IMG/VR virus record: IMGVR_UViG_3300015371_000007
Span: 1 to 64,000 of that record
Direction: 5' to 3' (one strand)
Origin: a virus
DNA length: 64,000 bases
Below, piece after piece: positions 1 to 64,000 of the stretch (the first letter of the stretch is position 1; the number at the start of each line of letters is the position of its first letter). The notes below the pieces were generated by a model. The model had not been told where the DNA came from. It was given only the letters and a program-made list of their open reading frames with translations, and did no database searches. The position numbers were made by a program, and so were the translations under genes.

Positions 1-431
1 CCACCGGTCCGCAAGGCGGCACTGGCACGACGGGGCCACAGGGACCTGCCGGGCCGCCGGGACCGACCGGTCCGCCCGGCCCAGTCGAAGCCGTCGAGTG
101 GCAGCAGGTCTCGCTCTCGGGTGATGTGCCCCTGCCGAGCATGGTCTACACGCCGCTGACCCTGGCAATCGGCGGGGGGGCGTATCTCGTCATGGGGCGC
201 GCCGTGCTGCGGAACGAGGTCCGGACGGACTTCACGCTGACGCTTGACATCGGCGACTCGCGGTGCGCGACGGGCTACGCGTCATCGATGGGTGACGGCT
301 ACGTCACGCTGCAGCTCGTGACCGTGGTCGCTGCCGCAGGTACGTTGACGTTGACGGTCATGGCCTCTGAACCCGGCGCCGTGCTCTTCGCTGGAGCCGG
401 AACCCAACTGCAAGCCATCCAGCTCCACTGA
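1..431 (+). CDS. Collagen-like (Gly-X-Y) protein, 5'-truncated by window edge; probable fibre/appendage protein
   Basis: The frame from nt 3 reads TGPQGGTGTTGPQGPAGPPGPTGPPGP and continues in frame into the 126..431 ORF (beta-rich C-terminal domain). Confidence 0.8.
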   Translation, partial: TGPQGGTGTTGPQGPAGPPGPTGPPGPVEAVEWQQVSLSGDVPLPSMVYTPLTLAIGGGAYLVMGRAVLRNEVRTDFTLTLDIGDSRCATGYASSMGDGYVTLQLVTVVAAAGTLTLTVMASEPGAVLFAGAGTQLQAIQLH

Positions 432-601
432 TGTCGAAGAAGGTCCGCCCCACCTCGCGCGCCGAGTCGCACCTCCAGAACCGCTTTCGCCACCCGCACG
501 ACACGTGGGTGAACCACGACCAAGCCGTACGGATCGCGAAGCGCCGGTGGAAGCGGAAGCGCAGCAAGCTGCTCCGCCGCACGCCCATCAAGGAGGATTG
601 A
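431..601 (+). CDS. Small basic hypothetical protein (56 aa, MSKKVRPTSRAESHLQ...)
   Basis: ATG overlaps the upstream TGA (TGATG coupling); below the ORF-track size cutoff. Confidence 0.55.
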   Translation: MSKKVRPTSRAESHLQNRFRHPHDTWVNHDQAVRIAKRRWKRKRSKLLRRTPIKED

Positions 602-632
602 GATTATGAACAGCGGCGATGAGTAGCCCGGC

Positions 633-911
633 ATGAAGCATTTCGCGTCCGTCATCGTCGACAGCGATGGCACCACGCTCACGCTCACCATCCGGTGTCA
701 GCAGTGCGGCGAGTCCGTCTTCAAAACCGCCGTCGCGCACCTCGAAACCCTGGCGCGCATTCTGCCGCGCATCGCGCAGGAGCAGGGCATCGACTTGGAC
801 GTCGCCAAGACCGAGACCTTCGTGTTCCAGGCGGAGACGCGCGCGGAGGCGCAGGCCAAGGCCGACGAGATGCTGGTCGAGTTCATCCGGCGGCGGACGC
901 AAGGTAAGTGA
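633..911 (+). CDS. Hypothetical protein with CxxC
   Basis: 92-aa ORF with coding-like GC3, coupled to the next gene. Confidence 0.65.
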   Translation: MKHFASVIVDSDGTTLTLTIRCQQCGESVFKTAVAHLETLARILPRIAQEQGIDLDVAKTETFVFQAETRAEAQAKADEMLVEFIRRRTQGK

Positions 912-1144
912 CCCGGCCGTCGTGTCGTCGGCACGTCGGGTTGATCCGCCTGCTGCGGATGATCCGACTCCTCGAAGCGAGGCCGCGGACGGTGGCGAAG
1001 TTGGCGCAGTACTTCGGCGTGACCCGGCGCACGATCTGGCGCGACTTCGACGTGATCGAAGCGGCGCGCCTCACCATCGAAACGGATAGGCGCGCGCCGG
1101 GCGCGCCGTCGAGATACCGAATCAAACCCCGTCATGGCAAGTAG
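908..1144 (+). CDS. Stand-alone winged HTH (HTH_11 / WYL-regulator N-terminal-like) DNA-binding protein
   Basis: RTVAKLAQYFGVTRRTIWRDFDVIE motif; no WYL domain follows. Confidence 0.7.
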   Translation: MTRPSCRRHVGLIRLLRMIRLLEARPRTVAKLAQYFGVTRRTIWRDFDVIEAARLTIETDRRAPGAPSRYRIKPRHGK

Positions 1145-1541
1145 GCAGTTCGAGCACCTTCAGGAGCAATCGCTGGCGCGCCTGCGCGCGCTCGTGCCGG
1201 CCGGCTGTCCGCTGCGCGTGCTGCGCGAGCCCCGCGGCGGCTTCCGCGTCGCGACCACCGACCGGCACGCCGGCACCCACGGCCGCTTCCAGATCGTCGC
1301 GACGTGGATCGACGGCTACGTGGCGGCGTGGAAGTGCAGCCTCTGGAACGCCAACGCCGCGTATGGCGCGCTCATCACCGCGCGCGTTCGTCCGCCCGAC
1401 CGTGCGGCCATTCGCAGTATCCAGGCCTTCATCGCCGCCGCCGCCGCGTGCACCTGTCGCACGGCGAGCTGCGGCCACCGCGCCGACGAGCACGGGCCCA
1501 ACGGCGTGTGCGTGATCTGCGGGAAGGCGTGCTGGTCGTGA
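1134..1541 (+). CDS. Hypothetical protein with C-terminal Cys/His cluster
   Basis: CTCRTASCGHRADEHGPNGVCVICGKAC. Confidence 0.55.
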   Translation: MASRQFEHLQEQSLARLRALVPAGCPLRVLREPRGGFRVATTDRHAGTHGRFQIVATWIDGYVAAWKCSLWNANAAYGALITARVRPPDRAAIRSIQAFIAAAAACTCRTASCGHRADEHGPNGVCVICGKACWS

Positions 1542-1825
1542 AGACCTATGGATTGGAGTTTGTCGACCCCGAGACGGGCCAGTTCTTGGGCGTCTGCGTG
1601 ATCGACGTGACGGTTGAGCAAGCCGCCGACGAGTTGCCGTCGCTGCCGCCACAAGCCATGCCTGGGGCCGAGTGGCTGTCGGCCGCGGTGCGTCGCGCGT
1701 GGGTCGTCGGCGCCAACCCCGGCGGGCAGGTCCGGATCGGTGAAGTGGACCCGATCCTCGCCGCGCAGCTGCCGCGCAATCGGCTGATGCTGGAGCCGGA
1801 ACTCGCCGAGCGCGGGCTCATCTGA
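1538..1825 (+). CDS. Hypothetical protein
   Basis: GTG start overlaps the previous stop; C-terminal part of track ORF 1304..1825. Confidence 0.6.
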   Translation: MKTYGLEFVDPETGQFLGVCVIDVTVEQAADELPSLPPQAMPGAEWLSAAVRRAWVVGANPGGQVRIGEVDPILAAQLPRNRLMLEPELAERGLI

Positions 1826-1826
1826 G

Positions 1827-2096
1827 CTAGGGCTCTTCGTCGCGCAGCTGCTCGCGTGTGAGCCGCTCCACCACGACACACGTGTGCCGGACGATTTCCC
1901 GCCACCGCCCGTCGTCGTCGAGCAGGAGCGGCAGGAAGCCGAGCGCGTAGCCGTCGCCGACCGGCAACATGCCGTCGTAGAGCACCGCGATTGAGCGGCC
2001 GTTCTCGGACGCGAGGCCGACGAACGCGCGCTTGGTGATGCCGGCGCTCGTGATGCGGACGAAGTCGCCGCGCCGCAGCGGACGGTCCTCGGTCAT
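1827..2096 (-). CDS. Hypothetical protein (MTEDRPLRRGDFVRIT...)
   Basis: GGGAGG RBS before ATG at 2096; downstream of the repressor gene on the same strand. Confidence 0.6.
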   Translation of the reverse strand: MTEDRPLRRGDFVRITSAGITKRAFVGLASENGRSIAVLYDGMLPVGDGYALGFLPLLLDDDGRWREIVRHTCVVVERLTREQLRDEEP

Positions 2097-2256
2097 GCCT
2101 CCCGCCGATCGCGCAATTGCGCGCAGAGCCCGCGGAGCTTTCGATTGATGTGGACGCGCAGCAGCAAGTCCGCGCGCGTCGCCGTCGCCACGTGCGCGCG
2201 ATGGAGCGCGCCCCACACGCACTTGTCGGTCTCCGGGCGGTACCAGCACGGCATGT

Positions 2257-2730
2257 TTAGATAGGAGCGCGCTGACGGCGCGGCGCGCGTCGACGTGGTG
2301 AAGAGGACGCACGATTCACAGAATCGGCGGCGATCGCGTCGAGGTACGCGATCAGGAGGGCGCGTTCGACGTCGGTCGCTCTTCGCCATCGCTTCAAGTA
2401 CTCCTGCTCCATCAGCGACAATTCAAACTCCTTCCCTTGCAGCAACGGCTCCGCCAGGCGGGCCCAATCCTTATTCACGAGTTTGAAGATCGAGAGGAGA
2501 TTTCCGCCAGTCATCGCTGCGAGTCGGAAGCACTGCGGCATGGTGAGTTTTCCGTCCTTGAGGGCGCGGCTAAACGCGGACGACGCCATCCCGAGCTGCT
2601 TCGCGATGTCTTGGTCCTTCACGCCTCTTAACGTGGTGTTACTCGCACGGCTCTTCGCGTCAAGAAGGTCTCGAATGTATTTCGCGAGAGGTGTTTGAGA
2701 TTTACGCACGGGCTTTGGCTCTCCTTTCAT
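2257..2730 (-). CDS. CI-like XRE-family HTH repressor
   Basis: HTH KDQDIAKQLGMASSAFSRALKDG; divergent from a Cro-like gene. Confidence 0.75.
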   Translation of the reverse strand: MKGEPKPVRKSQTPLAKYIRDLLDAKSRASNTTLRGVKDQDIAKQLGMASSAFSRALKDGKLTMPQCFRLAAMTGGNLLSIFKLVNKDWARLAEPLLQGKEFELSLMEQEYLKRWRRATDVERALLIAYLDAIAADSVNRASSSPRRRAPRRQRAPI

Positions 2731-2903
2731 GGGGGGAGTCGCTCGACGCCCGCGATTATATAACGCACAGAATACGTAGAAAACGTAAATGACGCGGAAA
2801 CGGTTGGAGTTGAGATCCTGTCAACTTTAGTTGGCGAATCCGCAAAAGAGGCGTAGCGTGTCGGACCGTGAAGCGCGGAAGACGCGGGCGAGGCGTCGTG
2901 CAA
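2731..2903. promoter_or_regulatory. cI/cro divergent control region
   Basis: AT-rich gap; leftward TATAAT (2755-2760 revcomp); rightward TTGGCG-N17-TAGCGT; GTCAACTTTA half-site shared with 23448-23457. Confidence 0.6.
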
Positions 2904-3131
2904 ATGCCCCAAAAGAAGAAAACGCTCATCTCCGAGCTGGAAGCGGTCCGGATGGACAACGACTGGACCTACGAGCAGGTCGCCGACGCCATCAAGAAGG
3001 CGACCGGCCACCGCCGGAACCCGGACTGCTGGCGGAAGCTCTGCACGGGGGAGACCAAGAGCCCCCATTCCCGGACGCTCTACCTCCTTGACGCCTTCCT
3101 GGCGACCGTGAACCGCCGGAGGACGGCGTGA
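2904..3131 (+). CDS. Cro-like HTH regulator
   Basis: ELEAVRMDNDWTYEQVADAI...WRKLCTGETKSPHSRTL, XRE-like; first gene of the rightward operon. Confidence 0.7.
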   Translation: MPQKKKTLISELEAVRMDNDWTYEQVADAIKKATGHRRNPDCWRKLCTGETKSPHSRTLYLLDAFLATVNRRRTA

Positions 3132-3337
3132 CACCCCTCTACGTGGCGCTGCTCGGCGTCAGTCTCTTTGCCGTGCTGCGCGTGCTGGCGTGGCGCAAGG
3201 TGCACCGCCAGCGCACCGACGCCACGTTGGTCATCCATCCGCCCCGCCGGTTCGTCGATGCCGACGGCCGGTCCGACTTTCGTCCCGAGCTGCGCGAGGC
3301 CACCGAGGCGCGTCGCGCGAAGGAGTCGCGCGCATGA
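3128..3337 (+). CDS. Small membrane protein
   Basis: N-terminal hydrophobic helix LYVALLGVSLFAVLRVLAW; coupled start/stop. Confidence 0.6.
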   Translation: MTPLYVALLGVSLFAVLRVLAWRKVHRQRTDATLVIHPPRRFVDADGRSDFRPELREATEARRAKESRA

Positions 3338-4323
3338 CGGTCGGGCTGTCGGCGATTCGCGTGGATGACGACATGCAGGTCCGCGCCGGGATCAACCAGC
3401 AGGTTGTCGAGGAGTATGCCGCGAAGTTACGCGCGGGTGCCAAGTTCCCGCCCATCGTGGTCTTCGCCGACGCGCTGGGGTTCTACATCGCGGACGGCAA
3501 CCATCGCTACCGCGCACACGACCTGGCCGGCCGCACCACCATTGAGGTGGAGCTGCGGCAGGGGACCAAGGCCGACGCGTTGTGGTATGCGCTCGGCGCC
3601 AACAAGGCCCACGGGCTGCAGCTGTCGAAGCAGGATAAACGGCACGCGGTGCTTCGGGCCTTTGCCTCGTTCCCTGACCGTGGCGCCGCGGAGATTGCCG
3701 ACCACGTCGGCTGCAGCGCGCAGTGGGCGTGCATCGTGCGGCGGGGGACGGAAACCCCTAGCGATCGGATCGTCACCCGCGCCGGCCAGGTGCGGATCGC
3801 GTCCAAGCGCGCGGCGATTGAGGCGCACCAACAGATCGAGGTGTTGCTGAAGGACGGCGTGCCCAGCGTCGACATCGTGCGTCGATTGCGCGTCGGGCCG
3901 GATCTGGTGTCGTCGATCAAGCGCCGGTTGAATCTCGGCCGCGACCAGTCGCGCGAGGCCATCGAAGCACGGCGCGCCCGCATCCGTGAGATGGCCGCAG
4001 GCCAATACACCTCGCAACAGATCGCCGACGCGGTGGGCCTGACCGACATTCATGTGCGCGAGGTCGCCCGCCGATTCGGCATCGACATCTCGGCCGATCG
4101 CGCAATGGGCAAGATGTTCCGCCACGATGCCAACCGCATCGTCTCGCGCATCGTGCTCGACGCAGAGAACCTCCTCGAAGGCCTCGGCCTCATCGAGTAC
4201 CGCGATCTGGAGCGGGCGCAGATCCCGGCCTGGCTCACGTCGCTGAAAAAGTGCCGCGAGCAACTCTCGACGTTCATTCGTCGCCTGGGGGAGGAGCAGT
4301 CACACAATGGCGAAGCTGCCTAA
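3334..4323 (+). CDS. ParB/Srx N-terminal domain protein with C-terminal HTH motifs
   Basis: FPPIVVF...YIADGNHRYRA ParB motif, ANKAHGLQLS, repeated HTH-like segments; AAGGAG RBS. Confidence 0.8.
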   Translation: MTVGLSAIRVDDDMQVRAGINQQVVEEYAAKLRAGAKFPPIVVFADALGFYIADGNHRYRAHDLAGRTTIEVELRQGTKADALWYALGANKAHGLQLSKQDKRHAVLRAFASFPDRGAAEIADHVGCSAQWACIVRRGTETPSDRIVTRAGQVRIASKRAAIEAHQQIEVLLKDGVPSVDIVRRLRVGPDLVSSIKRRLNLGRDQSREAIEARRARIREMAAGQYTSQQIADAVGLTDIHVREVARRFGIDISADRAMGKMFRHDANRIVSRIVLDAENLLEGLGLIEYRDLERAQIPAWLTSLKKCREQLSTFIRRLGEEQSHNGEAA

Positions 4324-5152
4324 CAGTCGCAAGCCGTCCAAGATCCGTCCGGTGTCCATCGCGCAGATGAAGGTGCCGACCGCGCTGGTGACGCAGCGGG
4401 AGTTTCGCAAGGCGCACGGCGATAACATCGCCGCCGATCTGGACCTGAACAAGATCGGCTACCCCATCATGAACCATCGCGACGGCATCTTTTGGGTGCT
4501 CGACGGCCAGCACCGCATCTATGCGCTCAAGCAGAACGGCTTCGAGCACGACAACGTCGATTGCGAGGTCTACGAAGACCTGACCGATGCGGAGATGGCC
4601 GACATCTTTCTCGGCCGGGACCGGCGGAAGCAGATTGCGACGTACGACAAGTTCCACGTGTCGTGCACCGCGGGCTACAAGCGCGAGCTGGACATCCTGC
4701 GCGCGATTGAAAGCAACGGCCAGCGCGTGAGCCGAGAGCGGGGCGAAGGCATCACGGCGGTCGGCGCGCTGGGCGGGGTCTACGACCGCTCGGGCGACGT
4801 CGTCGTCGGCCAGGTGATTCGCACGATCAATCTCGGCTTCAGCGGCGATAGCGATGCCTTCGACCGCGCCATCATCGAAGGCCTGGGACTCGTCTTCAAC
4901 CGCTACAACGGGCGGACGAACGAGAAGGTCCTCGGGCAACGGCTCGGCCAGCTGCGGCACGGCGCGCGCGAGCTGCTCCGCAAGGCAGAGAGCATCCGCG
5001 AGCGCACCGGCAATCAGAAGAAGCACTGTGTCGCCGCCGCCGTGGTCGACATCTACAACAAGGGCGAGGGCGCGCACGGGAAGGGCCGTCTGCCGGCGTG
5101 GTGGAAGGAAGGCATCGGCAACGCGAAGACGCGGTCAGAGGTGGACGCATGA
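4307..5152 (+). CDS. Second ParB-like (DUF6551-like) protein
   Basis: FWVLDGQHRIYAL motif followed by LTDAEMADIF. Confidence 0.7.
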   Translation: MAKLPNSRKPSKIRPVSIAQMKVPTALVTQREFRKAHGDNIAADLDLNKIGYPIMNHRDGIFWVLDGQHRIYALKQNGFEHDNVDCEVYEDLTDAEMADIFLGRDRRKQIATYDKFHVSCTAGYKRELDILRAIESNGQRVSRERGEGITAVGALGGVYDRSGDVVVGQVIRTINLGFSGDSDAFDRAIIEGLGLVFNRYNGRTNEKVLGQRLGQLRHGARELLRKAESIRERTGNQKKHCVAAAVVDIYNKGEGAHGKGRLPAWWKEGIGNAKTRSEVDA

Positions 5153-5403
5153 CGCTCCTCGCGCAAGCGGCCATCGGCCTGGTCCTCGTGATCGTAGCCG
5201 TGGCGTTCATCGCCGCCCTGCTGGCGCACGGCGCGTCCCCGGCCCGCTGTCAGTCGTGTGGTCTCGATCTGACGGACCGGCACCTGTCGTCGGAATACTG
5301 CCTGCTGTGTCTCGCCGAGCGGGCGCGGGAGGCCGAGCGGCTCAAGATCCGGAATGACGTGCGCGCGTACGTCCAGCGGAGGCAAAAAAAGACCGGGACG
5401 TAG
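5149..5403 (+). CDS. Membrane-anchored Zn-ribbon protein
   Basis: TM helix, then CQSC...CLLC. Confidence 0.55.
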   Translation: MTLLAQAAIGLVLVIVAVAFIAALLAHGASPARCQSCGLDLTDRHLSSEYCLLCLAERAREAERLKIRNDVRAYVQRRQKKTGT

Positions 5404-5464
5404 GCAGCGTCCCGGTCCCACCCTCGCGGGTGCATTGGCGCGGCAGAGGTGACAAGTCGGCCGC
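5384..5464 (-). ncRNA. Predicted ~80-nt antisense small RNA
   Basis: Minus-strand promoter TTGCTG(5500-5495)-N18-TAGACT(5476-5471) with extended -10 TG; intrinsic terminator with a perfect 10-bp stem (5391-5400/5408-5417) and U7. Confidence 0.6.
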
Positions 5465-5565
5465 GCGGAGAGTCTAGCAAACCTCGGGTTTCGGCAGCAA
5501 ACCAGTTTCCCGTGGCGCGGGCCCGTCGAGGGGGTCTCAGGCCACGTCTGCCTAAAGGAGTGCGT

Positions 5566-6225
5566 GTGGCGAACGAGAAAGCCCCGAATCCGCCGAACGT
5601 CTACCAGTGCATCTTGAAGGTGTGCGCCGACCTGGCGCAGACCGGCATCGGGAAGGACCGGCGGAACGAGCAGCAGAACTACAAGTTCCGCGGCATCGAC
5701 GACGTTTACAACGCGCTGGCGCCGGTGCTCGCCAAGCACGGGTTGGTGATCCTCCCGCGCATCGTCAGCCGCGAGGTGGCCGAGCGCGTGACGCAGAAGG
5801 GCGGGACGCTCTTTTACGTCACGCTCTGCGCGGAGTTCGACTTCGTCTCGGCGCACGACGGCAGTCAGGTCACGGTGCGGACCTACGGCGAAGCGATGGA
5901 CAGCGGCGACAAGGCGACGAATAAGGCCATGTCGGCTTGCTACAAGTACGCGGCGCTGATGACCTTCGCGATCCCGACCGAGGGCGACCACGACACGGAG
6001 AACGCGACGCCGGAACCGACCGTCGAGAAGGCGCCGGCCGGCTTCGATGACTGGTTCGCCGACGTCCTCGCGACCGCCGACACCGGCCTGGAGCCGCTGA
6101 AGGCGGCGTGGACCGCCAGCAAGAAGGGCTACCGCGAGTACGTGCAGAAGTATCGCGCCGCTGAGTGGGACCGGGCGAAGAAGCGCGCGATCGCGATTGA
6201 CCAGACGAAGCCGCAGCCGGTCTAG
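5566..6225 (+). CDS. erf: ERF-family single-strand annealing protein
   Basis: IGKDRRNEQQNYKFRGIDDVYNAL and GEAMDSGDKATNKAMSACYKYA motifs; AAGGAG RBS. Confidence 0.9.
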   Translation: MANEKAPNPPNVYQCILKVCADLAQTGIGKDRRNEQQNYKFRGIDDVYNALAPVLAKHGLVILPRIVSREVAERVTQKGGTLFYVTLCAEFDFVSAHDGSQVTVRTYGEAMDSGDKATNKAMSACYKYAALMTFAIPTEGDHDTENATPEPTVEKAPAGFDDWFADVLATADTGLEPLKAAWTASKKGYREYVQKYRAAEWDRAKKRAIAIDQTKPQPV

Positions 6226-6227
6226 CC

Positions 6228-6893
6228 ATGCGGGCCTTCACCGTCGACTACTGCGAGCAACGCTCACCCGAGTGGTTCGCCGCCCATGCCGGGCTGCTGT
6301 CGGCCTCGGACGCGGCGGCGATGATGTCTCGGCTGAAGCGCAGCGGTGAAGAACCTGTCGGGAAGACCGAGCTGCGGCTCCGCCTGGCGCTCGAAACGAT
6401 CCGCGGCGTGGCGCTGGCGGAGGACGGCTACGACAACCACTGGATGCGGCGCGGCCGCGAGCTGGAAGCGGCCGGCGTCGCCTCCTACGAGGCGATCACC
6501 GGCGAGATCGTGCAGACGGTCGGGTTCCTGCGCAGCACGACGCTGCCGATTGGCTGCAGCCCGGACGGGATCATCGGGGACTTCGAGGGCGGGCTGGAGC
6601 TGAAGTGCCCGAAGTTCACGACGCATTGGGAGTACCTGAGTGGGAACCGCCTGCCGCCGGAATACCAGTGGCAGGTCGTGCATTCGCTGTTCGTCAGCGG
6701 CTTGCCGTTTTGGGACTTCTGCTCCTACTGCCCGGAGTTCGAGGGGGACGCGCAGCTGTTTCGCTTCCGCGTGTGGCGCGACAGCGTTGACCTCGACGCC
6801 TACGCCCTGGCGTTCGCGCTGTTCTGGACCGAGGTGGCGGCGTTGACGGAGACGCTGCGCGCGCGCAGCGGGATGGAGGTGGCTCATGCCTGA
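6228..6893 (+). CDS. YqaJ / lambda-exonuclease family recombination nuclease
   Basis: QRSPEWF..., MRRGRELE, GCSPDG, GLELKCP, YQWQV motifs. Confidence 0.9.
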   Translation: MRAFTVDYCEQRSPEWFAAHAGLLSASDAAAMMSRLKRSGEEPVGKTELRLRLALETIRGVALAEDGYDNHWMRRGRELEAAGVASYEAITGEIVQTVGFLRSTTLPIGCSPDGIIGDFEGGLELKCPKFTTHWEYLSGNRLPPEYQWQVVHSLFVSGLPFWDFCSYCPEFEGDAQLFRFRVWRDSVDLDAYALAFALFWTEVAALTETLRARSGMEVAHA

Positions 6894-7215
6894 CCCGAAC
6901 GAGGTCGGTGCGATCTGGAAGCAGTCGAATGAACGCGGCACGCAGTGGTTGCGCGTGAAGGTAAATCTCGAGCGGCTGCTGGAGCTGACCGGCGGCGCGG
7001 TGGGCCCGGTCACGCTCGTGGCGTTCAGCCGGACGAAGACGAAGGACGAACAGCCGGACTACGACCTGCTGCTGTCGAATCGCCGGCATCAACAGGTAGT
7101 CGCGCCGGAACCCGAGGCGGACGTGCGGCCGAACACGCCCAGCGAGACGGACACCGAGTGGGACGCCGTGCCGGGCACGATGTCTGAGGCGCGCCGAAGG
7201 GCGCACGAACGCTGA
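6886..7215 (+). CDS. Putative ssDNA-binding (DUF736-like) protein
   Basis: EVGAIWK...QPDYDL with an acidic tail; follows ERF and exonuclease genes. Confidence 0.55.
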   Translation: MPDPNEVGAIWKQSNERGTQWLRVKVNLERLLELTGGAVGPVTLVAFSRTKTKDEQPDYDLLLSNRRHQQVVAPEPEADVRPNTPSETDTEWDAVPGTMSEARRRAHER

Positions 7216-7238
7216 CTCGCGCCGAGTGCCGCGCCGCG

Positions 7239-7484
7239 GTGATCGCGCGCGCGTGCGGCCGGTGCGAGCGGTGTGGTGGGCCCGCGCGCGACGACCTGCC
7301 CGAGTGGCATCCGCGTCGAGCGGCGGTGAACGAGCTGGTGCCGCGGTCGAAGGGCGGCGACCCGACCGATCCGACGAACTGCGAGTTGCTCTGCCAGGAC
7401 TGTCACATGCCGGGCGGGCAGCACGCGCCAACACAGACACGGATGGAACGGCTGCGCCGCGGGCGCAGCACGGAGTGGCCCTAA
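7239..7484 (+). CDS. HNH endonuclease-like protein (start may be ~7212)
   Basis: CERCG...NELVPRSKGGDPTDPTNCELLCQDCH. Confidence 0.7.
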   Translation: MIARACGRCERCGGPARDDLPEWHPRRAAVNELVPRSKGGDPTDPTNCELLCQDCHMPGGQHAPTQTRMERLRRGRSTEWP

Positions 7485-8071
7485 TGAGCGAAGCGAACGA
7501 GATTGCGAAACTTCCCGACGAGACAGAGGTCGCGCGGCCCCTGCGGCTCCTGATTCCCCTCATTCAGGAGGATCTGGAGCACGCGCGCGATGCGGCCGAC
7601 CGCGCCGGAATGCCGTACTACCGCGCGGCCGGTGAAAAGCTCCTCGAAGCCAAGGCGCAGATGGAGCACGGCGCGTTCCAGCCGTGGGTGACGCGTCACT
7701 TCAAGATTCGCCATGCGCAGGCGCGGGTGTACATGGCGCTGGCGAAGGAAAACGCTGCCGCGGCGGCGTTTTCGAGTCTGAGCGATTTTCAACGGCAAAA
7801 GGGGCATCGCTCGGCCGATTACCACAAGTCGCCCGAGTGGCACGCGCCGGTCAAGCAGATCGTGGGCCGTGTCGATACCGACAAGCTCAACCTCAAACGC
7901 GAAGAGCTGAAACGCGCGGATGAGCGCGAGGCGCAGCGGACCCTCGGGCGGCAGCTGATCGACATCGGCTACAAGGTGCTCGCGCGCAAGCTGCATCCAG
8001 ACCGCGGCGGCTCGCGGGAGGCGATGGCCCGGCTCAACGCGGTTCGCGACCGACTGAAGCTGCACGCGTAA
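7484..8071 (+). CDS. DUF3102-like protein with C-terminal J-domain-like segment
   Basis: AGEKLLEAKAQMEHGAFQPWV (DUF3102-like) and YKVLARKLHPDRGGSREAMARLN (HPD motif). Confidence 0.75.
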   Translation: MSEANEIAKLPDETEVARPLRLLIPLIQEDLEHARDAADRAGMPYYRAAGEKLLEAKAQMEHGAFQPWVTRHFKIRHAQARVYMALAKENAAAAAFSSLSDFQRQKGHRSADYHKSPEWHAPVKQIVGRVDTDKLNLKREELKRADEREAQRTLGRQLIDIGYKVLARKLHPDRGGSREAMARLNAVRDRLKLHA

Positions 8072-8088
8072 ATCAAAAGGAGCGAGCG

Positions 8089-8571
8089 ATGGATGACGAG
8101 AACGTCGTCGGCGAGGAACTCGTATTAACGCCACCCGACAACGACGTCGAGGTATCGCGGCGGCAGAACCAGGCGACCCTCGTGCAGGTCGGCACCCGCT
8201 GGGTGACGTCGGACGGGCGATTCCACCCGGATCTCGCCGCCAAGTACGTGCTCGATCACGCGCGCGTGCAATGGGTGTCGGTCGCTACCCTCGCGAAGGT
8301 GTTTGGCGGCGGCAACACCAAGGAGGGCAAGCGCAAGGTCCGCCGGAATATGTCGATGGTGTTCACCCTCCTCCTGAATCACGGCGAGTTCCTGCTCTAC
8401 GACGTCGCGTCCAAGGGTCGCATCGAGGCCGTCAAGCTGCTGGATGCGAAGTCGGACCACGAGCGCCGCGCGGCGGTCCCGCAACTCGACCGCATGAAGC
8501 AACGCCACCAGATCACCGTCGACAAGTACCAGAAGGCGCTCGACGTGATCCATTTTCAAGATGCCGTGTGA
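8089..8571 (+). CDS. Hypothetical protein
   Basis: AAGGAG RBS; 160-aa ORF. Confidence 0.65.
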   Translation: MDDENVVGEELVLTPPDNDVEVSRRQNQATLVQVGTRWVTSDGRFHPDLAAKYVLDHARVQWVSVATLAKVFGGGNTKEGKRKVRRNMSMVFTLLLNHGEFLLYDVASKGRIEAVKLLDAKSDHERRAAVPQLDRMKQRHQITVDKYQKALDVIHFQDAV

Positions 8572-8583
8572 GGCACGAGCGCT

Positions 8584-8877
8584 ATGGAAATCAACCTGAC
8601 CAAAGACAGCGTCGTCGACAACCGCACCGGCGAGGTGAGCGCGCCGAGCGAGTACGTCGAGAATCTCCGCCTCCTCGAAGTCACGATCACGCGCGCGGAT
8701 GAGGCGATCCTCGAAGCCAAGGCGGATCTGAAGACGGCCCGCGACGACCGCGAGAAGGCGGTCGCGCAGCTCCGGGCGGCGGTGCGCGAAGGCGCCGTCT
8801 TGCCGCTGCTCGAAATCCCGGACGACGACGATGACGACACCGCGAATTGGGACGGCCACAACGACACCGGCGAGTGA
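8584..8877 (+). CDS. Hypothetical coiled-coil acidic protein
   Basis: 97-aa ORF within the operon. Confidence 0.65.
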   Translation: MEINLTKDSVVDNRTGEVSAPSEYVENLRLLEVTITRADEAILEAKADLKTARDDREKAVAQLRAAVREGAVLPLLEIPDDDDDDTANWDGHNDTGE

Positions 8878-8881
8878 CGTC

Positions 8882-8992
8882 GTGAAGTTGCAACGCCTGT
8901 GGGTCTGCATCAAGTGCCGCATCTCGCAGCGGGCGTCGAAGCGCCCGAAGTGTCCCGGCTGCAACGCGCGGATGGTCGAGGCCAGGGCGTGA
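8882..8992 (+). CDS. Tiny Zn-ribbon protein (MKLQRLWVCIKC...KCPGCNARM)
   Basis: Two CxxC pairs; stop overlaps the next GTG. Confidence 0.5.
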   Translation: MKLQRLWVCIKCRISQRASKRPKCPGCNARMVEARA

Positions 8993-9291
8993 GCGGCCGG
9001 CAGGGCGACCTCTTCGCGGAACCGCGCCGTTCGCCGCGCCCGTACTTCGACGGGCCGAGCGACGAGCCGGATCGCGACGAGCGCCTCGGCCGGCAGCTCG
9101 ACGACATCCGCGCGTTGATGCGCGACGGGCAGTGGCGCACGCTGGCGCAGATCGAGACGGCGACCGGGCATCCTCCGGCGAGTATTAGCGCGCAGCTCCG
9201 GCATCTGCGGAAGCCGCGCTTCGGCGCCCACGTCGTGAACAAGCGGCACATCGGCCACGGGCTCTACGAGTATCAGGTGCTCCTCCAGTGA
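8989..9291 (+). CDS. Winged-HTH protein
   Basis: LMRDGQWRTLAQIETATGHPPASISAQLRHLRKPRFG. Confidence 0.7.
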   Translation: MSGRQGDLFAEPRRSPRPYFDGPSDEPDRDERLGRQLDDIRALMRDGQWRTLAQIETATGHPPASISAQLRHLRKPRFGAHVVNKRHIGHGLYEYQVLLQ

Positions 9292-9680
9292 CGACGTTCA
9301 TCGTGTTGGGCCCGGCGAGCACCAAGGGCTCGACCGTGTCGTTCATCGGCGCCACCGGGCGGGTCGTGACGAAGGCCGACAACCAGGGACTGGCGAGCTG
9401 GACGCAGGCGGTCGGCTGGGCCGCACGTGCGGCCGGCGTGCGGTGCGCGCCGCGCGACGTCGCCATCCAGATCGTGGCGATGTTCCAGTTCGTGCGGCCA
9501 GAGAGCCGGAAGCATCGGGTGACGCCGACCGTGAAGCCGGACATCGACAAGCTGACGCGCGCGCTGCTTGATGCGCTGACCGGCGTCGGCTACGTCGACG
9601 ACGCGCAGGTCGTGAAGCTGCTGGTGGAGAAAGTCTACGGCGTGGACGCACGGACATGGGTACAGGTCGAGCAACTATGA
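9288..9680 (+). CDS. rusA: RusA-family Holliday junction resolvase
   Basis: KPDIDKLTRALLDALTGVGYVDDAQVV signature. Confidence 0.9.
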   Translation: MTTFIVLGPASTKGSTVSFIGATGRVVTKADNQGLASWTQAVGWAARAAGVRCAPRDVAIQIVAMFQFVRPESRKHRVTPTVKPDIDKLTRALLDALTGVGYVDDAQVVKLLVEKVYGVDARTWVQVEQL

Positions 9681-9883
9681 GCGAAGGACCAGTGGCGACC
9701 GACGAGAAGCCGGCGGTCATGTTCGATGCGGACGTGTGCCGTGCGCTGCGCATTAGTCAGCGCACGCTGCGGCGGCTGCGGCGGGCGCGCGTGTTCCCCA
9801 TCCCCGAGCTGCGGAGCCTCGATAAGCGCCACCGCTACGCGAGGGCCGACGTCGATGCCTACACCCAGCGCGTGAAACGGTGA
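9677..9883 (+). CDS. Excisionase-like HTH protein
   Basis: DVCRALRISQRTLRRLRR...HRYARADVDAY; upstream of the integrase. Confidence 0.7.
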   Translation: MSEGPVATDEKPAVMFDADVCRALRISQRTLRRLRRARVFPIPELRSLDKRHRYARADVDAYTQRVKR

Positions 9884-9884
9884 C

Positions 9885-9914
9885 TTGCATGTTGGGTCGT
9901 GACGTATATACAAT
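9885..9914 (+). promoter_or_regulatory. Sigma70-type promoter for the brnA-like/int pair
   Basis: TTGCAT-N18-TACAAT with palindrome GTATATAC overlapping the -10. Confidence 0.55.
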
Positions 9915-9931
9915 AGGCGTCGGAGGTTCGA

Positions 9932-10090
9932 GTGACGCAGACCGCACGACGCCCACGGGACACGAAGGAACCCATCAGCATTCGGCTCGACCGACAGGTG
10001 CTGCGCGCCTGGCGCGCGACGGGCAAGGGGTGGCAGACGCGGCTGGCCGCAGGCATCGCGCGTCTCAAGCCCGTGCCGGGTGCCCGGTAA
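9932..10090 (+). CDS. Orphan BrnA-antitoxin-like ribbon-helix-helix protein (52 aa)
   Basis: MTQTARRPRDTKEPISIRLDRQVLRAWRATGKGWQTRLAAGI; GGAGG RBS; TAATG coupling to the integrase; absent from the ORF track. Confidence 0.75.
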   Translation: MTQTARRPRDTKEPISIRLDRQVLRAWRATGKGWQTRLAAGIARLKPVPGAR

Positions 10091-11223
10091 TGGCCCGCAA
10101 GGATCGCGGCACAAAGATCGCCGAAGGCATCTGGCGCGACGAGTTCGGCTACGCCGTCTCGGTGGCGGTCGGCAGCGGGAAGAACAAGGTACAGCGGGAG
10201 GCCCGCTACCCGTTCGACACGAAGCTCAAGACGATGACCGACTGGCAGGACGAGACGCGCGTGGCGCTGCGAAAGCTGGTGCCCACGCACGGGAAGGGCA
10301 CGCTCGCGGCCGCGGTCGCGACCTACCTCAAGTCGGTCGCCTCGATGCCGACGTACGGGGATCGCGAACGCGACTTGGCGTTGTGGGTGGCGGAGTTCCC
10401 GAATCGCCAGCGGCATTCGATCAAGTCGCACGAGATTTCCGCGGTGCTGCACAAGTGGATAAAGGACGGCTACGCGGCGATGACCGTCATCAATCGGCGC
10501 ACGGCGCTCATGGCGGTCTGGACCGCGCTCGACGGCGCGAAGGCCGTCAACCCGGTTGATGAAGCCTACCGGCCCGACACCGATCCGTTGACGGCGAATG
10601 ACATCCCGTGGCCGACCATCGAGCGCGTGCTCGACGCGGTCGAGGATCGCGGACAAGGCATTCGCGGCCAGAAGCGCACCGACGTAAGCAAGACCAAGAT
10701 CCGGCTGCGGCTGATCGCCTACACCGGCTTGCCGCACAAGCTCGTCAAGCAGATCACGGCGGACGGGATCGATTGGGAGAAGGGCCGGGTGCTCGCAGCG
10801 AAACGGCGCAAGGGCACCGGCGTCGAGGCGCGCTGGCTCCCCATCGCGCCGGAGGCGCTGCGCGCGCTGGAGGACTTCGTCGAGTACGACTGTTTCGGGT
10901 CGTTCTCCAATTCGAGCATGTTGAAGACGTGGCGCCGCGCGTGGCGGTGGGTGCATCCGACCTGGCCGAAGGATAAGAAGATCCCCTGCGTCTACCGGCT
11001 GCGGCATTCCTTCGCGACGGCGACCTACGCCAAGAGCGGGGATGACCGCGGGACGGCACTGCTGCTCATGCACAGCCGCAAGAGCAACATGATCCAGCGC
11101 TACACGCTCGGCGCGGAACCGGAGCGGATGGAGAAATGCGCCGAGGCATTCGCGGACCGGCGCCTGGAACTCGTCAAGGGCGCCGCGAAGCCCAAACCGA
11201 AGCCGAAGCGCAAGGCCGGGTGA
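10090..11223 (+). CDS. int: Tyrosine recombinase (integrase)
   Basis: LIAYTGLP, KRRKG, YRLRHSFAT, LLMH, IQRY catalytic-box region; immediately followed by attP. Confidence 0.9.
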   Translation: MARKDRGTKIAEGIWRDEFGYAVSVAVGSGKNKVQREARYPFDTKLKTMTDWQDETRVALRKLVPTHGKGTLAAAVATYLKSVASMPTYGDRERDLALWVAEFPNRQRHSIKSHEISAVLHKWIKDGYAAMTVINRRTALMAVWTALDGAKAVNPVDEAYRPDTDPLTANDIPWPTIERVLDAVEDRGQGIRGQKRTDVSKTKIRLRLIAYTGLPHKLVKQITADGIDWEKGRVLAAKRRKGTGVEARWLPIAPEALRALEDFVEYDCFGSFSNSSMLKTWRRAWRWVHPTWPKDKKIPCVYRLRHSFATATYAKSGDDRGTALLLMHSRKSNMIQRYTLGAEPERMEKCAEAFADRRLELVKGAAKPKPKPKRKAG

Positions 11224-11242
11224 AGTTGATAAACTGCTGGGC

Positions 11243-11529
11243 GGTGCCAGCCACATTCGGTGGCTGGCACTGGCTGGCACCGCGGCCGGTCACCCAAAGT
11301 GGCTGGCACCAGTGGCTGGCACCAATGGGAAAAAGTAAAAAAAGGGCCGTATTTATTGGGGGCGCCCGTAGCTCAGAAGGACAGAGCACCGGTTTCCTAA
11401 ACGGAATCCGACCCCCCCCGTCCCTCAAGAATCCCGAAAACATTCAGCTTTTTCACACCCGAGCGTGGCCGCATCCGGCCTCGCTTGGCCGGTGCCGGCC
11501 GCAAACGGCTGGCACCACGGCTGGCACCA
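11243..11529. other. attP: arm-type repeats flanking a core made of the 5' half of tRNA-Arg(CCT)
   Basis: YGGCTGGCAC(CA) at 11261, 11271, 11300, 11313, 11506, 11518 plus inverted copies at 11243 and ~11491; core 11362-11402 GCGCCCGTAGCTCAGAAGGACAGAGCACCGGTTTCCTAAAC. Confidence 0.85.
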
Positions 11530-11545
11530 AGGGGAGTATCCAGTG

Positions 11546-12151
11546 ATGCGCCCCCAGCCCTCGCTGGCGTTCGAGCGCGGCATCGTGATCCCCCCGCCCT
11601 CCCGCTCGCTGGTCATCGACCCGCCGTGGGCCTACGGCGACCGGCTGATGTCGGGCGCCAACGCCAAGCGCGGCGCGGCGAACCACTACGCCGTGATGCC
11701 GCTCGCCCGTCTGCGCGCGCTGCACCCGGACTACGTCGCGTACGACGACGCGCACCTCTACCTCTGGACGACGAATGCCTTCATCAGCGAGGCGCTCTCG
11801 TTGATGGCGTCGTGGGGCTTTCGCCAGAAGACGGTCCTGACCTGGGTCAAGCCGCAGATCGGCATGGGCCACTACTTCCGCAACAACACCGAGCACGTCC
11901 TGTTCGGCGTGCGCGGCAAGCTGGCGACCGCGCAGCGCGACATGCGGACGGCGTTCACGGCGCCGCGCACCCGCCATTCCGAGAAGCCGGAGATTTTCTA
12001 CCGCATCGTCGAGCGGATGTCGCCTGGCCCGTACCTGGAGCTGTTCGCGCGGCGCGAGCGGCCCGGCTGGCGCACGCTCGGCGACGCGATCGACGGGCGC
12101 CCCATCCAACGCGCGCTCAGCGCGCTCGAAGACGAATTGTCGGCGGCGTGA
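11546..12151 (+). CDS. MT-A70 family N6-adenine methyltransferase
   Basis: IDPPW, HLYLWTTN, GMGHYFRNNTEHVLFG, HSEKP, YLELFAR. Confidence 0.9.
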   Translation: MRPQPSLAFERGIVIPPPSRSLVIDPPWAYGDRLMSGANAKRGAANHYAVMPLARLRALHPDYVAYDDAHLYLWTTNAFISEALSLMASWGFRQKTVLTWVKPQIGMGHYFRNNTEHVLFGVRGKLATAQRDMRTAFTAPRTRHSEKPEIFYRIVERMSPGPYLELFARRERPGWRTLGDAIDGRPIQRALSALEDELSAA

Positions 12152-12164
12152 GGAGGGAGGAGCA

Positions 12165-13187
12165 ATGGGGCGCATCGGCCTGACGAGCAACCTGAAGTTC
12201 CGCCACCTCGCCACCACCCTCGGCAGTCGGATGCTGGCGCGCGGCGCGCTGGAGCTGTTGTGGGAGCCGGCCTACGAGATCGGCGATCCGTACGTCGGCA
12301 CCTCGGACGACGTCGAAGCGGTCTGCGGCTGGACGGGCGCGAAAGGCGCGTTGACGCGCGCGCTGCTCGCCGCCGGCACCAAGAGCGGCGCGGGCTTCAT
12401 CGAACCCTACGCCGGATCGGTGCGCGAGGCGACCGAGCCGCACTACCAGATCCACGATTTCTTTCATCACTGCCCGGAGTACGTGAAGGGCCGGCGCGAG
12501 CGCGAGCTGCAGAAGAACACCGCGAAGACCTGCGCGATGTGCGGCGGCGACTACTACTCCTCGCAGGAGAGCCAGTTCTGCGGCCAGCGGTGCCGTGTGC
12601 GCGCCTACCGCGAACGGCACGCCAAGGCTGAGCCTCCATATCACACACCGTTACGGCCCGTAACGGCTGGTAACGGCACTCCCACACCCACACCCACACC
12701 CGCACGTACGTACTCCGTACCAGCGGATGACCCAAGTACCAGCGTACGGGTGGTTGAGAGAAAAGGAGGCGCCGAGGCGCTGACGCGCTCGGCGTCGCCA
12801 CCCCCTGTAACGCCTGTAACGGCCCTCGCCGTTACAGACCCGTCCCCGGTGCTGCTCGTCTTCCCGGTCGTCGGCGGAAAAGCCAAGAAGGGGGAACCCC
12901 CACGGACGACGTGGCCGCTGCATCAAAGCCGCATTGACGAATGGACGGCGGCGTTCGGGACGCTGAACATCCTCGACGAATGCCGGCGCGCGTTGTCGTG
13001 GGTGAACGCGAACCCGGAACACCGGAAGACGTACGACGGAATGCCGTCGTTTCTGCATCGGTGGTTCTCGAAGTCGGTCAACTTCCGCGGCGGCGGCAGG
13101 GTCATCACCGGCTCGCTGAAGACCGCCGGCAACCAGGCGGCGATGGAGGAGTTCCTGCGGAGGCGCGGTCATGCCGTGGACAAATAA
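12165..13187 (+). CDS. Phage replication initiator (O-like organisation)
   Basis: YQIHDFFHH N-domain, CxxC...FCGQRCR zinc motif, central iteron-containing linker, C-terminal ALSWVNANP...FLHRWF. Confidence 0.7.
   Translation: MGRIGLTSNLKFRHLATTLGSRMLARGALELLWEPAYEIGDPYVGTSDDVEAVCGWTGAKGALTRALLAAGTKSGAGFIEPYAGSVREATEPHYQIHDFFHHCPEYVKGRRERELQKNTAKTCAMCGGDYYSSQESQFCGQRCRVRAYRERHAKAEPPYHTPLRPVTAGNGTPTPTPTPARTYSVPADDPSTSVRVVERKGGAEALTRSASPPPVTPVTALAVTDPSPVLLVFPVVGGKAKKGEPPRTTWPLHQSRIDEWTAAFGTLNILDECRRALSWVNANPEHRKTYDGMPSFLHRWFSKSVNFRGGGRVITGSLKTAGNQAAMEEFLRRRGHAVDK
12648..12835. repeat. Iteron cluster (putative origin) within the initiator gene
   Basis: GTAACG(G/C) at 12660, 12670, 12807, 12816 and inverted copies at 12648, 12829; GTACCAGCG twice; CCCACA repeats. 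Confidence 0.65.
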
Positions 13188-13785
13188 CCAAGAGCGCGAG
13201 TTCGCGCTGCTACTGCTCGGGATGGGCGAGCTGTTCGAGACGCCGGTGTCGCACACCCGCGCCGAGCTGTTCGCGCGCGCCGTCGAGGACTTGCCGTTCG
13301 ACGCGGTGAAGGCGGCGGCGAACGCGTACGCCCGCAGCGGCAAGTTCTTCCCGAAGCCGGCCGAGTTGCGCGAGCTGGTGCTCGGCGACCCTTTTGACCA
13401 GGCGGAGCTGGCGTGGTCGCATCTGCTCCGCGAAGTGAAGCGCATCGGCTGGACCGGGACGCCAATGTTCACCGATGCGACCGAGGAGCGCGCGGCGCTG
13501 GGCCTGTTCGGCGGGAGCTGGCGCGCGCTCTGCGAGAACCTGCCGGCCGGCGGGCCGGAACTGCTCGGCTACCGCAAGCAGTTCGTCGCGCTGCACGTCG
13601 CGGCGGCGCGGCAGGCGGCGCTCGGCGAGTTGCCGCTGAGCCGTGCCGAGGCGGCGGCATTTCTCCGCGAGGTCCACGCGCGGCGCGCGGCGCACCTGGC
13701 GGCGCCGGCCGACGACGTGGTCGTCCCCACACGCCACGAGAAGGCGGCTGCGCGCCCCGCCACGCCACGCGCGAAGCGGGGGTGA
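13171..13785 (+). CDS. Helicase loader/inhibitor-like protein (DUF6475-like)
   Basis: LPFDAVKAAANAYARSGKFFPKPAELRE...AELAW; position directly after the initiator. Confidence 0.7.
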   Translation: MPWTNNQEREFALLLLGMGELFETPVSHTRAELFARAVEDLPFDAVKAAANAYARSGKFFPKPAELRELVLGDPFDQAELAWSHLLREVKRIGWTGTPMFTDATEERAALGLFGGSWRALCENLPAGGPELLGYRKQFVALHVAAARQAALGELPLSRAEAAAFLREVHARRAAHLAAPADDVVVPTRHEKAAARPATPRAKRG

Positions 13786-13791
13786 GGGTCA

Positions 13792-14088
13792 ATGGGGAGC
13801 TGCGCCGACGGCACGTGTACGGACCCGCAGTGCCCGATGTGTGTGGAGCTGCCGAAGCGGTTCCCGCCGGTCGTGCAGTGCAACGGGATCGTGTCGACGG
13901 CGAAGCGCGAGATGCGCTGTCGGCTCATCGACGGGCATTCGGGCGCGTGCCTGCCGTCGACACGCACGCAGGCGCCCGAGAAGCTGCAGAGCAATCCCGC
14001 GCGCGACGGCGCGCCGACGTTGGCCGGCGAGCGGAAGCGGGGATCGCTGGCGTTCGAGAAACGCACGCGGGTTGGCCCGCATCGGTGA
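13792..14088 (+). CDS. Cys-rich hypothetical protein
   Basis: 98-aa ORF with multiple Cys/His. Confidence 0.45.
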   Translation: MGSCADGTCTDPQCPMCVELPKRFPPVVQCNGIVSTAKREMRCRLIDGHSGACLPSTRTQAPEKLQSNPARDGAPTLAGERKRGSLAFEKRTRVGPHR

Positions 14089-14100
14089 GAGGAGCCTCCC

Positions 14101-14493
14101 ATGACTGAGATCATCATCGCGCCGACGGCGCAGCAGGTCGAGCGCGCCCACGAAGCCTACAAGTGGGCGCTCGAGATTTTGCTGGCGGCGCAACGCGCCG
14201 AGGATCTGGACGCGAAGGGACGGCTCGTCGGCCAGTGCTTCAAGCACGTCCAGTCCGATCCTCGCGTGGGATGGCTGGTCTATATCGCGGCCACGGGCAT
14301 CGACCCGCAGCAGAAGTTGATCGGCTGGCACTTCCAGCAGACGCCGGCCGGACAGATCGAGGTCGCGGCGGAGACCGATCTCCAGGCGGGCTTCCTCGTC
14401 GAGCAGTGCGAGCGGATCGAGCGGCAGGAGTTCGTCGTCGCCTTCAACGAGCTGCTGGGCACCATCGCGCGCTTCGGGACATGGCTGACCTAA
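14101..14493 (+). CDS. Hypothetical protein
   Basis: GAGGAG RBS; 130 aa. Confidence 0.65.
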   Translation: MTEIIIAPTAQQVERAHEAYKWALEILLAAQRAEDLDAKGRLVGQCFKHVQSDPRVGWLVYIAATGIDPQQKLIGWHFQQTPAGQIEVAAETDLQAGFLVEQCERIERQEFVVAFNELLGTIARFGTWLT

Positions 14494-14966
14494 AGATCGC
14501 GGTTGCCGGTCACACCACGAACGGCAAGCTGCACGTCGAGCCAGCGGCGCGGCACGCGCTGCAGGACGGCGTGTTGCTCTGGCCCGATGGCCCGGTCGTG
14601 ATTACCGTCGAGCGCGAGAGCGTGACGCGGAGCACGCAGGCCAATGCCTACTATTGGGCGGTCGTCATTCGCGCGCTGAGCGACTACACCGGCAGCACAC
14701 CCGACGAAATGCACGAAGTGCTGAAGATGAAGTTTCTGCCGAAGGATGTCGCCATCGCCAGCCCGAACGGCGAAGTCATTGGCGAGTTCGTGATCGGCGG
14801 CAGCACGCGGCGCCTGACGTCGTCGCAGTTCTACGTCTACGTCGAGCAGATCCGCCTGTGGGCGTTCGAGGCGCTCGACGTGGATATGCCGCCGCCCGAT
14901 CCCGAGTGGCGCGCGCACGCACTGGCCGAGCTGCGCGCCGCCGAGGTCAAAGAGGGCGCGGCGTGA
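14481..14966 (+). CDS. NinB-like protein
   Basis: RSTQANAYYWAVV...MHEVLKMKFL...STRRLTSSQFYVYVEQI. Confidence 0.75.
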   Translation: MADLKIAVAGHTTNGKLHVEPAARHALQDGVLLWPDGPVVITVERESVTRSTQANAYYWAVVIRALSDYTGSTPDEMHEVLKMKFLPKDVAIASPNGEVIGEFVIGGSTRRLTSSQFYVYVEQIRLWAFEALDVDMPPPDPEWRAHALAELRAAEVKEGAA

Positions 14967-15439
14967 TCGAAACCACGCTGGCCTACACGTTCCCGGCGGC
15001 GTTCGCGCTGCTGCCTGGGGTCATGGATTCGCCCGAGGCCCGCGCGCTGCTCTTGGCGATTGGGTTACAGGAATCCGGCTTCGAGGCGCGCCGGCAGCAC
15101 GGCAGCGGGCCGGCGCGCGGGTTCTGGCAGTTCGAGGCCGGCGGCACGTCCGGCGTGTTGACGCACGTCACGTCGATGCGGCACGCCGAGCACGTCTGCG
15201 CCGAGCTGGTGTACCCGGCGTCGTCGGTCGCGTGTTATCCGGCGCTCGAACACAACGACGTACTGGCGTGCTGCTTCGCGCGCCTGTTGCTCTGGACGTT
15301 ACCGGAGCGACTCGCCGGCCGCGCGTCCGCGGATCGGGCGTGGACGCAGTACGTTGCGGCCTGGCGTCCGGGCCAGCCGCGCCGCGCGACGTGGGACGCG
15401 TACGTGGCGCGCGCGTGGAGCTTAGTGGACGGCTTCTGA
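14963..15439 (+). CDS. Putative lysozyme-fold endolysin/transglycosylase
   Basis: LLAIGLQES...RRQHGSGPARGFWQFE motif. Confidence 0.6.
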   Translation: MIETTLAYTFPAAFALLPGVMDSPEARALLLAIGLQESGFEARRQHGSGPARGFWQFEAGGTSGVLTHVTSMRHAEHVCAELVYPASSVACYPALEHNDVLACCFARLLLWTLPERLAGRASADRAWTQYVAAWRPGQPRRATWDAYVARAWSLVDGF

Positions 15440-15450
15440 GGAGGGTGACG

Positions 15451-15624
15451 ATGGAGATACCGAAATTGCCGAAGACGATCTACGTGAAATGGGGCGGCGT
15501 GGACGAAGACAGCCTCTATCTCTCGGCGGATGTCGAGATCACGGGCCTCGACGACGGGGATCAGGTGGGGGTCTACGAGCTGCGCGCGGTGAGCACGAAG
15601 CGCGTGAAACACACGCTCGACTAG
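15451..15624 (+). CDS. Small hypothetical protein
   Basis: GGAGG RBS; MEIPKLPKTIYVKW... Confidence 0.55.
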   Translation: MEIPKLPKTIYVKWGGVDEDSLYLSADVEITGLDDGDQVGVYELRAVSTKRVKHTLD

Positions 15625-15869
15625 GCGTGGTCGCGGAGCCACTCGGCCACCTTCCGGTTCATCCAGTCACGCAGGATGACCGGCGGCGCGGTGTAGAACT
15701 GGTCGTCGTTGTCGATGGCGACCGGCTCGAACGGCGGACAGAACCACCACTTCGCGCCGCAGCCGACGCATTTGATGTTGAGCGCCATCCCGCCCTGCGG
15801 GCCGATCACAAACTGTTCGGCGCCGCAGGTTGGGCAACGCTGGTCGGTGTTGAGGGAGTTGTTCACCAC
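15621..15869 (-). CDS. Zn-ribbon hypothetical protein
   Basis: CPTCG...GPQGGMALNIKCVGCG. Confidence 0.6.
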   Translation of the reverse strand: MVNNSLNTDQRCPTCGAEQFVIGPQGGMALNIKCVGCGAKWWFCPPFEPVAIDNDDQFYTAPPVILRDWMNRKVAEWLRDHA

Positions 15870-15890
15870 GACTCCACGCGCGACGGAAAC

Positions 15891-15984
15891 TGGCGGTGAG
15901 GCAGGGATTTGAACCCTGGATACAACTGTTAGGTCGTATAACGGTTTAGCAAACCGCCGCCTTCAGCCTCTCGGCCACCTCACC
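15891..15984 (-). tRNA. tRNA-Ser(GCT)
   Basis: GGTGAGG acceptor stem, anticodon loop TTGCTAA, long variable arm, GGTTCAAATCC T-arm, encoded CCA. Confidence 0.95.
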
Positions 15985-16079
15985 GCATGGAAAGATAGAG
16001 GGACGCGCTGGGCAGAGGCGCAAGGGCGCTGTCCTCGACGCCCTCCCCCTGCGATCCCAAGCGCGTCCCACGGCGTTGC

Positions 16080-16610
16080 CTAGCTCGCGGCGGCGGCTTT
16101 CTGTTCGTCGCGGAAGCGGATGACGTCTTCCTTCGGAATCACCATCACCTTGAGCTTCACGTCGGGCCGCGCCTTGGACCCACGCCGTTCATAGCTGGTG
16201 TGCGGCAAGCGGCCATCGTTCATCATCAGGCGCACGTTCGCATCGCTGCACTTGAGGATCTTCGCGGCCTCTTTCACGGTGACGTTGGTGCCGTCCGGGA
16301 GTGGCGCGTCGAGCGGGATCGAGGAGCCGTTGCCGTTGCCGTGCTCGGCGCCGTTGGCCTTGGCGCGCTTGGCTCTCTTGCCGCCGCTGCGCCGCGCTTG
16401 GAACATCTCCGTCGCCTTCTCGCGCAGCCGCTCGACGTTGATGCGCCCACTGCCGTTACCATTGGCCCCAGCGAGTCGGCCGCGCTTCGTCGTTTGAAGC
16501 GCGAGGCCGGTGCGGTCCATGAACGCCAGCGCGGCGTTCGTGTCGTGCTGAATCTGCTCTAACACCGTTCGCAGCTCGAAAAAACTCTGCATCTCTCTGT
16601 TCGCAGCCAT
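16080..16610 (-). CDS. DNA-binding protein with C-terminal HTH_17 (excisionase-like) domain
   Basis: VTVKEAAKILKCSDANVRLMMNDGRL; GAGGTGA RBS. Confidence 0.7.
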   Translation of the reverse strand: MAANREMQSFFELRTVLEQIQHDTNAALAFMDRTGLALQTTKRGRLAGANGNGSGRINVERLREKATEMFQARRSGGKRAKRAKANGAEHGNGNGSSIPLDAPLPDGTNVTVKEAAKILKCSDANVRLMMNDGRLPHTSYERRGSKARPDVKLKVMVIPKEDVIRFRDEQKAAAAS

Positions 16611-16675
16611 TGTCACCTCGCTACACAAAGTACACGAATAGGGTTAGTCGGAATCCGGAATCCCGCGTCCCCCGG

Positions 16676-17113
16676 TTAGGCGGATTTCGCTTTGGTCTTC
16701 AGGCTCGTCAAGACGCGATGCTTCTCCGTGGCGAGCGTCACAACCTCCGAGGGTTTGCGATGCACCCATTCGAGGGGGTTGCGCTGCGCGTGCTCCAGGG
16801 CGCACATCAAGACGAACATCGTCGTCACGCCGAATCGTGATTCGGCAAAGAGGTCTTCCATTGAGAACCGGGAGGCGAGCTGTTTGAGGGAATCGACTTG
16901 GAGGGTTGCGGCGATCTTGGTGAGGTTCAGCGCGGCCACGAAGTTGCCGCATTTCAGTTCCTCGACCATTTCCTTGCGGGTCCAGACGTCCTTGCCGATG
17001 ATGAGAACGCCTTCGTTTTGTTTGTCGATGAACGTCTTGCCAAGGAGTCGTTCGTCGCGCCAGTACGGTCGCTTGCGTCGATCTCCATGCTGAAACGGTA
17101 GATGTCGCGCCAT
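16676..17113 (-). CDS. Hypothetical protein, possible RNAP alpha-CTD-like HhH segment
   Basis: VDSLKQLASRFSMEDLFAESRFGVTTM; GAGGAG RBS. Confidence 0.55.
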   Translation of the reverse strand: MARHLPFQHGDRRKRPYWRDERLLGKTFIDKQNEGVLIIGKDVWTRKEMVEELKCGNFVAALNLTKIAATLQVDSLKQLASRFSMEDLFAESRFGVTTMFVLMCALEHAQRNPLEWVHRKPSEVVTLATEKHRVLTSLKTKAKSA

Positions 17114-17377
17114 GTACTCACTCCTCTTACTTCCTTTCGCCTTGGGTGTAGCGGAGGTCTTGTCCCTCAACGCTCTGAAGGCTGGCGAAAGCCTCCATGC
17201 TCTGCCGGCCGGCGCCGGCTCTAATTCGCGGCGCCATTGTAAACCAGCTCTAGCCGTTTCTCACGAAATTGCCGTCTTTCGCACCTACCTGGCACGATGC
17301 CCCGGTGGCCCGCCCCCCGGCTCGGGGGGCCAGCCCCGAGGCCGGGTGTGAGGCGGACGGGGGTGCTCCGGTCAGGT

Positions 17378-17650
17378 TCAGGGCGCTTCCGCCGCAATCT
17401 TGACCAGCGTGGGTATAGGCTTCTCGACCGCGTCGGTGTAGACCCACTGCGGCTCGCCCCCGTTCACCCAATGCTGAATCCACCCAAGGAGTAGGTTGCG
17501 TTGCGACTTGCCCTCGCGCCGGCACTTCTTCGTGAACTTCTCGCGCAATCCCGGCGGGACGTGCGAGATGTTGATTTGTTTAACGGTCGCGCCTCGCGGC
17601 GTGAACGCGCGGGACCATTGCCGTTGTTTCTTTGCGACTTTTTTCGCCAC
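17378..17650 (-). CDS. Ribbon-helix-helix DNA-binding protein
   Basis: QINISHVPPGLREKFTKKCRREGKSQRNLLLGWIQHW; paralog of 24866..25048. Confidence 0.65.
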   Translation of the reverse strand: MAKKVAKKQRQWSRAFTPRGATVKQINISHVPPGLREKFTKKCRREGKSQRNLLLGWIQHWVNGGEPQWVYTDAVEKPIPTLVKIAAEAP

Positions 17651-17657
17651 GATACAT

Positions 17658-17948
17658 TCACCCTGTCTTTCGGCCGCAGTCGTCACAGACGCCATAGCCG
17701 TCGTCGGTGAAATAGCGCCACTCGTCGATGTGATGCGGATGGCTGTGGCAGATCGCGCAGCTCTCCGGCGGAATCGGCTCCCCTTTCTCTGCGGCCTCGA
17801 CCTGTGCATCGGTCGGGTCCACGATCAGCGTCGGCGCGCCATACCCTACGCGCCGTATTTCAACGCCGCTCACACGGTCGAGCAGCACGCACTCGTTGAG
17901 ATCGTCCCCGGTGGTGTAGACCCGGCCGGCGTAGATGGCGAGCATCAT
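17658..17948 (-). CDS. Hypothetical Zn-finger protein
   Basis: CAIC...CDDC; GGAGG RBS. Confidence 0.6.
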   Translation of the reverse strand: MMLAIYAGRVYTTGDDLNECVLLDRVSGVEIRRVGYGAPTLIVDPTDAQVEAAEKGEPIPPESCAICHSHPHHIDEWRYFTDDGYGVCDDCGRKTG

Positions 17949-17960
17949 GCCGGCCTCCGG

Positions 17961-18287
17961 TTAGTGTTTGGTGTCGGTGTCATCGGTCCTTGGTCCTCTT
18001 TCTGGACGTGACTCCGGATTCCCCAAGTGCAAGACATCGGTTCCCGCCAGTGTCGCCCCGAGGGTTTCCGCGAAGTGCTGCGCGCAGATCAGGCAGTAGA
18101 TCGGAATGCCTACGGCGAGCACGCGCGGGCCGACGTTCAGCTCCATCTTGCAGGCGGTGCAGGGGCGCGTTTCGGCTCCGTCGCGGTAGAGCGCCGGCAA
18201 GGTAATCTCCGGCGCGATGCGGCGGAGCAATTCGCGCTGGCCTTCGGCAAGCGGGAAGGCCACGGCGATTGGCTCAATCTTGGGCAT
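17961..18287 (-). CDS. Hypothetical Zn-finger protein
   Basis: CTAC...CLIC. Confidence 0.6.
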   Translation of the reverse strand: MPKIEPIAVAFPLAEGQRELLRRIAPEITLPALYRDGAETRPCTACKMELNVGPRVLAVGIPIYCLICAQHFAETLGATLAGTDVLHLGNPESRPERGPRTDDTDTKH

Positions 18288-18366
18288 AGGGCACCCGGTG
18301 TGAGTCCGTCAAGGGCTACTATAGTCGTTTTACTAGGGATGCGCTGGGTCTTTACTAGCCTTGCGG

Positions 18367-18723
18367 CTAGTGGGTCTTCGGCGGCGGGCAGGTTTCGCAC
18401 CGCCCGAGGTGCAGAAAGCGGACGCCGTAGCCGAGGTGTTTCCCGCAGGTTTCGCACACGTCTTCCGCCACCTCCCATAGATGGCCGGGTTCGGGCTGGG
18501 GCTGGTCGGCCTCGGTGAAGACGTATTCAATGAGGTAGGCCAAATACCGCGCGTTGTTGGCCTGGCCGAGCGCGCGGTCGATGCGCGCCAAGTTGGGCGC
18601 GACGATTTGCCGCTCAACCTCAGCGGCAAACCGTCCCGTCCCCCGCAGCTCGCGCCAGAGCACAAGCGCCTGCTCGATTTCGGCCTCGGTGAGAAACTGC
18701 GGCAGCGTAACGTGGTTCTTCAT
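18367..18723 (-). CDS. Hypothetical protein (MKNHVTLPQF...)
   Basis: C-terminal part of track ORF 18367..19167; CETC motif twice. Confidence 0.55.
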   Translation of the reverse strand: MKNHVTLPQFLTEAEIEQALVLWRELRGTGRFAAEVERQIVAPNLARIDRALGQANNARYLAYLIEYVFTEADQPQPEPGHLWEVAEDVCETCGKHLGYGVRFLHLGRCETCPPPKTH

Positions 18724-18740
18724 TGTGTGGCCTATCGTCC

Positions 18741-19241
18741 TCAGCGCGCGTCCTCGTAGCAGTCGGTGCAGTTGGCTTTGCCGCAGCCGTACTCGACGCC
18801 AGCCTTGCGCTGTTTCCCGTCTGGTACGGGATACGTCCGGTCGATCTTGATCTTCTCCCATACGTCGCTCGCGCGCTCGAACAGCTCGTTGAGCTGCTCG
18901 CGCGTCAGGTCCATCGACGCCGCGATCTTGCCGTAGTCCTCGTCCCGCAGCACGGTGTCGGCAATCTCGCAGATCAGGCGCGGGAACTGAATCGCGTTGT
19001 TGCGCCAGTTGGTATCGGGGTCGGACGACACTCTCGGGTCCTCGATCTCGACCGGATAACACAGCGCGCCGCAGTCGTCGTCCGGGCACTCGCCGGCCGG
19101 ACAGGGCACGCCGGGACCAATCCGCTGCGTCAAGTCCGCGATGTTGTGGAGCTGGTCGAACGTCCACACCTCCTCGCAGTTCCCGCAGACGTATTGATCC
19201 GGCCCGCCGTCCTCGCGCTCCATCTTCAGGGTGCTGCTCAT
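18741..19241 (-). CDS. Cys-rich hypothetical protein
   Basis: CGNC...GVPCPAGECPDDDCGALCY; GAGGAGG RBS. Confidence 0.65.
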   Translation of the reverse strand: MSSTLKMEREDGGPDQYVCGNCEEVWTFDQLHNIADLTQRIGPGVPCPAGECPDDDCGALCYPVEIEDPRVSSDPDTNWRNNAIQFPRLICEIADTVLRDEDYGKIAASMDLTREQLNELFERASDVWEKIKIDRTYPVPDGKQRKAGVEYGCGKANCTDCYEDAR

Positions 19242-19242
19242 C

Positions 19243-19416
19243 TCAAACCTCCTCGCAGTGCTCGCACGCCGAGCACCCGTAAAACGTCGCCGGCCGCGCG
19301 CGGCGGGACACCTCGCCCCAGCCGCTCACGACCGTTTCGGTGATAGTGCCGTGCTCTTTCGTCATCGTGCCGCCGCACGATGGGCACGGCTTAGTCGGCG
19401 GATTCGTTGGCGTCAC
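19243..19416 (-). CDS. Small Zn-ribbon protein
   Basis: CPSCGG...CSACEHCE. Confidence 0.5.
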   Translation of the reverse strand: MTPTNPPTKPCPSCGGTMTKEHGTITETVVSGWGEVSRRARPATFYGCSACEHCEEV

Positions 19417-19606
19417 GTTCGTCCTCGTCCTTGTCAAAGGTGTCGAACGGCGCGCCGACCGCCTGTCGGATGACCGCCTCGCCGCCGGCCTGCAACTCGC
19501 TGACGCGGCGGCGCAGGCCGTCCATGATTTCCTCGGTGCTCGCCCGAGTGGCGTCCTCACTCAATGCCTCGAACGCCAGCGTGTAGGCGTGGTTGTATGT
19601 CGTCAT
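19391..19606 (-). CDS. Hypothetical protein
   Basis: MTTYNHAYTLAFEALS..., coupled to the upstream gene. Confidence 0.6.
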   Translation of the reverse strand: MTTYNHAYTLAFEALSEDATRASTEEIMDGLRRRVSELQAGGEAVIRQAVGAPFDTFDKDEDERDANESAD

Positions 19607-20286
19607 CAGAACACGACGATTTCGCGGATGTCCTCGTAGCGCACGCGCTCGCGGCGCTCGGGGGTGAGCGGTTCGTAGGTGTCGGTGTCCAGCTCCACAA
19701 CCTCGATGCCGGCCGCGGGGACGTGCGCGCGGGCCTCACCCTCGCGCCTGTCCTCGATCCACTGCCACTGCTTCATCCGCACGGGCCGCGACCGGCCGTC
19801 TGCGGTCGTTAAGAGAAAGTTGACGCTCATCAGCTTCTCCAGGCCGAAGCCGGTGGTGTCCCAATCGCTCTCCGCGGCGAACGCCAGCATCCAGCCGCAC
19901 CACGGCCGTTCGTTCAGAAACGCGGGCGACGGCCTGTAGGTGAAGCGGTTCGCCAACAGATCCCCCTCGGCCACAAACTCGCCGGCCTTGAGGTCGTAGC
20001 GCGTCGAGCGTTCGTACTCGGTGTCGCCGCGCTCGTCAACGACGAACGACGTGATTTCGTCGGCGTACTCCGCGTACTCGATGTGGCCCAGGCCGTCCAC
20101 GTCCACGCCGATTTCGCGGTCGCAGTGCTCGCGCGGCCGGAGCTGCGTTTCGACCTGTTCAAAGGCCGCGCGCTGACTCGTCGCCTTCACGCCGGTCACT
20201 TTGATCCGTACCGTGACGTAGGCGTGAACGTCGTACTCGTTCAGGGCGGTCCCGTCTGCCAACGGGGGTGTTTGCTGTTCTTCCAT
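19606..20286 (-). CDS. Hypothetical protein
   Basis: 226 aa; AGGAGAAGGTGA RBS. Confidence 0.65.
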   Translation of the reverse strand: MEEQQTPPLADGTALNEYDVHAYVTVRIKVTGVKATSQRAAFEQVETQLRPREHCDREIGVDVDGLGHIEYAEYADEITSFVVDERGDTEYERSTRYDLKAGEFVAEGDLLANRFTYRPSPAFLNERPWCGWMLAFAAESDWDTTGFGLEKLMSVNFLLTTADGRSRPVRMKQWQWIEDRREGEARAHVPAAGIEVVELDTDTYEPLTPERRERVRYEDIREIVVF

Positions 20287-20404
20287 GTCACCTTCTCCTT
20301 ATGGAGCGTTGCCTAAACGCTCTCCACGGCCCCCGAAGGGGCCGAGGGCAGCATTCACGCTACTCGTTTTGCGTCGTGCGGCGCGCGTCCGGTAGTCTGC
20401 CGGC

Positions 20405-20656
20405 ATGGCCGTTAACATCCCGACCACGAAACCTCCGAATCAGCCGCCCGAACAGTACTGTGGCAACTGCGAGTACTGGGATCCGAATCCGATCCCGACG
20501 CAAGGGCGCGGCTACTGCCGGCGCCGTCCGCCCTCGATGCCCCCGCCGTCCGTGCGGGGCGGGGACGTCCTGACGTGGACGTGGCCCGTCACGGCCCAAC
20601 CCGACTGGTGCGGCGAGTGGGCGGGGGAGCTGACCGTGAACGCGCTGCCCGCCTAG
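20405..20656 (+). CDS. Small Cys-rich protein (possible Fe-S/Zn binding), inverted relative to neighbours
   Basis: CGNCEYW...GYCRRRPP...WPVTAQPDWCGEW. Confidence 0.65.
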   Translation: MAVNIPTTKPPNQPPEQYCGNCEYWDPNPIPTQGRGYCRRRPPSMPPPSVRGGDVLTWTWPVTAQPDWCGEWAGELTVNALPA

Positions 20657-20661
20657 TCGCG

Positions 20662-20859
20662 CTACTCGCACTCTAGGCTGACCTTGTAGCCGCCAATCGT
20701 GGGTTGGGTGGCGCCGAACGCATTGGCTTTCAGCTCCCCCGTGCACGTGGTCGAGCGGCCGGCCGCGCGCACGGCCGGCGTGAACGAGTTGAGCGTGAGC
20801 GCCAGCAGGCACGCCGCGATGAGGGTCAGGACGATCTTGGTGTAGAGGTCTGTTTTCAT
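20662..20859 (-). CDS. Small secreted/membrane protein
   Basis: MKTDLYTKIVLTLIAACLLALTL...PAVRA signal-like N-terminus. Confidence 0.6.
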   Translation of the reverse strand: MKTDLYTKIVLTLIAACLLALTLNSFTPAVRAAGRSTTCTGELKANAFGATQPTIGGYKVSLECE

Positions 20860-21092
20860 GGTTGCTGTTCCTTTTCTTGTCGGTTGATGCGCTGGCGCGC
20901 CCTGCGCCTGCGCCGGCACTCGTTCACGGCCTGCCGCTGCCGTTCGTCGTCGTCTACCATGATCGGCGCGACCTCGCGTGCCGCGCGGCGCTGGTCCCGA
21001 TGCAGCGAGCTGTGCCCGCGATAGCTGGACAGGTCAGGCGCGCTGCCTTGGCGGTGCAGCGCGGCTGACCATGCCACCTCGAACGCGCTCAC
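20856..21092 (-). CDS. Hypothetical protein
   Basis: Overlapping start/stop with both neighbours. Confidence 0.4.
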   Translation of the reverse strand: MSAFEVAWSAALHRQGSAPDLSSYRGHSSLHRDQRRAAREVAPIMVDDDERQRQAVNECRRRRRARQRINRQEKEQQP

Positions 21093-21514
21093 GACGCCGC
21101 AACCGGCGGGATTGCCACCTCGGTGCAATACCACTCGGTGCCCTGTTCGTCGCCGCGACTCTCGCACCACTCCATCAGCTCGTCCAGCTCGGTCGGGATC
21201 GCGTCGTCAGCGTAGTCGGCCTCGTCCTCGTGGCCGATGGTCAGGTACTCGACCAGGGCGGCGTACGCCTCGGTGGTCGTGCGGTGCAGCGTGATGCCGT
21301 TGACGCCGTGCTTCGCCGTGGACACGTAGAGCGCCACGACGGTGCCGGTCGCGCCGATCAGCCCCAGCGGCGCCAGCGGCACGAGCTGCTTGCTATGGCG
21401 CGGGACCGTGACGTACGAGAATGTGACTTCGCGGGCGGCGTCGTCCAGCCACCGCAGGAGGATGTCTCCGACTTTGGTCTGCGACACTTCCAACGCAACG
21501 GCTTGCGTCTTCAT
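21089..21514 (-). CDS. Hypothetical protein
   Basis: 141 aa, coupled. Confidence 0.6.
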   Translation of the reverse strand: MKTQAVALEVSQTKVGDILLRWLDDAAREVTFSYVTVPRHSKQLVPLAPLGLIGATGTVVALYVSTAKHGVNGITLHRTTTEAYAALVEYLTIGHEDEADYADDAIPTELDELMEWCESRGDEQGTEWYCTEVAIPPVAAS

Positions 21515-22356
21515 GGCTGCACTCCACTCCCGCTACACACTGGACACGGCTCGATGAGACTGCCGCCCGCGATGCTGTGCGGGTCCGGTTCCTTGCGTCC
21601 GCTGCCGCCGCACACCTTGCAGTCGTGCGCCAGCTCGCCGGCCTCGACCTCGATGTCGGTCACGGTGCGATCTTCCTCGTCGTCGGTTTCCTGACTGACA
21701 AACTCTACGAGCGCATCGCCGCGCGTGGTGTCGTGATCCAGTAGCGACTCGCGCGTCAGCGCGTGCTTACTGCGGACGCGCCACACTTCCTTAATCGTGC
21801 CGGTGCAAGTGGCGAAGACGGTGTAGCGGTGGGGATAGTCGTCGCCTGGTGCCGGCGGCGCGGTCGTCGCCTCGGGCGGCGCTGACGGGCAGGGCCATGT
21901 CTCCCAACACTCGGCGCAGCGGGTGATGCCGTCCTCGTCGCCCGCGCAGGGCGTGTGTGCGGCCTCCGCCTCGTCGCCGTCGCCGCCGACGCCGTGCGCC
22001 GTCAGGATGTCGGTGAGCTGCTGCACGAGATCGGCACCGCTCACGTTCGCGCGCCACTGGCCGCGCTCGTTCACGAGTAGCGCCTGGATGGCCGGCAGCG
22101 CGCCGAAGCGGTCCAGCTCCTCGCGCGCGCGCGCCTGCCAGCGGTCGGCGCTCGTTTCCTCGTTGTCGTCGCGCGCATCGTCGTCGTAGTCCGGATCGGG
22201 GACGGTGATGGTCAGCTCGCGTCCGTGCTCGGTAAATGCGACGTCGGCCTCTAGGCCGTCGCTGACGCCGCGAAAGAGCACTTCCCGCACGCCGTCGAGC
22301 GTGACGCCGGCCGTGTCGGGGAATGCGGCCTTGACGGTGACGGTGATGAGTTTCAT
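21511..22356 (-). CDS. Mosaic hypothetical protein with C-terminal DnaJ-type CxxCxGxG zinc motif
   Basis: CAECWETWPC; CKVCGGSG...CPVCSGSG; GGGAGG RBS. Confidence 0.6.
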   Translation of the reverse strand: MKLITVTVKAAFPDTAGVTLDGVREVLFRGVSDGLEADVAFTEHGRELTITVPDPDYDDDARDDNEETSADRWQARAREELDRFGALPAIQALLVNERGQWRANVSGADLVQQLTDILTAHGVGGDGDEAEAAHTPCAGDEDGITRCAECWETWPCPSAPPEATTAPPAPGDDYPHRYTVFATCTGTIKEVWRVRSKHALTRESLLDHDTTRGDALVEFVSQETDDEEDRTVTDIEVEAGELAHDCKVCGGSGRKEPDPHSIAGGSLIEPCPVCSGSGVQP

Positions 22357-22895
22357 TTGTCCTCCCGCAGTCCGCAGGCGCGCTCTAGCTCGTAGCGGTC
22401 GGGACCGCACGGCGCGTCGTGCTCGGTGAATGTCTGGAACGTTGCCTTCGCTAACGCGAGCTTGGCGTGGAGGTCTTCGATCTCGTTCATGACGAACGCC
22501 AGTCGCGTGAGCATCGGCCGGTCCGCCAGTGCCTCGGCGCGGCGCTGATTACGTTCGCGCCGGCCGCTGAAGTACGCCGGGTTCTCGCGCTCGACCCACG
22601 CCACGTCCAGCGGGACGCTGGCCTCGGAGCGCACGAGCATCAAGCACACGCCGTCGCTGGAGCTGGCCTGCGACCGGACGTACGCGTCGTTCTTGATCTC
22701 GGTCCAGCCGTAGGCGCGCGACAACCGCCACTTCGTCCGCCCGCCCGGTAACTTGTCGAGCAGGCGCGTGGTGATCAGGTGGCCGTCGAGCGGGCGCAGC
22801 GCGTCAAGCACCCGCTCGGCGGTGTCCGGCTCGATCCGGCTCGTGATGAGCGCGGCGATCGTACTCGCGGAGTGTTTCGATACCATCGTTGTCAT
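22353..22895 (-). CDS. Hypothetical protein
   Basis: 180 aa, coupled. Confidence 0.6.
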   Translation of the reverse strand: MTTMVSKHSASTIAALITSRIEPDTAERVLDALRPLDGHLITTRLLDKLPGGRTKWRLSRAYGWTEIKNDAYVRSQASSSDGVCLMLVRSEASVPLDVAWVERENPAYFSGRRERNQRRAEALADRPMLTRLAFVMNEIEDLHAKLALAKATFQTFTEHDAPCGPDRYELERACGLREDK

Positions 22896-22907
22896 CCTTC
22901 GCGTCCC

Positions 22908-23351
22908 TTAGAACCTCAACCTTGTCGGACGGCTCGGAACGGCGATGCTGTCCAGGTTGTCGCGGTCGCGGCCCGCATTGCGCTCGGTATAGCTCGGAGG
23001 CACGACGCGCAGCACGTAGCCGCGCGGATCGCCTTGACTGAGAAGAATCCAGCCCGCCGGCAGCACGCCCTTGGCCCGCTGCTCGGCGCGGTAGTCCTCG
23101 ATACGAATGCGCGGGATGCGCTCGTGCGGCTCGGCGGCGTTGGCGCGCACGCGGTGATCGCAGAGGCATGGCCCGCCCGTCGTCGCGGGGCACGGCACGC
23201 GGTCCCGATTGACGTCCGCCGAGCTGCATTCCAGTTCGGCAATCCGCTGCATCGTCGTCGCCGCGCGGAGGAGTACGCGGATCGTTGGCAGGTCGAGGCC
23301 GTTCCGCGTCATGGTGGAAACGAAGTGATCGCGCTCAGCGGCGTAGCTCAT
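22908..23351 (-). CDS. Phage early hypothetical protein with GDPRG motif
   Basis: TMQRIAELEC...SQGDPRGYVLRV; first gene of the left arm. Confidence 0.65.
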   Translation of the reverse strand: MSYAAERDHFVSTMTRNGLDLPTIRVLLRAATTMQRIAELECSSADVNRDRVPCPATTGGPCLCDHRVRANAAEPHERIPRIRIEDYRAEQRAKGVLPAGWILLSQGDPRGYVLRVVPPSYTERNAGRDRDNLDSIAVPSRPTRLRF

Positions 23352-23415
23352 GGCGCGCCCCTGAGAGTCGTGGTTGTCACCGGATGCCTGCCTTGTCACT
23401 GGTCGCGGAAGTGCG

Positions 23416-23495
23416 ACTAGTAAACCATACGCCTCTCGTTTTCTGAAGTCAACTTTACTAGTAAAGTTGACATTGGCTGGCGCGCGGCGCATACT
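23416..23495. promoter_or_regulatory. Back-to-back divergent sigma70 promoters built on a 24-bp palindrome
   Basis: GTCAACTTTACTAGTAAAGTTGAC (23448-23471); rightward TTGACA-N17-CATACT; leftward TTGACT-N17-TATGGT. Confidence 0.85.
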
Positions 23496-23514
23496 CGCGG
23501 GAGAGGTGACAGGC

Positions 23515-23889
23515 ATGGCGACAACGACAGTATTTGCAGAGCGCGGGACGCCGCTATGGGACCGCGTGTGGGCGCTCCTGGCCGGCGATGTCGGCGGCGA
23601 CACCGCGCAGGAATGCGCGTGTTGCGGCGAGCGGTGGCAGTACATGGGAACGTACGTCGAGCACGGCAAGTCGGCGCACGAGTTCCGGCACCGGCACAGC
23701 CCGGGGACGGGGAATCGGGAGTACCGGCGCTTCATCGAGGACACCGCCGCCGGCACGACGACGCAGGCCACGGCCATCGTCTATCCGCCGCGCACCGGGG
23801 CGGCGCACGAGCTGCGCCCCTTGCTCGCGCAGCTCTCGGAGGAAACCGTCGCTCTGCTCCGGGCCGTCGTGCCTGGCTTGGGGGAGTGA
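23515..23889 (+). CDS. Hypothetical protein
   Basis: GAGGTGA RBS; CACCGERWQYMGT...HEFRHR. Confidence 0.65.
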   Translation: MATTTVFAERGTPLWDRVWALLAGDVGGDTAQECACCGERWQYMGTYVEHGKSAHEFRHRHSPGTGNREYRRFIEDTAAGTTTQATAIVYPPRTGAAHELRPLLAQLSEETVALLRAVVPGLGE

Positions 23890-24353
23890 TGGGGTACTGC
23901 TACTGCGCGCGCACCGGCCGGCTGGCGTGTGACGCCTGCGGGACCGCGAACGGGAAGGTCCGGAAACGGACCTGCCCGCATCGCATCGTGTACGCCGACG
24001 GCGGCAGCGCGCCCTACTGCTCGCCGCCTGCGCTCTGTCCGGAGTGCTACGCCACGCATCGGCCCACGCTGCACGTTGACTGCAAGGACGGCGCAGCTCG
24101 GGCGATGCAGCGGGAGGCCGAGCGCGGCGCGCGCTTCGCCTCGGGCGACTTCGAGGTCCGCACGGCGTGGGGCGCTGGCCCTGCGCTCGGCACGTCGCGC
24201 GTCGAGGTGCCGGCGGGACTGGTCGGCGTGCGCTTCGCCAACCGCGCGGGCGCGGAACGCTTTCACTTGCTGGCGAAAGATCGCTACGCCGGCCAGGGCT
24301 GGCTCAGCGACTATGCGCCGGCGGAGCTGGCCGCGTGGGACGCCAAACCCTAG
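23889..24353 (+). CDS. Cys-rich hypothetical protein
   Basis: GRLACDACG...VRKRTCP...YCSPPALCPEC; TGATG coupling. Confidence 0.65.
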   Translation: MGYCYCARTGRLACDACGTANGKVRKRTCPHRIVYADGGSAPYCSPPALCPECYATHRPTLHVDCKDGAARAMQREAERGARFASGDFEVRTAWGAGPALGTSRVEVPAGLVGVRFANRAGAERFHLLAKDRYAGQGWLSDYAPAELAAWDAKP

Positions 24354-24401
24354 GATTTGACAATCCTATGATTCGTGTTTTATACTGGCGGGCAGAGGTG
24401 A
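24353..24401 (+). promoter_or_regulatory. Promoter, copy 1 of a duplicated promoter/RBS module
   Basis: TTGACA-N18-TATACT; 23-bp identity GGATTTGACAATCCTATGATTCG with 25577-25599. Confidence 0.8.
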
Positions 24402-24869
24402 ATGCTTATGTCCGCCAGTGATTCCAGTTCCGTGCTCCCGTCTGATCCGTTCGATCAACTCCTGTCGCGCCTCATCGGCCTGCCCAACGGCGCGCACACA
24501 CAGCCCACGGTCGTGCAATCCGTCGATTTCTACGGGAACGTCACCAGCTACATGGTGCAGACCGTGAAGGCACCGCAGCGGCCGGCCGTCGATGCGCGTA
24601 AGGGCGCGCTCGTGGAGGAAGGGCTGACCGTGTTCGTGACTCAGGTGAACGCCTCGGGCAGCTCGCGCTACATCCTGCCGGCGGCGGTGCTGCGCGCGAT
24701 TGACCGGCAGCGGGACGCGACGACGACGCAGATCCGCCGCCGGCACGGCAAGCGCCTCGCGGCGGAGCGCGTAGGCGGGGCCAACCCCTTCACGCCGGAG
24801 ATGCGCGCCAAGGCGCTGGCGACTCGCCGTCGCAAGGCGGCGCAGCGCGCCAAGCGGAGGGCACGATGA
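24402..24869 (+). CDS. Hypothetical protein (start 24402 or 24408)
   Basis: Follows a promoter and GAGGTGA RBS. Confidence 0.65.
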   Translation: MLMSASDSSSVLPSDPFDQLLSRLIGLPNGAHTQPTVVQSVDFYGNVTSYMVQTVKAPQRPAVDARKGALVEEGLTVFVTQVNASGSSRYILPAAVLRAIDRQRDATTTQIRRRHGKRLAAERVGGANPFTPEMRAKALATRRRKAAQRAKRRAR

Positions 24870-25048
24870 CGAAGCGCGGCTACTCGCGCGACTTCACGCC
24901 GCACGGCGACACCGGACGCCGGTATCTCTTGGATGAGATACCGGCGGGCCTGTGGGCGGCAGGCAAGGGGAAGGCGAAGCGCGAGGGGGGGAGCCTGCGC
25001 GCGCTCATCCTCCGTCTGTTGACCGATTGGCTGGCACAGAAGGATTGA
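24866..25048 (+). CDS. Ribbon-helix-helix DNA-binding protein
   Basis: YLLDEIPAGLWAAGKGKAKREGGSLRALILRLLTDW. Confidence 0.7.
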   Translation: MTKRGYSRDFTPHGDTGRRYLLDEIPAGLWAAGKGKAKREGGSLRALILRLLTDWLAQKD

Positions 25049-25053
25049 ATCCG

Positions 25054-25239
25054 ATGACTCAGACACTCAAGTGCAAGAAATGCGGGAAGGAGATCGGAGA
25101 GCTGGAAGCGTTCCCCGGCACGATCTGTCTGGCGTGTCACGCGAAGGCGTTCGACGCCTCGCCGGAGGAGATGCACCGCACCATCGTTGACGTGTTCCAG
25201 AAGGGGAAAGCCATCAACACACGGCGGAGGCCGCGATGA
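25054..25239 (+). CDS. Small Zn-finger protein
   Basis: CKKCG...EAFPGTICLACH. Confidence 0.6.
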   Translation: MTQTLKCKKCGKEIGELEAFPGTICLACHAKAFDASPEEMHRTIVDVFQKGKAINTRRRPR

Positions 25240-25553
25240 TCTACACACACAAGGTACATGGGTGGACGCGCCGGAGCCTCGGGGACGGCACGAGCCGCGT
25301 CGAGGTGATTCCGACCGATGGGAGCGGCACGCGCGTCGTGCGGTTCCTGTCGGCGCATTCGTGGGCCAACGATCCGCACGACGACACCGCGAAGCAAGGG
25401 GAGGATCGGGTCGTGCTGATCGACGGGCCGGAGCTGCCGGCGTGGGCGCTGGCGTGGCTGGCCGGCGCGAACGCGCGCCAGTGCGAACAGTCGCGGGCGG
25501 CGCTGCGCTCGGCCCTGGACGACGCCGACCGGAACTCGTGGGGCGGCTGGTAG
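25236..25553 (+). CDS. Hypothetical protein
   Basis: GGAGG RBS, coupled. Confidence 0.6.
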   Translation: MIYTHKVHGWTRRSLGDGTSRVEVIPTDGSGTRVVRFLSAHSWANDPHDDTAKQGEDRVVLIDGPELPAWALAWLAGANARQCEQSRAALRSALDDADRNSWGGW

Positions 25554-25565
25554 GCATTCGAGTTG

Positions 25566-25625
25566 CGCGAATCATGGGATTTGACAATCCTATGATTCGC
25601 GTGTAAGCTAATTGGCAGAGGTGAC
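25566..25625 (+). promoter_or_regulatory. Promoter, copy 2, inside a 36-bp imperfect inverted repeat
   Basis: TTGACA-N17-TAAGCT; CGCGAATCAT...ATGATTCGCG. Confidence 0.8.
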
Positions 25626-25628
25626 GTT

Positions 25629-25814
25629 ATGAGTGGATTTGGTTTCGTGTTCTCGTTCCTGTGGATGACCTCGCTCATCGTGGCGACGGTCACGGCGGTC
25701 AACCATGAGGCGGATAACATGCTGATGCCGCCGCCGTATCGGTACGCGTGGATGCTGGTGTTCGGCAGCGTGGCGGCGATGGTCGGCCTCGTGGGGATCG
25801 CGGTGTTCGCATGA
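25629..25814 (+). CDS. Two-TM small membrane protein
   Basis: Two hydrophobic helices; own promoter and RBS. Confidence 0.6.
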   Translation: MSGFGFVFSFLWMTSLIVATVTAVNHEADNMLMPPPYRYAWMLVFGSVAAMVGLVGIAVFA

Positions 25815-25848
25815 TCACCGTGACCCTGACCGACGAAGGCGGCGCGCG

Positions 25849-26241
25849 ATGACTGCCCCGGTGTCGCTGACCGCCCTGCTCGATCTCCTGCACGATCACG
25901 CCTCAGCGTGGGAAGGCGAGGAGGATTCCGTGCGGGAGGAGCACGCCGAGCTGATCGACCGGACGCGCGGGCTGCTCGCGGCGGCGGCGGTGCCGTTCCA
26001 CGAGCTGCCCCCGGTGGAGTGGGCGGCGCGCTTCGACGCGATGCCGCACCAAGAGGCCGTCAACGCCGAGCGCACGGCGGCGACGGTGGCGCAGATGGCC
26101 GCGCGGGCGGCGGCGTACCTGTCGGTCCGCACGTTCCACGGTGGGACGCACGTTGAAGCGGTGAAGCGGCAGAACGCCGTCGTCCGTGGCGTCCGCAAGG
26201 CGCTCGGCTTCGCGTACCCCGACGACCCGCACACCTTCTGA
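25849..26241 (+). CDS. Hypothetical protein
   Basis: 130 aa. Confidence 0.6.
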   Translation: MTAPVSLTALLDLLHDHASAWEGEEDSVREEHAELIDRTRGLLAAAAVPFHELPPVEWAARFDAMPHQEAVNAERTAATVAQMAARAAAYLSVRTFHGGTHVEAVKRQNAVVRGVRKALGFAYPDDPHTF

Positions 26242-26251
26242 GGCCACGATC

Positions 26252-26560
26252 ATGCTCTGTCCACACTGCCGGCATTCAGACGGACTGCACAGCCGCCCCT
26301 CGCCTGACGGGCGGGCGGCTGACGGGCGACTGCTCGCGCCCGACTACCAGGCCGGCCAGTGTGGGCAGTCGCACCGGGAGGCGGACGGCACGATCACACC
26401 GTGCGCCTGCCCCGGCTGGTATCCCCACACGACGACGATGGAGCTGGTGGCGGCGACGATGCGCGCGCGGGCGGAGCACACTGCGGTGGCAGACGCCCCG
26501 TTCTCGCTGACCCCGCCGCTGGCGCGCGCGCCGCGCGGCTCGCAAGGCAATCTGTTCTGA
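26252..26560 (+). CDS. Cys/His-rich protein ending in a beta-clamp-like motif
   Basis: CPHCRH...CACPG; C-terminal QGNLF. Confidence 0.55.
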   Translation: MLCPHCRHSDGLHSRPSPDGRAADGRLLAPDYQAGQCGQSHREADGTITPCACPGWYPHTTTMELVAATMRARAEHTAVADAPFSLTPPLARAPRGSQGNLF

Positions 26561-26569
26561 GGTGACACG

Positions 26570-26815
26570 ATGACTGAGACAACCCCTCGCCGCCTGCTCG
26601 CCGTGTGGACGCACGCCGACGGCCGGCGCATTCACGTCTTCACCGACTGCAAGGTCCGGTACCTCGCCGGCTCGCGGCCGAGCATGACCCGGCCCGGTTC
26701 GATGGGCGATGAGTGGCCGGTGCTCTGGCGGCGCGACGTGCCGAACCTGACGGACGCGGAGTGGACCGCCCGTCCCGTCGAGGACGGTTGGACATCCGGC
26801 GAGGTGGCGCAGTGA
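26570..26815 (+). CDS. Hypothetical protein
   Basis: GAGGTGA RBS. Confidence 0.55.
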   Translation: MTETTPRRLLAVWTHADGRRIHVFTDCKVRYLAGSRPSMTRPGSMGDEWPVLWRRDVPNLTDAEWTARPVEDGWTSGEVAQ

Positions 26816-27084
26816 CGCCGCGCTGCACGCTCTGCGGCGGCAACGCGGGGCAGCTCATCGAGGGAGCGCACGCCCTGTGCTTCGCGCGCGCCGGCCACGG
26901 CCTGCCGACGCCGAGTCTTGGCGAGCGGTGCGCCCTCTGCCACGGCAGCGGCACGACCGGGCGCGGTGGCGTGATGCTGGACCTCGGCCTCGGGCCGGCG
27001 ACCATCGCGCGCAGCCTCGCGGCGCAGTTCCCGCCGTGCGCCGTCTGCGAGGGGCGCGGCTACACCGGGGGGACCGGACGATGA
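26812..27084 (+). CDS. CxxCxGxG zinc-motif protein
   Basis: CTLCGG, CALCHGSG, CAVCEGRG. Confidence 0.55.
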   Translation: MTPRCTLCGGNAGQLIEGAHALCFARAGHGLPTPSLGERCALCHGSGTTGRGGVMLDLGLGPATIARSLAAQFPPCAVCEGRGYTGGTGR

Positions 27085-27248
27085 CGCTCGCGGACCTCGT
27101 GCGGATTCGCGCGGCGGAAGAACTGGCGGACGCCGGCTCGCGCGACGGCGCGGTGGCAGCGGTCGAGCGGCAGATCGCGTCACCGGAGTCGCTGCGGTCT
27201 GAACGGCGCTTTCTGCGGCTGGTGCTGGCCGCACTGACAGGAGCCTGA
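27081..27248 (+). CDS. Small hypothetical protein
   Basis: ATGA coupling. Confidence 0.45.
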   Translation: MTLADLVRIRAAEELADAGSRDGAVAAVERQIASPESLRSERRFLRLVLAALTGA

Positions 27249-27250
27249 GC

Positions 27251-27472
27251 ATGGACCCCAACGCCAACCTGGCCGAACAGGACCGGATCCTCCGCGCGCG
27301 CCTGCCGGGGGAGCGCACCGACGCCGGCCGGCTCGCCGAGCTGCGCGCGGCGCTCGCCGGCTGGCTGCACCGGGGCGGCTTCCAGCCTGACTGGTCGGCC
27401 TGCCCGACCGCCGCGCGGCACTGGCGGCACGTCCGGGCCTCGCTCGACCGCCGCGCCGCCGGCCGCATTTGA
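27251..27472 (+). CDS. Small phage protein (MDPNANL...WLHRGGFQP)
   Basis: AGGAG RBS; recognisable MDPNA...GGFxP pattern. Confidence 0.6.
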   Translation: MDPNANLAEQDRILRARLPGERTDAGRLAELRAALAGWLHRGGFQPDWSACPTAARHWRHVRASLDRRAAGRI

Positions 27473-27498
27473 CTTTACTAGTAAAGCGGGTGTAAGCT
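27469..27498 (+). promoter_or_regulatory. Promoter of the mom-like gene with a CTTTACTAGTAAAG operator
   Basis: TTGACT-N18-TAAGCT; palindrome 27473-27486 identical to the core of the 23448 site; start codon 7 nt after the -10 (leaderless). Confidence 0.75.
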
Positions 27499-27505
27499 CC
27501 GAGCC

Positions 27506-28303
27506 GTGAGTTTACACCCCGTCCAACGCTGGCGCGACCGACGCGACAGCTACCGCCGGCCCGACGAACAGATCGCGGCGCACCAGTTCGAGGTGGCCGA
27601 GCTGCCCGACGACACCACGCCCAAGGGCTTCATCCTCCAGCATCACTACAGCGGCAGCTACCCGGCGGCGCGGGTGCGCTTCGGGCTGTACCGCGGGCCG
27701 GCGCTGGTCGGTGTCGCGGTGTTCTCGGTCCCGATGCAGACCAAGGTCCTCACCTCGGTCTTTCCCGGCGACCCGGACGCCTCGGTGGAGTTGGGGCGCT
27801 TCGTCCTCGTGGACGACGTGCCGGGGAATGGAGAGACATGGTTCCTCGCGCGGTGCTTCGCCGGCCTGCGCGCGAAGGGGCTGCGCGGCGTCGTCAGCTT
27901 CTCGGACCCGCTGCCTCGGGCGAGCGCGGACGGACGAACGGTCTTCGCCGGCCACCTCGGCATCATCTACCAGGCGCACAACGGCCGGTACTTGGGACGC
28001 GCCACCGCGCGGACGCTCGACCTCTTGCCCGATGGCCGGGTGTTCTCGGCGCGCGCCCGTCAGAAGGTCCTCGGCGGGGAACGGGGCTGGGTGTACGCGG
28101 CCGCGCAGCTCGAAGCGTTCGGCGCACCGGCTTGCCCCTCGGACCCCGACGCCCGCGCCGCGTGGCTCAAGGCGGCGCTCGCGCGCTACAGCCGCAGCGT
28201 GCGCCATCCGGGCAACCATCGGTATGCGTGGGCGCTGCACGCGAAGGCCGGCATGGTCGGCACGCCCCAGCCTTACCCGAAGTCTCCCGTCCGCCTGTTC
28301 TGA
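27506..28303 (+). CDS. mom: Mom-family (GNAT-fold) DNA adenine modification enzyme
   Basis: FILQHHYSGS, LVGVAVFS, VELGRFVLVDDVPGNGETWFL, VVSFSDP, GHLGIIYQAHN. Confidence 0.85.
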   Translation: MSLHPVQRWRDRRDSYRRPDEQIAAHQFEVAELPDDTTPKGFILQHHYSGSYPAARVRFGLYRGPALVGVAVFSVPMQTKVLTSVFPGDPDASVELGRFVLVDDVPGNGETWFLARCFAGLRAKGLRGVVSFSDPLPRASADGRTVFAGHLGIIYQAHNGRYLGRATARTLDLLPDGRVFSARARQKVLGGERGWVYAAAQLEAFGAPACPSDPDARAAWLKAALARYSRSVRHPGNHRYAWALHAKAGMVGTPQPYPKSPVRLF

Positions 28304-28325
28304 TACACTGCCCGCTGAGGCACCG

Positions 28326-28430
28326 ATGGATCTGTTCTGGCAACTCCCTCTAACCGTCGTCGTCGTCGTGCCGGCGCTGCTCGCGCTCGTGGCGCTCGCG
28401 GATGCGGTGTCGCCGCGCCGCCGGCCCTGA
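28326..28430 (+). CDS. Tiny single-TM protein
   Basis: MDLFWQLPLTVVVVVPALLALVALA; GAGG RBS. Confidence 0.45.
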   Translation: MDLFWQLPLTVVVVVPALLALVALADAVSPRRRP

Positions 28431-28487
28431 CCTCAGCCGATTTGCACTAACCTCGCGCGCGCGCTAGACTTAGCTCGCACTCTGCCC

Positions 28488-28970
28488 ATGCAGCTCGACC
28501 ACGGTTCGCGGCGCACGTACGCCCACGGCTGCCGCTGCACGCTCTGCCGCGCCGCCAACGCCGCGTATGTCGCCGCCCAGCGCCAGACCCCGACCGGCCT
28601 GACCGACGCCGGCCCCGCGCGTGCCCACCTGGCCGCACTGCAACGCGCCGGCCTCGGGACGCGCCAGCTCGCCGCCCTCGCGCCCGCCAGCCGCGCGACC
28701 ATCGCCGCCGTCCTCGCCGGCACCGTCACGACCGTCCGCCCCGACACCGCCGCCCGCCTGCTCGCCGTCCGTCCCGTCCTCGCCCTCGGCGCGCACGTCG
28801 CCGGCACCAAGACTCACCGCTTCCTCGACAGCTTGCACCGCGAAGGCTTCACCGGCCGAGAACTCGCGTTTCGCCTCGGCTCCCTCGCGCAGCAACTCCA
28901 ACTCCACCCCCGCGTCACCGCGCGCACCGCCCTCCGAGTCGCCGCCCTCTACCGCCACCTCGCCGACTAG
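28488..28970 (+). CDS. Zn-binding/HTH DNA-binding protein
   Basis: HGSRRTYAHGCRCTLCRAANAAY followed by HTH-like segments. Confidence 0.7.
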   Translation: MQLDHGSRRTYAHGCRCTLCRAANAAYVAAQRQTPTGLTDAGPARAHLAALQRAGLGTRQLAALAPASRATIAAVLAGTVTTVRPDTAARLLAVRPVLALGAHVAGTKTHRFLDSLHREGFTGRELAFRLGSLAQQLQLHPRVTARTALRVAALYRHLAD

Positions 28971-29193
28971 ACCCACCCAACCGCGCCGACGACGCCCCAC
29001 AAAAACCTCGAGGTACGCCCCTGCGTAGGGGAAACACGACCGCCGCGATTCGGCCGGCCCCCTCGCGCCGCTGCGCCGCGCCGACGACCGCCGAGTAGAC
29101 GGCGACCGCCGCAGCCGTCCATCATCGTGATAGGCCCGCCGACGATGCGCTGGATTCGCACGCCTGCGGATAACTTGGCAGGAGACTGCACCG

Positions 29194-29769
29194 ATGCCGC
29201 GCTACCAGCTCACACCACCGCCCAAGGGCACGCGCCTCCCAGGCGCCGGCCGGAAGAAGGGGACGCCCAATAAAATCAGCGTCGAGGTGCGCCGGCTCGT
29301 GTCCGACCTGATGACCGATGCCGACTATCAGCGCCGGCTGCGCGCCGACTTCCGGCAGCGCCGGGTGCATCCGACCATCGAGGCACTGATCTGGACGTAC
29401 CACCTCGGCAAGCCGAAGCAACAGATCGAGCTGAGCGGCAGTGTGGACGTGACGGCCCGCATGGAGGCGGAGCGCGCCGCCTTCGCCTCGCTCGACCTGG
29501 CCGACCTTGAACAGCTCGCCGCCGAGTCTCAGGCGCTCGTGGACCGCGCGATGGCGCTCTCCAAGATCCGGCAAACACCACAAGATGTAGTAGTTGCCGG
29601 CTACTTACCCGAAGTTAGTGGGGAATCATTGGGGAATCGGGCTGGTTCTGATAACCCCGATTATGTCGTCCATTCTGCTGAGCCAGAAGAATGTGCGCCA
29701 ACCCACGAGGATGCAACGGGTGCGGGCGATCTCCCCGAGCAGGGCGACGACCCTGACGTTACCACGTAA
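29194..29769 (+). CDS. terS: Terminase small subunit (putative)
   Basis: GAGRKKGTPNK motif, GKPKQQIELSG; upstream of terL. Confidence 0.65.
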   Translation: MPRYQLTPPPKGTRLPGAGRKKGTPNKISVEVRRLVSDLMTDADYQRRLRADFRQRRVHPTIEALIWTYHLGKPKQQIELSGSVDVTARMEAERAAFASLDLADLEQLAAESQALVDRAMALSKIRQTPQDVVVAGYLPEVSGESLGNRAGSDNPDYVVHSAEPEECAPTHEDATGAGDLPEQGDDPDVTT

Positions 29770-30116
29770 CGCACGACGCGACGACGACGCGATGATGATG
29801 ACGCCGGCCGGCTGACCGGCCTGCCTTCGACCATCGACGACGACGCGCGCGCGACGACGACGAACGGATCGACCCCCCCCGCCCCCTCCCCCCACCGGCC
29901 TGCCGGTCACGAACCTGATCGCCCCGCCCCCCGCCGGGGGCTCTCCGGTACCTCTCGCGTCCGCGAACGGGGTCCTCTTTTTCGGGCTCGCTCGGGCGAG
30001 TCTCCCGCCGGTGGGCGATCGAGCCTTTTCCTAGGGATTTCGAGGATGGGGGGTGGCGGGGGTGATCCCGGAAATGGGGCCCCTTTCGGGTCCGGCGGGG
30101 CACGGGACTCCGGGGC

Positions 30117-30199
30117 GTAACGGCGGATGTAACGGCCACGGCGTTACGCGGTGTCACGTAACGGCGTTCGGTAACGGCTGCGGTGTCACGGGGCGTTAC
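30117..30199. repeat. Second GTAACGGC iteron-like cluster
   Basis: GTAACGGC at 30117, 30129, 30158, 30171; GCGTTAC at 30141, 30193; GCGGTGTCACG twice. Confidence 0.75.
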
Positions 30200-30221
30200 C
30201 GACGGGAGGAAGGTGACAGGT

Positions 30222-30440
30222 ATGAACGCGACCGTCGGGCGGGTGGTGCATTACGTCGAGCCGGTGACGCGGGAGCATCGCGCGGCGATCGTGACGGGGC
30301 TGCTGCGGGCGCGCGGGGGCGAAGGGGCGGTGGCGCTGCGCGTGTTCGGGATCGACGACACGTGGGCGGTGCCCGACGCGGTGGAGGAGCCGACCGGCAC
30401 CTGGCCGGGGACGTGGCACTGGCCGGAGCGCGACGCGTGA
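30222..30440 (+). CDS. Phage hypothetical protein (TVGRVVHY...AAIVT...WHWPER)
   Basis: Recognisable small phage family pattern; strong RBS. Confidence 0.7.
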   Translation: MNATVGRVVHYVEPVTREHRAAIVTGLLRARGGEGAVALRVFGIDDTWAVPDAVEEPTGTWPGTWHWPERDA

Positions 30441-30751
30441 ACCGGCGCGCGTTTCTCGCGCTGGCGGCGGCGAGTGCGGCGGGGTTTGCGCTGGACCCGG
30501 AACGGGCGTTGTGGGTGCCGGGCGCGAAGACGATCTTCCTGCCGCCGGAGCGGACGGTGGTGGCGGCGGGGGTCGGCGACATCGAGGCGTTCATCGCGGG
30601 CGTGGGCGCGCCGTTTGTCACCGACGGCGTGTGGCGCGGGGCCAAGCCGCTGGCGGAGGCGATGCGCTGGGTGAGTGATGCCGAGCACGCGCTGCTGGTC
30701 GCGCGCGGGCGACGGGCGATCGCGGAGCGCACGTGCAAGAGGAACCGATGA
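30437..30751 (+). CDS. Twin-arginine (Tat) signal-like protein
   Basis: MNRRAFLALAAASAAGFALDPERALWVPGAKTIFLP. Confidence 0.65.
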   Translation: MNRRAFLALAAASAAGFALDPERALWVPGAKTIFLPPERTVVAAGVGDIEAFIAGVGAPFVTDGVWRGAKPLAEAMRWVSDAEHALLVARGRRAIAERTCKRNR

Positions 30752-30957
30752 CGCCGGACGCCCTGACGTTTGTCGTGTCGGGCGACGACCGCGAGCGGGT
30801 GGCGTGGTGGGCGGCGCGGCACACGTGCCGAGCGGAACCGGATTTCGCGGGCGGGCGGCTGACGTATGCGTTCACGCCGAGTGGCATTGGGCCGTCGGTG
30901 CGGGTGCAGTGTGCGTGTGGGGCCGCGCTGGATCTGACGCGGGTGGACACGTGGTGA
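30748..30957 (+). CDS. Hypothetical protein
   Basis: LTYAFTPSGIG...CACG...DLT. Confidence 0.65.
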   Translation: MTPDALTFVVSGDDRERVAWWAARHTCRAEPDFAGGRLTYAFTPSGIGPSVRVQCACGAALDLTRVDTW

Positions 30958-31217
30958 CGCCCGCGGCGATGACGCACGAGGAGCTGGACGTCTACATCGC
31001 GGCGATCGCGACGGTGTTGCACGCGACGCTGACCGAAGAGGTGAAGGCGTCGCTCACGATCTTCGGCGGCGCGTTCGCGGCGATTCCCCGGATCGAGGAC
31101 CGCGTCTGGTTTACGCACCGCGTGGTCACGGCGATCCACGACGTCTTAGGCGCGGTCGACGTCGTCGCGTTGATGGAGGTCAAGGTCATCGCGGATGCGC
31201 CGGACCGGGTGCAGTGA
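30954..31217 (+). CDS. Hypothetical protein
   Basis: GTGA coupling. Confidence 0.5.
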   Translation: MTPAAMTHEELDVYIAAIATVLHATLTEEVKASLTIFGGAFAAIPRIEDRVWFTHRVVTAIHDVLGAVDVVALMEVKVIADAPDRVQ

Positions 31218-31300
31218 TGCTCGGCTGGCTGGCGGTGGTCTTGTGGATCGCGCTGCTCCTAATTCTGGCCTATCGCGGGGGGCATAAGTGAGGCGCCTAT

Positions 31301-31501
31301 GTGGGGAGAAGCCAGGTCACGGATCGCGTCGTGGCGGCGCTGAGGCTCTATCAGCGGCTCTACGTCGGCGATGAGGCCATCCCGGTGTCGCGCCGCAAAG
31401 CGCTGCGACGGCGGCTCGACGAGGTGCTGAAGGCGATGGAGGTCGACGAGAGCGCGGCCTACTACTACGGCGTGCGAAGTCTCCGGCGCGAGTTGGACTG
31501 A
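31301..31501 (+). CDS. Hypothetical protein
   Basis: 66 aa, TGATG coupling. Confidence 0.5.
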   Translation: MGRSQVTDRVVAALRLYQRLYVGDEAIPVSRRKALRRRLDEVLKAMEVDESAAYYYGVRSLRRELD

Positions 31502-31923
31502 TGCCGAAGAAGCAGACCCCCGAGCCGGCGTGGAGCGACACGCCCACCCCCGCGCAAGTGCGGATGCTGGCGCAGCAGCGCTTCCTCGCGGAGCGCTCGC
31601 GTCCGGCGGAGCCCTTGCCGCTGCCAGGGCAGCGCCTCGCCCCGCCGACGCCCGATGCGCTGGCGAACACGGCAGAGGCCGAGCAGTACGGCGCCCCCTC
31701 GCCGTGGATGGTCGGACGCCCGCGTCCCTCGCGCACGCCGACGATGGGGCCGTCCAAGCGCACGCCGGCCGCGACGATCTATGACGCGTGGCAGATGGTG
31801 AAAGACCAGCCCGTCATGCGGCTGCTCGGCGCCGGCAAGGACCTCATGGACTACAGCGACCAGCGGTTGTGGGCGGCGTTTGAGTATCCGGGCGACCAAG
31901 TCGCCAAGTGGTTCGGCAAGTGA
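31501..31923 (+). CDS. Pro-rich hypothetical protein
   Basis: 140 aa, coupled to terL. Confidence 0.55.
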   Translation: MPKKQTPEPAWSDTPTPAQVRMLAQQRFLAERSRPAEPLPLPGQRLAPPTPDALANTAEAEQYGAPSPWMVGRPRPSRTPTMGPSKRTPAATIYDAWQMVKDQPVMRLLGAGKDLMDYSDQRLWAAFEYPGDQVAKWFGK

Positions 31924-33656
31924 TGACCGATCCGTTCCTCGCTGATCTTGTGCGGCGCAACGAAGACCTGCAGGCGGTGCTCGCCGAAGCGCGCGGCTGG
32001 AAGATCACGCGCTACTTCCACGACTGCCTCCCCGGCTGCGACCCGACGTCGCTCGATCCCGCCGACCACCTCCCGCGCAAACCGGACCAAGGCCCGACCT
32101 GTCGCGTGCTCTACCGCAAGGCGGTGCGCTGGCTCCGAGCCGGCGCGGCGTATCCGGAGCGCGGCTTCATCGCGGCGAACCGCATCGGCAAGACCGACAC
32201 CGCGGCGTACGAGATCACGTGTCATCTCACGGGCCGCTACCCGGCGTGGTGGGAAGGCAAGCGCTGGGACCGCCCGACGGATTGGCGCGCGGCCGGCGAC
32301 ACGATGCTCACCACGCGCGACATTCTGCAGAAGGCGCTGCTCGGGCCGCACGAAGGCGTGCCGGTGAACGAGTGGACCGGGATGATCCCTCCGCGGCTCG
32401 TGCTCGACGTCACGCGCAAGAGCGGCGGCATCACCAACTGCATCGACACCGTGCACGTGCGCCACGTCTCGGGCGGGGTCTCGCGGTTGTCCTTCCTGTC
32501 GTACGACATGGGACGCCGCGTCTTCCAGGGCTTCGACTGCGACGGGTTCTGGATTGACGAGGAGCCGCCTGACCCCGCCGAGCGCTCCGAGGCGTTGGCC
32601 GCGGGCTCGACCGACATCTACGGCGAGTGCCTGCTCCGCACGATGACGACCGACGGGATCGTGCTGGCGACGTTCACGCCGCTGCGCGGCTGGACCCCGT
32701 TCATGCGCGCCTACTTCGCGGCCGCGCTGATGCCGGGCACCGAAGACGACGAGGTCGACGTGCCGGCGACCGCCGCGATGGCCTCGACGCCGGAAGGGCG
32801 CGCCGCGGAAGCGGACGAAGAGGGCTTCGCCGTCAAGTCCGACCGCGTCGCCCAGGTCGCCGAGGTCAATCCCTACGCGAACGTGCGGCCGCGGTTCATC
32901 ATCGGCGCGACGTGGGATGACGCGCCGCACCTGACCGAGAAGGTCAAGGCGCAGCAGTGGGCGTCGATGCTGCCCTATCAGCGCGCGGCCCGCACCAAGG
33001 GCATTCCCCAGCTCGGGGCCGGCGCGGTCTATCCGATCGACGAGGCGGATCTGAAGGTCAGCGACTTCGTGATTCCCGACCATTGGTGGCGCGGCTTCGG
33101 GATGGACGTGGGCGGCGGCGCCAAAGCGACGGCCGCGGTGTTCTGCGCGCTCAACCCGGAAGACCGCGTGCTCTACGTGACCAGCGTCTACAAGCGCGCG
33201 AGCAATGAGCCGAGTCTCCACGCGGCCGCGATGAAAGAGCGGATGCTCCGGCCGACCGGCTGGTTGTGGCCGGGCGTCGGCGACGCGGCGGCGCTGATCA
33301 TGACCGACCACGACGCCGAGCAGCTGGTCTACGTCTATCGGCGCTTGGGGCTCGACCTGCAGCTGCCCGACAAGGCGGTCGAGACGGGGATCGCGGATCT
33401 GTGGGACCTGATGGTCACCGGGCGCTTCAAGGTGCTGGCGTCGTGCCAGGCGTGGTTCGACGAGTTCCGGATGTACCGCCGCGACAGTCGCGGCCGCGTC
33501 GTCAAGAGCAACGACCACTTGATGGACGCCACGCGCTACGTCGCGCGCACCGGCATCTGGAAGATGAAACGCAAGCCGGCCAAGCCGACCGGCGAGGACA
33601 ACAAGATTCTGCCGTTCGACCGCAACAGCGTGTCGCTCGGCTGGATGGGCGGATGA
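31923..33656 (+). CDS. terL: Terminase large subunit (P22-like)
   Basis: Walker A AANRIGKT, Walker B FWIDEEPP, TFTPLRG, nuclease GMDVG...DHLMDATRY. Confidence 0.95.
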   Translation: MTDPFLADLVRRNEDLQAVLAEARGWKITRYFHDCLPGCDPTSLDPADHLPRKPDQGPTCRVLYRKAVRWLRAGAAYPERGFIAANRIGKTDTAAYEITCHLTGRYPAWWEGKRWDRPTDWRAAGDTMLTTRDILQKALLGPHEGVPVNEWTGMIPPRLVLDVTRKSGGITNCIDTVHVRHVSGGVSRLSFLSYDMGRRVFQGFDCDGFWIDEEPPDPAERSEALAAGSTDIYGECLLRTMTTDGIVLATFTPLRGWTPFMRAYFAAALMPGTEDDEVDVPATAAMASTPEGRAAEADEEGFAVKSDRVAQVAEVNPYANVRPRFIIGATWDDAPHLTEKVKAQQWASMLPYQRAARTKGIPQLGAGAVYPIDEADLKVSDFVIPDHWWRGFGMDVGGGAKATAAVFCALNPEDRVLYVTSVYKRASNEPSLHAAAMKERMLRPTGWLWPGVGDAAALIMTDHDAEQLVYVYRRLGLDLQLPDKAVETGIADLWDLMVTGRFKVLASCQAWFDEFRMYRRDSRGRVVKSNDHLMDATRYVARTGIWKMKRKPAKPTGEDNKILPFDRNSVSLGWMGG

Positions 33657-33856
33657 TCGGGCGCTGGACCTGCCCGCAGTGTCTCGGGCGGGGCGACGAC
33701 TGCTGTCAGTGCCACGGGCGCGGCACGTTGCCGACGGAGGGACGGTTGATCGCGGCGGTCGCCTACGTCTGGCGCCGCGATGACTGCGCGGCGTGTCGCG
33801 CAATCCCGTGGCGCGGCGACAGCCCGATCCGCAAGGTGGAGAGGATCTGGCGATGA
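33653..33856 (+). CDS. Small Cys-rich protein
   Basis: CPQCLGRG...CCQCHGRG. Confidence 0.5.
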   Translation: MIGRWTCPQCLGRGDDCCQCHGRGTLPTEGRLIAAVAYVWRRDDCAACRAIPWRGDSPIRKVERIWR

Positions 33857-34008
33857 CGATCACGAAGACGTTCGTGAAGTGGTTCGAGGGCGAGCAGCGC
33901 ACCTACGGGACGGCGATCGCGCTGAAGAACCTGCTCTGGCTCAAGGCGGCGGCGGATCTCAAGGCGATCGGCGTGCGCAAGCTGACGACCGTCTATCGGC
34001 GGCGGTAA
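33853..34008 (+). CDS. Small hypothetical protein
   Basis: GAGGA RBS; coupled. Confidence 0.5.
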   Translation: MTITKTFVKWFEGEQRTYGTAIALKNLLWLKAAADLKAIGVRKLTTVYRRR

Positions 34009-34193
34009 TGGCCGCGCGGCCGGTCTGGAAAATCGAGGCCCGCACGGGCGACCGCGACCCGCACCCGGAGTGGCTGGAGCTGCGCGGCTACGGACGGCGC
34101 TATCAGTACGTCGAGCGCGAGGAGGCCGAGAAGATGCTCGCCAAACTCCAGCGCACGCAACCCCAGGCGGAGTTCCGGATCGCCCCGCTCTAG
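34008..34193 (+). CDS. Small hypothetical protein
   Basis: TAATG coupling. Confidence 0.5.
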   Translation: MAARPVWKIEARTGDRDPHPEWLELRGYGRRYQYVEREEAEKMLAKLQRTQPQAEFRIAPL

Positions 34194-34207
34194 GAAAGGA
34201 CGCCAGC

Positions 34208-34432
34208 ATGGCAGCGGAGATTTTGGTCGGCGAAGCCGCGCGGATTCTGAACTGCTCGACCAACCACGTGCGGTACCTCGAACGCACCGGCCAGGTGCGG
34301 GCCCGCCGGATTGGCAACGTGCGCGTCTTCCTGCGCACCGAAGTGCAGCGGGTGGCCGACGAACGCTACCGCCGCGCCACCGGGCAACCGCACTGGCGGG
34401 GGGAGGACGGATCTCAGGAAGCACCTAGCTGA
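34208..34432 (+). CDS. HTH_17/MerR-like DNA-binding protein
   Basis: ILVGEAARILNCSTNHVRYLERTGQVRARRIGNVRVF. Confidence 0.75.
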   Translation: MAAEILVGEAARILNCSTNHVRYLERTGQVRARRIGNVRVFLRTEVQRVADERYRRATGQPHWRGEDGSQEAPS

Positions 34433-34474
34433 TAGTCGTCGACGGCCCACTACGTCACAAAGAGGAGATTCGGC

Positions 34475-34897
34475 ATGGCTTACGACACGCACGACCTCGC
34501 CGCCGTCGGACACGCGGCCAGCGCCTCACGCGCGCGGACCGATGCGCCCAAAGAGCTGACCGATTTCAGCGTCAAGAAAGGGGACAACGGCGGCGTGCTC
34601 GTCTGCGAGAACTACAAGAGCAAGCAGCCCGAAGGCCGACGCAGCGCCTTCCCGACCACGGGCGACTACAAGGAAAACCCATTCGGCCCCGATGACGGGC
34701 CGAAGGCGACCGCCTACATCGGATCGCTCTTGGCGAAGATGACCGGCGGCGCGATGACCGCGGAGTCGCCCGCCGAAGAAGCCGCCGAGCCGATGGCCCC
34801 GCCGATGCGCCGGCCGATCGGTCCGCCGCCCAATCCCGGCGTCGCCCCCGCGCGACCCGGCGGCATCCAAGGCGTCGGCCCGCGCTCGCTCGCCTGA
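34475..34897 (+). CDS. Hypothetical protein
   Basis: GAGGAG RBS; 140 aa. Confidence 0.65.
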   Translation: MAYDTHDLAAVGHAASASRARTDAPKELTDFSVKKGDNGGVLVCENYKSKQPEGRRSAFPTTGDYKENPFGPDDGPKATAYIGSLLAKMTGGAMTAESPAEEAAEPMAPPMRRPIGPPPNPGVAPARPGGIQGVGPRSLA

Positions 34898-34936
34898 TTC
34901 GCGCCGACAGAAGGGGCTTGCGCACACTGACGCGCG

Positions 34937-35140
34937 ATGGCCCCTTCTGACGACGACGACGTCGCGCAGGTCCAGGCCGATCTCAACACGATTCGGACCC
35001 TCGCCCTGATGATTCGGACCGAGGCGGAGCTGCGCGCGTACCTCGCCGACGTCCCGGACCCGGCGCTGCGGACCGCCGTCGAGACGCTCCTGCGGCAGTT
35101 CACCCTCTTCGAGCCGATCGATGCTGCTGACGCCAGCTGA
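34937..35140 (+). CDS. Hypothetical protein
   Basis: 67 aa. Confidence 0.5.
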   Translation: MAPSDDDDVAQVQADLNTIRTLALMIRTEAELRAYLADVPDPALRTAVETLLRQFTLFEPIDAADAS

Positions 35141-35393
35141 TCTCGCGGAGGCCCGCGTCCGCTTCGACCGGTTGCGCGCGGGATCGGTCAGTCGCGTCGA
35201 CTGGCGCGAGCTGTGCGCCATCACGCTCCTCGCCGAGGGCGACGTCGTCTGCGGCACCATCGTCGCCAATGGCCTCGACCACTTTCTCCGCGTCGCGAAG
35301 GACCAGTACGACGGGCACGCCTTTCGTCGCGATGACCTCGCGGCAATCTATGACCGGCTGCGGACCGCGATCTGTCGCCCGGCAGGCGCCTAA
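35121..35393 (+). CDS. Hypothetical protein
   Basis: 90 aa, abuts the portal gene. Confidence 0.5.
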   Translation: MLLTPADLAEARVRFDRLRAGSVSRVDWRELCAITLLAEGDVVCGTIVANGLDHFLRVAKDQYDGHAFRRDDLAAIYDRLRTAICRPAGA

Positions 35394-37898
35394 ATGCCGA
35401 AGCGCCCAATTCAGACCGTCCGTCCGAGCCCGTCGGACGATCTGCCGCCCGGTGCCGTCGGGGCGACCCTCGCCTCGAACCGCCCCGGCACTCTGACGCA
35501 AGCCTCCGCCGAAGAACTGGCGGAAGCCACCGCGCGCACCCAGCAAGAGAAGGCCGACGCCTTCATCGCCATCGCCCGCAAACGCTGGCGGCAAAGCGCC
35601 AGCAGTGAAGCCGAGCTGCGCAAGGACATGCTCGACGACCTGCGGTTCTACAACGCCGAGCAGTGGCCCGACAACATCCGGCTCGATCGCGTGCTCGACG
35701 GGCGTCCGTGTCTGACCATCAACCGGCTCCCGCAGTTCGTCCGACAGGTCCTCAACCAGGCGCGCCAGCAGCGGCCGGCGATTCAGTACAACCCGATCGA
35801 CAACGGGGCCGACGTCGACACCGCCGAAGTGCTGCAGGGCATCGCGCGCAGCATCGAGCGCAACTCCAACGCGCCGATGGCCTACAACACTGCCAACGAG
35901 CATCAGGTCATCATGGGCCGCGGGTGGCTCCGCGTCCGCGCCGACTGGATTGCCCACGATAGCTTCGACCAAGAAATCCTCATCGAGAGTCCCGAGGATC
36001 CCTTCATCGTCTATCCCGACGTCGCCGCGGGGAAACCCGATGGCAGCGACGCGCTGTGGGGCTTCCTCATCGCGCGCGTGCCCTGGTACGAATACAAGGT
36101 CAAGTACCCCGGCGCCGCCAAGGCGTCGATGTCGGACTGGACGAGCATCGGCGATGAAACCGCCGAGTGGGTCAATGAAAGCGGCGTGCTCGTCGCCGAG
36201 TATTACTACATCGACATGGTGCCGGCGGAGCTGGCCGAGTACTACGTCGACGTCGGCGCGCCGACCCCGCTCAAGATCACCACCTATCGCGACGTCATCC
36301 GCCCCGCCGACACCAAGCCCGGTCCGAACGGGGAGCCGCCGCGCGTCACGATCATCCGCACCCGCGAGACCGTGCGCCGCCAGCTCCGGTGGGCGACGAT
36401 CAACGGGCTCGAAGTCCTCGAAGGCAACGCCGACAAGACCGCCGGCCGCGATCTGCCGGGCCCCTTCATCCCGCTGGTGCCGGTCCAAGGCGAGAAGCTC
36501 GTCGTCAACGGCAAGCGGAACCTGCGCGGCATGGTCCGCGACGCCAAGGATCCCCAGCGGACCTACAACTTTTGGGTCAGTGCCGAGACCGAGCTGATTG
36601 CGCTGGCGCCGCGCGCGCCGGTCATCGGCGCGGTCGGCCAGTTCGAGTCGACCAAGGAGCAGTGGCTGCAGGCGAACCGCCGCAACTTCCCCTTCCTCGA
36701 ATACGACCCGATCGACGTCAACGGCAACCTCGTGCCGGCGCCGCAGCGCAACGCCTTCGACCCCAACATCAGCCCGATCGTCGCCGCCACCCAGCAGGCC
36801 GACATGGACCTCAAGTCCGTGATCGGCATGTTCGACGCGTCGCAGGAGCGCAGCCGCGAGCAGTCCGGCAAGGCGATCCTCGCCCGCCAGGCGCAAGGCG
36901 AACAGGGCACGTCGCATTTCCTCGCCCATCAGGCCTTGTCGATTCAGCAGGTCGGCCGGATTCTCCTGCACTGGATCCCGGTCTACTACGACCAGCCGCG
37001 CGTCATCCGCATCGTCGGCATCGACGACCGCGAGCGCGACGTGCTGGTGCACGCCGGCAATCCCGACGGGGCCGACCAGGCGCAGCAGCAGCTCAAGGAC
37101 GACCCGCTCATGCAGGCCGTCTCGTCGGGCGCCATCTACGACGTGGGCGTCGGCCGCTACGACGTCGGCGTCTCCGTCACGCCGTCGTTCCAGTCGCGCC
37201 GCGCGGAGTCAGTCGAGGCGATGACGTCCCTGCTCCAGACGTTCCCGCTGGCGGCACCCTACGCGCTCGACGTGATCACGAAGAACATGGACTGGCCGGG
37301 CGCGCGCGAGCTGTCCGAGCGCTTCAAGCACCTCGTGCCGGCCGAAGCGCGCGAGCCGGAGGACGGCAGCAAGCCGCTCCCGCCCGAAGTGCAGGCGCAG
37401 ATGGGGCAGATGCAGCAGCAAATGCAGCTGATGGGGCAGCAGCTCGAAGAGCAGCAGAAGATCATCGACACCAAGGCGACCGAGCAGGCCGGGCTCGCCA
37501 AGATCCGGCAGATGGAGCTGGAGTCCAACGAGCGCCTCGCCAAGATGAAGGGCGAGATCGAGATCGCCAAGGTCGAAGAGAAGGCCCGCGCCGAGGCCTC
37601 GCTCACCCTCCTCGAAGCCAAGCTCAAGGAACTAGAGAACCAGCAACTCTTCCTCCACGAGCGCAAGCTGCAGCTCGAAGCGCCCCAGCCCGGCGAGAAG
37701 GCCGCGCCCGAGAAGCGCCAGGTCTCGGAGAGCTTGAACTACAAGGACGCGCCGCCGGACGTCCGCCGCCAGATCGAGAAGCAGGCGGGGCTGGTCCCGT
37801 CGAAGCACAGCGATCTGGAGGTCAAGAAGCTGAAGGAAGAGGCCAAGCCGAAGCCGGCCCCGGCCGCAGTGAAGAAGAAACCCGATTTGAAGGCGTAG
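35394..37898 (+). CDS. Portal protein (P22 gp1-like)
   Basis: DDLRFYNAEQW, RPCLTINRL, GMVRDAKDPQRTYNFW, SGKAILARQ, C-terminal coiled-coil barrel. Confidence 0.95.
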   Translation: MPKRPIQTVRPSPSDDLPPGAVGATLASNRPGTLTQASAEELAEATARTQQEKADAFIAIARKRWRQSASSEAELRKDMLDDLRFYNAEQWPDNIRLDRVLDGRPCLTINRLPQFVRQVLNQARQQRPAIQYNPIDNGADVDTAEVLQGIARSIERNSNAPMAYNTANEHQVIMGRGWLRVRADWIAHDSFDQEILIESPEDPFIVYPDVAAGKPDGSDALWGFLIARVPWYEYKVKYPGAAKASMSDWTSIGDETAEWVNESGVLVAEYYYIDMVPAELAEYYVDVGAPTPLKITTYRDVIRPADTKPGPNGEPPRVTIIRTRETVRRQLRWATINGLEVLEGNADKTAGRDLPGPFIPLVPVQGEKLVVNGKRNLRGMVRDAKDPQRTYNFWVSAETELIALAPRAPVIGAVGQFESTKEQWLQANRRNFPFLEYDPIDVNGNLVPAPQRNAFDPNISPIVAATQQADMDLKSVIGMFDASQERSREQSGKAILARQAQGEQGTSHFLAHQALSIQQVGRILLHWIPVYYDQPRVIRIVGIDDRERDVLVHAGNPDGADQAQQQLKDDPLMQAVSSGAIYDVGVGRYDVGVSVTPSFQSRRAESVEAMTSLLQTFPLAAPYALDVITKNMDWPGARELSERFKHLVPAEAREPEDGSKPLPPEVQAQMGQMQQQMQLMGQQLEEQQKIIDTKATEQAGLAKIRQMELESNERLAKMKGEIEIAKVEEKARAEASLTLLEAKLKELENQQLFLHERKLQLEAPQPGEKAAPEKRQVSESLNYKDAPPDVRRQIEKQAGLVPSKHSDLEVKKLKEEAKPKPAPAAVKKKPDLKA

Positions 37899-37935
37899 CG
37901 GAAGGTTTGCATCATCGGACGGGGTACGAACCCGA

Positions 37936-38073
37936 ATGCCGCTGAAGCACGGAAGTAGTCGCAAGACCATCAGCGCCAATATCCGACGGGAGATTGCGCA
38001 CGGCAAGCCGCAGAAGCAGGCGGTGGCGATCGCGCTGTCGGAGGCGCGCCGAACCAAGGGGCGGAAGAAGTAG
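37936..38073 (+). CDS. Small basic protein (MPLKHGSSRKTISANIRREIAHGKPQKQAVAIALS)
   Basis: Widespread phage QAVAIAL motif; absent from the ORF track. Confidence 0.75.
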   Translation: MPLKHGSSRKTISANIRREIAHGKPQKQAVAIALSEARRTKGRKK

Positions 38074-38080
38074 GTCGGCC

Positions 38081-38203
38081 GTGCGCGGCTGGTGGCTGGT
38101 GCTCACGATCGCCGGGACGATCGTGGTCGGCTCCGTCGTGATTGATAGCTGGCGCCGGTGGCGCGCGTGGCGCGCCTGGCGACGGCGGATGCGGGAGCGA
38201 TGA
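38081..38203 (+). CDS. Small single-TM protein
   Basis: WWLVLTIAGTIVVGSVVI plus Arg-rich tail. Confidence 0.4.
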   Translation: MRGWWLVLTIAGTIVVGSVVIDSWRRWRAWRAWRRRMRER

Positions 38204-38253
38204 CGTGACAGCGGAGGACGCCATGACGTAGTGCGCCACGGAGGGCGCCAGTC

Positions 38254-38403
38254 ATGGCGAAGAAGTTCAAGAAGGCCGAGCGCTTCGACGCGGTCAACAA
38301 GGCCGCGATTCACGGGCGCCTCGGCCACACCCGCACGGGGGCGTGCACCGCGAAGGGGCGGTGTTACCACGGGCGGACACGACGACCGATCACCTCACGC
38401 TAG
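38254..38403 (+). CDS. Small basic hypothetical protein
   Basis: GGAGG RBS; MAKKFKKAERFDAVNK. Confidence 0.45.
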   Translation: MAKKFKKAERFDAVNKAAIHGRLGHTRTGACTAKGRCYHGRTRRPITSR

Positions 38404-38464
38404 GGGGCACCCGAAGAGCCGCCGCCCGCGGCCTGCGTGAGGGGACATAGGGCAACGGGGACCA

Positions 38465-38524
38465 GGGCGCCTCGTGAGACCGCGACTCATCTCGCGGATT
38501 CACGACGGCGCCCTTTCTTTTTTC
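38465..38524 (+). terminator. Long hairpin with U-tract (intrinsic terminator/attenuator) before the scaffold gene
   Basis: GGGCGCC-TCGTGA-..CCGCGA / TCGCGG-..TCACGA-.GGCGCCC followed by TTTCTTTTTT. Confidence 0.65.
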
Positions 38525-38551
38525 GCGGGTTCGTCCTGCGCCGTGGAGCCG

Positions 38552-39604
38552 ATGCCAGACGACACGATCACGCTGATCTCGACCACCGACACGCCGGAGC
38601 AGGTCACCGCCGCGCTGACCGGAAAGCCCGTGGAGGCGCCGGCCACGCCTCCGCCGGCCGCGCCCGTCGACGAGGCCGCGCCGCCGCCCGCGCCGCCGGC
38701 CGAAGAAACGCCCGAAGAGCGCGACACGCGTGAAGCCTCCGAGGCCGGCAGTCGGCTCGCGAAACGCAAGGCCAAGATTCAGGACGAGATCGATGAGCTG
38801 ACGCGCAGCAAGCACGCCGTGCGGCGCGACGTCGAAGCCGAGGAAGCGCGCCTCGCCGCGCTCCGGGCGGAACGCCCCGCGATCGATCCGTCGCACGCGC
38901 CCCGCGCCCAGGCGCCGCCCGAGCCCGCGGTCGCCGCGCCGCCGGACGAGACCCGGCCCGAACCGAAGCTCGACGCCCTCGACGACAAGGGCGTCGCCAA
39001 GTACGCGACGTACGAGGACTACCTCAGCGACCACGCGAAGTGGACGCGCGAAGAGGCGGTCGCCGCCGCCAAAAAGATTGTCGAGCAAGAAAAACTTGCC
39101 GAGCGCGAACGCATCGAACGCGACTCGGCCTCTCGTGTGGTCAACGAACATCTCGCCACCTACAACACCGACCTCGAGACGTTCAAGAAGACCCACGCCG
39201 ATTTCGATGCAGCGTTCGACGACGCGAAAGACGCGGTGCAGGAGACGTTGATCGGCCTCGGACCCAATGCCTTGAAGATCATCGACGGCTACACCGTCTT
39301 TGACGCCGAGGACGGGCCGGCGCTCACCTACTACCTCCTGAAACACCCGGACGAACTGAAGGCGATCGCGCTCAAGGCGCCGCACCAGCAGGTCGTCCAT
39401 CTCGCGCGCCTCGACGAACGTCTCCGCAGCGGGACCGCCAAAGCCACCGGCACGTCTCCCGCCGCACCAACACCAACCAGGGCCCCCGAACCTATTAAGC
39501 CGGTGGGATCGGGCCCTACGGCCACCACGGTGCCGATCGACGAGGAGTCCTTTCAGGACTACAAGCTGCGTCGCGAACGCGACCTGCGCGCCCGACGCGC
39601 CTAA
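38552..39604 (+). CDS. Capsid scaffolding protein
   Basis: KIQDEIDELTR, PEPKLD..., GPALTYYLLKHPDE, TRAPEPIKPV; position between portal and coat. Confidence 0.85.
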   Translation: MPDDTITLISTTDTPEQVTAALTGKPVEAPATPPPAAPVDEAAPPPAPPAEETPEERDTREASEAGSRLAKRKAKIQDEIDELTRSKHAVRRDVEAEEARLAALRAERPAIDPSHAPRAQAPPEPAVAAPPDETRPEPKLDALDDKGVAKYATYEDYLSDHAKWTREEAVAAAKKIVEQEKLAERERIERDSASRVVNEHLATYNTDLETFKKTHADFDAAFDDAKDAVQETLIGLGPNALKIIDGYTVFDAEDGPALTYYLLKHPDELKAIALKAPHQQVVHLARLDERLRSGTAKATGTSPAAPTPTRAPEPIKPVGSGPTATTVPIDEESFQDYKLRRERDLRARRA

Positions 39605-39673
39605 GTCCAGAAGTACCGCCATCCGTCTCGCGCAATGCGTGGAGCCGCCAGCAACTCGCTGATGAGGGCTCCG

Positions 39674-41020
39674 ATGAGGAAAGTTCTGCTCCGTTGGCTC
39701 CAGAACAACACGTTCTGCTGGGCCGTGTCGGCTGTCGTGACGTTCGTGGTGTATCTGCTGATCCAGCAGGGACACGACGCACGCGGCCTCAGTTACGCCG
39801 ATAACACGCTCCTGACGATTTCGATGATCACGCGCGAAGCGCTGCGGATCCTCGAAAACAACCTGTCGTTCACCAAGCGGATCAACCGCCAGTACGACGA
39901 CAAGTTCGCGATCGAAGGCGCGAAGATCGGCTACGTCGTCAACGCGCGTAAGCCCGTGCGCTACATCGTGTCCACCGGCCAGGCGCTGGCCCTGCAGGAT
40001 GCGACCGAGACGCAGGTTCCCGTGGCGCTCACCACGCAGGACCACGTCGACTTCCAGTTCTCCTCGGCCGACCTGAAGCTGTCGATCGACGACTTCGGGG
40101 ATCGCTTCATCCAGCCTGCCGTCGCCGCGCTGGCGAACAAGATGGATTTCAACGGGCTGCAGCTCTACAAGCAGATTTTCAACGCGGTCGGCACCCCCGG
40201 TGTCAACGTCGCCGACCTCCTGACCTATCTGCTCGCGGGCGTGAAGCTCGATAACAACGCGGCGCCGCAGGACGAGCAGCGCTACGTCGTCATCACGCCG
40301 AAGATGCAGGCGTACGTCGTCGACGCGCTGAAGGGGCTGTTCCAGCAGTCGACGGCGATCGCGACGCAGTACACGAAGGGCACGATGGGGATCGCCGGCG
40401 GCTTCACGTGGGCGATGGATCAGAACTGCCCGACCCACGTCAGCGGCACGTTCGCCGGCTCGCCGACCGTCAGCGCCGTCGCCGGCCAGACCGGCAGCTC
40501 GATCGACACGATCGCCTGGACCGCTGGCCCGTCGCTCAAGAAGGGCGACACCTTCACGATGGCGGGCGTTTTCTCGGTCAACCCGCAGTCGCGCCAGTCC
40601 ACCGGCGACCTGCAGCAGTTCACCGTGACGGCCGACGTCGCGTCGGCGGGCACAACCCTGACGATCGCGATCTCGCCGCCCATCATCACCAGCGGCGCCT
40701 TCCAGACCGTCTCGAACTCGCCGGCCGCGAGCGCGGCGATCGTCTACAACGCCGGGAGCGGCGCCTCGGGCGCGACCGGATCGTCCTCGCCCCTCGGCCT
40801 GGCGTTCCATCGCGACGCGTTCACGCTCGTCACCGCGGACCTGCCCGTGCCGAAGGGCACCGACATGGCCTCACGCGTGAGCGACAAGCAGCTCGGGATC
40901 TCGCTGCGCATCGTGCGCGACTACGACATCACGACCGACCAGTTCCCGTGCCGCATCGACGTGCTGTACGGCTGGGCGGTGCTGCGGCCTGAACTGGCCT
41001 GCCGCATTTACTCCGCGTAA
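39674..41020 (+). CDS. Major capsid (P22 coat-like) protein with a ~41-aa hydrophobic N-terminal leader
   Basis: NTLLTISMITREALRILENNL, FIQPAVAALAN, LAFHRDAFTL, CRIDVLYGWAVLRPELACR. Confidence 0.95.
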   Translation: MRKVLLRWLQNNTFCWAVSAVVTFVVYLLIQQGHDARGLSYADNTLLTISMITREALRILENNLSFTKRINRQYDDKFAIEGAKIGYVVNARKPVRYIVSTGQALALQDATETQVPVALTTQDHVDFQFSSADLKLSIDDFGDRFIQPAVAALANKMDFNGLQLYKQIFNAVGTPGVNVADLLTYLLAGVKLDNNAAPQDEQRYVVITPKMQAYVVDALKGLFQQSTAIATQYTKGTMGIAGGFTWAMDQNCPTHVSGTFAGSPTVSAVAGQTGSSIDTIAWTAGPSLKKGDTFTMAGVFSVNPQSRQSTGDLQQFTVTADVASAGTTLTIAISPPIITSGAFQTVSNSPAASAAIVYNAGSGASGATGSSSPLGLAFHRDAFTLVTADLPVPKGTDMASRVSDKQLGISLRIVRDYDITTDQFPCRIDVLYGWAVLRPELACRIYSA

Positions 41021-41045
41021 CGCGGCGCAGCAGGAGGACAGGCAC

Positions 41046-41657
41046 ATGGCTCTTACTCGGACGACTCTCTCAGGCGGCTGCTCGGCGACCGATTTCGAGA
41101 TCCTGGTCGCCAGCATCGCCGGCCTCAGCGTCGGCAGTTCGCTGAAGTGCGACGGGGAACAGATGCGCGTGCAGGCGATTGGGTCGTCCGCCGCCATCCC
41201 GGTCAAGGTCCTACGGGGCGTCGGGGGCACCGCCGTGGTCGCCCATCCGGCGAGTGCCGGCGTCGTCTTCGGCGATCCCGCGGACTTTCTCTACAAACCG
41301 CAGTCGGGCGGCAAGGGGCGCGACGTCGTCAGCTACAGCGCCTCCGGCGCGCTCACGCTGCCGGTCGCGGGGCGCGACGTGGTCGCGATCCTCAACGGCA
41401 CCGGCGCGCTCGCGATGACGCTCGCCGATCCGTCGAAGGAAAACGACGGCGACATGCTCTTCATCGCGAGCAACGGCAAGGCCGCGCATACGGTCACCAC
41501 GACGACTGGCTACGGTGACGGCGGCGCGTCCTACGTGAAGTTCACGTTCGCGGCCGGCGCCCGCAACGTACTCAACCTCGTAGCCATCAACGAACGGTGG
41601 GTGACGAGCCTTATCGGCGGGACCGCCACGGCGATCACGACGACGGTCTCGGCCTAA
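41046..41657 (+). CDS. Putative head decoration/cement protein, paralog 1
   Basis: Directly after the coat gene; beta-rich; highly similar to the next gene. Confidence 0.6.
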   Translation: MALTRTTLSGGCSATDFEILVASIAGLSVGSSLKCDGEQMRVQAIGSSAAIPVKVLRGVGGTAVVAHPASAGVVFGDPADFLYKPQSGGKGRDVVSYSASGALTLPVAGRDVVAILNGTGALAMTLADPSKENDGDMLFIASNGKAAHTVTTTTGYGDGGASYVKFTFAAGARNVLNLVAINERWVTSLIGGTATAITTTVSA

Positions 41658-41672
41658 CGGGAGGACAGGTCA

Positions 41673-42290
41673 ATGGCTCTAGTGCGGACAACTCTTTCAG
41701 GAGGCGTCGCGGCGACGGATCTGGAGATCCTGCTCGCGTCGCTCACCGGGCTCACCGTCGGCAGCACCCTCAAGATCGACGCCGAGCAGTTTCGCGTGCA
41801 GGCGCTGCCCTCAGCCGCGACCGTACCGGTCAAGGTGTTGCGCGGCGTGAACGGCACCAACGTCGCGGCCCATCCGACCGGCGCGGGCGTCGTGGGGGGC
41901 GATCCTGCCGACTTCGTGGGCAAGCCGCTCGCGCTTTCGGGCCGCGCGCGCGACGTTATCAGCTACAGCGCCTCGGGCGCGCTGACGCTGCCGACGCCGG
42001 GCCGCGACATGGTCGCCATCCTCAACGGCACGACCTTGCGTGCGATGACGCTGGCAGTGCCGACGAAGGAAAACGACGGCGACATCCTCATCGTCGTGGG
42101 CAACGGCAAGGCCGCGCACACGGTGACCATCAGCGGAGGCCTCGGCGCCGCTGGCGCTGGCTACACGGTCGGCACGTTCGACGTCGGCGCACAGTGCTCG
42201 ATGGAGTTTATCGCGGCCAACGAGGTGTGGGTGCCGCTGGGCTCGCCCATGTCGGGCACCCTGACCGCGGCGGACGTCGCCGTCGCGTAA
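41673..42290 (+). CDS. Putative head decoration/cement protein, paralog 2
   Basis: MALxRTTLSGG...SYSASGALTLP...KENDGD shared with paralog 1. Confidence 0.6.
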   Translation: MALVRTTLSGGVAATDLEILLASLTGLTVGSTLKIDAEQFRVQALPSAATVPVKVLRGVNGTNVAAHPTGAGVVGGDPADFVGKPLALSGRARDVISYSASGALTLPTPGRDMVAILNGTTLRAMTLAVPTKENDGDILIVVGNGKAAHTVTISGGLGAAGAGYTVGTFDVGAQCSMEFIAANEVWVPLGSPMSGTLTAADVAVA

Positions 42291-42295
42291 CGGTG

Positions 42296-44077
42296 ATGAC
42301 CGCGAACACGCGCGGGATGAGCGCGGCCCTGCTCGGGGCCGCGCTCCTTCTGTGGAGTGCGCCGACCGCGGCGCAGATCCTCGGACAGGACAACATCACG
42401 GCGAACGGCCAGGCGGTGGCGTTCATGGCGATCCCGGCGAACACCGGGGCCGTCACGTTCACGATCTCGGGCACGTGGACGGGCACGTTGCAGCTGGAAG
42501 TCACCGCGGACGGGACGAATTGGGTGGCGGCGGCGGCACTGCCCTCATCCGGCGGCGCCACGGTCAGCTCGACGACAGGGACGGGCGTCTGGTCGATTCT
42601 CAACTACGGGTTCGTCGGCTTCCGCGCGCGCGCGAGCGCTTTCGCGAGCGGCACGGCGGTCATCTCAGCGACGGCAGGGAAACAGGTCACGCTCAGCGGC
42701 GCCGTCACCGTCAGCGACATCACGTCGAGCGGGCGAATACTGCTCGCCAACGGGACGGCCAACGCGCCTAGTCTCAGTTTCTCTGGCGCGACGACGAATG
42801 GGCTCTGGAACAATGCCGGCCTGCCGACCTTTTCGGTGCTCGGCTCGGCCCGCGTGGGCTGGGGCTCCAGCACGATCGGGATGCAGCTCGACTCGGCCTA
42901 TCCGCTCTCGTGGAGCGGCACCACACCCGGCAACCCATCCGACGTCCTGCTCTTCCGCGACGGCGCGGGCGCGCTCGGGTTACGGCAAGGTGCGAACCAG
43001 CAGCGGGTCAACATCTATAACACCTACACCGACGCGAGTAACTACGAGCGCGGGTTCGCGTTGTGGAACGCGAATGCGTTCGTGATTGGGACGGAGTTTT
43101 TGGGCAGCGGGTCGGTGCGTTCGATGGCCTTCTCGACGCCCGCGTCGGGGAACATCTTCATGAGTCCCGGCAACTCCGACAAATGGATGTTTCAGGGGCT
43201 GGGGCACATCACGGCCGTCACCGACAACGTCTACGACATCGGCGCGAGCGGCGCGAACCGGCCGCGCAACCTCTTTCTCGGTGGCACCGTGACGGCCGGC
43301 GGCACGGTCAACACGGGCGCCAACTTCGGCATGAACTCCGGCGGGTCGATCGTGTGGGCGAGTCGGTCGGTGATCAACTCTCCTGCTGACGGCGTCGTCA
43401 CGCTGTTGAATAACACGTCCACGGATTTCACGCGCCTCAATTTCGGCGGGACCACGAGCGCGTTCCCGGCCATCTTTCGCAACAGCAACTTCCTTCAGAT
43501 CGGGCTGGCCGACGGCACGGGCGCGTCGACGGCGATCTCGTCGGGCAGCATCTCCAGCGGGCAGGTGCAGGTTAGCGGGCAGGCGATCACGGCTGGCTCT
43601 GGCGCGGGGATCACGCTGAACAATGCCGGCACCACGACCCGGCAGGTCTACAAGGTCACGATCACGCCCGCGGCCTTCATCTGCAACGCCGTGACGTGCG
43701 ACATCACGATCGCGACGATCCCTGACAAGACGCTACTCGCGGGCGTGCTGGCGGACATGACCCAGGTCTTCGCGTGCGCCGCCGTGTGCACGAGCGCGAC
43801 CTTGTCGTTCCAGCTGGGCACCGGATCTGGCGGCACCCAATTCCTCGCGTCGTTCGACGCGGATGCGGCGATCGGACGATTCGGCACCACCGACGCGCAG
43901 ATGGGCACCTTGAACAACAGGGCCGCAGCCGTTCAGGGCGGGGTGTGGATTTCTGGCGGGACGCAGACCGTGGTCCTGCGATTGACGAGCGGCACGGGCG
44001 TGGTCGGCACCGGCGCGGCGACGAATCTCTCGCAGGGCAGCATCACCTTCTATCTCATCACCGACCGACTGCCGTAG
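42296..44077 (+). CDS. Fibre-like structural-module protein with a Sec-type signal peptide
   Basis: MTANTRGMSAALLGAALLLWSAPTAA|QILG; GTANAPSLSF and DNVYDIGASGANRPRNLF fibre-like motifs. Confidence 0.7.
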   Translation: MTANTRGMSAALLGAALLLWSAPTAAQILGQDNITANGQAVAFMAIPANTGAVTFTISGTWTGTLQLEVTADGTNWVAAAALPSSGGATVSSTTGTGVWSILNYGFVGFRARASAFASGTAVISATAGKQVTLSGAVTVSDITSSGRILLANGTANAPSLSFSGATTNGLWNNAGLPTFSVLGSARVGWGSSTIGMQLDSAYPLSWSGTTPGNPSDVLLFRDGAGALGLRQGANQQRVNIYNTYTDASNYERGFALWNANAFVIGTEFLGSGSVRSMAFSTPASGNIFMSPGNSDKWMFQGLGHITAVTDNVYDIGASGANRPRNLFLGGTVTAGGTVNTGANFGMNSGGSIVWASRSVINSPADGVVTLLNNTSTDFTRLNFGGTTSAFPAIFRNSNFLQIGLADGTGASTAISSGSISSGQVQVSGQAITAGSGAGITLNNAGTTTRQVYKVTITPAAFICNAVTCDITIATIPDKTLLAGVLADMTQVFACAAVCTSATLSFQLGTGSGGTQFLASFDADAAIGRFGTTDAQMGTLNNRAAAVQGGVWISGGTQTVVLRLTSGTGVVGTGAATNLSQGSITFYLITDRLP

Positions 44078-44097
44078 ACCGACGAAGCGAGGTGCCT

Positions 44098-44313
44098 GTG
44101 AGTGATGACCCTGTAGTCCAACGCTATCCCGCGTGGCGCTATCACGCGACCGAACCGGCCGTGGTCGTGGAGAACGCGGAGGCTGACGAACGGCTCGGCG
44201 ACGGCTGGTTCGACTCGCCAGCGCTCACGAAGCCGGCGAAGGCCGCGAAGAAAACCGAGGAGCCGGCCGAGGAGCCGGAGCCCGAGGAACCGCACCACAA
44301 GCGCCGCAAGTAA
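44098..44313 (+). CDS. Small protein (YPAWRYH...GWFDSPA)
   Basis: GAGG RBS; pattern seen in P22-like head modules. Confidence 0.65.
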   Translation: MSDDPVVQRYPAWRYHATEPAVVVENAEADERLGDGWFDSPALTKPAKAAKKTEEPAEEPEPEEPHHKRRK

Positions 44314-44337
44314 CGCGCGCGGCGTGAGGGCCGCACC

Positions 44338-45072
44338 ATGACGGCACGCGACATCATCACCGCGACGCTGCGCAGCATTCGTGTGCTCGGCGTGGGCGAT
44401 ACCCTTCTGGCCGAAGACGCCAATGATGCCTTCGACCGCCTGAACGACTGGCTGGACGGGCTCGCCTTGGAGCGCCTGGCGATCTACTACGTCACGCGCA
44501 CGAGCGTGCCGCTGGCGGCGAGCACGGCCACTTACACCATTGGCACCGGCGGCGTGATCAACATCGTGCGGCCGACGCAGATCGAGGCCGCGGGCTTGAT
44601 TCAGGACCCGAGCAACCCGGTCCCGTTCGAGCAGGGCGTCGAAATCTGGACGGATCAGCGTTGGCAGCAGTGCCCGAACAAGACGCTCACGAGCACCTAC
44701 GTGCAGGCGATCTACTACGACCACAATTGGGTCGCCGGGCTTGGCACGATCTACGTCTGGCCGATCCCGACCATCGGCACCACGCGGCTGGTGCTCTACA
44801 CGCCGGTCGCGTTGGCGGAGTTCGCGACGCTCGATACGAACTACACCTTCCCGCCGGGCTATCGCCGGTACATCCGCACCAACTTCGCCGCCGAGATCGC
44901 CTCGGAGTACGGCAAGCAGCTCTCGTCGGACCAAGTCGCGGCCGCGCGCCACGCGAAGGCGCAGGTCAAGCGCGCGAACATCCGCCCGGTCGAGTCGCGC
45001 GTCGATGCGGCGCTCCTGACCTCGTCTGAACAGTTCGATTGGCGGACGGGAGACTGGAAAGGGGGACGGTGA
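44338..45072 (+). CDS. Head-to-tail adaptor (P22 gp4-like)
   Basis: MTARDIITATLRSIRVLG...LNDWLD...FPPGYRRYI..NFAAEIASEYG. Confidence 0.8.
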   Translation: MTARDIITATLRSIRVLGVGDTLLAEDANDAFDRLNDWLDGLALERLAIYYVTRTSVPLAASTATYTIGTGGVINIVRPTQIEAAGLIQDPSNPVPFEQGVEIWTDQRWQQCPNKTLTSTYVQAIYYDHNWVAGLGTIYVWPIPTIGTTRLVLYTPVALAEFATLDTNYTFPPGYRRYIRTNFAAEIASEYGKQLSSDQVAAARHAKAQVKRANIRPVESRVDAALLTSSEQFDWRTGDWKGGR

Positions 45073-47243
45073 GCAACCGTGTCCCCTTCGCGGGGTTCGT
45101 CGGCAGTGCCTTCAAGGCGTCGAGTCCGCGCTTCGAGATTCAGGACCTGTGGAACTGGTTCGTCGAGCGCGCCGAGTCGCCGGGGGCGAAGTCCGGCCAG
45201 GTGCTCTTGCCGTGTCCCGGCTTCGAGACGTTCGCGACGCTGCCGACCTTGCCGGTGCGCGGCGTGTTCGCGCAGAACAACCGGACGTTTGCCGTGGGCG
45301 GCGACACGCTCTACGAGCTGACGCGGCTCGGCGGCATCCTCACGCGCGCGACCACGGCGATTACGACCCCGGCGACCCCGATCATTACCAACAGCCCGCT
45401 CGCGCCCGCGCTGGTGAAGGCGAATCCGCCCGTCGTCACGCACGGCGGCGCGCTGGGCTCGACCACCTACGGCTACAAGGTCACGGCGACCAACGCCTAC
45501 GGCGAGACAGACGCCTCGCTGGAAGGCACGAGCCCCTACGGCAACGCCACGCTCTCGGGCACCAACTGGAACATCATCAGCTGGTCCGCGGTCGACGGCG
45601 CGACCGGGTACAAGCTCTATCGCACGACGGGCGGCGGCGCGGTGCCGGTCCTCGTGGCGGTCCTCAAGTCGACGACGCTGGTCTACAACGACCTCGGCAC
45701 GTCGGGCACGGCGGCGACGCCCCCGACGAGTAACACCAGCGGCGGCACGGTCGGCACGACGACCTACGGCTACAAGGTGACCGCGACGCTCGGCTTGGGC
45801 TCGACGGCCGCGAGCGCCGAAGGCGTGACCATCACCGGCCAGGCGACGCTCAGCTCCACCAACTACAACATCGTCACGTGGGCGAAGGTCACCAACGCGC
45901 GGGGCTATCAGGTCTACCGCACGACCGGCACGTCGGTGGGCACGGGCACGACCGTCCACCTCCCGCCGCCGCGCCTCATCGCCACCATCGACAGCCCCGA
46001 CACGCTGACGACGCAAGACATTGGCGACGATGGCGACAGCAAGACGCCGCCGACCACGAACACGACCGGCACCGCCGTCGTGCTGAACGACGGGTTGCCC
46101 GTCACCTTTTGCTCCAGCGGCGATGCCGGCGGACAGCTGTTCTTCGTGAGCGGCGGCACCGGCTACTGCTATGACCTTCGGACGGACGTCCTCGCGCCCG
46201 TGATTACCGGCGCCAACGCGAGCGGGTTCATTGACAGTTACTTCGTCTGCCTCGACGCCAACACCTCGACGCTGAAGGTCTCGGAGTCCTTCAACGGCTT
46301 CCTGTGGGACGCGACGCAGGTCTACCAGCGTGCGCGCGCGGGCGATAAGTGGCTGTCGATGGCGGTGACCTCGAACGAGATCTGGCTCATCGGCTCGCAG
46401 ACCGGCGAGGTGTGGACCGGCACCGGCAACGATGAGGCGCGCTTCACCCCCTACACGCCCGTTTTTCTCGAGACCGGCATCATCGCGACGGCCTCGATGG
46501 TGCGCGTGGCGGGCTCGCTGATGTGGGTCGCGCAGGACAAGGACGGCGCCGGCTACGTGGTCCGCACCAGCGGGTATCAGCCGCAGCGCGTGAGCACGGT
46601 CGCCGTCGATTACTCGATCCAACGACTCCAGACCATCGCCGACGGCTACGCCTTCAGTTATCAGATGGACGGCCACGCCTTCTATGTGCTGACGTTCCCG
46701 ACCGACCAAACGACCTGGGTCTACGACCTCGGGACCAACGAGTGGCACCGCCGCGGGTATTGGGATAGCGCGGCGATGACCTATGTCGCGTACCGGCCGC
46801 AGTGTTACACGTTCGCGTTCGGCGGGCTGGGCTTCGGCACCAACCTCGTGGGCGATCGTTCGTCCGGGCGCGTCTGCCGGATGCTCACCGATGCGGGCGT
46901 GGACGTCGATGGCTCCGTGATTCGCCGGCTGCGGCAGGCGCCGCACGTGGTCGACCACGACCAAGAGCTGACCTTCGACCGGTTGCAGATGGACATGGAC
47001 GTCGGCGTCGGGCTCTCGGCGGGCCAAGGCAGCGACCCGACGATGATGCTGTCGTACTCCAACGATGGCGGGTTGACATGGGGCAAGGAGCTGTGGCGCA
47101 GCGCCGGCCGGCAGGGCGACCGCCGGATTCAGGTGGCGTGGTCGCGGCTCGGCACGGCGAAGCTGCGCGTCTTTCGCCTCGTCGTCAGTGACCCGGTGCC
47201 GTGGCGCCTGGTCGGCGCGTGGCTGGAGCTGGAGGGCTCGTGA
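45069..47243 (+). CDS. Packaged-DNA stabilization/tail nozzle protein (P22 gp10-like) with inserted tandem beta-domains
   Basis: QRVSTVAV, GHAFYVLTFP, TWVYDLGTNEWH, DPTMMLSYSNDGGLTW. Confidence 0.85.
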   Translation: MSNRVPFAGFVGSAFKASSPRFEIQDLWNWFVERAESPGAKSGQVLLPCPGFETFATLPTLPVRGVFAQNNRTFAVGGDTLYELTRLGGILTRATTAITTPATPIITNSPLAPALVKANPPVVTHGGALGSTTYGYKVTATNAYGETDASLEGTSPYGNATLSGTNWNIISWSAVDGATGYKLYRTTGGGAVPVLVAVLKSTTLVYNDLGTSGTAATPPTSNTSGGTVGTTTYGYKVTATLGLGSTAASAEGVTITGQATLSSTNYNIVTWAKVTNARGYQVYRTTGTSVGTGTTVHLPPPRLIATIDSPDTLTTQDIGDDGDSKTPPTTNTTGTAVVLNDGLPVTFCSSGDAGGQLFFVSGGTGYCYDLRTDVLAPVITGANASGFIDSYFVCLDANTSTLKVSESFNGFLWDATQVYQRARAGDKWLSMAVTSNEIWLIGSQTGEVWTGTGNDEARFTPYTPVFLETGIIATASMVRVAGSLMWVAQDKDGAGYVVRTSGYQPQRVSTVAVDYSIQRLQTIADGYAFSYQMDGHAFYVLTFPTDQTTWVYDLGTNEWHRRGYWDSAAMTYVAYRPQCYTFAFGGLGFGTNLVGDRSSGRVCRMLTDAGVDVDGSVIRRLRQAPHVVDHDQELTFDRLQMDMDVGVGLSAGQGSDPTMMLSYSNDGGLTWGKELWRSAGRQGDRRIQVAWSRLGTAKLRVFRLVVSDPVPWRLVGAWLELEGS

Positions 47244-49735
47244 TCCCTCCGCCCAAGAACGCCGTCACCGATCCGCAGACCGGCCGCGTCACGGTGGAGT
47301 GGCTCAGTTGGCTGACGGACCTCGCCGACGCGGCGAGCGGCACCACGCCGACGACGCCGACGACCCCCAGCGGCGGCGGCAGCTCCGGGAGCGGCAGCTC
47401 CTCGGCGGCGCTGCCATTCAACCTCGTGACGGGCAGCGGCACCCTCGGCGCGCTGCCGAAGTGGGTCGGCGACAAGATCCTCGGTGACTCGATCATGGCC
47501 GAGGTCGGCGGGGTCATCACCGTCGCCGGCACGCTGTCGGCGATCGGGCTGCGAGCGAGCACCGCCGACATCGCGTTACTGACGGGCACCAACCTCACGC
47601 TGAGCGGCACGCTCACGGCGGGCACGGCGAACATCAGTGGGACGACGACCACGGGCCGACTGGTCGTGACCAACGACATCGCCTCACACCTCATCCCGTC
47701 GCTGACCGACACGTGGGATCTCGGCCGGTTCGATCGGCTGTGGAACCAGGCCTACATTTCGCAGATCAACGCCGTGGTCTTTGCGCGCACGACGCAGACG
47801 CTCTTCGGCGGGTATTCGACGATCGGGAAGAACGCCGGCTCCTTCACGGCCGATGTCGTCGCCGCCGACGTCACGACGATCAACTTCGGGCAGGCGATGA
47901 CGCCGAACGATTTCGTGCTGGTGCGCGCCACCGACACGAGCGGCCCGACCATCAAGGCCGAGTACCTGCAGATCGGCACGTTAGTCAGCGGGACGACCTA
48001 CAACGTCACGCGCGATCTCAGCGGGCTCTACGCGGCCAACGCCAATCCGACCTGGCCGAGCGGCACGCCGTATCTCGTGCTGGGCAACAGCGGCGACGGC
48101 CGGATCGATATGTACGCGTACGACGGGCGCCCGCGCACGGTCTACACCGTGCAGGGCGCGACCTACAACGCGCAGACGGACCGCGGCGTCATTGGGAACC
48201 TGAACGGCTACTACGGATACGTCACCAACGTCTTCGGCGCCGCGTTCGGCGACGCGACCAAGGCGTGGATCAAGATCGACGACGACCCGACGACGGGCGG
48301 GGTGAAGCTCGGGTACGGCGCGACGACCACGGTCCGGATTTCCTCGACGGGCGCGTCGAGCTTCGAGAGCGGCATCACCATCGGCGCGACCGGCAGTCTG
48401 ACAGCCGGCGGCGTCGTGCTGAATAGCTCCGGCCTGTATATCGACCCGGTCAGCGCGTCCGGCGGGGGCGCGTTTACGAATAACAACGCGGTGCGTTGGA
48501 CGACCGACGTGACGTATCACACGGCGATCTGGCGGTCGGATGATACGGCCGGAACGGCGATTAAGTACTGGAACTTCGATCAAATCAACGACTACGCCAC
48601 GGTTTACTCCAAGACGTACTTCAACACTCAGCAACGGTGTGCGCCGGGCTCGGCGATCTTTTGCTGGAGTCGGATGGTGCAGTGGGGCAAAGCGATGGGG
48701 GACGCCGAGTTGCTCTTGGTCTGCAGCGCGACCGACACGGTCAGTCGCTTCGAGGCCTACATCTGGATGTGGGGCTATTACACCGGCGGCTACGGGCAAC
48801 AGATCCAGATCGGTTTCGGGACCGCCCCGTCGATGAACGGCAGCGGGGGTGGAACTGGCGGCGTCTTCAGCAGCGGCCTCGTTCTCCGCAGCTCCGGCGC
48901 GGCGAACTCCGGCGCGACGGAGAACCGAGGGACGTTCACGTCGTATGGCTGCATCTCCGTCGCCGTCGAGGGGTCGACTGACACGCAGCTGCTGAACCTG
49001 TTCCGCATCACCGTCAGCAACGACCAGTCGGGCCTCGGCCATAACCTGCGGTGGGTGAGTGGGTCCGGCTTCCATCGCGGGGATACCGGGAAGTCCGGCT
49101 GGGGGATCCGCTTCGTCGGCAGCTCCAGCGGCGATGTCTTCTACATCGAGCGCGCCGCCGCCGGACCGGCTAACCCGCTGGCGCCCGTGCAGCTCTGGCA
49201 GATCGGGGCCACAGGCGTCGTCACTATGACCAACGCCCTCAACTTCAGCACAGACCCCGGCAGCTGGATCGACTGCGACATCGCCACACGGATCCGCATC
49301 ATCAGCAGCTATTCGGGCTTGAACCGCTGGGTGACGTGGGACGGCGTGCAGTGGTACTGCGCGACTGACGGCGTCGCGAATCTCGGGCACGGCGCCGGGC
49401 GCTGGAACACGCTCTACGCAACCAACGGGACGATCAACACGTCGGATGCGCGCACGAAGACCGACATCATCGAGACCGCTTTCGGGACCGCGTTCCTCAT
49501 GGCGCTGCGGCCCATCGACTTCCGGTGGAAGAACCCAGCGTGGGACGAGCGCCCGCATCACGGGTTCCTCGCGCAGGACGTCGCGCGCGTCGCGCCCGGC
49601 TTCGGGGGCCTGGAGTGGAACGTCGCGCACGAAGCGGTCGGCCTGAACTACATGACCTTCATCGGCCCGTTGGTCGCGGGCTTTCAGGATCACGAAACGC
49701 GCCTCCGCGCGCTGGAGCACCGTCATGGCGAATGA
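47240..49735 (+). CDS. Tail fibre/spike with C-terminal S74 intramolecular chaperone
   Basis: TINTSDARTKTDI...LRPIDFRWK...HGFLAQDV. Confidence 0.85.
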   Translation: MIPPPKNAVTDPQTGRVTVEWLSWLTDLADAASGTTPTTPTTPSGGGSSGSGSSSAALPFNLVTGSGTLGALPKWVGDKILGDSIMAEVGGVITVAGTLSAIGLRASTADIALLTGTNLTLSGTLTAGTANISGTTTTGRLVVTNDIASHLIPSLTDTWDLGRFDRLWNQAYISQINAVVFARTTQTLFGGYSTIGKNAGSFTADVVAADVTTINFGQAMTPNDFVLVRATDTSGPTIKAEYLQIGTLVSGTTYNVTRDLSGLYAANANPTWPSGTPYLVLGNSGDGRIDMYAYDGRPRTVYTVQGATYNAQTDRGVIGNLNGYYGYVTNVFGAAFGDATKAWIKIDDDPTTGGVKLGYGATTTVRISSTGASSFESGITIGATGSLTAGGVVLNSSGLYIDPVSASGGGAFTNNNAVRWTTDVTYHTAIWRSDDTAGTAIKYWNFDQINDYATVYSKTYFNTQQRCAPGSAIFCWSRMVQWGKAMGDAELLLVCSATDTVSRFEAYIWMWGYYTGGYGQQIQIGFGTAPSMNGSGGGTGGVFSSGLVLRSSGAANSGATENRGTFTSYGCISVAVEGSTDTQLLNLFRITVSNDQSGLGHNLRWVSGSGFHRGDTGKSGWGIRFVGSSSGDVFYIERAAAGPANPLAPVQLWQIGATGVVTMTNALNFSTDPGSWIDCDIATRIRIISSYSGLNRWVTWDGVQWYCATDGVANLGHGAGRWNTLYATNGTINTSDARTKTDIIETAFGTAFLMALRPIDFRWKNPAWDERPHHGFLAQDVARVAPGFGGLEWNVAHEAVGLNYMTFIGPLVAGFQDHETRLRALEHRHGE

Positions 49736-50072
49736 TTCCTACACACAGCAGCGGCTCGGGGCGGACCCCAACTTTCAGGAACGGGTGCGCGCCTGTCTGA
49801 TGACGGCGGCGTGGCAAGTGCTGGGGGAGCCGACCAACACGCCCGACCACGCGCAACGCGCGCAGTTCGCCCGTGTCGTCATCAACAGTCCGAACCAGCA
49901 GACGCAGTCGATCGCCACGTGGGTCGTCATGCGACCCAACGTGATGCTCTTCGAGACGTCGTACAACTTCCAGGCGGGCGCCATCATCAGCGCGACCGGC
50001 GACGCGGACATCACCTCGCAGCTCCTCACCGACTGGAACTTCATGGCCGGCATCACGACCGGCGTGACGTAA
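49725..50072 (+). CDS. Hypothetical tail-associated protein
   Basis: 115 aa, overlaps the fibre gene end. Confidence 0.6.
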   Translation: MANDSYTQQRLGADPNFQERVRACLMTAAWQVLGEPTNTPDHAQRAQFARVVINSPNQQTQSIATWVVMRPNVMLFETSYNFQAGAIISATGDADITSQLLTDWNFMAGITTGVT

Positions 50073-50079
50073 ACCCCTT

Positions 50080-50484
50080 ATGCCTATTGATTCAACGCTG
50101 GGGCGCCTAGTCGCCGCCGAAGAGGCGCTGCGACGCCTCGCCGAGCAACGGATGCCGCTCAAGACCGCCTATCAGATCGCCAAGCTCGCGAAGCTGTTGA
50201 GCGCGGAGGTCGAGATCTTCCAGCAGAAGAAGACGGAGATCTTCCGTGCCCACGGGACCGAGCGGCCCCCGAAGACGGAAGAGGAGCGCGCGCAGTTCGG
50301 GGAGACCGTGCTCGAAGTGCCACCCGCGTCGCGGCAGGTCGTGTTCGACGCCATGAAGGAACTGTTCGAGGTGCCGGTGCGGATTGAGTGGGCGCCGCTC
50401 ACGCTCGCCCAGCTGGACGGCGTGTCGATTTCGCCGCTCGACCTGATCGCGCTGGACCCGGTGGTCGAGGGCGATCCCGCGTAA
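50080..50484 (+). CDS. Hypothetical protein (possible tail assembly factor)
   Basis: MPLKTAYQIAK...ISPLDLIAL pattern. Confidence 0.6.
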   Translation: MPIDSTLGRLVAAEEALRRLAEQRMPLKTAYQIAKLAKLLSAEVEIFQQKKTEIFRAHGTERPPKTEEERAQFGETVLEVPPASRQVVFDAMKELFEVPVRIEWAPLTLAQLDGVSISPLDLIALDPVVEGDPA

Positions 50485-50544
50485 CTGGCGTACATCGCAC
50501 CCGTTTTGCGATCGGGGGTGACGGATCCGCAGAATCGACTCGGC

Positions 50545-50976
50545 ATGATCCGCCCCGCCACGGAAGACGACGTTCCGCGCCTGGTCGAAATGGGCGAGCG
50601 GTTTCTCACGGAGACGGTTTATCGCACGCGCGTCCCGGTCAATCCGCAGCAGATGGCGACAACGGTGTTGCGGCTACTCGCGACGGAGACCGGCGCCGTG
50701 TTCGTGTCGGAGCGCGACGGCGCGCTGGTCGGGATGATCGGCCTGCTGGCCTTCACCAACCCGATCACCGGCGAGCCCACGATCAGCGAGCTGTTCTGGT
50801 GGGTCGAGCCGGAGCATCGCGGGTGCGGCCTGCGGTTGCTGCGACGCGCCGAAGCCTGGGGGCGTGAAAGCGGCGCGGCGAAGGTGCACATGATCGCGCC
50901 GACACCGGACGTCGCGCGGCTCTACGAGCGGCTCGGCTACGAGCAACTCGAAACCACGTTTCAGAGGGCACTGTAA
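50545..50976 (+). CDS. GNAT-family acetyltransferase in the virion module
   Basis: MIRPATEDDVPRL...ELFWWVEPEHRG...LYERLGY. Confidence 0.85.
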   Translation: MIRPATEDDVPRLVEMGERFLTETVYRTRVPVNPQQMATTVLRLLATETGAVFVSERDGALVGMIGLLAFTNPITGEPTISELFWWVEPEHRGCGLRLLRRAEAWGRESGAAKVHMIAPTPDVARLYERLGYEQLETTFQRAL

Positions 50977-51987
50977 ATGGCTGTGGGCACCGCACTCGCA
51001 ATTGCCGGCGCCGCGCAGGCGATCGGCGGCATGATCAAAGCGAAGAAGCAGTCGACCGCCTCGAAGAAGGCGGCAGACGCGCAGGTCGCCGCGACCAACC
51101 AAGCCTCGGACTACATGCGGCAGGGCATGGGCCAGCTGGGGCAGCTCTATTCCCCCTACATCAACGCGGGCGCGGGCGCGATGGGGACGCTCGGCCGACT
51201 GACGACGCCTGGACCGGGCGCGCGCTACGCGTCACCCGGCCCGCCCAACGCGATGCCGTCGCCCTACGGGATGCCGCCGAATCAGGCGATGCCGCGCGGC
51301 GGGGGCTACGGGCCTCCCGGCGGGGGGATGCGAATGCCGGACGGGCGTCAGGTCGCCGGCCCGTACCCGATGGCGGATGGCGGCGACTTCAATGTCGCCG
51401 GCCCCACGATGTTCCTCGCGGGCGAAGCCGGCCCGGAGCGCGCGACGTTCCAGCCGCAAGGCGGCGGTGGCGGGAACTTTTTCGGTGGCGGCGGCGGGTA
51501 CGAAGTCCCTGAGCCCGGTGAGCCCGGCTACGGCCAACCGCCGCAGGGCGGCGGGGGTGGCAACTTCGGCAGCTACGGGGGGCAACCGCAGTTCCAGCCG
51601 CAGGGCGGCGGTGGCGGGGACTTCTTCAATGCCGGCGGTGGCGGGGGCGGCAACTTCGCCCACTACGGCGGAGAACAGCCGCAGTTCCAGCCGCCGCCGC
51701 CGTCGCAGGGCGGCGGGGGTGGCGGGATGAACTTCGCCGACTACATCGGGAGCCAACCGCCGCAGGGGGGCGGTCCGCCGCCACCGCCGCCGGGTGGCAA
51801 TTTCGCCGCGCCGAATCCGGGGATGCCGCGCATGGGCGCCGGCATGGCGATCGGCCGGTCCATGACTGGCGGACGCCGCCGGATGGGAATGCCGATGGGC
51901 GGAACCTTCGCGCGCATGATGCCAGGCGGTCCGATGGGTCCGCAGGGCGCGCCGATGGGCGACGGCGGCGGCAACTTCCGCTACTAA
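50977..51987 (+). CDS. DNA ejection protein (P22 gp7-like) with a Gly-rich repeat C-terminus
   Basis: MAVGTALAIAG...SKKAADAQ...SPYINAGAGA; PQGGGGGNF-type repeats. Confidence 0.75.
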   Translation: MAVGTALAIAGAAQAIGGMIKAKKQSTASKKAADAQVAATNQASDYMRQGMGQLGQLYSPYINAGAGAMGTLGRLTTPGPGARYASPGPPNAMPSPYGMPPNQAMPRGGGYGPPGGGMRMPDGRQVAGPYPMADGGDFNVAGPTMFLAGEAGPERATFQPQGGGGGNFFGGGGGYEVPEPGEPGYGQPPQGGGGGNFGSYGGQPQFQPQGGGGGDFFNAGGGGGGNFAHYGGEQPQFQPPPPSQGGGGGGMNFADYIGSQPPQGGGPPPPPPGGNFAAPNPGMPRMGAGMAIGRSMTGGRRRMGMPMGGTFARMMPGGPMGPQGAPMGDGGGNFRY

Positions 51988-51996
51988 GGGGCCGCG

Positions 51997-53244
51997 ATGC
52001 CGATGAATTACTTCGACCCGTCGACGATGCCGCGAGGGGCGAGTTATGGGGGCGGGGCCCCCGGCGGCGGCGGCGACACCAACGCGGCCGGCGCGGCGGC
52101 AGATCCGTTTGAGTACACGCAGGGATCGCTGCTCACGCCGTGGCAGGGCCACTTCAACTCGCAGGGCTACGGTGGCGGCTACAGCGTGCCGCAGTTCACG
52201 CCGTTCAACTACGCCGACATCAACTATCGCGCGCCGGATGTGGGCTCGTTCGGCGAGCGCTACGACGACCCGGCGGCGTTCCGCTTCGCCGACTTCGAGG
52301 GGCCCGACCAGTTCAAGGCGCCGACCGCGGAGGAGATGCAGCAGGACCCCGGCTACCAGGCGCGCGCGAAAGCGGCGCAGGCCGGCGCGACCGCGGCGGC
52401 GGCGCATGGGGGTGTGCTCAACACCGGCGGGTTCGCCAAGGGTCTCGCACGGACCCTTGGCGATCAAGCCGCGCAGGAGTACGGGAACGTCTACAACCGC
52501 CGCAAGAGCGAGTGGGACACCAATTGGGGCCGCGCGAAGGACATCTACGGCACCAATCAGGGCAACACGAAGCAGGCGTTCGACACCAACGTCGGCAACA
52601 AGCTCTCGGCCTATCAGACGCGGCAGAACACGTGGAAAGGCAACGCCGACGTCGGCCTCCAGCAAGGGCAACTCGGGTGGGACGTCGCGCAGGGCACGTG
52701 GGACCGCAACATGAGCAAGGCGCGACAGGGCTGGGACGATCAGCGTCAGTACGACCAGCAGGTCGCCGCCGCGAGCGCGTCGAACGCGAATCAGCAGTAC
52801 GAGCGCGACCTCGGGGACTACAACCGCGCGCGCGATGAGTTCTGGACGAATCAGGACCGCCAGTCGGGATTGCTCGATCGCGAAGCGAACCGCGGCATGA
52901 CGGCGGCGAACGCCTACGGCAACCAGCTGATGGGCGGCTACGGCGCGCTCGGCAATCTCGCCATCGGCGGCGGGGACGCGCGCGCCTCGGGCTACATGGG
53001 CAGCGGCAACGCGTGGGGCCAGTTTGCCGGCGACACGGCCGGCACGATCGGCGGGCTCGCGCTCTACGGGGCCATGAATCGGAGGCCGGCGGCGCCTGGT
53101 GGCGGCGGCGGTGGCGCCGCGCCGAGCGGACGATCGTATAGCGCGCCGCCGCAGCTCTCCGGCGTGACGCCGTTCTCGCGTCCGCCCACCGCCGTGATGC
53201 AGAACCCCTATGGCTACGGTGGTGGTGACTGGAGCAACCGCTGA
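51997..53244 (+). CDS. DNA ejection/transfer protein
   Basis: QDPGYQ...AAAHGGVLNTG...AAQEYGNVYNR; ARASGYMGSGNAW. Confidence 0.75.
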   Translation: MPMNYFDPSTMPRGASYGGGAPGGGGDTNAAGAAADPFEYTQGSLLTPWQGHFNSQGYGGGYSVPQFTPFNYADINYRAPDVGSFGERYDDPAAFRFADFEGPDQFKAPTAEEMQQDPGYQARAKAAQAGATAAAAHGGVLNTGGFAKGLARTLGDQAAQEYGNVYNRRKSEWDTNWGRAKDIYGTNQGNTKQAFDTNVGNKLSAYQTRQNTWKGNADVGLQQGQLGWDVAQGTWDRNMSKARQGWDDQRQYDQQVAAASASNANQQYERDLGDYNRARDEFWTNQDRQSGLLDREANRGMTAANAYGNQLMGGYGALGNLAIGGGDARASGYMGSGNAWGQFAGDTAGTIGGLALYGAMNRRPAAPGGGGGGAAPSGRSYSAPPQLSGVTPFSRPPTAVMQNPYGYGGGDWSNR

Positions 53245-54815
53245 TGCCGCAGATGCCCGACACGCGGATCGCGCTCAGCGGCCTGGGCGGCGGCGGCGGA
53301 CAACCCTCGTCGGGGCCGCTCGGGACGCTCGGCTCGCTGATGCAGATCAAGGAGCAGCAGCAGCAGAACGAAATCCGGAAGCGCGCGCTCGAAGAGGATG
53401 ACGCGCTGGACTCGGCACTCAAGCAGTTCGAGCGGCGCGGCGACGCGGTCGAGCACCTCTATCGACAGGGCTATCAGGGCGCCGCGAGTCGGCTGGCGAA
53501 GAGCGTCTATGACGAACGGAAACAAGAGATCGATCAGCAAACGGCCGAGATGAGCAACACCGCGAAGCGGCTCGAAATGGCCGGACAGATCATGTCCGCG
53601 GTCAACGACGACCAGTCGCTGCGGTTCTCGACGCCCGCGTTGGGCTCGCTGCTCGAACCCGTCTTCGGCAAGGGCATCTACGACCAGCTCGGCACGAAGT
53701 ACGACGAAGGCAAGAAGAAGATGCTGATGGATTGGGGCACCAATCGGATCACGCAGATCAACGAACAGCATCTGCAGCAGCAGGAGGGTCTCGCGAAGTG
53801 GCAGGCGGGCCAGATCGCGGATCCGGTGAGTGGCATGTGGTCACCGCAAGGCTTGGCGATCCGCCAGGGCTACCGCTCCGAGCTGGCGAACGATCTCGCC
53901 ACCGCGCAGAACAAGGAGCAGTGGGAGTACTACCTGACCAAGGCTCACGAGCGGAAGGTCCCGGACGACATCGTGACGGAGTTCGGCCCGTGGACGACCA
54001 ACGCCGCCGAGCGCGCGTTCGCGATCGGGCTGACGGGGCCGCAGGAAGCGACCTACGACGTCGGGAAAGACCGCGCCGAGACCGCGGCGGACCGCGAAGC
54101 GCGGCTGCTCGCGGCCGCGGGCGGTGGCGGCGCGCGCGGGGGCATGACCGCGTACCAGACGTGGGAAGCCGAAGGCAAGAAGGACAAGGAGAACGAGGAC
54201 ACCGAGGATTGGGCACAGGAGCAGTTCGACAGCGCGTTCCGCTTGAAGAAGAACTGGCCCAAGGGTCCGGACGGCAAACCGAAGAAGCCGTCGTTCGATC
54301 TCTCGCTCTTGCCGGAGGCGGATCAACAGGAGTTCGTCAAGCGCAAGCTCCGCACGGAAAACAACGATCGCCGTAAGCGCGGCCTGCTCCCGCTCGATGC
54401 GGCCGCGCGCCGCGCGTCGCAGAGCGGCGACACGGAGGGCTACGCGAAGCTGCAGGAGATCTACAACAGCCTCACCAACGGGTTGGTGCCGCGGCTCGAA
54501 GAGTTCATCCCGCCGCCGTCGGGGGCGATAGGCGCGCAGGGGACTGCCGCGGCACCCGCGTCCCCTCCGTCACCCGCGCCGCCCACGTCGCGCCCGGTCG
54601 GGGGCGGTGGGCCACAAGGGGCCGTCTTCCCCGGTGTCGGACCAACGCCAGGCGGCGGGCCGTTCGACGTGTCGGCGCCCGGCGCGCCCGGCTTCGCGGA
54701 GAAGCGCGCGCGCGTCGCCGCGGTGAACGCGCAGATCCAGCGCGAGACCGATCCGCAGAAGATCGCGGCGCTCTATCAGGAACTCGGCACCATCCTCAAT
54801 CTCAATTCGCGGTGA
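53244..54815 (+). CDS. DNA ejection/internal virion protein
   Basis: Position, helical Q/E-rich composition, TGATG coupling. Confidence 0.65.
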   Translation: MPQMPDTRIALSGLGGGGGQPSSGPLGTLGSLMQIKEQQQQNEIRKRALEEDDALDSALKQFERRGDAVEHLYRQGYQGAASRLAKSVYDERKQEIDQQTAEMSNTAKRLEMAGQIMSAVNDDQSLRFSTPALGSLLEPVFGKGIYDQLGTKYDEGKKKMLMDWGTNRITQINEQHLQQQEGLAKWQAGQIADPVSGMWSPQGLAIRQGYRSELANDLATAQNKEQWEYYLTKAHERKVPDDIVTEFGPWTTNAAERAFAIGLTGPQEATYDVGKDRAETAADREARLLAAAGGGGARGGMTAYQTWEAEGKKDKENEDTEDWAQEQFDSAFRLKKNWPKGPDGKPKKPSFDLSLLPEADQQEFVKRKLRTENNDRRKRGLLPLDAAARRASQSGDTEGYAKLQEIYNSLTNGLVPRLEEFIPPPSGAIGAQGTAAAPASPPSPAPPTSRPVGGGGPQGAVFPGVGPTPGGGPFDVSAPGAPGFAEKRARVAAVNAQIQRETDPQKIAALYQELGTILNLNSR

Positions 54816-54821
54816 CGTAAC

Positions 54822-57800
54822 GTGCCGTCACTGCTGAACCTGGGCACCTTCGGCCGGCTCGCGCAACTCTTTCAGCGCAAGAAGCCGCGCGACGCCTTTC
54901 TCGAGAATCTCGACGAGCAGTGGGGCAACGCGTGGGGCACGCAGCCCGATGCGTCGCCCCCCTCGCGCGATCCGTGGCTCGACCAGATCGCGTCGCAGTA
55001 CCCCTTCGGCGCGTTCGACGAACCGGCCGCGCCCGCGCCCGCGCCGGAGCTGGCGATGCCGCAGCCGGCGCAGCCGGAGCCCGCCGACGATCTCGCCGCC
55101 CGCATCCGCGCCAGCCTCGGCCTCGGCGATACCGACGAGGACAACAGCCTGCTCGCGCAAGTCGAGAGCACGCTGCGGCGCCAGCCGTATGTGCAGCCGC
55201 CAGCGCTGCCGCCGGCAGCGTTGTCGCCGACGGGCGCGCCGCCCGCGTCACGGCCTCCGATCTCGCTAGCGCCGCCAGACATCGCGACGATTGGCGCGAA
55301 CGTGTCGCCGCTGCCGCCGTGGCAGGCCGCGCGCCGGCCCGCGCAGGACGTGCACTTGCCGTCCGAGCCGCCGCCCGCGCCCCCGCCGCCGATTCCGAGC
55401 GGACCGGTCGACATGGCGACCGCGGGCGCGAATGTCTCGACGCTGCCGCCGTGGGCCGCAGCGCGTCCGCCCGCGCGCGATGTGCGCCTGCCGGCGCCTG
55501 GGGCGCCCCCCGCGCCCCCGCCCGCGCCGCCGATGGATGTGGCGACGGTCGGCGCGAATGTGTCGCCGCTGCCGCCGTGGGAAGCCGCGCGGCGCGCTCG
55601 TGATCAACAGTTGCCGCCGACCGCCCCCGCCGAGGATCGGTTGACGACGACGGAGACGATTCCGCAGCTCGCGACGCCGGAGGGCTACGCGCCGCCCCGG
55701 CAGGATGTGTTCAAGGAACGGCTCGCGAGGGTGGTTCAGCGGATGGCAGACGAAGGCTATCCCGTGAAGGTCACCAGCAAGACGCGCACGGCGGCGGAGC
55801 AAGCGAAGCTGTACCAGCAGGGCCGCGACGGCGCGCCTGGCAAGATCGTGACATGGGCCGACGGGACGACCAAGATCTCCAAGCACCAGACCGGCACCGC
55901 CGCAGATCTCGCGTTCGTCGTCGACGGTCGCCCGTCTTGGGACGACAAGTTGCCGTGGCCGCTGCTCGGGCGCATCGCGAAGGAAGAAGGACTGGTGTGG
56001 GGGGGCGACTGGTCTAAGCAGAAGAATGACCGCCCCCACGTCCAGCTGGAGGCCGAGGCCACGCAAGAGGGCCCGTACGCGGCGGCGAAGCCGCTGCCGC
56101 CGAAGCTCCACGGGGCACCGCCGCCGCCACCCGCGGCCCCGCTCCCCACGCCGCCGTCGCCCCCCGTGCCGGTCACCACCGCGGAGGCAAAGAAGGATCC
56201 GTTCGGCTTCGTCGATTTCATCAAGAGCCTCTACACGACCGACGGCGTCGGCATGGTGCCGATCGGCGGCACGCTGATTCCGGTACCGGGCCTGCCGCAA
56301 GTCACCGAGGCGGGCGCGGAGAAGCTACCGTGGGCCGGCGCCGCGTTCGCGGCGGCGGATGCCTACCAGCTCATTGCGGCGGCGCGCCGGCTCCGCGATG
56401 GGAAAGCGACGGCCGCGGACCAGGCGCTTATCGAACAGTACGCCGCCAAAGAACAGGAGATGGCCGAGCACGGCACCTCGTGGGGCTACAACGTCGCGCA
56501 GATCGTGACCGAGATGCCGGCGTTCATGATCGAGATGCTGTCGACCGAGGGTGTGTTCACCGGGGCGCGCACGGCCGGAAAGAAGGCGGCGCAAGAGGCG
56601 ATCGGGAAGCTCCTCAAGGAGTCGGCCGCGGAAGTGATGGCGCGCCGTTCGACGCGATGGGCGACGAAGGTCGCCGAGACCGCGGTGGGCGCCGCCGCAC
56701 AGGAAGCGGCGATGCCCACGCGCGTCGTCGCGAAGATGATGGACTACGTCAAGCCGCCGCTCCATCCGTCGCTGAGTCCGGAGGACCAGCGCCACGTCGA
56801 GGCGGCGACGAAGGCGTACGAGACCATGCGCGGACAGCACGACCACCTCACGGGCGTCTACGACACCGTCGCGGCGCAGCTCCAGCCGGCGCTCGACGAA
56901 ATCGACACGATGAAGGCGCAAGTCGATGCCTTGCGCGCACACGTCAACCCGAACAATCCGGTCAGCGTCGCCGGCTACAACGCCGCGCTGAACGCCCTGA
57001 ACGCGCGCATCGCGCAAGTCCAGCCGCAGCTCGATCGCCTGAAGGCCGACAACGGCCAGATCGTCGATCTTGAGCGCCAGATGCGGACGCACTCGGCCGT
57101 GATGGACAAGGCCGACCAGAAGACGCTGCAGGACACGCTGAAGGAATGGGACGACGATTTCCTCCCGGCGCTCTTCCGCGCCATCCCGGACCAGTTCATC
57201 GAGGTGTTCACCGAGCACGCGGGCGAAGCGATCGAACCGGTCGCGCAGTTGATCGGCGGCAAGCTCGCCAAGACCGCCGTCGGCAAGCAGGTCACCGCGC
57301 TGAAGACCGCGTTGCTGGACGACTGGCTGAAGCTCGCGCCGGGCAACACCATCAGCAAGTGGGTGAAAGAGATCCGCCAGGGCGCGGGCTACAACGGCGT
57401 GCTCGGCGAGTACGGCGAAGAGCGGCTGGCCGACATCATGCGCGCGGCGATGCCGTTCACGCGGCAGGCGGGCGAGCCCAACGCCGCGATGATTCGCATG
57501 ATCACCGGCGAGCCCACGCCGGGGGCGCCCGAGGGCGAGAGCCCTCGTCGCAGCGCGGCGAAGGAGTGGCTCTACCAGACCACGCAGGAGCTGGCCGCGT
57601 TCGCGATCCCCGATGTCATCACGCACGCGGCGGAGCATCTGCCCGCGCCGGGGCAAAAGCCACGCGCGTTCACCGTGCCGAAGGACGTCACGGCCGACGA
57701 ACTGGTCGACCTCCGCCAGCGGCTGCAGGTCGCCCGGCAGAGCGTGCGGGCCGTCGACGACGTGAAGGAGTTGGACTCGCGGATCGCGAAGGTCGACACC

Positions 57801-60800
57801 GCGATCGCCGCCAAGATGCCGCCGTCGGCAGAGGGCCGACCTGTCCGCGAGCCGGCGCCGGCCGCTCCGTCAGGCTCCGAGGCGGCTCCGCCGACGGCGG
57901 CACTCCCCGACACCGTCGTCGAGACGCTCAAGAAGATGGGGCTCACCGATCCCCACCTCGCGGACCTCACCTCGCTACAGGCCGCGTCGATCCTCAGTCA
58001 CAGCGACCGCGGCGCGCTGCACGACCCGGAGGCTGCGGCGAACACCGATCCTGCGGCGCCGCGCACGCTGCGCAGCACCCCCGACTCGGTCGCGCACGCG
58101 GAGACGCTGGTTGAGACCTTGCGCGCGGGTGATCGCGTGACCGACAGCCGTGGGCGCGAATGGCATGTCACGCAACATCCAGTGGCCGGCGGCGGCACCG
58201 TCACGGGCCTGAGTGCGCGCGACGCGGATGGGCCGCAACCGGGCGCGGCGTTCCGCGATGCGTCCGGCGAGTGGCGCCACAACCCGGTCGTCACGGCGAT
58301 CGTCGAGCGCGGGCGCATCACGCGCGGCCGCGCGATCCCACCGAAGGTCACCGGGTTCACCACGGCGAAGGGCAGCGTCTACACGGTCGCCGGCAGCGGC
58401 ACGAGTCGGGCGAAGACGGCGACCGGCGAGAGCTTCGGGCCGTCGGACCGCACGGTGTATCTCGACCCCAAGACCGCCGAACGCGCGCAGCTCCATCTCG
58501 ACAACCACGACGAGGGCGAGACCACCGCGCGGCCACACATCCTGGCCGGTGGACGCATTGGCATCGTGGTCAAGAACCGCAAGACCGGCGAGGTGCGCAA
58601 CGACCTGTCGCGCATCGTGCGCGGCTCGACGACGCCGGCCGTGGGTCTGCATCCCTTCGAGGTGTGGACGAAGGACGCGGAGGGTCGACGTCGCTGGCAC
58701 TTCGGCAACGCGATCACGGAGGTGCAGACCGACGCGCCGACCGCGCCGGCCGAGAAGCCGACCGCGGTCTTCGCCTTCCACCAGCCCGACGAAAAGGGCG
58801 GTGCGCTGCCGATGTATCACGTGCAGGGCGGACCGCTCCATCGGTCGACGGTCTCCGCCGACACGCTGCGCGAGCACGGCATCGACGTGCCCGAGACGCC
58901 AAAGTTCGAGGGCCGCAAGCCGGCCACGCCGACGCCCGCCGATGCGCCACTCGGCGAATGGCAACCGATCGTCGGCCTTGAGGGGCATCGCGTCTACACG
59001 AGCGCAAAGGCGCGCTCGGTCGCTGGGCGAAACGTGGTGTACCTCCAGGCCGAGAGCAAGGATGGGAAGCGTCAGGCCTTCTATCTCGATGTTCACGGCA
59101 GCACGCGCAACGTCGACACGGTCGACGCGGTGGCGGGGGGCGATCCGTATGGGCCGAACGGCGAAGCCCCGGTGTGGAACGCCCCGACGATCGCGGCGGC
59201 AGAAGAAGTCGCGCGGCTGGTCCACTGGCAACGCGTCCATCTCACGGACGCGAGCGACGCCGAACTCGACGCGGTCTCGGCGCGGATAAAAGAGATCGTC
59301 GCGCGCACCGAGCCCGCCAAGACCGAGACGCCGAAGCCGGAAGACAAGCCCAAGACCGAAGCGAAGCCGACGAAGCCCACGTCGGAGATGAGCGACGCCG
59401 AGATCGCGCAGGCGATTCTGGACCGTCTCAAGGCCAAGGGCCAGAAGGTCGCGCCCACAACGGCCGCGCCCGAGACGTCACGCCGCGCGCCCGCCTCACG
59501 GCCCGCCGAGAGCCAGTCGACCGATCCGAAGGCGCAGGCCCGCGCCGAGCGGGCGCGGCTCATCGCCGAGTTGAAGAAGGAGCAGGCACAGGCGAAGGAG
59601 AAGGCCGACACGTCGTCGACGCCGTTGAAGCAAACGGACGAGGACGTCGAGACGCCGCTGTATCACGCAGAGGAAGAAGCCCCGTCGCCGAAAGCCGTCG
59701 AGCGCATGGTCGGCATCGTGCGCAGCTACCTGAACGAGGGCATCACCGATTTCACCGCGGCGGCGCGCCAGTTCCAAGAGGACTACGGCGAGGACGCGCG
59801 CACGCTGGACGCGGCGCTGGAGCTGGGCTGGGAGATGCTCACGGGGCACACCGTGAGCGTGGCCGACGCCCTGGCTCCGCCGACGCAGGCTCCCGAACCA
59901 CAGTGGCGCGACAACCTCCCCGAGGACGACGCCGAGACGATCGCGAACGACCCGGTCGAGGTGTTGGAGGCGACGCTCCGCGAACAGGTCCAGCGCGGCA
60001 AGCGCCTGCGCGAGTGGGAAGCGAAACTCGTCGACAAGCAGGCGCAGATCGCGAAGCTCGAGAAAATCAAGAACCCGACCCGCAAGCAGCAGAAGACGCT
60101 CGTCAACAATCGGAAGAAGGTCGCCGAGGAATATCCGCGCCGCATCGCCGAGGCGAAGCTCGACATCGAAGAGACGTGGGAAGAGCTGGACCGGCTGATG
60201 ACCGGGATCGACCTGGCCGACCTGCGCGCGCGCGTCGCGCGAAACCAGATCAAGCTGCGCACCCGGCGCACTTTCGCCGATGCGTACGAACAGCTCCTCA
60301 ACGACCTGACGCCTGAAGCCCGCAAGAATGCCGAGCACCACTTCGGACGGGCGACCGCCGGCCGCGACGTGCGCCACTTGCGCGTCGCGATGCAGATCTA
60401 CGAGTTGCTGCTGGCGGACGATGGTCCCGAAGGCGGCGAGGCGGAGGCCAAGCGGCTGCTCGACGCGACCAACGCCTACTACGCCGACAAGAGCTATCTC
60501 GCCGAGACGCACGAGGGCCGCGAGACGGAGCACGACGCGTTCTACGCGGCGCTGCACGACGCCGCGGTGCTCGTCTCCGGCAAGGAAGATTTTGACCCGA
60601 ACGATCTCGACGAATGGTCGGCGGGCGACTACGTCGACCCGAGCGAAGTCGGCACGCTGATTTTCCGCACGCTGGATCCGCAGACGGCGTCATTCGACGT
60701 CGATGAGTTCCATCGCGCGTATACCGACATTGAGTTCCGTCGCGAGCCGGACAGCACGTTCCCTCCGCCGGATACGTCGGTCAATCTGCTGCGCGCGAAC

Positions 60801-63800
60801 GCGTCCGGGCCCATGCACACGAAGGCCGAGGGCGCGGCGCAGATCGAGCAGTGGAAAGCCGCCGCGCAGGAGGCTGGCCGCACACAGGACAACTCGCGGA
60901 AGATCATCCTCTCGCTGTACGACCGCACCGGCATCATCTCGAAGCCGTGGGAAGAGGCGGGCTACAGCGTGCGGCGCTTCGACATCTCGCCGAAAGCGGA
61001 TGGCGGCACGGCCGAGGACCTGACGGAGTTCGGCAACTGGATGGCCGAGATCGAGGAAATGCTCGGCCAGGGCTATCAGATCGTCGGCGTGCTCGCGCAG
61101 CCGCCCTGCACGTCCTTCACCGACTCTGGCAATTCGCATTGGGACGCGCTCCATGACACCCCCAACGAGGAGTGGCTGACGCGCACCTACGGCGAAAAGG
61201 CGACCGAGTTCTTCGATCGGCCGATCGATTACGCGAACACGCTCGTGGCGGTGGTGAAGCTCGTGGTCGCGCAGGCGAACCCACGGTTCTACATGATGGA
61301 GAACCCGTTGGGGCGCATCGACCAGCAGAACCAGCTGCCGGAGCCGACGCTGTCGTTCAACCCGTTCGACTTCGGCGAGCCGTTCTCGAAGAAGACGCAG
61401 ATTTGGGGCGAGTTCAACCCGCAGCTGCCGACGTTCCGAGTGCCCGGCTCGAAGGAGGAAGGCGGACAAGGCAGTCGCACGTGGAATCTCTCCAGCGCGC
61501 GGAAGTACGAGCGCGAGATGACGCCCGAGGGATTCGCCTACGCGTTCTTCATGGCGAACCAGGCAGCGGCGCAGGAGGAGTGGGCCAACCAAGAGCGACC
61601 GCCCTACAGCGTGCCGCCGCCGGGCCAGAAGTACGACCCCACCAACCCGGACCCCGATCTGATCACGACGCCGGCCGCGTTTGGTGACGAGGAGATGCCG
61701 GAGCTGACGCCTGAGCAAGCGGCAGCGCAGCGCGCCGAGGCGATCCGCAAGCTGAAGGAAGGTGCCGGCGCGCCGCCAGCGTCGCGGCCCGCTGAGAGCC
61801 TCCCGACGACGCCGGCCGACGACGGCCAGCGTTACGTCGTCTCCAGCAAGCGCGGGCCGACGCGCAAACTCGGCACCGGCGGGGTCTGGCAGGACACGCA
61901 CTACGTCACCGGCGAGATCACGGCGACCGGTCCCGACTGGACCGACAAGCGCGACGCGGCGCGGCCGCTGACGAAGGCCGAGGTCTATCAGATCGTGCAG
62001 GGCGCCGCCGAGCCGGAGGCGCTCAAGATCACGCACGCCGACGACGCGTCGAAGACGGTCACCATCGGCGAGGTGCAGGGCTACGTCGGCCAGGATGACG
62101 AGGACAACGCGATCTACGACCCCGACAAGGCGTGGGGCGCGCGACCCGCGCCCGCGTCGCAGCCGCCCCGGTCGCGGCCCGTCGAGAAGCCCACCGACGC
62201 GTACGACCGCGCCTTCGCCACCGCGCTGAAGCCCGACGATCCCCGATGGGCGCCGCTGCGCGAGACCGGGGCGACGGAGTCACAGATCCTCGACGTGGTG
62301 CGCGAGGTGTTTCCCGAGGGCACGACGTCGTATCACACGCACCCGGACACGGGCTGGGCCTTCGAGATCACGGGCGGCATGGTCCCGAGGGTCGTGGGCA
62401 CCGCCGGCACCACAGGCGTCCGCGTCAGCGAAGTCGGGCGTCATCTCGCCGTCCAAGTCAGTCGCGCCCTCGACATCCCGTTGAACTACGAGGCGCGGCC
62501 GAAGGCGGAGCCGAAGGGGCCAGCGGTCCAGTTCACGCTCGACCAGCACCCGTTCACGGCGAAGGTCACGTTCAACCGGTCGGAGACCAACCCGCTCTAT
62601 CGGGCGGTCATCACGCGCGAAGGCAAGCGCGTCCACGAGTATGAGACCGTCGACCTCGACGACGCGGACACGTGGCTCACGCGCCAGCTCACGCAGACCG
62701 TGGAGGCGTTCAACGCGTCGCCGCGCGTCACCATCTCGCCGGCCGACCACGAGACCGTCAAGACCTACCTGCAGGCGCTCGGCTACAACAACGTCACGCA
62801 GCACAAGGACGGCTCGCTCACGGTCCGCGCGACGGAGGGTCGGCAGCGGTTGGTGTTCCGCGCCACGCCCGGCACCGTCCGCCCCGATACGGGCGGGCCG
62901 AGCATCCGGCGCGACGTCGAGCGCCAGGCCGGCGCGCTGGTCGTGCGCGCGCACAACAAGACGCAGGCCTCGACCGCCGCCTTCAAACAGTTCGAGGCGG
63001 ACCTGAAGCAGTTCGCCACCGGTCGGCCGTTGCCGTCGGCGTCGATGGTCCGGAACGACTCGCGCGAGAAGGCGCAGCCCGGTGGCGTCATCGAGCTGCC
63101 GCCCACGCCGCCGCCGTCCCCTGACGCGACCCCGCAGCGCGACATCGCGTCGCTCCCGCGCGGCACCGCGCCGCCGTGGCAGATGACGCGCAAGGCGTTC
63201 CGCGACGATCGCCGCGCCTACACCGTGCCGAAGGGCAACATTTTCGCCTCCACGCCCGAGGACGTCATGTCCGGGGCCGCGCTGAAGGATCGCAGCCGGG
63301 ACGAGTTGATCGCGTTCGCGCAGTACAGCGGCGTGCCGACGAAGGGCTCGAAGGAGAAGCTCGCCAACCGCATCCAGTCCGTGTGGCGCGTCCGGAGCTT
63401 CCTCGCGGGCCAGACGGTCCAGACCCTCTCGAAGTATCCGCAGAGCGATCTGAACCGGATGCACAAGCTGACGCATCGCGGGAAATCCGCGTCCTTCGCC
63501 GGCAAGGGCGGGCAGGCGATGTCGCTGCTCAAGTGGCTCGCGACGATCCGGAAAAACGGCTTGGACATGATGGCGGACGCCATCCACGAGCTGCACGTCC
63601 GGAAAGCCCTGAAAGACGGGCTGGACGTCCCCGCCGAGGTGCTCAAGGACTACCCGGAACTGGCAAAGGAGGTCGCCGGTGGCGACATTGACAGCACGAC
63701 AACGGGCGCGCCAGGATCGACTGGTGACCAACCGGCGTCCGGTGCCGCCCCGACAGGAGCTGCTGGCACAGGTCAAGGACCTGCTGCGGGCGGGCGTGCC

Positions 63801-64000
63801 CCACTGGACAGCGGCCCAAAGAGTCCTGCGGAAGTACGGTTTGCGGTACTTTCCCGATGGGCCGACGGCTTCTGGACCGACGACGTCCTCCCCAGCGCCC
63901 GCACCCACGGCTACGACGGCGACGACGCCACCCTCCGAGCCCTCTTCGACGGACGAGTAGCGTCCGCCCACGAATATCTCGAATCGGTGCGCCCGCTCGA
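54822..64000 (+). CDS. Giant ejection/polyvalent protein (>3050 aa, 3'-truncated) with M15 peptidase and C5-DNA-methyltransferase domains
   Basis: Frame read open at the start (GTG 54822), within both domains and at the window end; absent from the track because no stop is reached; SKHQTGTAAD...WGGDW...DRPHVQL (~55700-56050); ILSLYDRTG...QPPCTSF...MENPLG...MTPEGFAYAFF (~60900-61560). Confidence 0.85.
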   Translation, partial: MPSLLNLGTFGRLAQLFQRKKPRDAFLENLDEQWGNAWGTQPDASPPSRDPWLDQIASQYPFGAFDEPAAPAPAPELAMPQPAQPEPADDLAARIRASLGLGDTDEDNSLLAQVESTLRRQPYVQPPALPPAALSPTGAPPASRPPISLAPPDIATIGANVSPLPPWQAARRPAQDVHLPSEPPPAPPPPIPSGPVDMATAGANVSTLPPWAAARPPARDVRLPAPGAPPAPPPAPPMDVATVGANVSPLPPWEAARRARDQQLPPTAPAEDRLTTTETIPQLATPEGYAPPRQDVFKERLARVVQRMADEGYPVKVTSKTRTAAEQAKLYQQGRDGAPGKIVTWADGTTKISKHQTGTAADLAFVVDGRPSWDDKLPWPLLGRIAKEEGLVWGGDWSKQKNDRPHVQLEAEATQEGPYAAAKPLPPKLHGAPPPPPAAPLPTPPSPPVPVTTAEAKKDPFGFVDFIKSLYTTDGVGMVPIGGTLIPVPGLPQVTEAGAEKLPWAGAAFAAADAYQLIAAARRLRDGKATAADQALIEQYAAKEQEMAEHGTSWGYNVAQIVTEMPAFMIEMLSTEGVFTGARTAGKKAAQEAIGKLLKESAAEVMARRSTRWATKVAETAVGAAAQEAAMPTRVVAKMMDYVKPPLHPSLSPEDQRHVEAATKAYETMRGQHDHLTGVYDTVAAQLQPALDEIDTMKAQVDALRAHVNPNNPVSVAGYNAALNALNARIAQVQPQLDRLKADNGQIVDLERQMRTHSAVMDKADQKTLQDTLKEWDDDFLPALFRAIPDQFIEVFTEHAGEAIEPVAQLIGGKLAKTAVGKQVTALKTALLDDWLKLAPGNTISKWVKEIRQGAGYNGVLGEYGEERLADIMRAAMPFTRQAGEPNAAMIRMITGEPTPGAPEGESPRRSAAKEWLYQTTQELAAFAIPDVITHAAEHLPAPGQKPRAFTVPKDVTADELVDLRQRLQVARQSVRAVDDVKELDSRIAKVDTAIAAKMPPSAEGRPVREPAPAAPSGSEAAPPTAALPDTVVETLKKMGLTDPHLADLTSLQAASILSHSDRGALHDPEAAANTDPAAPRTLRSTPDSVAHAETLVETLRAGDRVTDSRGREWHVTQHPVAGGGTVTGLSARDADGPQPGAAFRDASGEWRHNPVVTAIVERGRITRGRAIPPKVTGFTTAKGSVYTVAGSGTSRAKTATGESFGPSDRTVYLDPKTAERAQLHLDNHDEGETTARPHILAGGRIGIVVKNRKTGEVRNDLSRIVRGSTTPAVGLHPFEVWTKDAEGRRRWHFGNAITEVQTDAPTAPAEKPTAVFAFHQPDEKGGALPMYHVQGGPLHRSTVSADTLREHGIDVPETPKFEGRKPATPTPADAPLGEWQPIVGLEGHRVYTSAKARSVAGRNVVYLQAESKDGKRQAFYLDVHGSTRNVDTVDAVAGGDPYGPNGEAPVWNAPTIAAAEEVARLVHWQRVHLTDASDAELDAVSARIKEIVARTEPAKTETPKPEDKPKTEAKPTKPTSEMSDAEIAQAILDRLKAKGQKVAPTTAAPETSRRAPASRPAESQSTDPKAQARAERARLIAELKKEQAQAKEKADTSSTPLKQTDEDVETPLYHAEEEAPSPKAVERMVGIVRSYLNEGITDFTAAARQFQEDYGEDARTLDAALELGWEMLTGHTVSVADALAPPTQAPEPQWRDNLPEDDAETIANDPVEVLEATLREQVQRGKRLREWEAKLVDKQAQIAKLEKIKNPTRKQQKTLVNNRKKVAEEYPRRIAEAKLDIEETWEELDRLMTGIDLADLRARVARNQIKLRTRRTFADAYEQLLNDLTPEARKNAEHHFGRATAGRDVRHLRVAMQIYELLLADDGPEGGEAEAKRLLDATNAYYADKSYLAETHEGRETEHDAFYAALHDAAVLVSGKEDFDPNDLDEWSAGDYVDPSEVGTLIFRTLDPQTASFDVDEFHRAYTDIEFRREPDSTFPPPDTSVNLLRANASGPMHTKAEGAAQIEQWKAAAQEAGRTQDNSRKIILSLYDRTGIISKPWEEAGYSVRRFDISPKADGGTAEDLTEFGNWMAEIEEMLGQGYQIVGVLAQPPCTSFTDSGNSHWDALHDTPNEEWLTRTYGEKATEFFDRPIDYANTLVAVVKLVVAQANPRFYMMENPLGRIDQQNQLPEPTLSFNPFDFGEPFSKKTQIWGEFNPQLPTFRVPGSKEEGGQGSRTWNLSSARKYEREMTPEGFAYAFFMANQAAAQEEWANQERPPYSVPPPGQKYDPTNPDPDLITTPAAFGDEEMPELTPEQAAAQRAEAIRKLKEGAGAPPASRPAESLPTTPADDGQRYVVSSKRGPTRKLGTGGVWQDTHYVTGEITATGPDWTDKRDAARPLTKAEVYQIVQGAAEPEALKITHADDASKTVTIGEVQGYVGQDDEDNAIYDPDKAWGARPAPASQPPRSRPVEKPTDAYDRAFATALKPDDPRWAPLRETGATESQILDVVREVFPEGTTSYHTHPDTGWAFEITGGMVPRVVGTAGTTGVRVSEVGRHLAVQVSRALDIPLNYEARPKAEPKGPAVQFTLDQHPFTAKVTFNRSETNPLYRAVITREGKRVHEYETVDLDDADTWLTRQLTQTVEAFNASPRVTISPADHETVKTYLQALGYNNVTQHKDGSLTVRATEGRQRLVFRATPGTVRPDTGGPSIRRDVERQAGALVVRAHNKTQASTAAFKQFEADLKQFATGRPLPSASMVRNDSREKAQPGGVIELPPTPPPSPDATPQRDIASLPRGTAPPWQMTRKAFRDDRRAYTVPKGNIFASTPEDVMSGAALKDRSRDELIAFAQYSGVPTKGSKEKLANRIQSVWRVRSFLAGQTVQTLSKYPQSDLNRMHKLTHRGKSASFAGKGGQAMSLLKWLATIRKNGLDMMADAIHELHVRKALKDGLDVPAEVLKDYPELAKEVAGGDIDSTTTGAPGSTGDQPASGAAPTGAAGTGQGPAAGGRAPLDSGPKSPAEVRFAVLSRWADGFWTDDVLPSARTHGYDGDDATLRALFDGRVASAHEYLESVRPL
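63679..63960 (+). CDS. Putative overprinted small protein nested in the +1 frame of the giant gene
   Basis: AAGGAGGT five nt before GTG; main-frame third positions become A/T-rich across the overlap. Confidence 0.55.
   Translation: MATLTARQRARQDRLVTNRRPVPPRQELLAQVKDLLRAGVPHWTAAQRVLRKYGLRYFPDGPTASGPTTSSPAPAPTATTATTPPSEPSSTDE

Follow-up and report, generated by a model that had tools for sequence, protein, structure and literature searches.

A probable small RNA gene with an OOP-like layout and a conserved anti-Shine-Dalgarno loop in an uncultured high-GC phage

Regulatory RNAs encoded by phages are known from few model systems, chiefly phages that infect enterobacteria. A neighbouring design is that of type I toxin-antitoxin modules such as fst/RNA II of pAD1 and bsrG/SR4 of SPbeta, where a small membrane-protein gene and a convergent sRNA share a terminator region and have extra complementarity at the translation start, the toxins being small hydrophobic toxic peptides usually shorter than 60 aa. 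Among the phage RNAs, lambda OOP forms a duplex with the cII mRNA that is cleaved by RNase III, and P1/P7 c4 and P22 sar are antisense RNAs whose loops pair with ribosome binding sites (RBSs) to block translation (PMC12197685). The CU-rich anti-RBS sRNAs, in turn, carry an unpaired motif complementary to RBSs and have many predicted targets at translation starts (PMC5688073). In this article, I will discuss a locus from an uncultured high-GC phage that resembles each of these systems and departs from each.

The window, that is, the whole stretch of DNA analysed here, covers the opening 64 kb of an IMG/VR virus record that is 94.5 kb long and has a G+C content of ~68%. The genes around the element run on the plus strand in the order HTH, DUF6551/ParB-like, small ORF, erf and YqaJ exonuclease, and the small ORF, whose start codon shares bases with the stop codon of the gene before it (ATGA), is translationally coupled within the operon. 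Opposite these genes, a sequence-only reading of the window had placed a minus-strand promoter and an intrinsic terminator bounding an RNA of ~80 nt; both proved to be present, and the predicted RNA is ~83 nt long, with its 5' end at 5464-5466 and its 3' part overlapping the last 20 nt of the small ORF. The features are as follows.

3334-4323, plus strand: HTH protein
4307-5152, plus strand: DUF6551/ParB-like protein
5149-5403, plus strand: small ORF of 84 aa; TM helix at the N terminus, CxxC...CxxC motif (zinc-ribbon-like)
Between the small ORF and erf: gap of 162 nt, containing the sRNA element
5384-5418, minus strand: intrinsic terminator, 11-12 bp stem, loop CUGCCUA, U7 tail (hairpin 5419-5389)
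5419-5432, minus strand: stem-loop 2, 5 bp, GCGA tetraloop
5438-5466, minus strand: stem-loop 1, with the anti-SD loop (5445-5459, conserved core GUCACCUC) on a GC stem of 7 bp
5471-5479, minus strand: extended -10 of the sRNA promoter, TGc plus TAGACT (hexamer at 5476-5471)
5495-5500, minus strand: -35 hexamer TTGCTG, identical in the relative L190
5566-6225, plus strand: erf, ERF-family single-strand annealing protein (Pfam PF04404, 69 bits), the next sense gene 3'
6228-6893, plus strand: YqaJ exonuclease (PF09588)
9889-11223: integrase-like gene (24 bits, slightly below the Pfam cut-off)

Elsewhere in this genome, a single ORF of 7,823 codons extends from window position 54822 to genome position 78293, with a strong coding signal along its whole length.

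The sRNA promoter is weak, scoring 8/12 to consensus, which is why a simple promoter scan did not list it; its hexamers are 18 nt apart, TGc lies directly 5' of the -10, and this -10 shares the TAnACT / nATACT style of the strong promoters of the same phage. The RNA folds as three hairpins at -45.1 kcal/mol (z -5.3), an energy that no shuffle reached, and the loop of stem-loop 1 would be cheap to open, at 0.06 kcal/mol for the apical 9 nt and 2 kcal/mol for the 15-nt loop, the cost rising to 12 kcal/mol when the stem GCC is included. The hairpins are strand-symmetric, and three features alone assign the strand: the promoter, a single G-U pair and the U7 tail, which is found behind the terminator hairpin only on the minus strand. 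Read on the plus strand, this tail is one of just two A7/T7 runs in the 94.5 kb (the second, at 11334-11346, lies just 5' of a tRNA-like segment downstream of the integrase-like gene) and is spelled inside the small ORF as CAA-AAA-AAG, in the window as in L190, with CAA and AAA usage at 16% and 12%. The retention of U7 with rare CAA/AAA codons in both phages, together with the QKK tail of a third relative, is what selection for a minus-strand terminator would leave behind. A coding role for the element was rejected, there being no start codon 3' of the plus-strand SD-like sequence and no conserved ORF on either strand, and so was the minus-strand AUG frame, which shifts between the window and L190 and would cross the terminator.

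Conservation of the sRNA was judged from one readable relative, L190, a 7.9-kb soil metagenome contig that is collinear with window positions 3166-7432 at 76-79% nucleotide identity and has the same order of ParB-like gene, small ORF, element and erf; none of the accessory genes falls within it. When a covariance model built from the single window sequence was run across ~240 erf-containing loci, it gave one clear match, on the minus strand at the equivalent position of this contig (L190:2605-2686, 55.6 bits). The L190 promoter has the identical -35, the TGc and a -10 that agrees at five of six positions (TACACT), at a spacing of 17 nt with a different spacer sequence, and conservation between the two phages is poor in the 35 nt past the -35. 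All three hairpins are retained (z -4.5 against shuffles), and RNAalifold on the pair of sequences finds 8 of 22 base pairs changed on both sides and none broken; the model structure has 9 of 23 pairs double-changed, 97.8% of cells paired and one mismatched cell, in an alignment fitted to the model's structure, and a slid-partner control has 31-44% of cells paired with 0-2 double changes. The stem of stem-loop 1 is wholly different in L190, yet the 8-nt loop core GUCACCUC is identical, bearing in mind that perfect runs of 8-17 nt are not rare at 76% overall identity; stem-loop 2 has 6 bp, a CUUG loop and one compensatory pair, and the terminator has three compensatory pairs with an identical loop and U7. 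Because promoter, hairpins, U7 and loop core are all kept in L190, I regard the sRNA gene as well supported and the segment 5384-5500 as very probably a real, transcribed gene, as predicted from its sequence.

Beyond the -35, the two phages share an identical block of 17 nt immediately before the erf SD (window 5538-5554, L190 2760-2776), preceded by 35 nt of poor conservation. This block contains CTGCCTA, identical to the 7-mer of the sRNA terminator loop, and is therefore complementary to the plus-strand loop at 5402-5408; the plus-strand alifold instead pairs it with GGCAGC at 5493-5498. The block could be a structure of the erf leader or an upstream site of the sRNA promoter.

Further relatives of the RNA were sought widely. 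Nucleotide searches of a phage collection in near and distant modes returned no relative, with no match among 50,697 phage records, BLAST of the spacer against 80 ERF loci returned nothing, exact and gapped pattern scans of viral contigs found no relative, and the covariance model picked out L190 alone among the ~240 ERF loci. The model also found no copy in four phages with the DUF6551/ParB-like gene, nor in the phage that carries a homologue of the candidate target gene at 24408, a fragment that is 35% complete. Two of the phages with the DUF6551/ParB-like gene have other content in the same slot: a hairpin after an A-run, terminator-like on the minus strand and ~25 nt before the start of the next gene, in L162 (5815-5865), and a small, strongly hydrophobic ORF, by eye apparently with two TM segments, in L163 (5815-5990). 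The small ORF itself is equally rare, with just two relatives among 5.8 billion proteins, both sharing the QRRQKK tail and one (P0003, the third relative) known from this protein alone; it has no Pfam or PHROG family and no protein-atlas lead, and a search of viral contigs found no relatives.

How does this locus compare with the systems described above? Like OOP, it would give an RNA of ~77-83 nt from its own promoter inside an early operon, convergent to it and with a terminator reaching into the 3' end of the sense gene upstream, an arrangement that is predicted in silico here and kept in L190. Unlike OOP, it shows no detected sequence or structural homology to that RNA, its neighbours are the TM/zinc-ribbon ORF and erf rather than cII and O, the overlapped ORF is without a known family rather than cII, and the overlap is 20 nt as opposed to the 55 nt of OOP, for which no conserved anti-SD apical loop like the one here is known. 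The loop logic resembles that of c4, the loop being complementary to RBSs, whereas c4 is processed from a transcript of the same strand of its operon and targets a single operon (icd/ant); sar differs in being the direct antisense of the ant RBS, while the RBS-like sequence opposite the present RNA has no gene behind it. The Burkholderia double-hairpin RNAs (RF02278) and Neisseria NmsR share with it a CU-rich unpaired anti-RBS motif followed by a terminator hairpin, in this case the loop core complementary to RBSs and then the terminator with U7; however, those RNAs are chromosomal multicopy host genes that are antisense to nothing, and the motif here sits in an apical loop with a non-16S extension. 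The likeness to type I modules lies in a predicted antisense RNA that overlaps the 3' end of a small membrane ORF by 20 nt and has a 7-8-nt seed match to its RBS. The ORF differs in its length of 84 aa, its zinc-ribbon-like domain and its coupling within an operon, and the seed match of 7-8 nt is just generic SD. No Rfam family reached threshold for the RNA of either phage: RF02278 scored 22.2 bits with L190 (E 0.66, gathering threshold 50) and gave no match with the window, RF02866 ncS16 of Burkholderia scored 14.2 bits (E 2.6), below its gathering threshold of 48, and the C4 antisense RNA model RF01695 gave no match even at E up to 10. The sRNA is a new family of a known general kind that fits no Rfam model.

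The next question is what the RNA does, and the first answer, the sequence-only reading carried to its full extent, is that its main job is to silence an accessory early regulon in trans, the genes whose GAGGUGAC(A) RBSs lie at 16-31 kb and 82-86 kb, with host mRNAs as possible further targets; I consider this possible and hold it tentatively. All seven of the seed matches on which that reading was built do exist, and since each lies 0-6 nt before the ATG that opens a high-GC3 ORF, they are Shine-Dalgarno regions. As candidate trans sites they are as follows.

23502-23511, plus strand: 10-nt match at the RBS and predicted mRNA 5' end of gene 23515-23889 (best predicted energy, -17.5 kcal/mol)
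25617-25625, plus strand: RBS of gene 25629-25814, the 9-nt in-loop part of a 12-nt match at 25614-25625
24394-24401, plus strand: RBS of gene 24408-24869, the 8-nt in-loop part of an 11-nt match at 24391-24401
16610-16619, minus strand: 10-nt match at the RBS of the HTH_17 gene 16080-16610
26559-26567, plus strand: 9-nt match at the RBS of gene 26570-26815
20286-20293, minus strand: 8-nt match abutting the ATG of gene 19606-20286
30211-30218, plus strand: 8-nt match at the RBS of gene 30222-30440

Past the 64-kb window there are two further matches, of 9 nt at 85908-85916 and of 8 nt at 82924-82931, and in the genome 9 of the 18 sites with at least 8 nt of complementarity to the loop are RBSs, which favours a trans role. 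By predicted energy the best targets are the leaders of 23515, 85919, 30222, 25629, 26570 and 16610, whose products are ORFans except for one HTH_17 protein. Three targets had been put first behind strong promoters, and here the scan found 23467-23495 and 24357-24386, the third, near 25581-25609, being a paralogue of the second; judged from these promoters, the three mRNAs are predicted to begin at the A of AGAGGUGA, exactly where the complementarity starts, although sites 24391 and 25614 belong to paralogous promoter cassettes and are not independent events. The idea that the 5442 site is itself a decayed copy of such an RBS cassette was rejected, the sites sharing the motif only, apart from the paralogous pair 24391/25614.

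The promoter regions of these genes have features of their own. The paralogous cassettes at 24340-24401 and 25564-25625 have an 18-nt exact block in common (2 copies versus 0.01 expected), and in both, a palindrome of 16 bp encloses the -35 TTGACA and the transcript is predicted to start at the SD; they look like an operator-controlled pair of short-leader genes. Two divergent promoters at 23443-23495 both take their TTGAC from a perfect palindrome of 24 bp, and the predicted start of the rightward mRNA is the first base of its SD. The divergent leftward unit begins with gene 22908-23351 (147 aa, no family), and the leader of this gene, predicted to be 65 nt long, contains two 8-nt sites 19 nt apart on the minus strand at 23374-23399, GGUGACAA and GUGACAAG. 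Each is complementary to the 5' half of the sRNA apical loop, and the SD core is part of neither.

Whether these matches are more than any anti-SD would make is the crux of the argument. Since the 16S 3' tail pairs perfectly with GAGGTGA, these RBSs will be matched by whatever RNA contains UCACCUC, and the core of every match, and most of its length, is plain SD/anti-SD complementarity, which weighs against a dedicated regulon. Against this background, GAGGTGACA is found four times where 0.4 would be expected, and the 14-mer at 5442-5455 ties first among 16384 N4-GAGGTGA-N3 variants in summed match length to 103 whole-genome RBS windows, with an exact-match rank p of ~1e-4. It had been argued that the matches extend beyond 16S complementarity on both sides, with GGCA upstream and CA downstream, and the two sides fared differently. 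The downstream CA is a real excess: CA follows GGTGA at 6 of 18 RBS sites, compared with a spacer dinucleotide background of 5.7% (p=3e-4; 16S would want TC), and does so at one of 41 comparable sites in 625 kb of other high-GC phage loci, and the four phages with the DUF6551/ParB-like gene and without the sRNA have almost no GGTGA-type RBSs and lack the motif, so it is no general habit of high-GC phages. The upstream GGCA is not credible, and this part of the argument should be dropped because GGCA is buried in the stem of stem-loop 1, where opening costs ~12 kcal/mol, is replaced by GAUG in L190, and lies upstream of the +1 predicted from the promoters at 24357-24386 and ~25581-25609. The CA excess was set against phage backgrounds, and a host-specific RBS habit may be behind it.

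Target prediction against shuffled controls, a check that the sequence-only reading had itself proposed, came out marginal (p=0.05-0.25 across random and composition-matched flanks). In these tests, which combined hybridisation energy with target accessibility and compared the real loop with the same core in other flanks, the mean energy of the top five gave p=0.08 with random flanks, and composition-matched shuffled flanks gave p=0.05, with p=0.10 for the count of targets at or below -12 kcal/mol; a duplex test with the entire 5' third of the RNA was discarded for its unrealistic stem-opening duplexes. Also to be weighed against a trans regulon are that the finding was selected post hoc and that, in the 35%-complete phage fragment without a copy of the RNA, the 24408 homologue has a different RBS. 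On the other side stand a loop core kept while its stem was replaced, an apical loop that is cheap to open, and a loop G, conserved in L190, that pairs with a C of the target unmatched by 16S; judged from sequence, the CA extension and this conserved G favour a specific GAGGUGAC(A) target class, and under the trans model the L190 lineage would be expected to use GGAGGUGACG at its RBSs. In sum, the proposed trans-acting silencer keeps a transcription unit backed by L190 and an anti-SD core in a conserved apical loop, and has to give up GGCA and accept complementarity that is mostly generic and energies that are marginal; a trans-acting anti-SD regulon is an attractive, still uncertain hypothesis with real but modest statistical backing.

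A second explanation, which I find rather doubtful, is that the RNA acts in cis only, as an antisense control of the small membrane ORF and/or the erf-region early mRNA through the 3' overlap, the other RBS resemblances being incidental. The convergent layout with its 20-nt overlap is what one would expect of such a pair, and the small ORF and the RNA co-occur in the window and L190, the protein of the third relative ending in the same C-terminal tail, while the four phages with the DUF6551/ParB-like gene lack the RNA and the small ORF is absent downstream of that gene in the four loci read. The N-terminal TM helix of the ORF fits this picture too, as does its RBS (5137-5144), where the seed match is 8 nt long in the window and 7 nt long in L190, with the base before GAGGUG changing in step (A in the window, G in L190), a single event and thus weak evidence. 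However, a cis pair has no need of the conserved loop sequence, which was nevertheless kept through turnover of the stem, the overlap is short, an ORF of 84 aa exceeds typical type I toxins, and the small ORF is outside the best predicted targets by energy.

It is unlikely that there is no separate RNA gene at all, the hairpins belonging instead to the sense polycistronic mRNA (for processing or stabilisation, or as an SD-like 30S standby or decoy loop before erf) and the promoter being coincidental. The hairpins do form equally on the plus strand, where the pairings found by alifold include that of the conserved GGCAGC with the CUGCC that immediately precedes the erf SD, the minus-strand promoter is weak, and short perfect runs are expected at this identity; no plus-strand promoter was seen 5' of 5445 on reading the sequence. 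But the plus-strand fold of the spacer is far less exceptional (z -2.1 versus -5.3), and U7, which only the minus strand has behind the hairpin, persists in spite of codon bias. The two phages also agree in both hexamers and the TG, correctly spaced, whereas they diverge in the spacer and the adjoining 35 nt, and the SD-like loop has no start codon after it.

That the loop instead targets the strong SDs of numerous host mRNAs and lowers translation in the host, as do the Burkholderia CU-rich toxic small RNAs, which cover RBSs and slow growth on overexpression (PMC5688073), is very improbable: the loop does resemble the 16S 3' tail (L190 matches 8 of 9 positions, UCACCUCC) and the best sub-threshold Rfam scores of the L190 RNA are RF02278, SorX and SorY, all with CU-rich unpaired motifs, but the RF02278 score is far under threshold (22 vs 50 bits) and the conserved G 5' of UCACCUC points to a target class narrower than SDs in general.

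On balance, I favour a ~83-nt structured RNA gene with its own promoter, convergent to the early operon and acting by base pairing, with a loop partner that would lie outside the cis pair. The sRNA is perfectly complementary to the sense early transcript at 5384-5466, including the stop codon of the small ORF, and if both transcripts are made, the sRNA and the sense early mRNA would form a duplex as lambda OOP does with the cII mRNA, which by analogy would be an RNase III substrate. Stem-loop 1 would display a 16S-like anti-SD with the conserved core, followed by stem-loop 2 and the terminator, and the retention of that core amid full turnover of the stem, when the cis pair does not need it, points to an external partner; I lean slightly towards a sequence-specific role for the loop. 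The most likely such partner would be SD regions of the GAGGUGAC(A) type, where pairing would exclude the 30S subunit, the candidates being short-leader mRNAs of phage accessory genes and also the small ORF RBS. That the sRNA occludes SDs of phage mRNAs in trans is, on the sequence evidence, a tentative proposal, and its fullest form is more doubtful still, namely that a temperate phage encodes a mimic of the 16S tail whose loop is tuned to a private, extended SD variant at the extreme 5' end of its own accessory short-leader mRNAs, so that one RNA could switch a whole set of promoter-proximal, moron-like genes independently of the repressor.

For the wider field, this sRNA adds a well-supported family from an uncultured high-GC phage, with an OOP-like layout, a conserved anti-SD loop and no fitting Rfam model. 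If it acts in cis only, it would be one more instance of a known design; if the trans model is true, it would be a clear case of one phage RNA and a private RBS dialect controlling many of the phage's own accessory genes post-transcriptionally.

Follow-up and report, generated by a model that had tools for sequence, protein, structure and literature searches.

A temperate phage attP of reversed polarity carries the front half of tRNA-Arg(CCT) between the integrase gene and an MT-A70 methyltransferase gene

The 320-bp gap between a tyrosine integrase gene (int, 10090-11223) and a co-oriented MT-A70 methyltransferase gene (11546-12151) of phage record IMGVR_UViG_3300015371_000007 holds a fragment of tRNA-Arg, and we concluded that this site is the attP of a temperate phage, of the reversed-polarity (front-half) tRNA type. 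The attP core (11362-11402, + strand) corresponds to tRNA-Arg(CCT) positions 1 to ∼40, as judged by identity to tRNA-Arg(CCT) genes, and arm-type repeats lie on both sides of it. It is very probably a working site, by which the phage integrates into a host tRNA-Arg(CCT) gene in reversed polarity, with arm binding and a crossover in the anticodon loop as the layout of the site would predict. Front-half attP sites are a rare and already known kind, to which this phage adds a further case. All coordinates refer to the window, the whole 64-kb stretch of DNA that was analyzed, which is the first 64 kb of a linear 94.5-kb record with 68% GC and 93% completeness (CheckV).

The genes of the 94.5-kb record are phage-type or unassigned, and no host gene was recognized among them. 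Upstream of the int module, two ParB-like proteins, Erf, a YqaJ exonuclease, an HNH protein, and RusA are encoded in a long array of co-directional + strand genes, which is followed by an HTH_17 protein, a BrnA-like ORF, int, the 320-bp gap, MT-A70, and a 340-aa protein. The small HTH_17 protein (68 aa, 9677-9883, + strand; Pfam HTH_17, E 1.6e-08, 35.1 bits, cut-off 27) is encoded directly upstream of the int module and is a candidate excisionase (recombination directionality factor). The BrnA-antitoxin-like ORF (52 aa, 9932-10090, + strand; Pfam BrnA_antitoxin, E 8e-12) runs into int, its stop codon overlapping the int start codon in the TAATG at 10088-10092. Downstream of the gap, the MT-A70 family DNA methyltransferase (+ strand; Pfam MT-A70, E 2.2e-22; PHROG 359, E 2e-54) most likely starts at the ATG at 11546 rather than at 11465, and a Shine-Dalgarno sequence can be read at 11530-36, 9 nt before that ATG. 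The 340-aa protein (12165-13187, + strand) had no match in Pfam or PHROG; a protein atlas feature score of 0.93 to Phage_rep_org_N clusters offers a lead that it is possibly a replisome-organizer or DnaD/DnaT-like replication protein. Farther along the + strand, a single ORF of 7,823 codons extends from 54822 to the end of the window at 64000 and on to 78293 of the record, and takes up about a quarter of the phage genome.

The integrase (377 aa, + strand) was assigned by PHROG 1 (integrase, E 4.9e-15); its score against Pfam Phage_integrase, 22.9-24.1 bits, is under the gathering cut-off of 27.1. The start at 10090 is that of the database gene call, and the first start codon of the open frame is at 9880. 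We found 43 homologues, most of them with PF00589. The closest relatives, at 84% and 69-71% identity, come from soil-type metagenomes, and the group at 43-53% identity takes in the nearest named relatives, at 46%, from a Vicinamibacterales metagenome-assembled genome and an unclassified soil-metagenome record; no match was found among 50,697 deposited phage genomes. The family alignment shows an invariant TGLP followed by a nearly invariant H at about residues 210-216, where the usual tyrosine recombinase motif is TGLR. The TGLR motif of tyrosine recombinases holds the first catalytic arginine. Since box I reads TGLPH instead of TGLR, the activity of the integrase is assumed here from the behavior of the family.

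The core is identical to the first 41 bases of a tRNA-Arg(CCT) gene, up to two bases past the anticodon loop (11394-11400, with the anticodon CCT at 11396-11398), and diverges from there. Identity was 41/41 to the tRNA of contig L002, 38/39 to the displaced host half in the chromosomal remnant L118, and 38/41 to the tRNA of L059. The 3' half of tRNA-Arg is absent from the site. ARAGORN and Rfam reported no tRNA at the core, as expected because it is a fragment; the Rfam matches at the site were sub-threshold hairpins, a reflection of the inverted arm sites. The identity block ends within a few bases of the 3' end of the loop not only in the window, but also in L065, L066, the attL of L118, L130, and L134, and the longest 3'-half relatives begin at about tRNA position 27-29, the others later. 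The crossover segment is probably the anticodon loop itself, to judge from where these blocks end and begin.

The repeat GGCTGGCACC, with up to one mismatch allowed, occurs 12 times in the 64-kb window, and eight of these copies fall within 11243-11528 (four elsewhere), where ∼0.04 would be expected in the 286 bp (shuffle mean of 8.6 per 64 kb). Five arm-type sites lie to the left of the core, in the P arm (11243-11323): 11243-52 (inverted), 11262-71, 11272-81, 11301-10, and 11314-23. Three lie to the right, in the P' arm (11491-11528): 11491-11500 (inverted, one mismatch), 11507-16, and 11519-28, and these adjoin the ribosome-binding site of MT-A70. In relatives, two tandem sites with a TGGCA core stand at the same distance from the tRNA start. 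From their geometry the repeats would be integrase arm sites, and the positions of binding and cutting given below follow from that geometry only. The earlier note had recognized the tRNA 5' end through the anticodon loop, the arm repeats on both sides, and the location between int and a co-oriented MT-A70 gene, and the present analysis bears out each of these. An attL or attR retains one arm only. Because the core is flanked to its left and right by the same repeat and no host gene was recognized in the 94.5-kb record, the site is in the unintegrated attP form.

Two further segments lie close to the core. An AT-rich island in this 68% GC genome (11330-11361, + strand) is located directly 5' of tRNA position 1. 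From this segment to the proximal arm site the alignment of eight co-oriented relatives (L059, L062, L118, L114, L081, L060, L061, and L075) has no indels, its sequence is partly common to L059, L062, L114, and L118, and in L118 it has been kept beside a decayed int. No sigma-70 consensus was found in 11330-11361. The segment is a candidate for a phage-borne tRNA promoter, or else for a DNA-bending site. On the other side, the inner part of the P' arm (11403-11490, + strand) consists by composition and RNA folding of a C-rich, G-poor tract (∼11403-11458) and a stable hairpin (11459-11489). The 78 nt after the core (11403-11480) contain 33 C and 15 G, a C/G ratio of 2.2 that falls at the 99.7th percentile of the genome (top 0.3%), and a ratio of at least 1.8 was found in four of eight comparable 5'-half sites, the window site counted in. 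From its composition, the tract could be a Rho entry site or a set of binding sites for an accessory protein. A C-rich, G-poor tract was also seen on the tRNA-sense strand at the same position in L066, L042, and L045 (C/G 1.8-2.2), and TTTC-type runs occur 3' of the core in several relatives.

A chromosomal junction pair is available from one family member. L118 is a chromosomal remnant in which the host adenine phosphoribosyltransferase gene ends 13 bp before a tRNA-Arg(CCT) 5' half whose match to the tRNA stops just past the anticodon loop. After another ∼1.4 kb come a frameshifted int C-terminus, two arm repeats, the AT-rich segment, a complete tRNA-Arg(CCT), and a hairpin. This layout is exactly the one predicted for the window attP, here observed in a member of the family. 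The displaced half differs from the 5' half of the complete gene at two positions, in the D loop and at position 27. Both are located 5' of the loop, so the exchange maps to the 3' side of position 27, within the anticodon stem-loop.

Starting from the attP anatomy observed in this phage, we infer the crossover position, the role of the arm sites, and all points on transcription as follows. Int would bind the arm sites on both sides of the core, and also the near-symmetrical anticodon-stem sequences around the loop; strand exchange would then take place within the anticodon loop and split the host gene. Because the tRNA segment in the phage extends from position 1 as far as the loop, the host gene's promoter and its own 5' half would stay at attL and face the P' arm and MT-A70. 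The predicted attL would consist of the host promoter, the host 5' half, the P' arm, and MT-A70 as the first gene beside the junction. The predicted attR would consist of int, the P arm, the AT-rich segment, and a chimeric tRNA made of the phage 5' half and the host 3' half with its terminator. Effects of this arrangement on the expression of MT-A70 and of the tRNA are best treated as by-products of the geometry.

The earlier note had gone further and proposed an integration-coupled genetic switch or addiction mechanism, in which the host tRNA-Arg promoter of the lysogen drives MT-A70 and perhaps the replication module while the tRNA relies on phage transcription. We regard such a switch as doubtful. 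In its full form, the host promoter, cut off from the tRNA body and terminator, would constitutively transcribe MT-A70 and possibly the replication module in the lysogen, m6A would be lysogeny-specific, and excision would reconnect these genes to the early array; this chain of events, too, appears rather unlikely. The topology is correct for it, and the junction geometry is the one seen in L118. No intrinsic terminator was predicted between the core and MT-A70, and MT-A70 has a good ribosome-binding site 9 nt before its ATG. There is also a precedent: state-dependent promoter switching with capture of the host tRNA promoter was demonstrated by experiment for ICEKp1 at tRNA-Asn, and comparable regulation has been reported in ICEclc and ICEEc1 (PMC13023037). 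As in ICEKp1, the host tRNA promoter would face an element gene in the integrated state, and leader stem-loops could attenuate the read-through; in ICEKp1, however, polarity is classical, int is the driven gene, and the mechanism was established by experiment (PMC13023037), whereas the present site has reversed polarity and would place MT-A70 behind the host promoter. If promoter capture were true, it would extend promoter switching from ICEs to a phage methyltransferase.

Several observations weigh against the switch. Two stable hairpins with no U tract are predicted for the leader that separates the core from MT-A70 (RNA fold z -3.8), which also holds three candidate Int sites, and the C-rich, G-poor tract after the core could support Rho-dependent termination of untranslated read-through RNA. 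In L065, L066, and L130, the first likely gene beyond the core is read from the other strand, so that promoter capture is not conserved; to the eye, this gene resembles one for an XRE-type repressor in L065 and L066, and for L134 the reading is ambiguous. We looked at 63 MT-A70 relatives in viral contigs, and no tRNA-Arg 5' half or integrase of this family lies near any of them. The position-conserved AT-rich segment suggests a dedicated tRNA promoter; it is just as likely that the rebuilt tRNA uses such a promoter as that it depends on transcription from int, and the tRNA need not rely on the int side as had been supposed, since the segment is common to relatives and was kept in L118. Addiction does not follow from the layout, because excision is reciprocal and restores the host tRNA gene. 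What stands of the promoter swap is its junction geometry; capture itself is not shared by L065, L066, and L130, and the idea is a conjecture that is geometrically sound but lacks conservation among the relatives.

The reading as a working attP of reversed polarity was also compared with the wider integrase family. We gathered at least 120 related integrase loci, and ∼60 of them have a tRNA-Arg gene or a piece of one within ∼1.4 kb of int, mostly within a few hundred bases. Half-tRNA pieces at these loci break in or beside the anticodon stem-loop. The classical form, a 3' half, was found at ∼35 loci (duplicate records counted). A complete tRNA-Arg is present in attP, with the same arm word on both sides, in L009, L023, L037, L049, and L086, and in L060 by a 7-mer. 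A 5' half co-oriented behind int, as in the window, was found in L065 and L066. L130 and L134 are viral contigs with 5' halves that came from a DNA pattern scan, and no homologue of the window integrase was found in them. The two flanks of the 5'-half attPs have repeats or words in common, plainly so in L130 and less clearly in L065, L066, and L134. The attP sites of one integrase family can thus hold either a full tRNA or only one half of it, 3' or 5', and the tRNA piece may run in the direction of int or against it. For L088, L060, and L089, no Pfam match to the neighboring genes helped to tell host from phage DNA.

In a quick maximum-likelihood tree, the window integrase pairs with that of L057 (SH-aLRT 100), and the sister group is L058 plus L059 (support 98). 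In L059, int is directly followed by a co-oriented full tRNA-Arg(CCT), and the nearest tree neighbors with readable downstream DNA likewise have int and then a co-oriented tRNA-Arg. The co-oriented 5'-half state requires at least two origins on this tree, and the attP states are interspersed over it with many switches, which suggests that a reversal of polarity can come about by loss of either half from a whole-tRNA attP.

The same history is relevant to a second alternative, in which the half tRNA is what remains of a decayed, full phage-borne tRNA-Arg and integration has been lost or takes place at another site. The relatives with a complete tRNA-Arg inside attP make the loss of one half a plausible history, and the tree requires many state changes. 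Decay, however, would not halt at the crossover point, and the half that was kept stops precisely at the anticodon loop, a boundary also seen in four other 5'-half attPs. Its 41 bases are intact and match a real tRNA throughout, the sites of both arms are intact, and int is open over all of its 377 codons; we consider a relic site improbable. Least probable of all, and hardly to be expected, is that the repeats are iterons or operators of neighboring replication or regulatory genes whose place around the tRNA fragment is incidental: they do lie upstream of a putative replication module and the last two adjoin the MT-A70 ribosome-binding site, but relatives with unrelated downstream genes also have TGGCA-core repeat pairs, which vary by integrase lineage and keep a fixed distance upstream of the tRNA start, and attP-form loci carry the repeats on both sides of the tRNA piece.

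With the site read as a reversed-polarity attP, we compared it with known systems. Zhao and Williams (2002, J Bacteriol 184:859) reportedly described a tRNA-integrating element of reversed orientation, and Williams (2002) is said to have defined an anticodon-loop class of tRNA integration sites. The site resembles the anticodon-loop class in that its identity to the tRNA stops at the loop, with the two symmetrical strands of the anticodon stem on either side; by this symmetry either polarity would be allowed. It differs from that class in that the attPs of this one integrase family vary in tRNA content (whole, 3' half, or 5' half) and in orientation to int. As in the attP of phage lambda, the core is adjacent to int and flanked by arm repeats, with a small HTH gene upstream, and a run of co-directional genes would be interrupted at int upon integration; unlike lambda attP, the core is a 41-bp tRNA segment, and sites for host bending proteins were not identified.

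That most tRNA-targeting elements carry the 3' portion, as the earlier note had stated, agrees with the literature, in which the 5'-distal type is much less frequent (PMC6563490). That source describes recombination with the 5'-distal part of the tRNA as much rarer than the 3' type, lists archaeal cases, and cites Zhao and Williams 2002 (PMC6563490). The Zhao and Williams element and the archaeal cases reportedly resemble the present site in that the element carries the 5' tRNA portion; displacement of the host 5' part and promoter, and the supply of new upstream DNA by the element, would likewise be common to them. The differences from the Zhao and Williams element are that here the element is a 94.5-kb phage of a soil-type metagenome lineage and the target is tRNA-Arg(CCT).

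In the tRNA-dependent lysogeny of mycobacteriophages, the core is ∼10 bp, the tRNA is not rebuilt, and a complementing tRNA is encoded by the phage (PMC10865867). A tyrosine integrase acting at a tRNA gene, and a tRNA whose fate matters to the lysogen, are common to both systems, but here the 41-bp core would rebuild the tRNA and the phage has no tRNA-Arg (PMC10865867). We rejected tRNA-dependent lysogeny for this phage, because the 41-bp core spans the 5' half and the only tRNA of the phage is a tRNA-Ser(GCT). That gene (15891-15984, - strand) is the sole complete tRNA in the 94.5-kb record, and no tRNA-Arg of the phage's own is encoded there. AGG makes up 2.6% of the arginine codons of the phage.

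Programs that call prophage boundaries usually look for a 3' tRNA fragment by int, and the front-half arrangement is a useful case for them. The family view tells more than the single site, as a whole tRNA, a 3' half, and a 5' half are all found within one tRNA-Arg-targeting integrase family.

The earlier note had expected that the 41-bp core, searched against bacterial genomes, would identify the host. The exact 41-mer gave a single match in ∼185,000 species genomes, on L002, a 45.6% GC contig that is binned as Pirellulales and carries two tRNA-Arg copies. We rejected L002 as the host, since a contig of 45.6% GC is an implausible match for a phage of 68% GC. At E 1e-40, the integrase profile had no match in the 401 genomes searched from the phylum of L002, and neither the attP/attL junction pattern nor the P-arm-plus-core pattern was found in viral contigs. 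No host genome, lysogen, or attL/attR of this phage was thus found in the ∼185,000 species genomes by the 41-mer or in the viral contigs by the junction pattern.

Some minor observations were made on the related loci. The two tRNA-Arg(CCT) copies of L002 (16-91 and 2798-2873) are 2.8 kb apart and have a common 3' flank, and a single compensatory base pair in the anticodon stem distinguishes them; from this layout, the pair may bound a small element with a whole tRNA copy at each end. In L118, the only intact gene in the decayed element (1011-1601) is co-oriented with the displaced host tRNA promoter, and its product ends, by eye, in a PEP-CTERM-type sorting signal. In L114, an integrase of the family and arm repeats lie 5' of a tRNA-Arg(TCT) (1103-1179), and 2.8 kb downstream (4005-4048) there are a second, different repeat pair and a 3'-half fragment; mobile elements may flank this tRNA to the left and to the right.

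Follow-up and report, generated by a model that had tools for sequence, protein, structure and literature searches.

The shell proteins of tailed phages are textbook soluble proteins of the cytoplasm, and their capsids must be built inside the cell. The coat gene of one uncultured soil virus raises the question of what an N-terminal leader resembling a membrane-insertion signal is doing in front of such a protein. Behind this leader, the mature coat is an ordinary member of the P22 family, and the leader is undescribed for that family in the literature found. More broadly, a search of the open-access literature yielded no report of an HK97-fold capsid protein that carries a transmembrane or secretion-type leader.

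The record in which the gene lies (IMGVR_UViG_3300015371_000007) comprises 94,546 bp with 68% G+C, and CheckV estimates its completeness at 93%. The window, by which we mean the whole stretch of DNA analysed here, is the first 64 kb of this record. Rhizosphere metagenome DNA runs share part of the sequence words of the window; among the runs listed as sharing words with it, all are rhizosphere DNA runs and none is an RNA sequencing run.

The head module and its coat protein

The head genes of the window follow the order large terminase, P22-like portal, scaffolding protein and coat (Table 1), and the PF11651-type coat gene is present in a single copy in the 94.5-kb genome. A neighbouring protein of the structural module, encoded at 42296-44077, carries a textbook Sec signal at the N-terminus of its translation.

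Table 1. Positions in the window of the head genes and of the parts of the coat precursor.
Feature	Coordinates	Strand	Evidence or remark
Large terminase gene	31908..33656	+	Terminase_6N and Terminase_6C profiles
P22-like portal protein gene	35394..37898	+	PF16510, E 1e-153
Scaffolding protein gene	38474..39604	+	phrog_8865, E 6e-21; stop 69 nt upstream of leader ATG
Shine-Dalgarno motif GAGGG	39664..39668	+	Read directly; 5 nt before leader ATG 39674
Coat precursor ORF, 448 residues	ATG 39674 to 41020	+	Leader, mature coat and stop codon
Leader n-region, 13 residues, net charge +3, motif M-basic-x-x-L-L-x-x-L-[RQ]-[NS]	39674..39712	+	Translation, alignment
Leader hydrophobic helix, 17 uncharged residues with conserved Ser and Tyr	39713..39763	+	Hydropathy, AlphaFold2, alignment
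Leader linker (c-region), 12 residues ending G-L-S-Y-A	39764..39799	+	Junction alignment
Mature P22-type major capsid protein, residues 43-448, and stop codon	39800..41020	+	PF11651, phrog_283, Foldseek

The family assignment of the coat rests on several concordant lines of evidence. The PF11651 profile matches with 132.7 bits (cut-off 24) and spans residues 43-445 of 448, and phrog_283 matches with an E value of 3e-79. Both matches begin at residue 43, which corresponds to position 3 of the PF11651 profile and to position 2 of phrog_283. An AlphaFold2 model of the coat (mean pLDDT 71) finds its best Foldseek matches in the coats of CUS-3, P22 and Sf6, with E values of about 1e-19 to 1e-15 and TM scores of 0.55-0.65. 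By its profile, its HK97-like fold and its position in the head module, the window coat is a P22-type (PF11651) member.

The likeness to P22 gp5, Sf6 gp5 and the CUS-3 coat thus covers the mature sequence profile, the predicted fold and the place of the gene behind portal and scaffold. One family trait is missing, namely the start at the N-arm with Met, a small residue and N-T-L-L. The described P22-type coats begin at the N-arm, are leaderless and remain unprocessed, whereas in the window coat 42 residues including a hydrophobic helix precede the N-arm, with no Met at the junction. No cultured phage with a coat more than 50% identical to this one was found.

Where translation of the coat begins

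Several claims of an earlier note on this DNA concern the start of the coat gene, and they agree with what we find. The note had described the family's usual start as devoid of a start codon, and there is indeed no Met at the junction; after Y-A, the window continues with D-N-T-L-L-T-I-S-M-I-T. It had further placed a ribosome-binding site ahead of ATG 39674, which is the GAGGG at 39664-39668, and had read a basic n-region, a 17-residue hydrophobic helix and a linker in frame with the coat, as the translation of 39674-39799 confirms.

From ATG 39674 up to the junction, further start-type codons in frame are limited to four GTGs within the hydrophobic helix, none of them with a Shine-Dalgarno motif. 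Upstream, the open frame extends back to 39605 and includes two more ATGs (39635 and 39662), both lacking such a motif. Relatives have a stop in this frame 9-15 nt ahead of the leader ATG, which excludes ATGs further upstream, so that in close relatives no other start can serve. A GAGG or AGGAG is found 5-9 nt before the leader start in every leader-bearing locus examined. On these sequence grounds, translation must begin at ATG 39674, adding 42 residues to the coat.

The surroundings of the start also indicate how the leader is placed. In a search of cluster representatives, leaderless relatives align their residue 2 to residue 43 of the window coat. The distance from the scaffold stop to the leader start is 50-90 nt, which resembles the spacing between scaffold and M-A-N-T start in leaderless loci; since this spacing is unchanged, the leader appears as an insertion between an unaltered intergenic region and the coat.

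Two other arrangements were considered and rejected. An internal start near the junction (GTG, ATG or TTG) occurs in some loci only, without a Shine-Dalgarno motif, and is absent from the window. A separate gene for a small membrane protein is not seen in leaderless loci either, as the gap between scaffold and coat also measures 50-70 nt there and contains no extra ORF.

Conservation, selection and turnover of the leader

The earlier note had proposed an alignment of homologous coats as a means of checking whether leader and junction are conserved across a clade. They are, both among the best homologs and at the DNA level. A homologous leader is found in 70 of the 120 best listed homologs (59-98% identical), a share inflated by the leader-bearing query, and the extension has a mean length of 43 residues. 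The other homologs among these 120 start with M-A-N-T-L-L-T, M-S- or M-P-, exactly at the junction. A search of 50%-identity cluster representatives gives the wider picture: of 5,872 family members at E<=1e-3, about five of the best 150 carry the leader and about 145 begin at the N-arm, so that the leader marks a narrow sub-lineage.

The leader was recovered in thirteen independent DNA loci, nine of them with the longer form (L064, L065, L089, L144, L145, L175, L002, L078 and L151) and four with a shorter variant (L014, L022, L169 and L088). Pairwise dN/dS values by the Nei-Gojobori method are about 0.2-0.5 for the leader and 0.1-0.27 for the mature part. The leader thus evolves faster than the mature part, yet it is under purifying selection as a peptide. 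Its GC3 of 0.81 is coding-like. The leader is real, conserved and selected, and a chance open frame is ruled out.

In a tree of the mature coat parts, leader-bearing and leaderless sequences are interleaved, and Fitch parsimony requires at least six changes, be they losses or gains of the leader. The leaderless pair P0057 and P0062 is nested among leader-bearing sequences with a support of 0.98, and P0055 and P0061 are further nested leaderless homologs. Such interleaving indicates that the leader is a module without which the coat can still fold, and this is what one would expect of a targeting element or propeptide.

At the level of neighbouring genes, close leader-bearing loci share 69-84% identity with the window in the portal, 58-65% in the scaffold and 79-84% in the terminase, and leaderless loci with 63% coat identity reach only 27-48% in these three proteins. 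The leader-bearing loci L002, L078 and L151 are as remote from the window as the leaderless ones. No gene exclusive to leader-bearing loci was seen in the available flanks, in a comparison that is confounded by relatedness.

Membrane-signal features of the leader

All leaders align as a single module. Its consensus opens with Met and a basic residue, continues with x-x-L-L-x-x-L-R-N/S and runs into the helix, in which Ser and Tyr are conserved; after the helix come a Phe, a stretch of polar or acidic residues in which Pro is frequent, and finally G-V-x-x-A. The hydrophobic stretch of the window has a Kyte-Doolittle value of 2.42 over 17 residues and of 1.94 over 19 residues, the latter being the length to which the classical transmembrane threshold of 1.6 applies. 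Across the 69 full leaders, the mean 19-residue value is 1.92, and 61 of them reach at least 1.6. The leader, which had been called transmembrane at first reading, is by hydropathy transmembrane-like in the window and in most of the clade.

The charges on both sides of the helix are asymmetric: every full leader has a positive N-flank and a neutral or negative C-flank, the N-flank has a mean charge of +2.5 and the C-flank of -1.2, and the difference of C minus N is negative in 69/69 full leaders. Together, charge asymmetry and hydropathy look like the signature of a membrane-inserted signal of the N-in/C-out type, and a soluble helix would give little reason for them. The window leader combines a hydropathy of at least 1.6 with positive-inside flanks, as type II signal anchors do. 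Its hydrophobic core measures 17 residues in the window (mean 17.3 and range 17-20 in the clade) and is followed by a linker of about 11 residues in the clade, compared with about 7-15 for the core and 3-7 for the c-region of a typical Sec signal; these values are nearer to those of a signal anchor. AlphaFold2 predicts helices at residues 2-8 and 12-33, the second with a pLDDT of about 77-83, then a break at residues 34-36 and the helix of the N-arm.

Other classes of export signal do not match the leader. The Tat motif S/T-R-R-x-F-L-K is absent; the window reads R-W-L-Q-N, and elsewhere the usual form is L-R-N/S with one Arg, R-R being confined to a few leaders. A lipoprotein signal was likewise rejected, with D, A or G at +1 and no conserved Cys near the junction. 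A search of the ESM Atlas with residues 1-45 returned no usable match.

The junction with the mature coat

The junction was compared in 71 leader forms, that is, in the 70 homologs and the window, where -1 stands for the residue that closes the leader. No other part of the leader is as well conserved, and all 71 forms have Ala at -1 (Ala42 in the window). Position -2 is bulky, with Y in 30, R in 9, Q in 8, L in 8 and F in 7 forms. At -3, S is found 25 times, L 14, M 10, A 9 and V 4 times; S, L, A, V and T together account for 54/71, and the remaining 17/71 (24%) have M, Q, F or N, which are poor residues for signal peptidase I. Gly occupies -5 in 46/71 and Val -4 in 41/71, a conservation that is higher than usual in secretion signals and suggests a structural role or another kind of recognition. 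The leaders of four distant representatives likewise have Ala as their final residue, in one case as A-N-A/A.

On the coat side of the junction, 44 of the 71 forms have D at +1, 15 have A and 9 have G, and Pro never occurs there. Asp at +1 is confined to leader forms, with 44/71 as against 0/39 leaderless forms, and the junction was therefore apparently tuned after the leader had been acquired. A cut after Ala42 would leave D/A/G-N-T-L-L, which is the register of A/S/P-N-T-L-L in leaderless relatives after removal of their Met. The earlier note had put the cut near LSY/A-D, one residue further upstream, before the Ala. This position has to be revised, as a cut after Ala42 (Y-A/D) fits better with the invariant Ala, with the residues at -1 and -3 and with the leaderless register.

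Candidate proteases and the host

The absence of a prohead protease gene, noted earlier for the window, extends to the whole 94.5-kb genome for the S78, S49 and ClpP families, of which none was matched by its profile (PF04586, PF01343 and PF00574); in the search with the S77 profile (PF03420), the control itself was silent. Pfam and PHROG scans of the head module revealed no proteases, and neither rhomboid proteases (PF01694) nor an S26 signal peptidase were matched in the 94.5-kb genome. In a crude hydropathy scan of the genome, no multi-pass membrane protein appeared, and no predicted protein had more than two hydrophobic segments. With no recognised phage protease, any cut would fall to a host enzyme or to an unrecognised phage enzyme. 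The closest genomic relatives of the coat come from Acidobacteria assemblies.

A putative route via the membrane

In the reading that we tentatively prefer, the coat would be made as a precursor from ATG 39674, and its 42-residue leader of the membrane-insertion type would emerge first. The leader may then direct the nascent coat to the cytoplasmic membrane, where a host enzyme would remove it after Ala42, at G-V-x-x-A/D-N-T with -1 and -3 residues resembling those of signal peptidase I sites. The mature coat would thereupon begin in the same register as leaderless relatives that have lost their Met. That the leader is a putative membrane-targeting element removed after Ala42 is a plausible but still tentative conclusion from these sequence features.

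Several known systems each resemble the leader in part, among them Sec signals and signal anchors cut by signal peptidase I. Among phages, the M13 procoat is the precursor of a filamentous phage coat; it crosses the membrane, where leader peptidase cleaves it, and assembly takes place at the membrane. With these signals, including M13 procoat, the window leader shares the basic n-region, the hydrophobic core and the linker with Gly or Pro, as well as the N-positive asymmetry of charge; around the site, it has a small residue at -1, in most cases a small or aliphatic one at -3, and an acidic one on the far side. It differs from them in that core and linker are longer, for example than those on the gene at 42296, and in the 24% share of poor -3 residues. 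Unlike in M13, the leader here precedes a cargo of 406 residues, a shell protein needed in the cytoplasm.

Taken further, this reading would mean that a lineage of tailed phages routes an HK97-fold capsid protein via the membrane-targeting machinery and signal peptidase of its host, with an obligatory assembly step at the inner membrane and a leader clipped by the host. We consider this wider claim possible but rather unlikely. A precedent for a tailed-phage head begun at the inner membrane exists in T4, whose prohead assembly initiates there from the portal gp20 with gp40 and YidC (PMC9958956). In T4, however, the membrane-bound part is the portal, which is peripheral and attached by a chaperone, and the coat has no membrane signal, whereas in the window the signal-like leader sits on the coat. 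The portal, scaffold and terminase of the window show no such signal.

A cut by signal peptidase I raises a conflict of topology. This enzyme cuts on the periplasmic face, and capsids take up DNA in the cytoplasm. Given the N-in/C-out charge of the leader and the location of the enzyme, the coat domain would be exported; standard topology rules thus predict it on the wrong, periplasmic side, a point that the membrane-anchored model of the earlier note had left aside. Three ways out of this conflict are possible. Targeting may be transient, in that the leader is cut early and the coat then slips back or fails to translocate; another enzyme may cut on the cytoplasmic side; or the leader may never enter the membrane at all.

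Alternative readings of the leader

The first alternative is an unlikely one, namely that the leader is translated but neither enters the membrane nor is cut, and forms a helix on the inner face of the shell, comparable to a scaffold or a delta domain. There it could bundle under the capsomers, bind DNA via its basic tip or support a larger shell for a 94.5-kb genome. The N-arm of P22-type coats points inward, where it meets the scaffold, and AlphaFold2 gives a confident helix joined to the helix of the N-arm. The conserved Ser and Tyr within the helix and the motif of the n-region resemble what is expected of a specific protein contact. Several leader-bearing homologs also lie on contigs of 89-96 kb, near the size of this genome, whereas the cultured leaderless relatives have 33-40 kb; the length of a contig is, however, not that of a genome.

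The delta domains of HK97-type phages comprise about 100 soluble, coiled-coil residues and need a prohead protease gene of the phage. They resemble the window leader in being N-terminal extensions of an HK97-fold capsid protein, and the delta domain is absent from the mature lattice; the window phage differs in having no recognised protease gene and a separate scaffold gene. Three points speak against an uncut internal helix. The membrane-targeting machinery of the host classically recognises N-terminal helices of such high hydrophobicity, the charge asymmetry in 69/69 leaders and the invariant Ala at the junction have no obvious reason in a soluble helix, and the repeated loss of the leader in close relatives speaks against a structural role.

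True export appears improbable. In this case, much of the coat would cross the inner membrane for a second job, such as that of a decoy, envelope remodelling or exclusion, and capsids would be built from the fraction that is not exported. In its sequence features and charge asymmetry the leader matches an N-in/C-out signal, and the textbook Sec signal on a structural-module protein of the same phage (42296-44077) fits such a route. On the other hand, the genome has this sole coat gene. Export would come at a high cost for the most abundant late protein, the capsid would be left with uncut precursor, and no conserved internal start could supply a cytoplasmic form.

A third alternative, to which we give only a small chance, is modelled on the Staphylococcus phage 80alpha, in which the host protease Prp cuts the capsid and scaffold proteins at F/A and thereby removes 13-14 residues (PMC5744158). 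Applied to the window coat, a Prp-like host protease would cut in the cytoplasm before Ala42, between an aromatic residue and Ala. The 80alpha capsid protein has the HK97 fold and loses its short N-terminal piece next to an Ala to an enzyme of the host and not of the phage, as the window coat would under this proposal. P1 would be Y or F in 37/71 forms and P1' the invariant Ala. However, the other 34/71 would have R, Q, L, V, M, S, H or A at P1, in contrast to the strict F/A of 80alpha, and the 42-residue, transmembrane-like leader is unlike the L27-like, non-hydrophobic piece of 13-14 residues that Prp removes. The Prp family (PF04327) is moreover absent from five Acidobacteria genomes with related prophages, in a search in which the Bacillus, Lactococcus and Thermotoga controls were matched. 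A Prp-like host protease for the window leader is thus unlikely.

The least probable reading of all, and one that can hardly be upheld, is that the leader is an annotation artefact with the real start downstream, for example at ATG 39824: high-GC DNA does yield long chance open frames, here in 68% G+C, and in the loci L046 and L061 a normal Met start is preceded by a long stretch that is open but not hydrophobic, but ATG 39824, which the earlier note had named as a start that would speak against the leader, has no Shine-Dalgarno motif, the eight residues before it (43-50) are nearly invariant as protein sequence in leader-bearing and leaderless forms, and the leader has its own Shine-Dalgarno motif, a conserved architecture and a record of purifying selection. 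A membrane-targeting leader hence ranks first, followed by the uncut internal helix, export, the Prp-like cut and the wrong start, with the remainder left to mechanisms not listed here.

Implications for head assembly in tailed phages

A conserved and selected leader that resembles a membrane signal contradicts the cell biology expected of a tailed-phage coat. It allows one to ask whether, in some phages, head assembly is tied to the membrane or makes use of the signal processing of the host, and the close relatives with and without the leader are natural controls for this question. For the engineering of P22-type nanocages, a self-assembling shell with a targeting tag that can be removed could also be of use. 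If the route via the membrane is true, the coat described here would be the first tailed-phage shell protein to serve as a substrate of the secretion apparatus.

Leader variants and the start region of the coat gene

Compared with the N-terminal leader that precedes the P22-type coat protein in the window, the one on more distant coat genes of 47% identity (loci L014, L022, L169, and L088) is shorter, at about 30 residues; it ends in G-L-V-L-G/A, is followed by N-N-T or A-N-T, and may represent a reduced version of the same module. In a few leaders (coat proteins P0171 and P0180, loci L089 and L145) the n-region contains an adjacent Arg pair, which recalls Tat signals; most leaders, that of the window included, carry an n-region without such a pair.

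Comparison of window positions 39605-39673 with the relatives revealed that the latter have an in-frame TGA 12-15 nt upstream of the leader ATG. At the position of this TGA the window differs by one base, and as a direct consequence its frame is open back to 39605 and gains two further ATGs (39635 and 39662), either of which gene callers may wrongly pick as the coat start. The listed ORF of the upstream scaffold gene begins at a GTG, and its first 26 residues (38474-38551) look like an over-extension; an ATG at about 38552 (M-P-D-D...) is the more likely start.

Conservation of the coat relative to other head genes

Between the window and the leaderless loci L001, L066-L071, and L147, coat identity is about 63%, as opposed to 35-46% for the portal, 27-33% for the scaffold, and 41-48% for the terminase. 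This far higher conservation of the coat suggests either strong constraint on the protein or exchange of coat genes between phages. In pairwise codon comparison, the mature part of the L145 coat gene (about 7974-9300) shows an abnormally high divergence, with a pN of about 0.59, which points to a frameshift or an assembly error within this copy.

Downstream genes and genome size

Features located downstream of the coat gene
Feature	Position	Length (residues)	Remarks
First tandem paralogue	window 41046-41657	203	directly after coat
Second tandem paralogue	window 41673-42290	205	follows its paralogue
Gene with textbook short Sec signal at N-terminus	window 42296-44077		next after tandem paralogues
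Single open frame	genome 54822-78293 (window 54822-64000)	7,823	continues beyond window

The tandem paralogues show only weak similarity, to the tail or fibre families phrog_1101 and phrog_9851, and may be decoration or fibre proteins; homologs likewise lie 3' of the coat gene in several relatives (L065, L144, L002, L072, and L073). The Sec signal encoded next to them has a hydrophobic core of 11 residues, with T-A-A preceding the predicted cut site, and the coat leader clearly differs from it in its proportions. The giant open frame makes up a quarter of the phage genome. Several leader-bearing homologs are located on contigs of 89-96 kb, and the leader may therefore be associated with this large-genome lineage.

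What the first reader, a model, noticed from the sequence alone, without database searches (positions are those of the whole stretch)
42296..44077. Second structural-module protein carries a classical Sec signal peptide
Seen: MTANTRG-MSAALLGAALLLW-SAPTAA|QILG, a typical n/h/c signal peptide with a small-residue SPase I site, on a 593-aa fibre-like beta protein between the decoration genes and the adaptor. Inference: together with the coat leader, this suggests a morphogenesis pathway in which some virion parts are exported or matured at the membrane or periplasm and joined late or after lysis. Alternatively it is a secreted superinfection-exclusion or receptor-decoy protein.
Basis: partly seen in the sequence, partly recalled or inferred. 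Interest (0 to 1): 0.75.

Follow-up and report, generated by a model that had tools for sequence, protein, structure and literature searches.

The report
Phage fibre protein with export signal
An uncultured short-tailed phage encodes, among its head and tail genes, a fibre-like protein whose export signal looks genuine; it belongs to a large, undescribed, virus-only family of exported proteins, so it most likely works in the host's cell envelope and not as a normally assembled part of the virus particle.

Summary
ORF 42296-44077 (593 aa) starts with a textbook Sec signal: n-region with Arg6, a 13-residue hydrophobic core, then SAPTAA|Q. No other start codon avoids it.

It is not chance. The last 164 residues are a jelly-roll domain (CTD). 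This domain defines a virus-only family of 523 representative clusters. It always lies at the extreme C-terminus, and about 85% of members begin with a classical signal, often cut before Gln. A conserved Cys pair is kept or lost together.

The protein is modular:
- signal peptide
- a 120-aa beta-sandwich, possibly XepA/YomS-like
- a tail-fibre shaft
- the CTD

The gene is accessory. Close relatives with the same coat-adaptor module lack it or swap its tip. The coat's hydrophobic leader is real and conserved in this clade, but occurs without the exported fibre, and the reverse is also true.

My best reading (0.5) is a late, Sec-exported envelope fibre that is not built into virions. It resembles PBSX XepA and the Bdellovibrio MAT fibres in layout.

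No signal-peptide predictor and no experiment were available. The scan has noted signal-bearing fibre modules in other phages before.

The parts
42296..44077 (+). Whole gene, 593 aa (P0001), including the stop codon
   Evidence: GC3 is 0.89 in this frame. It is the only copy in the 94.5-kb virus record.
42296..42373 (+). Predicted Sec signal peptide, aa 1-26: n-region 42296-42316, h-region 42317-42355, c-region 42356-42373. Predicted SPase I cut between A26 and Q27 (42373|42374).
   Evidence: Read from the sequence. The family consensus is M-R/K...L-rich...A-x-A|Q.
42374..42730 (+). N-domain (ND), aa 27-145: a beta-sandwich that in relatives always follows the signal peptide directly. Candidate XepA/YomS-like domain (PF27453).
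   Evidence: phmmer E 1e-14 to 6e-7 to the post-signal domains of P0117, P0262, P0122, P0220, P0125, P0234, P0192 and P0134. Alignment A4. P0122 and P0134 carry precomputed PF27453, which the Atlas names XepA. The Atlas structure match has TM 0.78/0.86. hhalign to YomS gives only E 0.048.
42731..43555 (+). Tail-fibre-like shaft, aa 146-420. The widely shared core is aa 212-406 (42929-43513), with motifs YNTYTDASNYER and DNxYDIGASGANRPRN.
   Evidence: 274 homologs, and about 150 of the 120+ scored pieces cover aa 212-406. pLDDT is 75-85 here. There are weak fold matches to the Bdellovibrio Bd2133 fibre, lambda gpJ and T4 gp34, and stronger ones to predicted viral fibres.
43583..44074 (+). C-terminal jelly-roll domain (CTD), aa 430-593, with Cys463, Cys468, Cys494 and Cys498. 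This domain defines the family.
   Evidence: 56 proteins at 50-65% identity. 523 representative clusters. AF2 pLDDT 85.5. VIA Z scores are 10.4, 10.0 and 9.2 to the podophage cement proteins 7eel_H, 8h89_J and 7dou_4 (Foldseek). C494 and C498 are present together in 154 of 168 members and absent together in the other 14.
44099..44314 (+). Small 71-aa ORF (motif YPAWRYHATEPAVVV) that fills the gap before the adaptor. It is also present in relatives.
   Evidence: L097, L105, L106.
41673..42290 (+). Upstream 205-aa gene, a paralog of 41046-41657 and a presumed decoration protein. Its stop lies 5 nt before the start of the fibre gene.
   Evidence: Homologs follow the coat gene in most relatives.
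44338..45072 (+). SU10-type head-tail adaptor. It marks the downstream edge of the variable coat-to-adaptor cargo region.
   Evidence: PF24175 at E 2.8e-8 and phrog_12985 at E 4e-39.

Best explanation
The gene encodes a late-expressed, Sec-exported, modular fibre that acts in the host cell envelope and is not built into the virion in the cytoplasm.

Steps, each marked as shown or inferred:
1. It is transcribed with the structural genes. Shown only indirectly: tight packing, same strand, and no promoter- or terminator-like site.
2. The 26-residue signal takes the chain through SecYEG, and signal peptidase I cuts after Ala26, leaving Gln27. This is inferred from the sequence and from the family-wide presence of such signals.
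3. It folds outside the cytoplasm, where the conserved Cys494/Cys498 pair of the C-terminal jelly-roll can oxidise. This is inferred from the co-presence and co-loss of the two cysteines.
4. It probably trimerises like the tail-fibre shafts it resembles (inferred).
5. The conserved N-domain, next to the cut site, would hold it to an envelope component. The exchangeable C-terminal jelly-roll would bind a widespread envelope ligand.

Its job is most likely one of three: helping release at lysis, as proposed for the exported PBSX protein XepA; masking or occupying surface structures so that other phages, or the phage's own progeny, do not adsorb; or acting as a phage-borne surface adhesin. I cannot tell these apart.
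For: - Signal anatomy, and no usable downstream start.
- Proteins found by the CTD alone carry classical signals: about 51 of 54 and 92 of 115, against 5 of 66 ORFs of this phage under the same rule. The negatives are mostly fragments.
- A small-x-small-Gln motif occurs in 69% of the family, against 5% of coat homologs.
- The family is virus-only according to the Atlas. Minimal members are just signal plus CTD, 180-220 aa, so they have no room for a virion anchor.
- In the shaft family, the 12 of 120 members with a signal lack the N-terminal modules with which most signal-less members begin.
- The gene is accessory. In relatives with the same portal-scaffold-coat ... adaptor-nozzle order, the coat-to-adaptor interval varies from 0.6 to 3.9 kb, and L106, L107 and L109 lack the gene.
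- Family members sit next to an endolysin (L075, L086) or a lipoprotein (L084), upstream of the terminase or portal genes (L069, L085, L081), or after tail fibre or spike genes (L077, L091).
- The Cys pair co-varies.
- Precedents: XepA is late, exported and absent from particles (PMC6834076). Bdellovibrio MAT fibres have a signal, a roughly 130-aa beta-rich N-domain, a phage-like trimeric shaft and a variable tip, and sit on the cell surface (PMC10769870).
Against: - No trained signal-peptide predictor was run and there is no experiment.
- In a two-membrane host, Sec export only reaches the periplasm. No route across the outer membrane is evident.
- The gene sits inside the head-to-neck block. 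A second lineage (L110) has a signal-plus-N-domain protein at the same spot, which could mean a head-linked role.
- The best fold matches of the CTD are capsid cement proteins.
- Between close relatives the N-part is conserved and the tip is swapped. This is also the pattern of a virion-anchored fibre.
- Earlier notes of this scan report signal-bearing fibre modules elsewhere and claim such proteins were detected in purified particles of cultured phages. I did not check this.
- The link to XepA/YomS is weak.
- The host is unknown.
Confidence: 0.5

Rival explanations
1. It is an exported virion part. The fibre is exported, matures in the periplasm (disulfide, trimer) and binds the finished particle only when lysis mixes the compartments. 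Binding would be either through the N-domain or through the cement-like jelly-roll, making it a head fibre or accessory fibre.
For: - Position directly after the coat and presumed decoration genes and before the adaptor.
- The CTD's best fold matches are trimeric capsid cement proteins at Z 10.4, 10.0 and 9.2, above the generic jelly-rolls at Z below 8.
- L110 has a signal-plus-N-domain protein at the same position.
- The base is conserved and the tip swapped between near-identical phages.
- Optional head decorations are typically dispensable, which fits its absence in L106, L107 and L109.
- Earlier scan notes describe whole fibre modules with signals in other phages (unchecked).
Against: - The CTD is 50-65% identical across phages whose coat proteins belong to unrelated families, with GC from 35 to 73%. 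That is hard to square with a capsid-lattice binder.
- L091 has a separate Bbp16-type cement gene.
- The known cement protein GP4 gp1 is traced from Ala2, so it has no signal.
- Family genes are often far from coat genes and next to lysis genes.
- I know of no precedent for assembly of a tailed-phage part after lysis.
- Dilution at lysis would make binding inefficient (inference).
Confidence: 0.17
2. It is a conventional cytoplasmic virion fibre. The hydrophobic N-terminus is not used for export. It would be buried in the particle or serve as a transient membrane tether.
For: The shaft is homologous to ordinary phage tail fibres. The gene lies in the structural operon with no signals of its own. 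The coat of the same phage also has a hydrophobic N-terminal extension.
Against: The segment has every feature of a cleavable signal and is too short (13 aa) for a membrane span. The same n/h/c layout with A-x-A|Q recurs in about 85% of a family whose signal sequences are otherwise unrelated. That is the signature of selection for Sec targeting. At least one member has a lipobox instead (P0248).
Confidence: 0.08
3. The C-terminal domain is a sorting or secretion tag, as in type IX secretion cargo, and takes variable passengers across the outer membrane. The fibre is then displayed on the infected or lysogenic cell.
For: The layout is a signal, a variable passenger (fibre, parallel beta-helix, or none) and a conserved beta-sandwich at the extreme C-terminus in every member. 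Gln at +1 is frequent, as in the 'Q-rule' described for Bacteroidetes signal peptidase I substrates (the rule as cited in PMC10367356).
Against: There is no Pfam or NCBIfam match to known sorting domains. At about 160 aa the domain is twice the size of known type IX tags (my knowledge). Most members are passenger-less, so the domain is itself the functional unit. The family is virus-only.
Confidence: 0.07

Closest known systems
XepA (PBSX exported protein) and YomS (SPbeta) of Bacillus subtilis prophages
   Same: Both are late phage proteins built of beta-sandwich domains and encoded at the end of the tail-fibre genes or by the lysis genes. XepA is exported during phage development and is absent from mature particles (PMC6834076; yomS context). 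Relatives of the N-domain carry the Pfam family named XepA. Several family members lie beside lysis genes.
   Different: XepA has no classical signal peptide; it is listed among non-classically secreted proteins (PMC1266369, the title and abstract listed plus my own knowledge). It is pentameric, comes from a one-membrane host, and has no fibre shaft and no CTD. Direct comparison of the N-domain profile with YomS is weak (E 0.048, probability 1%). The CTD did not match XepA among the top 50 fold hits.
Mosaic adhesive trimer (MAT) fibres of Bdellovibrio bacteriovorus
   Same: The layout is the same: a signal peptide, a conserved beta-rich N-domain of about 130 aa directly after it, a phage-tail-fibre-like trimeric shaft and an exchangeable C-terminal tip. 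MAT fibres show that such fibres fold after Sec export and sit on a cell surface (PMC10769870). The best solved-structure hit of the whole model is the Bd2133 fibre (E 3e-3). One shaft homolog is a 1747-aa signal-bearing protein in a Bdellovibrionales MAG (L033).
   Different: MAT fibres are bacterial, not phage-encoded. No homology was detectable between the N-domains (E 0.42). The tips are different.
Trimeric jelly-roll capsid cement proteins of podophages (Pam1, GP4 gp1, KHP30/KHP40)
   Same: These are the best fold matches to the CTD (Z 10.4, 10.0 and 9.2). In this window the gene follows the coat gene.
   Different: There is no sequence similarity. The known members have no signal peptide (GP4 gp1 is traced from Ala2). 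The CTD family is conserved across phages with unrelated coat types and often lies away from the coat gene.
Signal-bearing accessory genes inside phage late regions (lambda Lom and Bor, Cor, T5 Llp) and the signal-bearing unknown genes of Porphyromonas phages
   Same: These are phage genes with Sec or lipoprotein signals, set among or next to tail and lysis genes, that act on the host envelope (my knowledge for Lom, Bor, Cor and Llp; PMC10367356 for the Porphyromonas phages).
   Different: They are small outer-membrane proteins or lipoproteins with no fibre shaft and no homology to this protein. Typical morons have their own promoter and terminator, and none is seen here.

Membership tests
Sec-type (SPase I) signal peptide | Positively charged n-region | tested here: met
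   MTANTRG contains Arg6. The charge is lost if translation starts at M8.
Sec-type (SPase I) signal peptide | Uncharged hydrophobic h-region of about 7-15 residues | tested here: met
   MSAALLGAALLLW is 13 aa, with a Kyte-Doolittle mean of 2.27 over 11 residues.
Sec-type (SPase I) signal peptide | Small, uncharged residues at -3 and -1 of the c-region | tested here: met
   In SAPTAA|Q, Thr is at -3 and Ala at -1. The family consensus is A-x-A|Q.
Sec-type (SPase I) signal peptide | Call by a trained predictor, and export and cleavage shown by experiment | not testable with these tools
   No SignalP or similar tool was available and no wet-lab data exist. Only a home-made rule was used.
Lipoprotein (SPase II) or Tat signal | Lipobox Cys at +1, or a twin-arginine motif | tested here: not met
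   There is no Cys before residue 463 and no RR in the n-region.
XepA/YomS (Pfam PF27453) | Match of the N-domain to the family model | tested here: inconclusive
   The model is absent from the local Pfam library. The homologs P0122 and P0134 carry the precomputed hit. The Atlas structure match is to a cluster in which 27% carry PF27453. hhalign to YomS gives E 0.048. A profile search of solved structures found no XepA.
XepA/YomS (Pfam PF27453) | Exported late protein that is absent from mature particles | not testable with these tools
   This needs fractionation and virion proteomics.
Podophage jelly-roll cement proteins | Jelly-roll fold like Pam1, GP4 and KHP40 cement proteins | tested here: met
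   VIA Z 10.4 (rmsd 3.1, 120 aligned), 10.0 and 9.2. Foldseek E 1.2e-4.
Podophage jelly-roll cement proteins | Cytoplasmic protein without a signal, encoded beside and co-evolving with its coat protein | tested here: not met
   About 85% of the family carry a signal. The CTD is 50-65% identical across phages with unrelated coat families and in varied positions. GP4 gp1 has no signal.
Virion-attached tail fibre | Homology of the shaft to phage tail-fibre proteins | tested here: met
   Relatives include fibres with collagen or S74 chaperone domains.
Virion-attached tail fibre | N-terminal particle-anchoring module | tested here: not met
   The N-terminus is a signal peptide followed by the ND. 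It lacks the modules that begin most signal-less relatives; that those modules anchor a fibre to the particle is my inference, not tested. There is no similarity to the phage's own fibres.
Bdellovibrio MAT fibres | Signal, roughly 130-aa beta-rich N-domain, trimeric phage-like shaft and variable tip | tested here: met
   The architecture matches. The tip swap is seen in P0002.
Bdellovibrio MAT fibres | Homology of the conserved N-domain | tested here: inconclusive
   hhalign of the ND profile to the N-terminus of a Bdellovibrionales homolog gives E 0.42. No true MAT sequence was at hand.
Type IX secretion cargo | Recognised C-terminal sorting domain | tested here: inconclusive
   No Pfam or NCBIfam hit. 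The host and its secretion systems are unknown.
Known anti-phage defence or exclusion proteins | Match to a PADLOC model | tested here: inconclusive
   No hit for P0001 or five family members.

The most novel reading that the evidence does not exclude
Part of a tailed phage particle matures outside the cytoplasm. The fibre is exported by Sec, cut before Gln27, oxidised and trimerised in the periplasm, and then decorates the DNA-filled capsid only at lysis. Its cement-like jelly-roll or its N-domain would serve as the anchor. More than 500 clusters of related phage proteins would share this route.
Probability: 0.17. Interest if true: 0.85.

Novelty: new variant of a known kind. Interest (0 to 1): 0.55.

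Why it matters
Tailed phages are thought to build their particles wholly in the cytoplasm, and only a few small phage proteins are known to be sent to the host envelope. This gene belongs to a large family (523 clusters at 50% identity). The family is seen only in viruses, has no match in the Pfam, PHROGs, NCBIfam and PADLOC libraries searched here or in a collection of 50,697 deposited phage records, and almost always carries an export signal.

Whatever it does, whether it helps lysis, blocks other phages, sticks cells to surfaces or decorates particles after lysis, it marks an unstudied way for phages to act on the cell envelope from inside the infected cell. The modules recombine freely: signal, N-domain, shaft or enzyme, jelly-roll tip. 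That makes the family a possible source of envelope-binding parts. If the bold reading were true, it would change the textbook account of virion assembly.

Tried and rejected
Contexts were obtained through the search for related loci instead.
- There was no Pfam, PHROGs, PADLOC or NCBIfam hit for P0001 or family members.
- tblastn of P0001 found nothing in 50,697 deposited phage records.
- Profiles of the CTD and of the ND found nothing in the sequences of solved structures.
- The full-length AF2 model was poor (pLDDT 61) outside aa 200-420, so the fold of the N-domain could not be tested with my own model.
- PF27453 could not be searched directly because it is not in the local library.
- The three closest relatives are DNA-identical over the first 150 nt, so synonymous and non-synonymous changes in the signal could not be compared.
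- 'Decoy of the phage's own receptor-binding protein' was rejected: there is no similarity to any other gene of the phage.
- 'Moron with its own promoter and terminator' was rejected: none was found, and the gene is packed 5 nt and 21 nt from its neighbours. The scan covers sigma-70-type sites only.
- 'Plain cement protein' was rejected for the reasons given under the membership test.
- 'Coat leader and exported fibre form one pathway' was rejected by the survey of relatives.
- The host could not be assigned.
Full report
**Setting.** The window is the first 64 kb of a 94.5-kb linear IMG/VR virus record, estimated 93% complete, with about 67% G+C. Around the finding the + strand reads as follows:
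- P22-type portal, 35394-37898
- scaffold, 38474-39604
- P22-type coat, 39635-41020
- two paralogous 204-aa genes
- the target gene, 42296-44077
- a 71-aa ORF
- SU10-type adaptor, 44338-45072
- nozzle, 45039-47243
- tail fibre with an S74 chaperone, 47201-49735
- ejection-type proteins and a 7,823-aa ORF

This is a podophage structural block.

**The observation.** The upstream gene stops at 42290, and ATG 42296 follows 5 nt later. A second ATG (M8) also precedes the hydrophobic core. The next in-frame starts are V41 and M44. Third-position G+C is 0.92 over the first 300 nt of the gene in this frame, but 0.55 in the same frame upstream of 42296. Translation therefore begins at M1 or M8, and the hydrophobic segment is translated. 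The segment has a basic n-region, a 13-residue h-region (too short for a membrane span) and SAPTAA|Q. It has no lipobox and no twin-arginine motif.

**Architecture.** BLAST of 120 homologs onto the query shows four parts.
- *Signal and N-domain.* Residues 1-145 are shared closely only with P0002, a protein from a near-identical phage whose coat is 98% identical and lies on the same 49-kb contig.
- *Shaft.* Residues 212-406 are a very widespread tail-fibre shaft module with motifs YNTYTDASNYER and DNxYDIGASGANRPRN. Most proteins that share it begin with N-termini typical of phage fibres. Twelve of 120 begin with signal peptides instead.
- *C-terminal domain.* Residues 430-593 were at first shared with only two proteins, both of which carry a signal.

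**The key result.** A search with residues 430-593 alone found 56 proteins that are 50-65% identical in this C-terminal domain (CTD). Their N-terminal parts are unrelated: fibre, parallel beta-helix, or almost nothing. About 51 of 54 start with M-K/R, a Leu-rich core and A-x-A|Q.

An exhaustive phmmer search with the same 164 residues found 523 representative clusters. In the 150 best hits that are listed, the domain runs to within a few residues of the C-terminus, and the proteins are 112-1121 aa long. Of 115 new representatives, 92 pass my signal rule. Most of the rest are fragments or lower-scoring fibre-type proteins. The same rule passes 5 of 66 ORFs of this phage.

A small-x-small-Gln motif at residues 13-42 is present in 69% of the family, 29% of the shaft family and 5% of coat homologs. 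The Atlas neighbours of the CTD are all viral clusters of 150-220 aa with no Pfam family. So the signal on P0001 is a family trait kept by selection, not a chance hydrophobic stretch.

Cys494 and Cys498 are present together in 154 of 168 members and absent together in the other 14. The first Cys pair is less constant. This fits a disulfide formed outside the cytoplasm, but does not prove one.

**Folds.** The full-length model is poor outside the shaft (pLDDT 61). Its matches are tail-fibre-like proteins: the Bdellovibrio Bd2133 fibre, lambda gpJ, T4 gp34 and many predicted phage fibres.

The CTD modelled alone is confident (pLDDT 85.5, pTM 0.78) and is an eight-stranded jelly-roll. Its best matches are the trimeric capsid cement proteins of Pam1 (Z 10.4), GP4 (Z 10.0) and KHP40 (Z 9.2), then a baseplate protein of siphophage R4C (Z 8.1). 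Generic jelly-rolls follow at Z below 8. GP4's cement protein is traced from Ala2, so it has no signal (PMC9698820).

**N-domain.** Residues 27-145 match (E 1e-14 to 6e-7) the domains that directly follow the signal peptide in eight other family members. Two of these carry the precomputed Pfam family PF27453, which the Atlas names XepA. The Atlas model of residues 27-129 matches, at TM 0.78/0.86, a viral cluster of 108-aa proteins of which 27% carry that family.

XepA is the 'PBSX exported protein'. It is made late, exported beyond the membrane and absent from mature particles. It is built of two beta-sandwiches, lies in the lytic cassette and is cytotoxic when spotted on cells (PMC6834076). 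I fetched YomS from SPbeta and compared it with the N-domain profile. The result was E 0.048 at 1% probability, with a plausible but weak alignment. I treat the link as a lead.

**Contexts.** Twenty-six IMG/VR loci encode CTD proteins, in phages of 35-73% G+C. Their positions vary:
- directly before an endolysin (L075, a 1024-aa signal + beta-helix + CTD protein; L086)
- before a small lipoprotein (L084)
- between terminase and portal, together with a second small signal-bearing gene (L081)
- upstream of the terminase (L069, L085)
- after a tail fibre or spike (L077, L091)

The coat proteins of these phages belong to different families and have no leader. L091 has its own Bbp16-type cement gene.

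**Survey of coat relatives.** Twenty-four loci with related coats keep the order portal-scaffold-coat ... adaptor-nozzle, but the coat-to-adaptor interval ranges from 0.6 to 3.9 kb.
- L109, L106 and L107 have leadered coats and no fibre gene.
- L105 and L108 carry other genes in the interval.
- L097-L100 carry the P0002 form, with the same signal, N-domain and shaft but a different C-terminal domain.
- L110 (coat 71% identical) has at the same place a 340-aa protein with its own, different signal peptide (MKKHLVVFVLVTALALLATTTRTSA|Q). An N-domain follows, then a third module that sits after the signal peptide in other family members.

The gene is therefore an exchangeable accessory in a cargo slot. 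The coat leader is real and conserved in about 60 close homologs, while more distant ones start at MANTLLTISMIT. It is nevertheless independent of the exported fibre.

**Interpretation.** Export by Sec is the plain reading, and I put it near 0.8. What the exported protein does is open. I favour a role in the envelope outside the particle (0.5 for the full statement) for these reasons:
- Minimal family members have no room for a particle anchor.
- In the shaft family the signal takes the place of the N-terminal modules with which most signal-less members begin.
- The CTD is too conserved across unrelated capsids to be a lattice binder.
- The gene is dispensable in the clade.
- Neighbours are often lysis genes.
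- Two precedents exist. XepA is an exported late phage protein that is not in particles. The Bdellovibrio MAT fibres have the same layout of signal, conserved N-domain of about 130 aa, phage-like trimeric shaft and variable tip, and they sit on the cell surface (PMC10769870). I found no homology between the N-domains.

It rests on the position in the head block, the cement-like fold, the recurrence of a related protein at the same spot in L110 and the conserved-base, swapped-tip pattern.

**Earlier notes of this scan.** They report signal-bearing fibre modules in several other uncultured phages, and they priced the bold reading at 9-30% after checks. I did not test their claim that such proteins occur in purified particles of cultured phages. 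They led me to Matrishin et al. 2023. That paper reports signal peptides on Porphyromonas phage genes, including coat proteins, and notes the Gln-at-+1 rule of Bacteroidetes (PMC10367356).

**Limits.**
- No trained signal predictor was run and there is no experiment.
- The host is unknown.
- Gene calls in the related loci are my own crude ORF picks.
- The N-domain fold was not modelled with confidence.

Noticed in passing
window 39635-39800 (coat gene 39635-41020): The P22-type coat protein has an N-terminal extension of about 50 aa with a basic start and a hydrophobic stretch of about 20 aa. About 60 close homologs have an equivalent extension whose sequence is not conserved. More distant homologs start directly at MANTLLTISMIT. 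GC3 of the extension is 0.80. It is a real feature of this clade, and its function is unknown.
   Followed up: partly
window 54822-64000, running on to 78293 of the record: A single 7,823-aa ORF (23.5 kb, GC3 0.90) follows the ejection-type genes. It takes up a quarter of the genome.
   Followed up: no
window 41020-44338, and loci L104-L111 and L117: The interval between coat and adaptor is a variable cargo slot, 0.6 to 3.9 kb in relatives. A gene homologous to the two 204-aa genes is nearly always present, and the other genes come and go.
   Followed up: partly
window 44099-44314: A small 71-aa ORF with the motif YPAWRYHATEPAVVV...GEGWFDSP and an acidic, Pro-rich tail. Homologs occupy the same slot in L097, L105 and L106.
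   Followed up: no
L110:11119-12141: A 340-aa protein with its own signal peptide, an N-domain containing a CSTAGSC motif, and a third module that follows the signal peptide in P0004, P0030 and P0159. This points to shuffling of several modules among exported phage proteins.
   Followed up: partly
L081:3817-4158, L077:10693-11646, L084:3127-3804 and 10222-10434: Further small genes with signal peptides or a lipobox lie directly beside CTD-family genes in unrelated phages. They may be partner proteins.
   Followed up: no
record 82512-83152 (L095:4513-5153): Two adjacent small proteins of 104 and 109 aa have hydrophobic N-terminal segments. They could be holin-type lysis genes, and they lie about 40 kb from the fibre gene.
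   Followed up: no
record 78446-79324 (L095:447-1325): A second tail-fibre or collar-type gene (several PHROG tail-fibre families, E down to 4e-19) lies after the giant ORF, apart from the main tail genes.
   Followed up: no
window 50506-50976: An acetyltransferase gene (phrog_1249, E 1.6e-29) sits between the tail-fibre and ejection-type genes.
   Followed up: no
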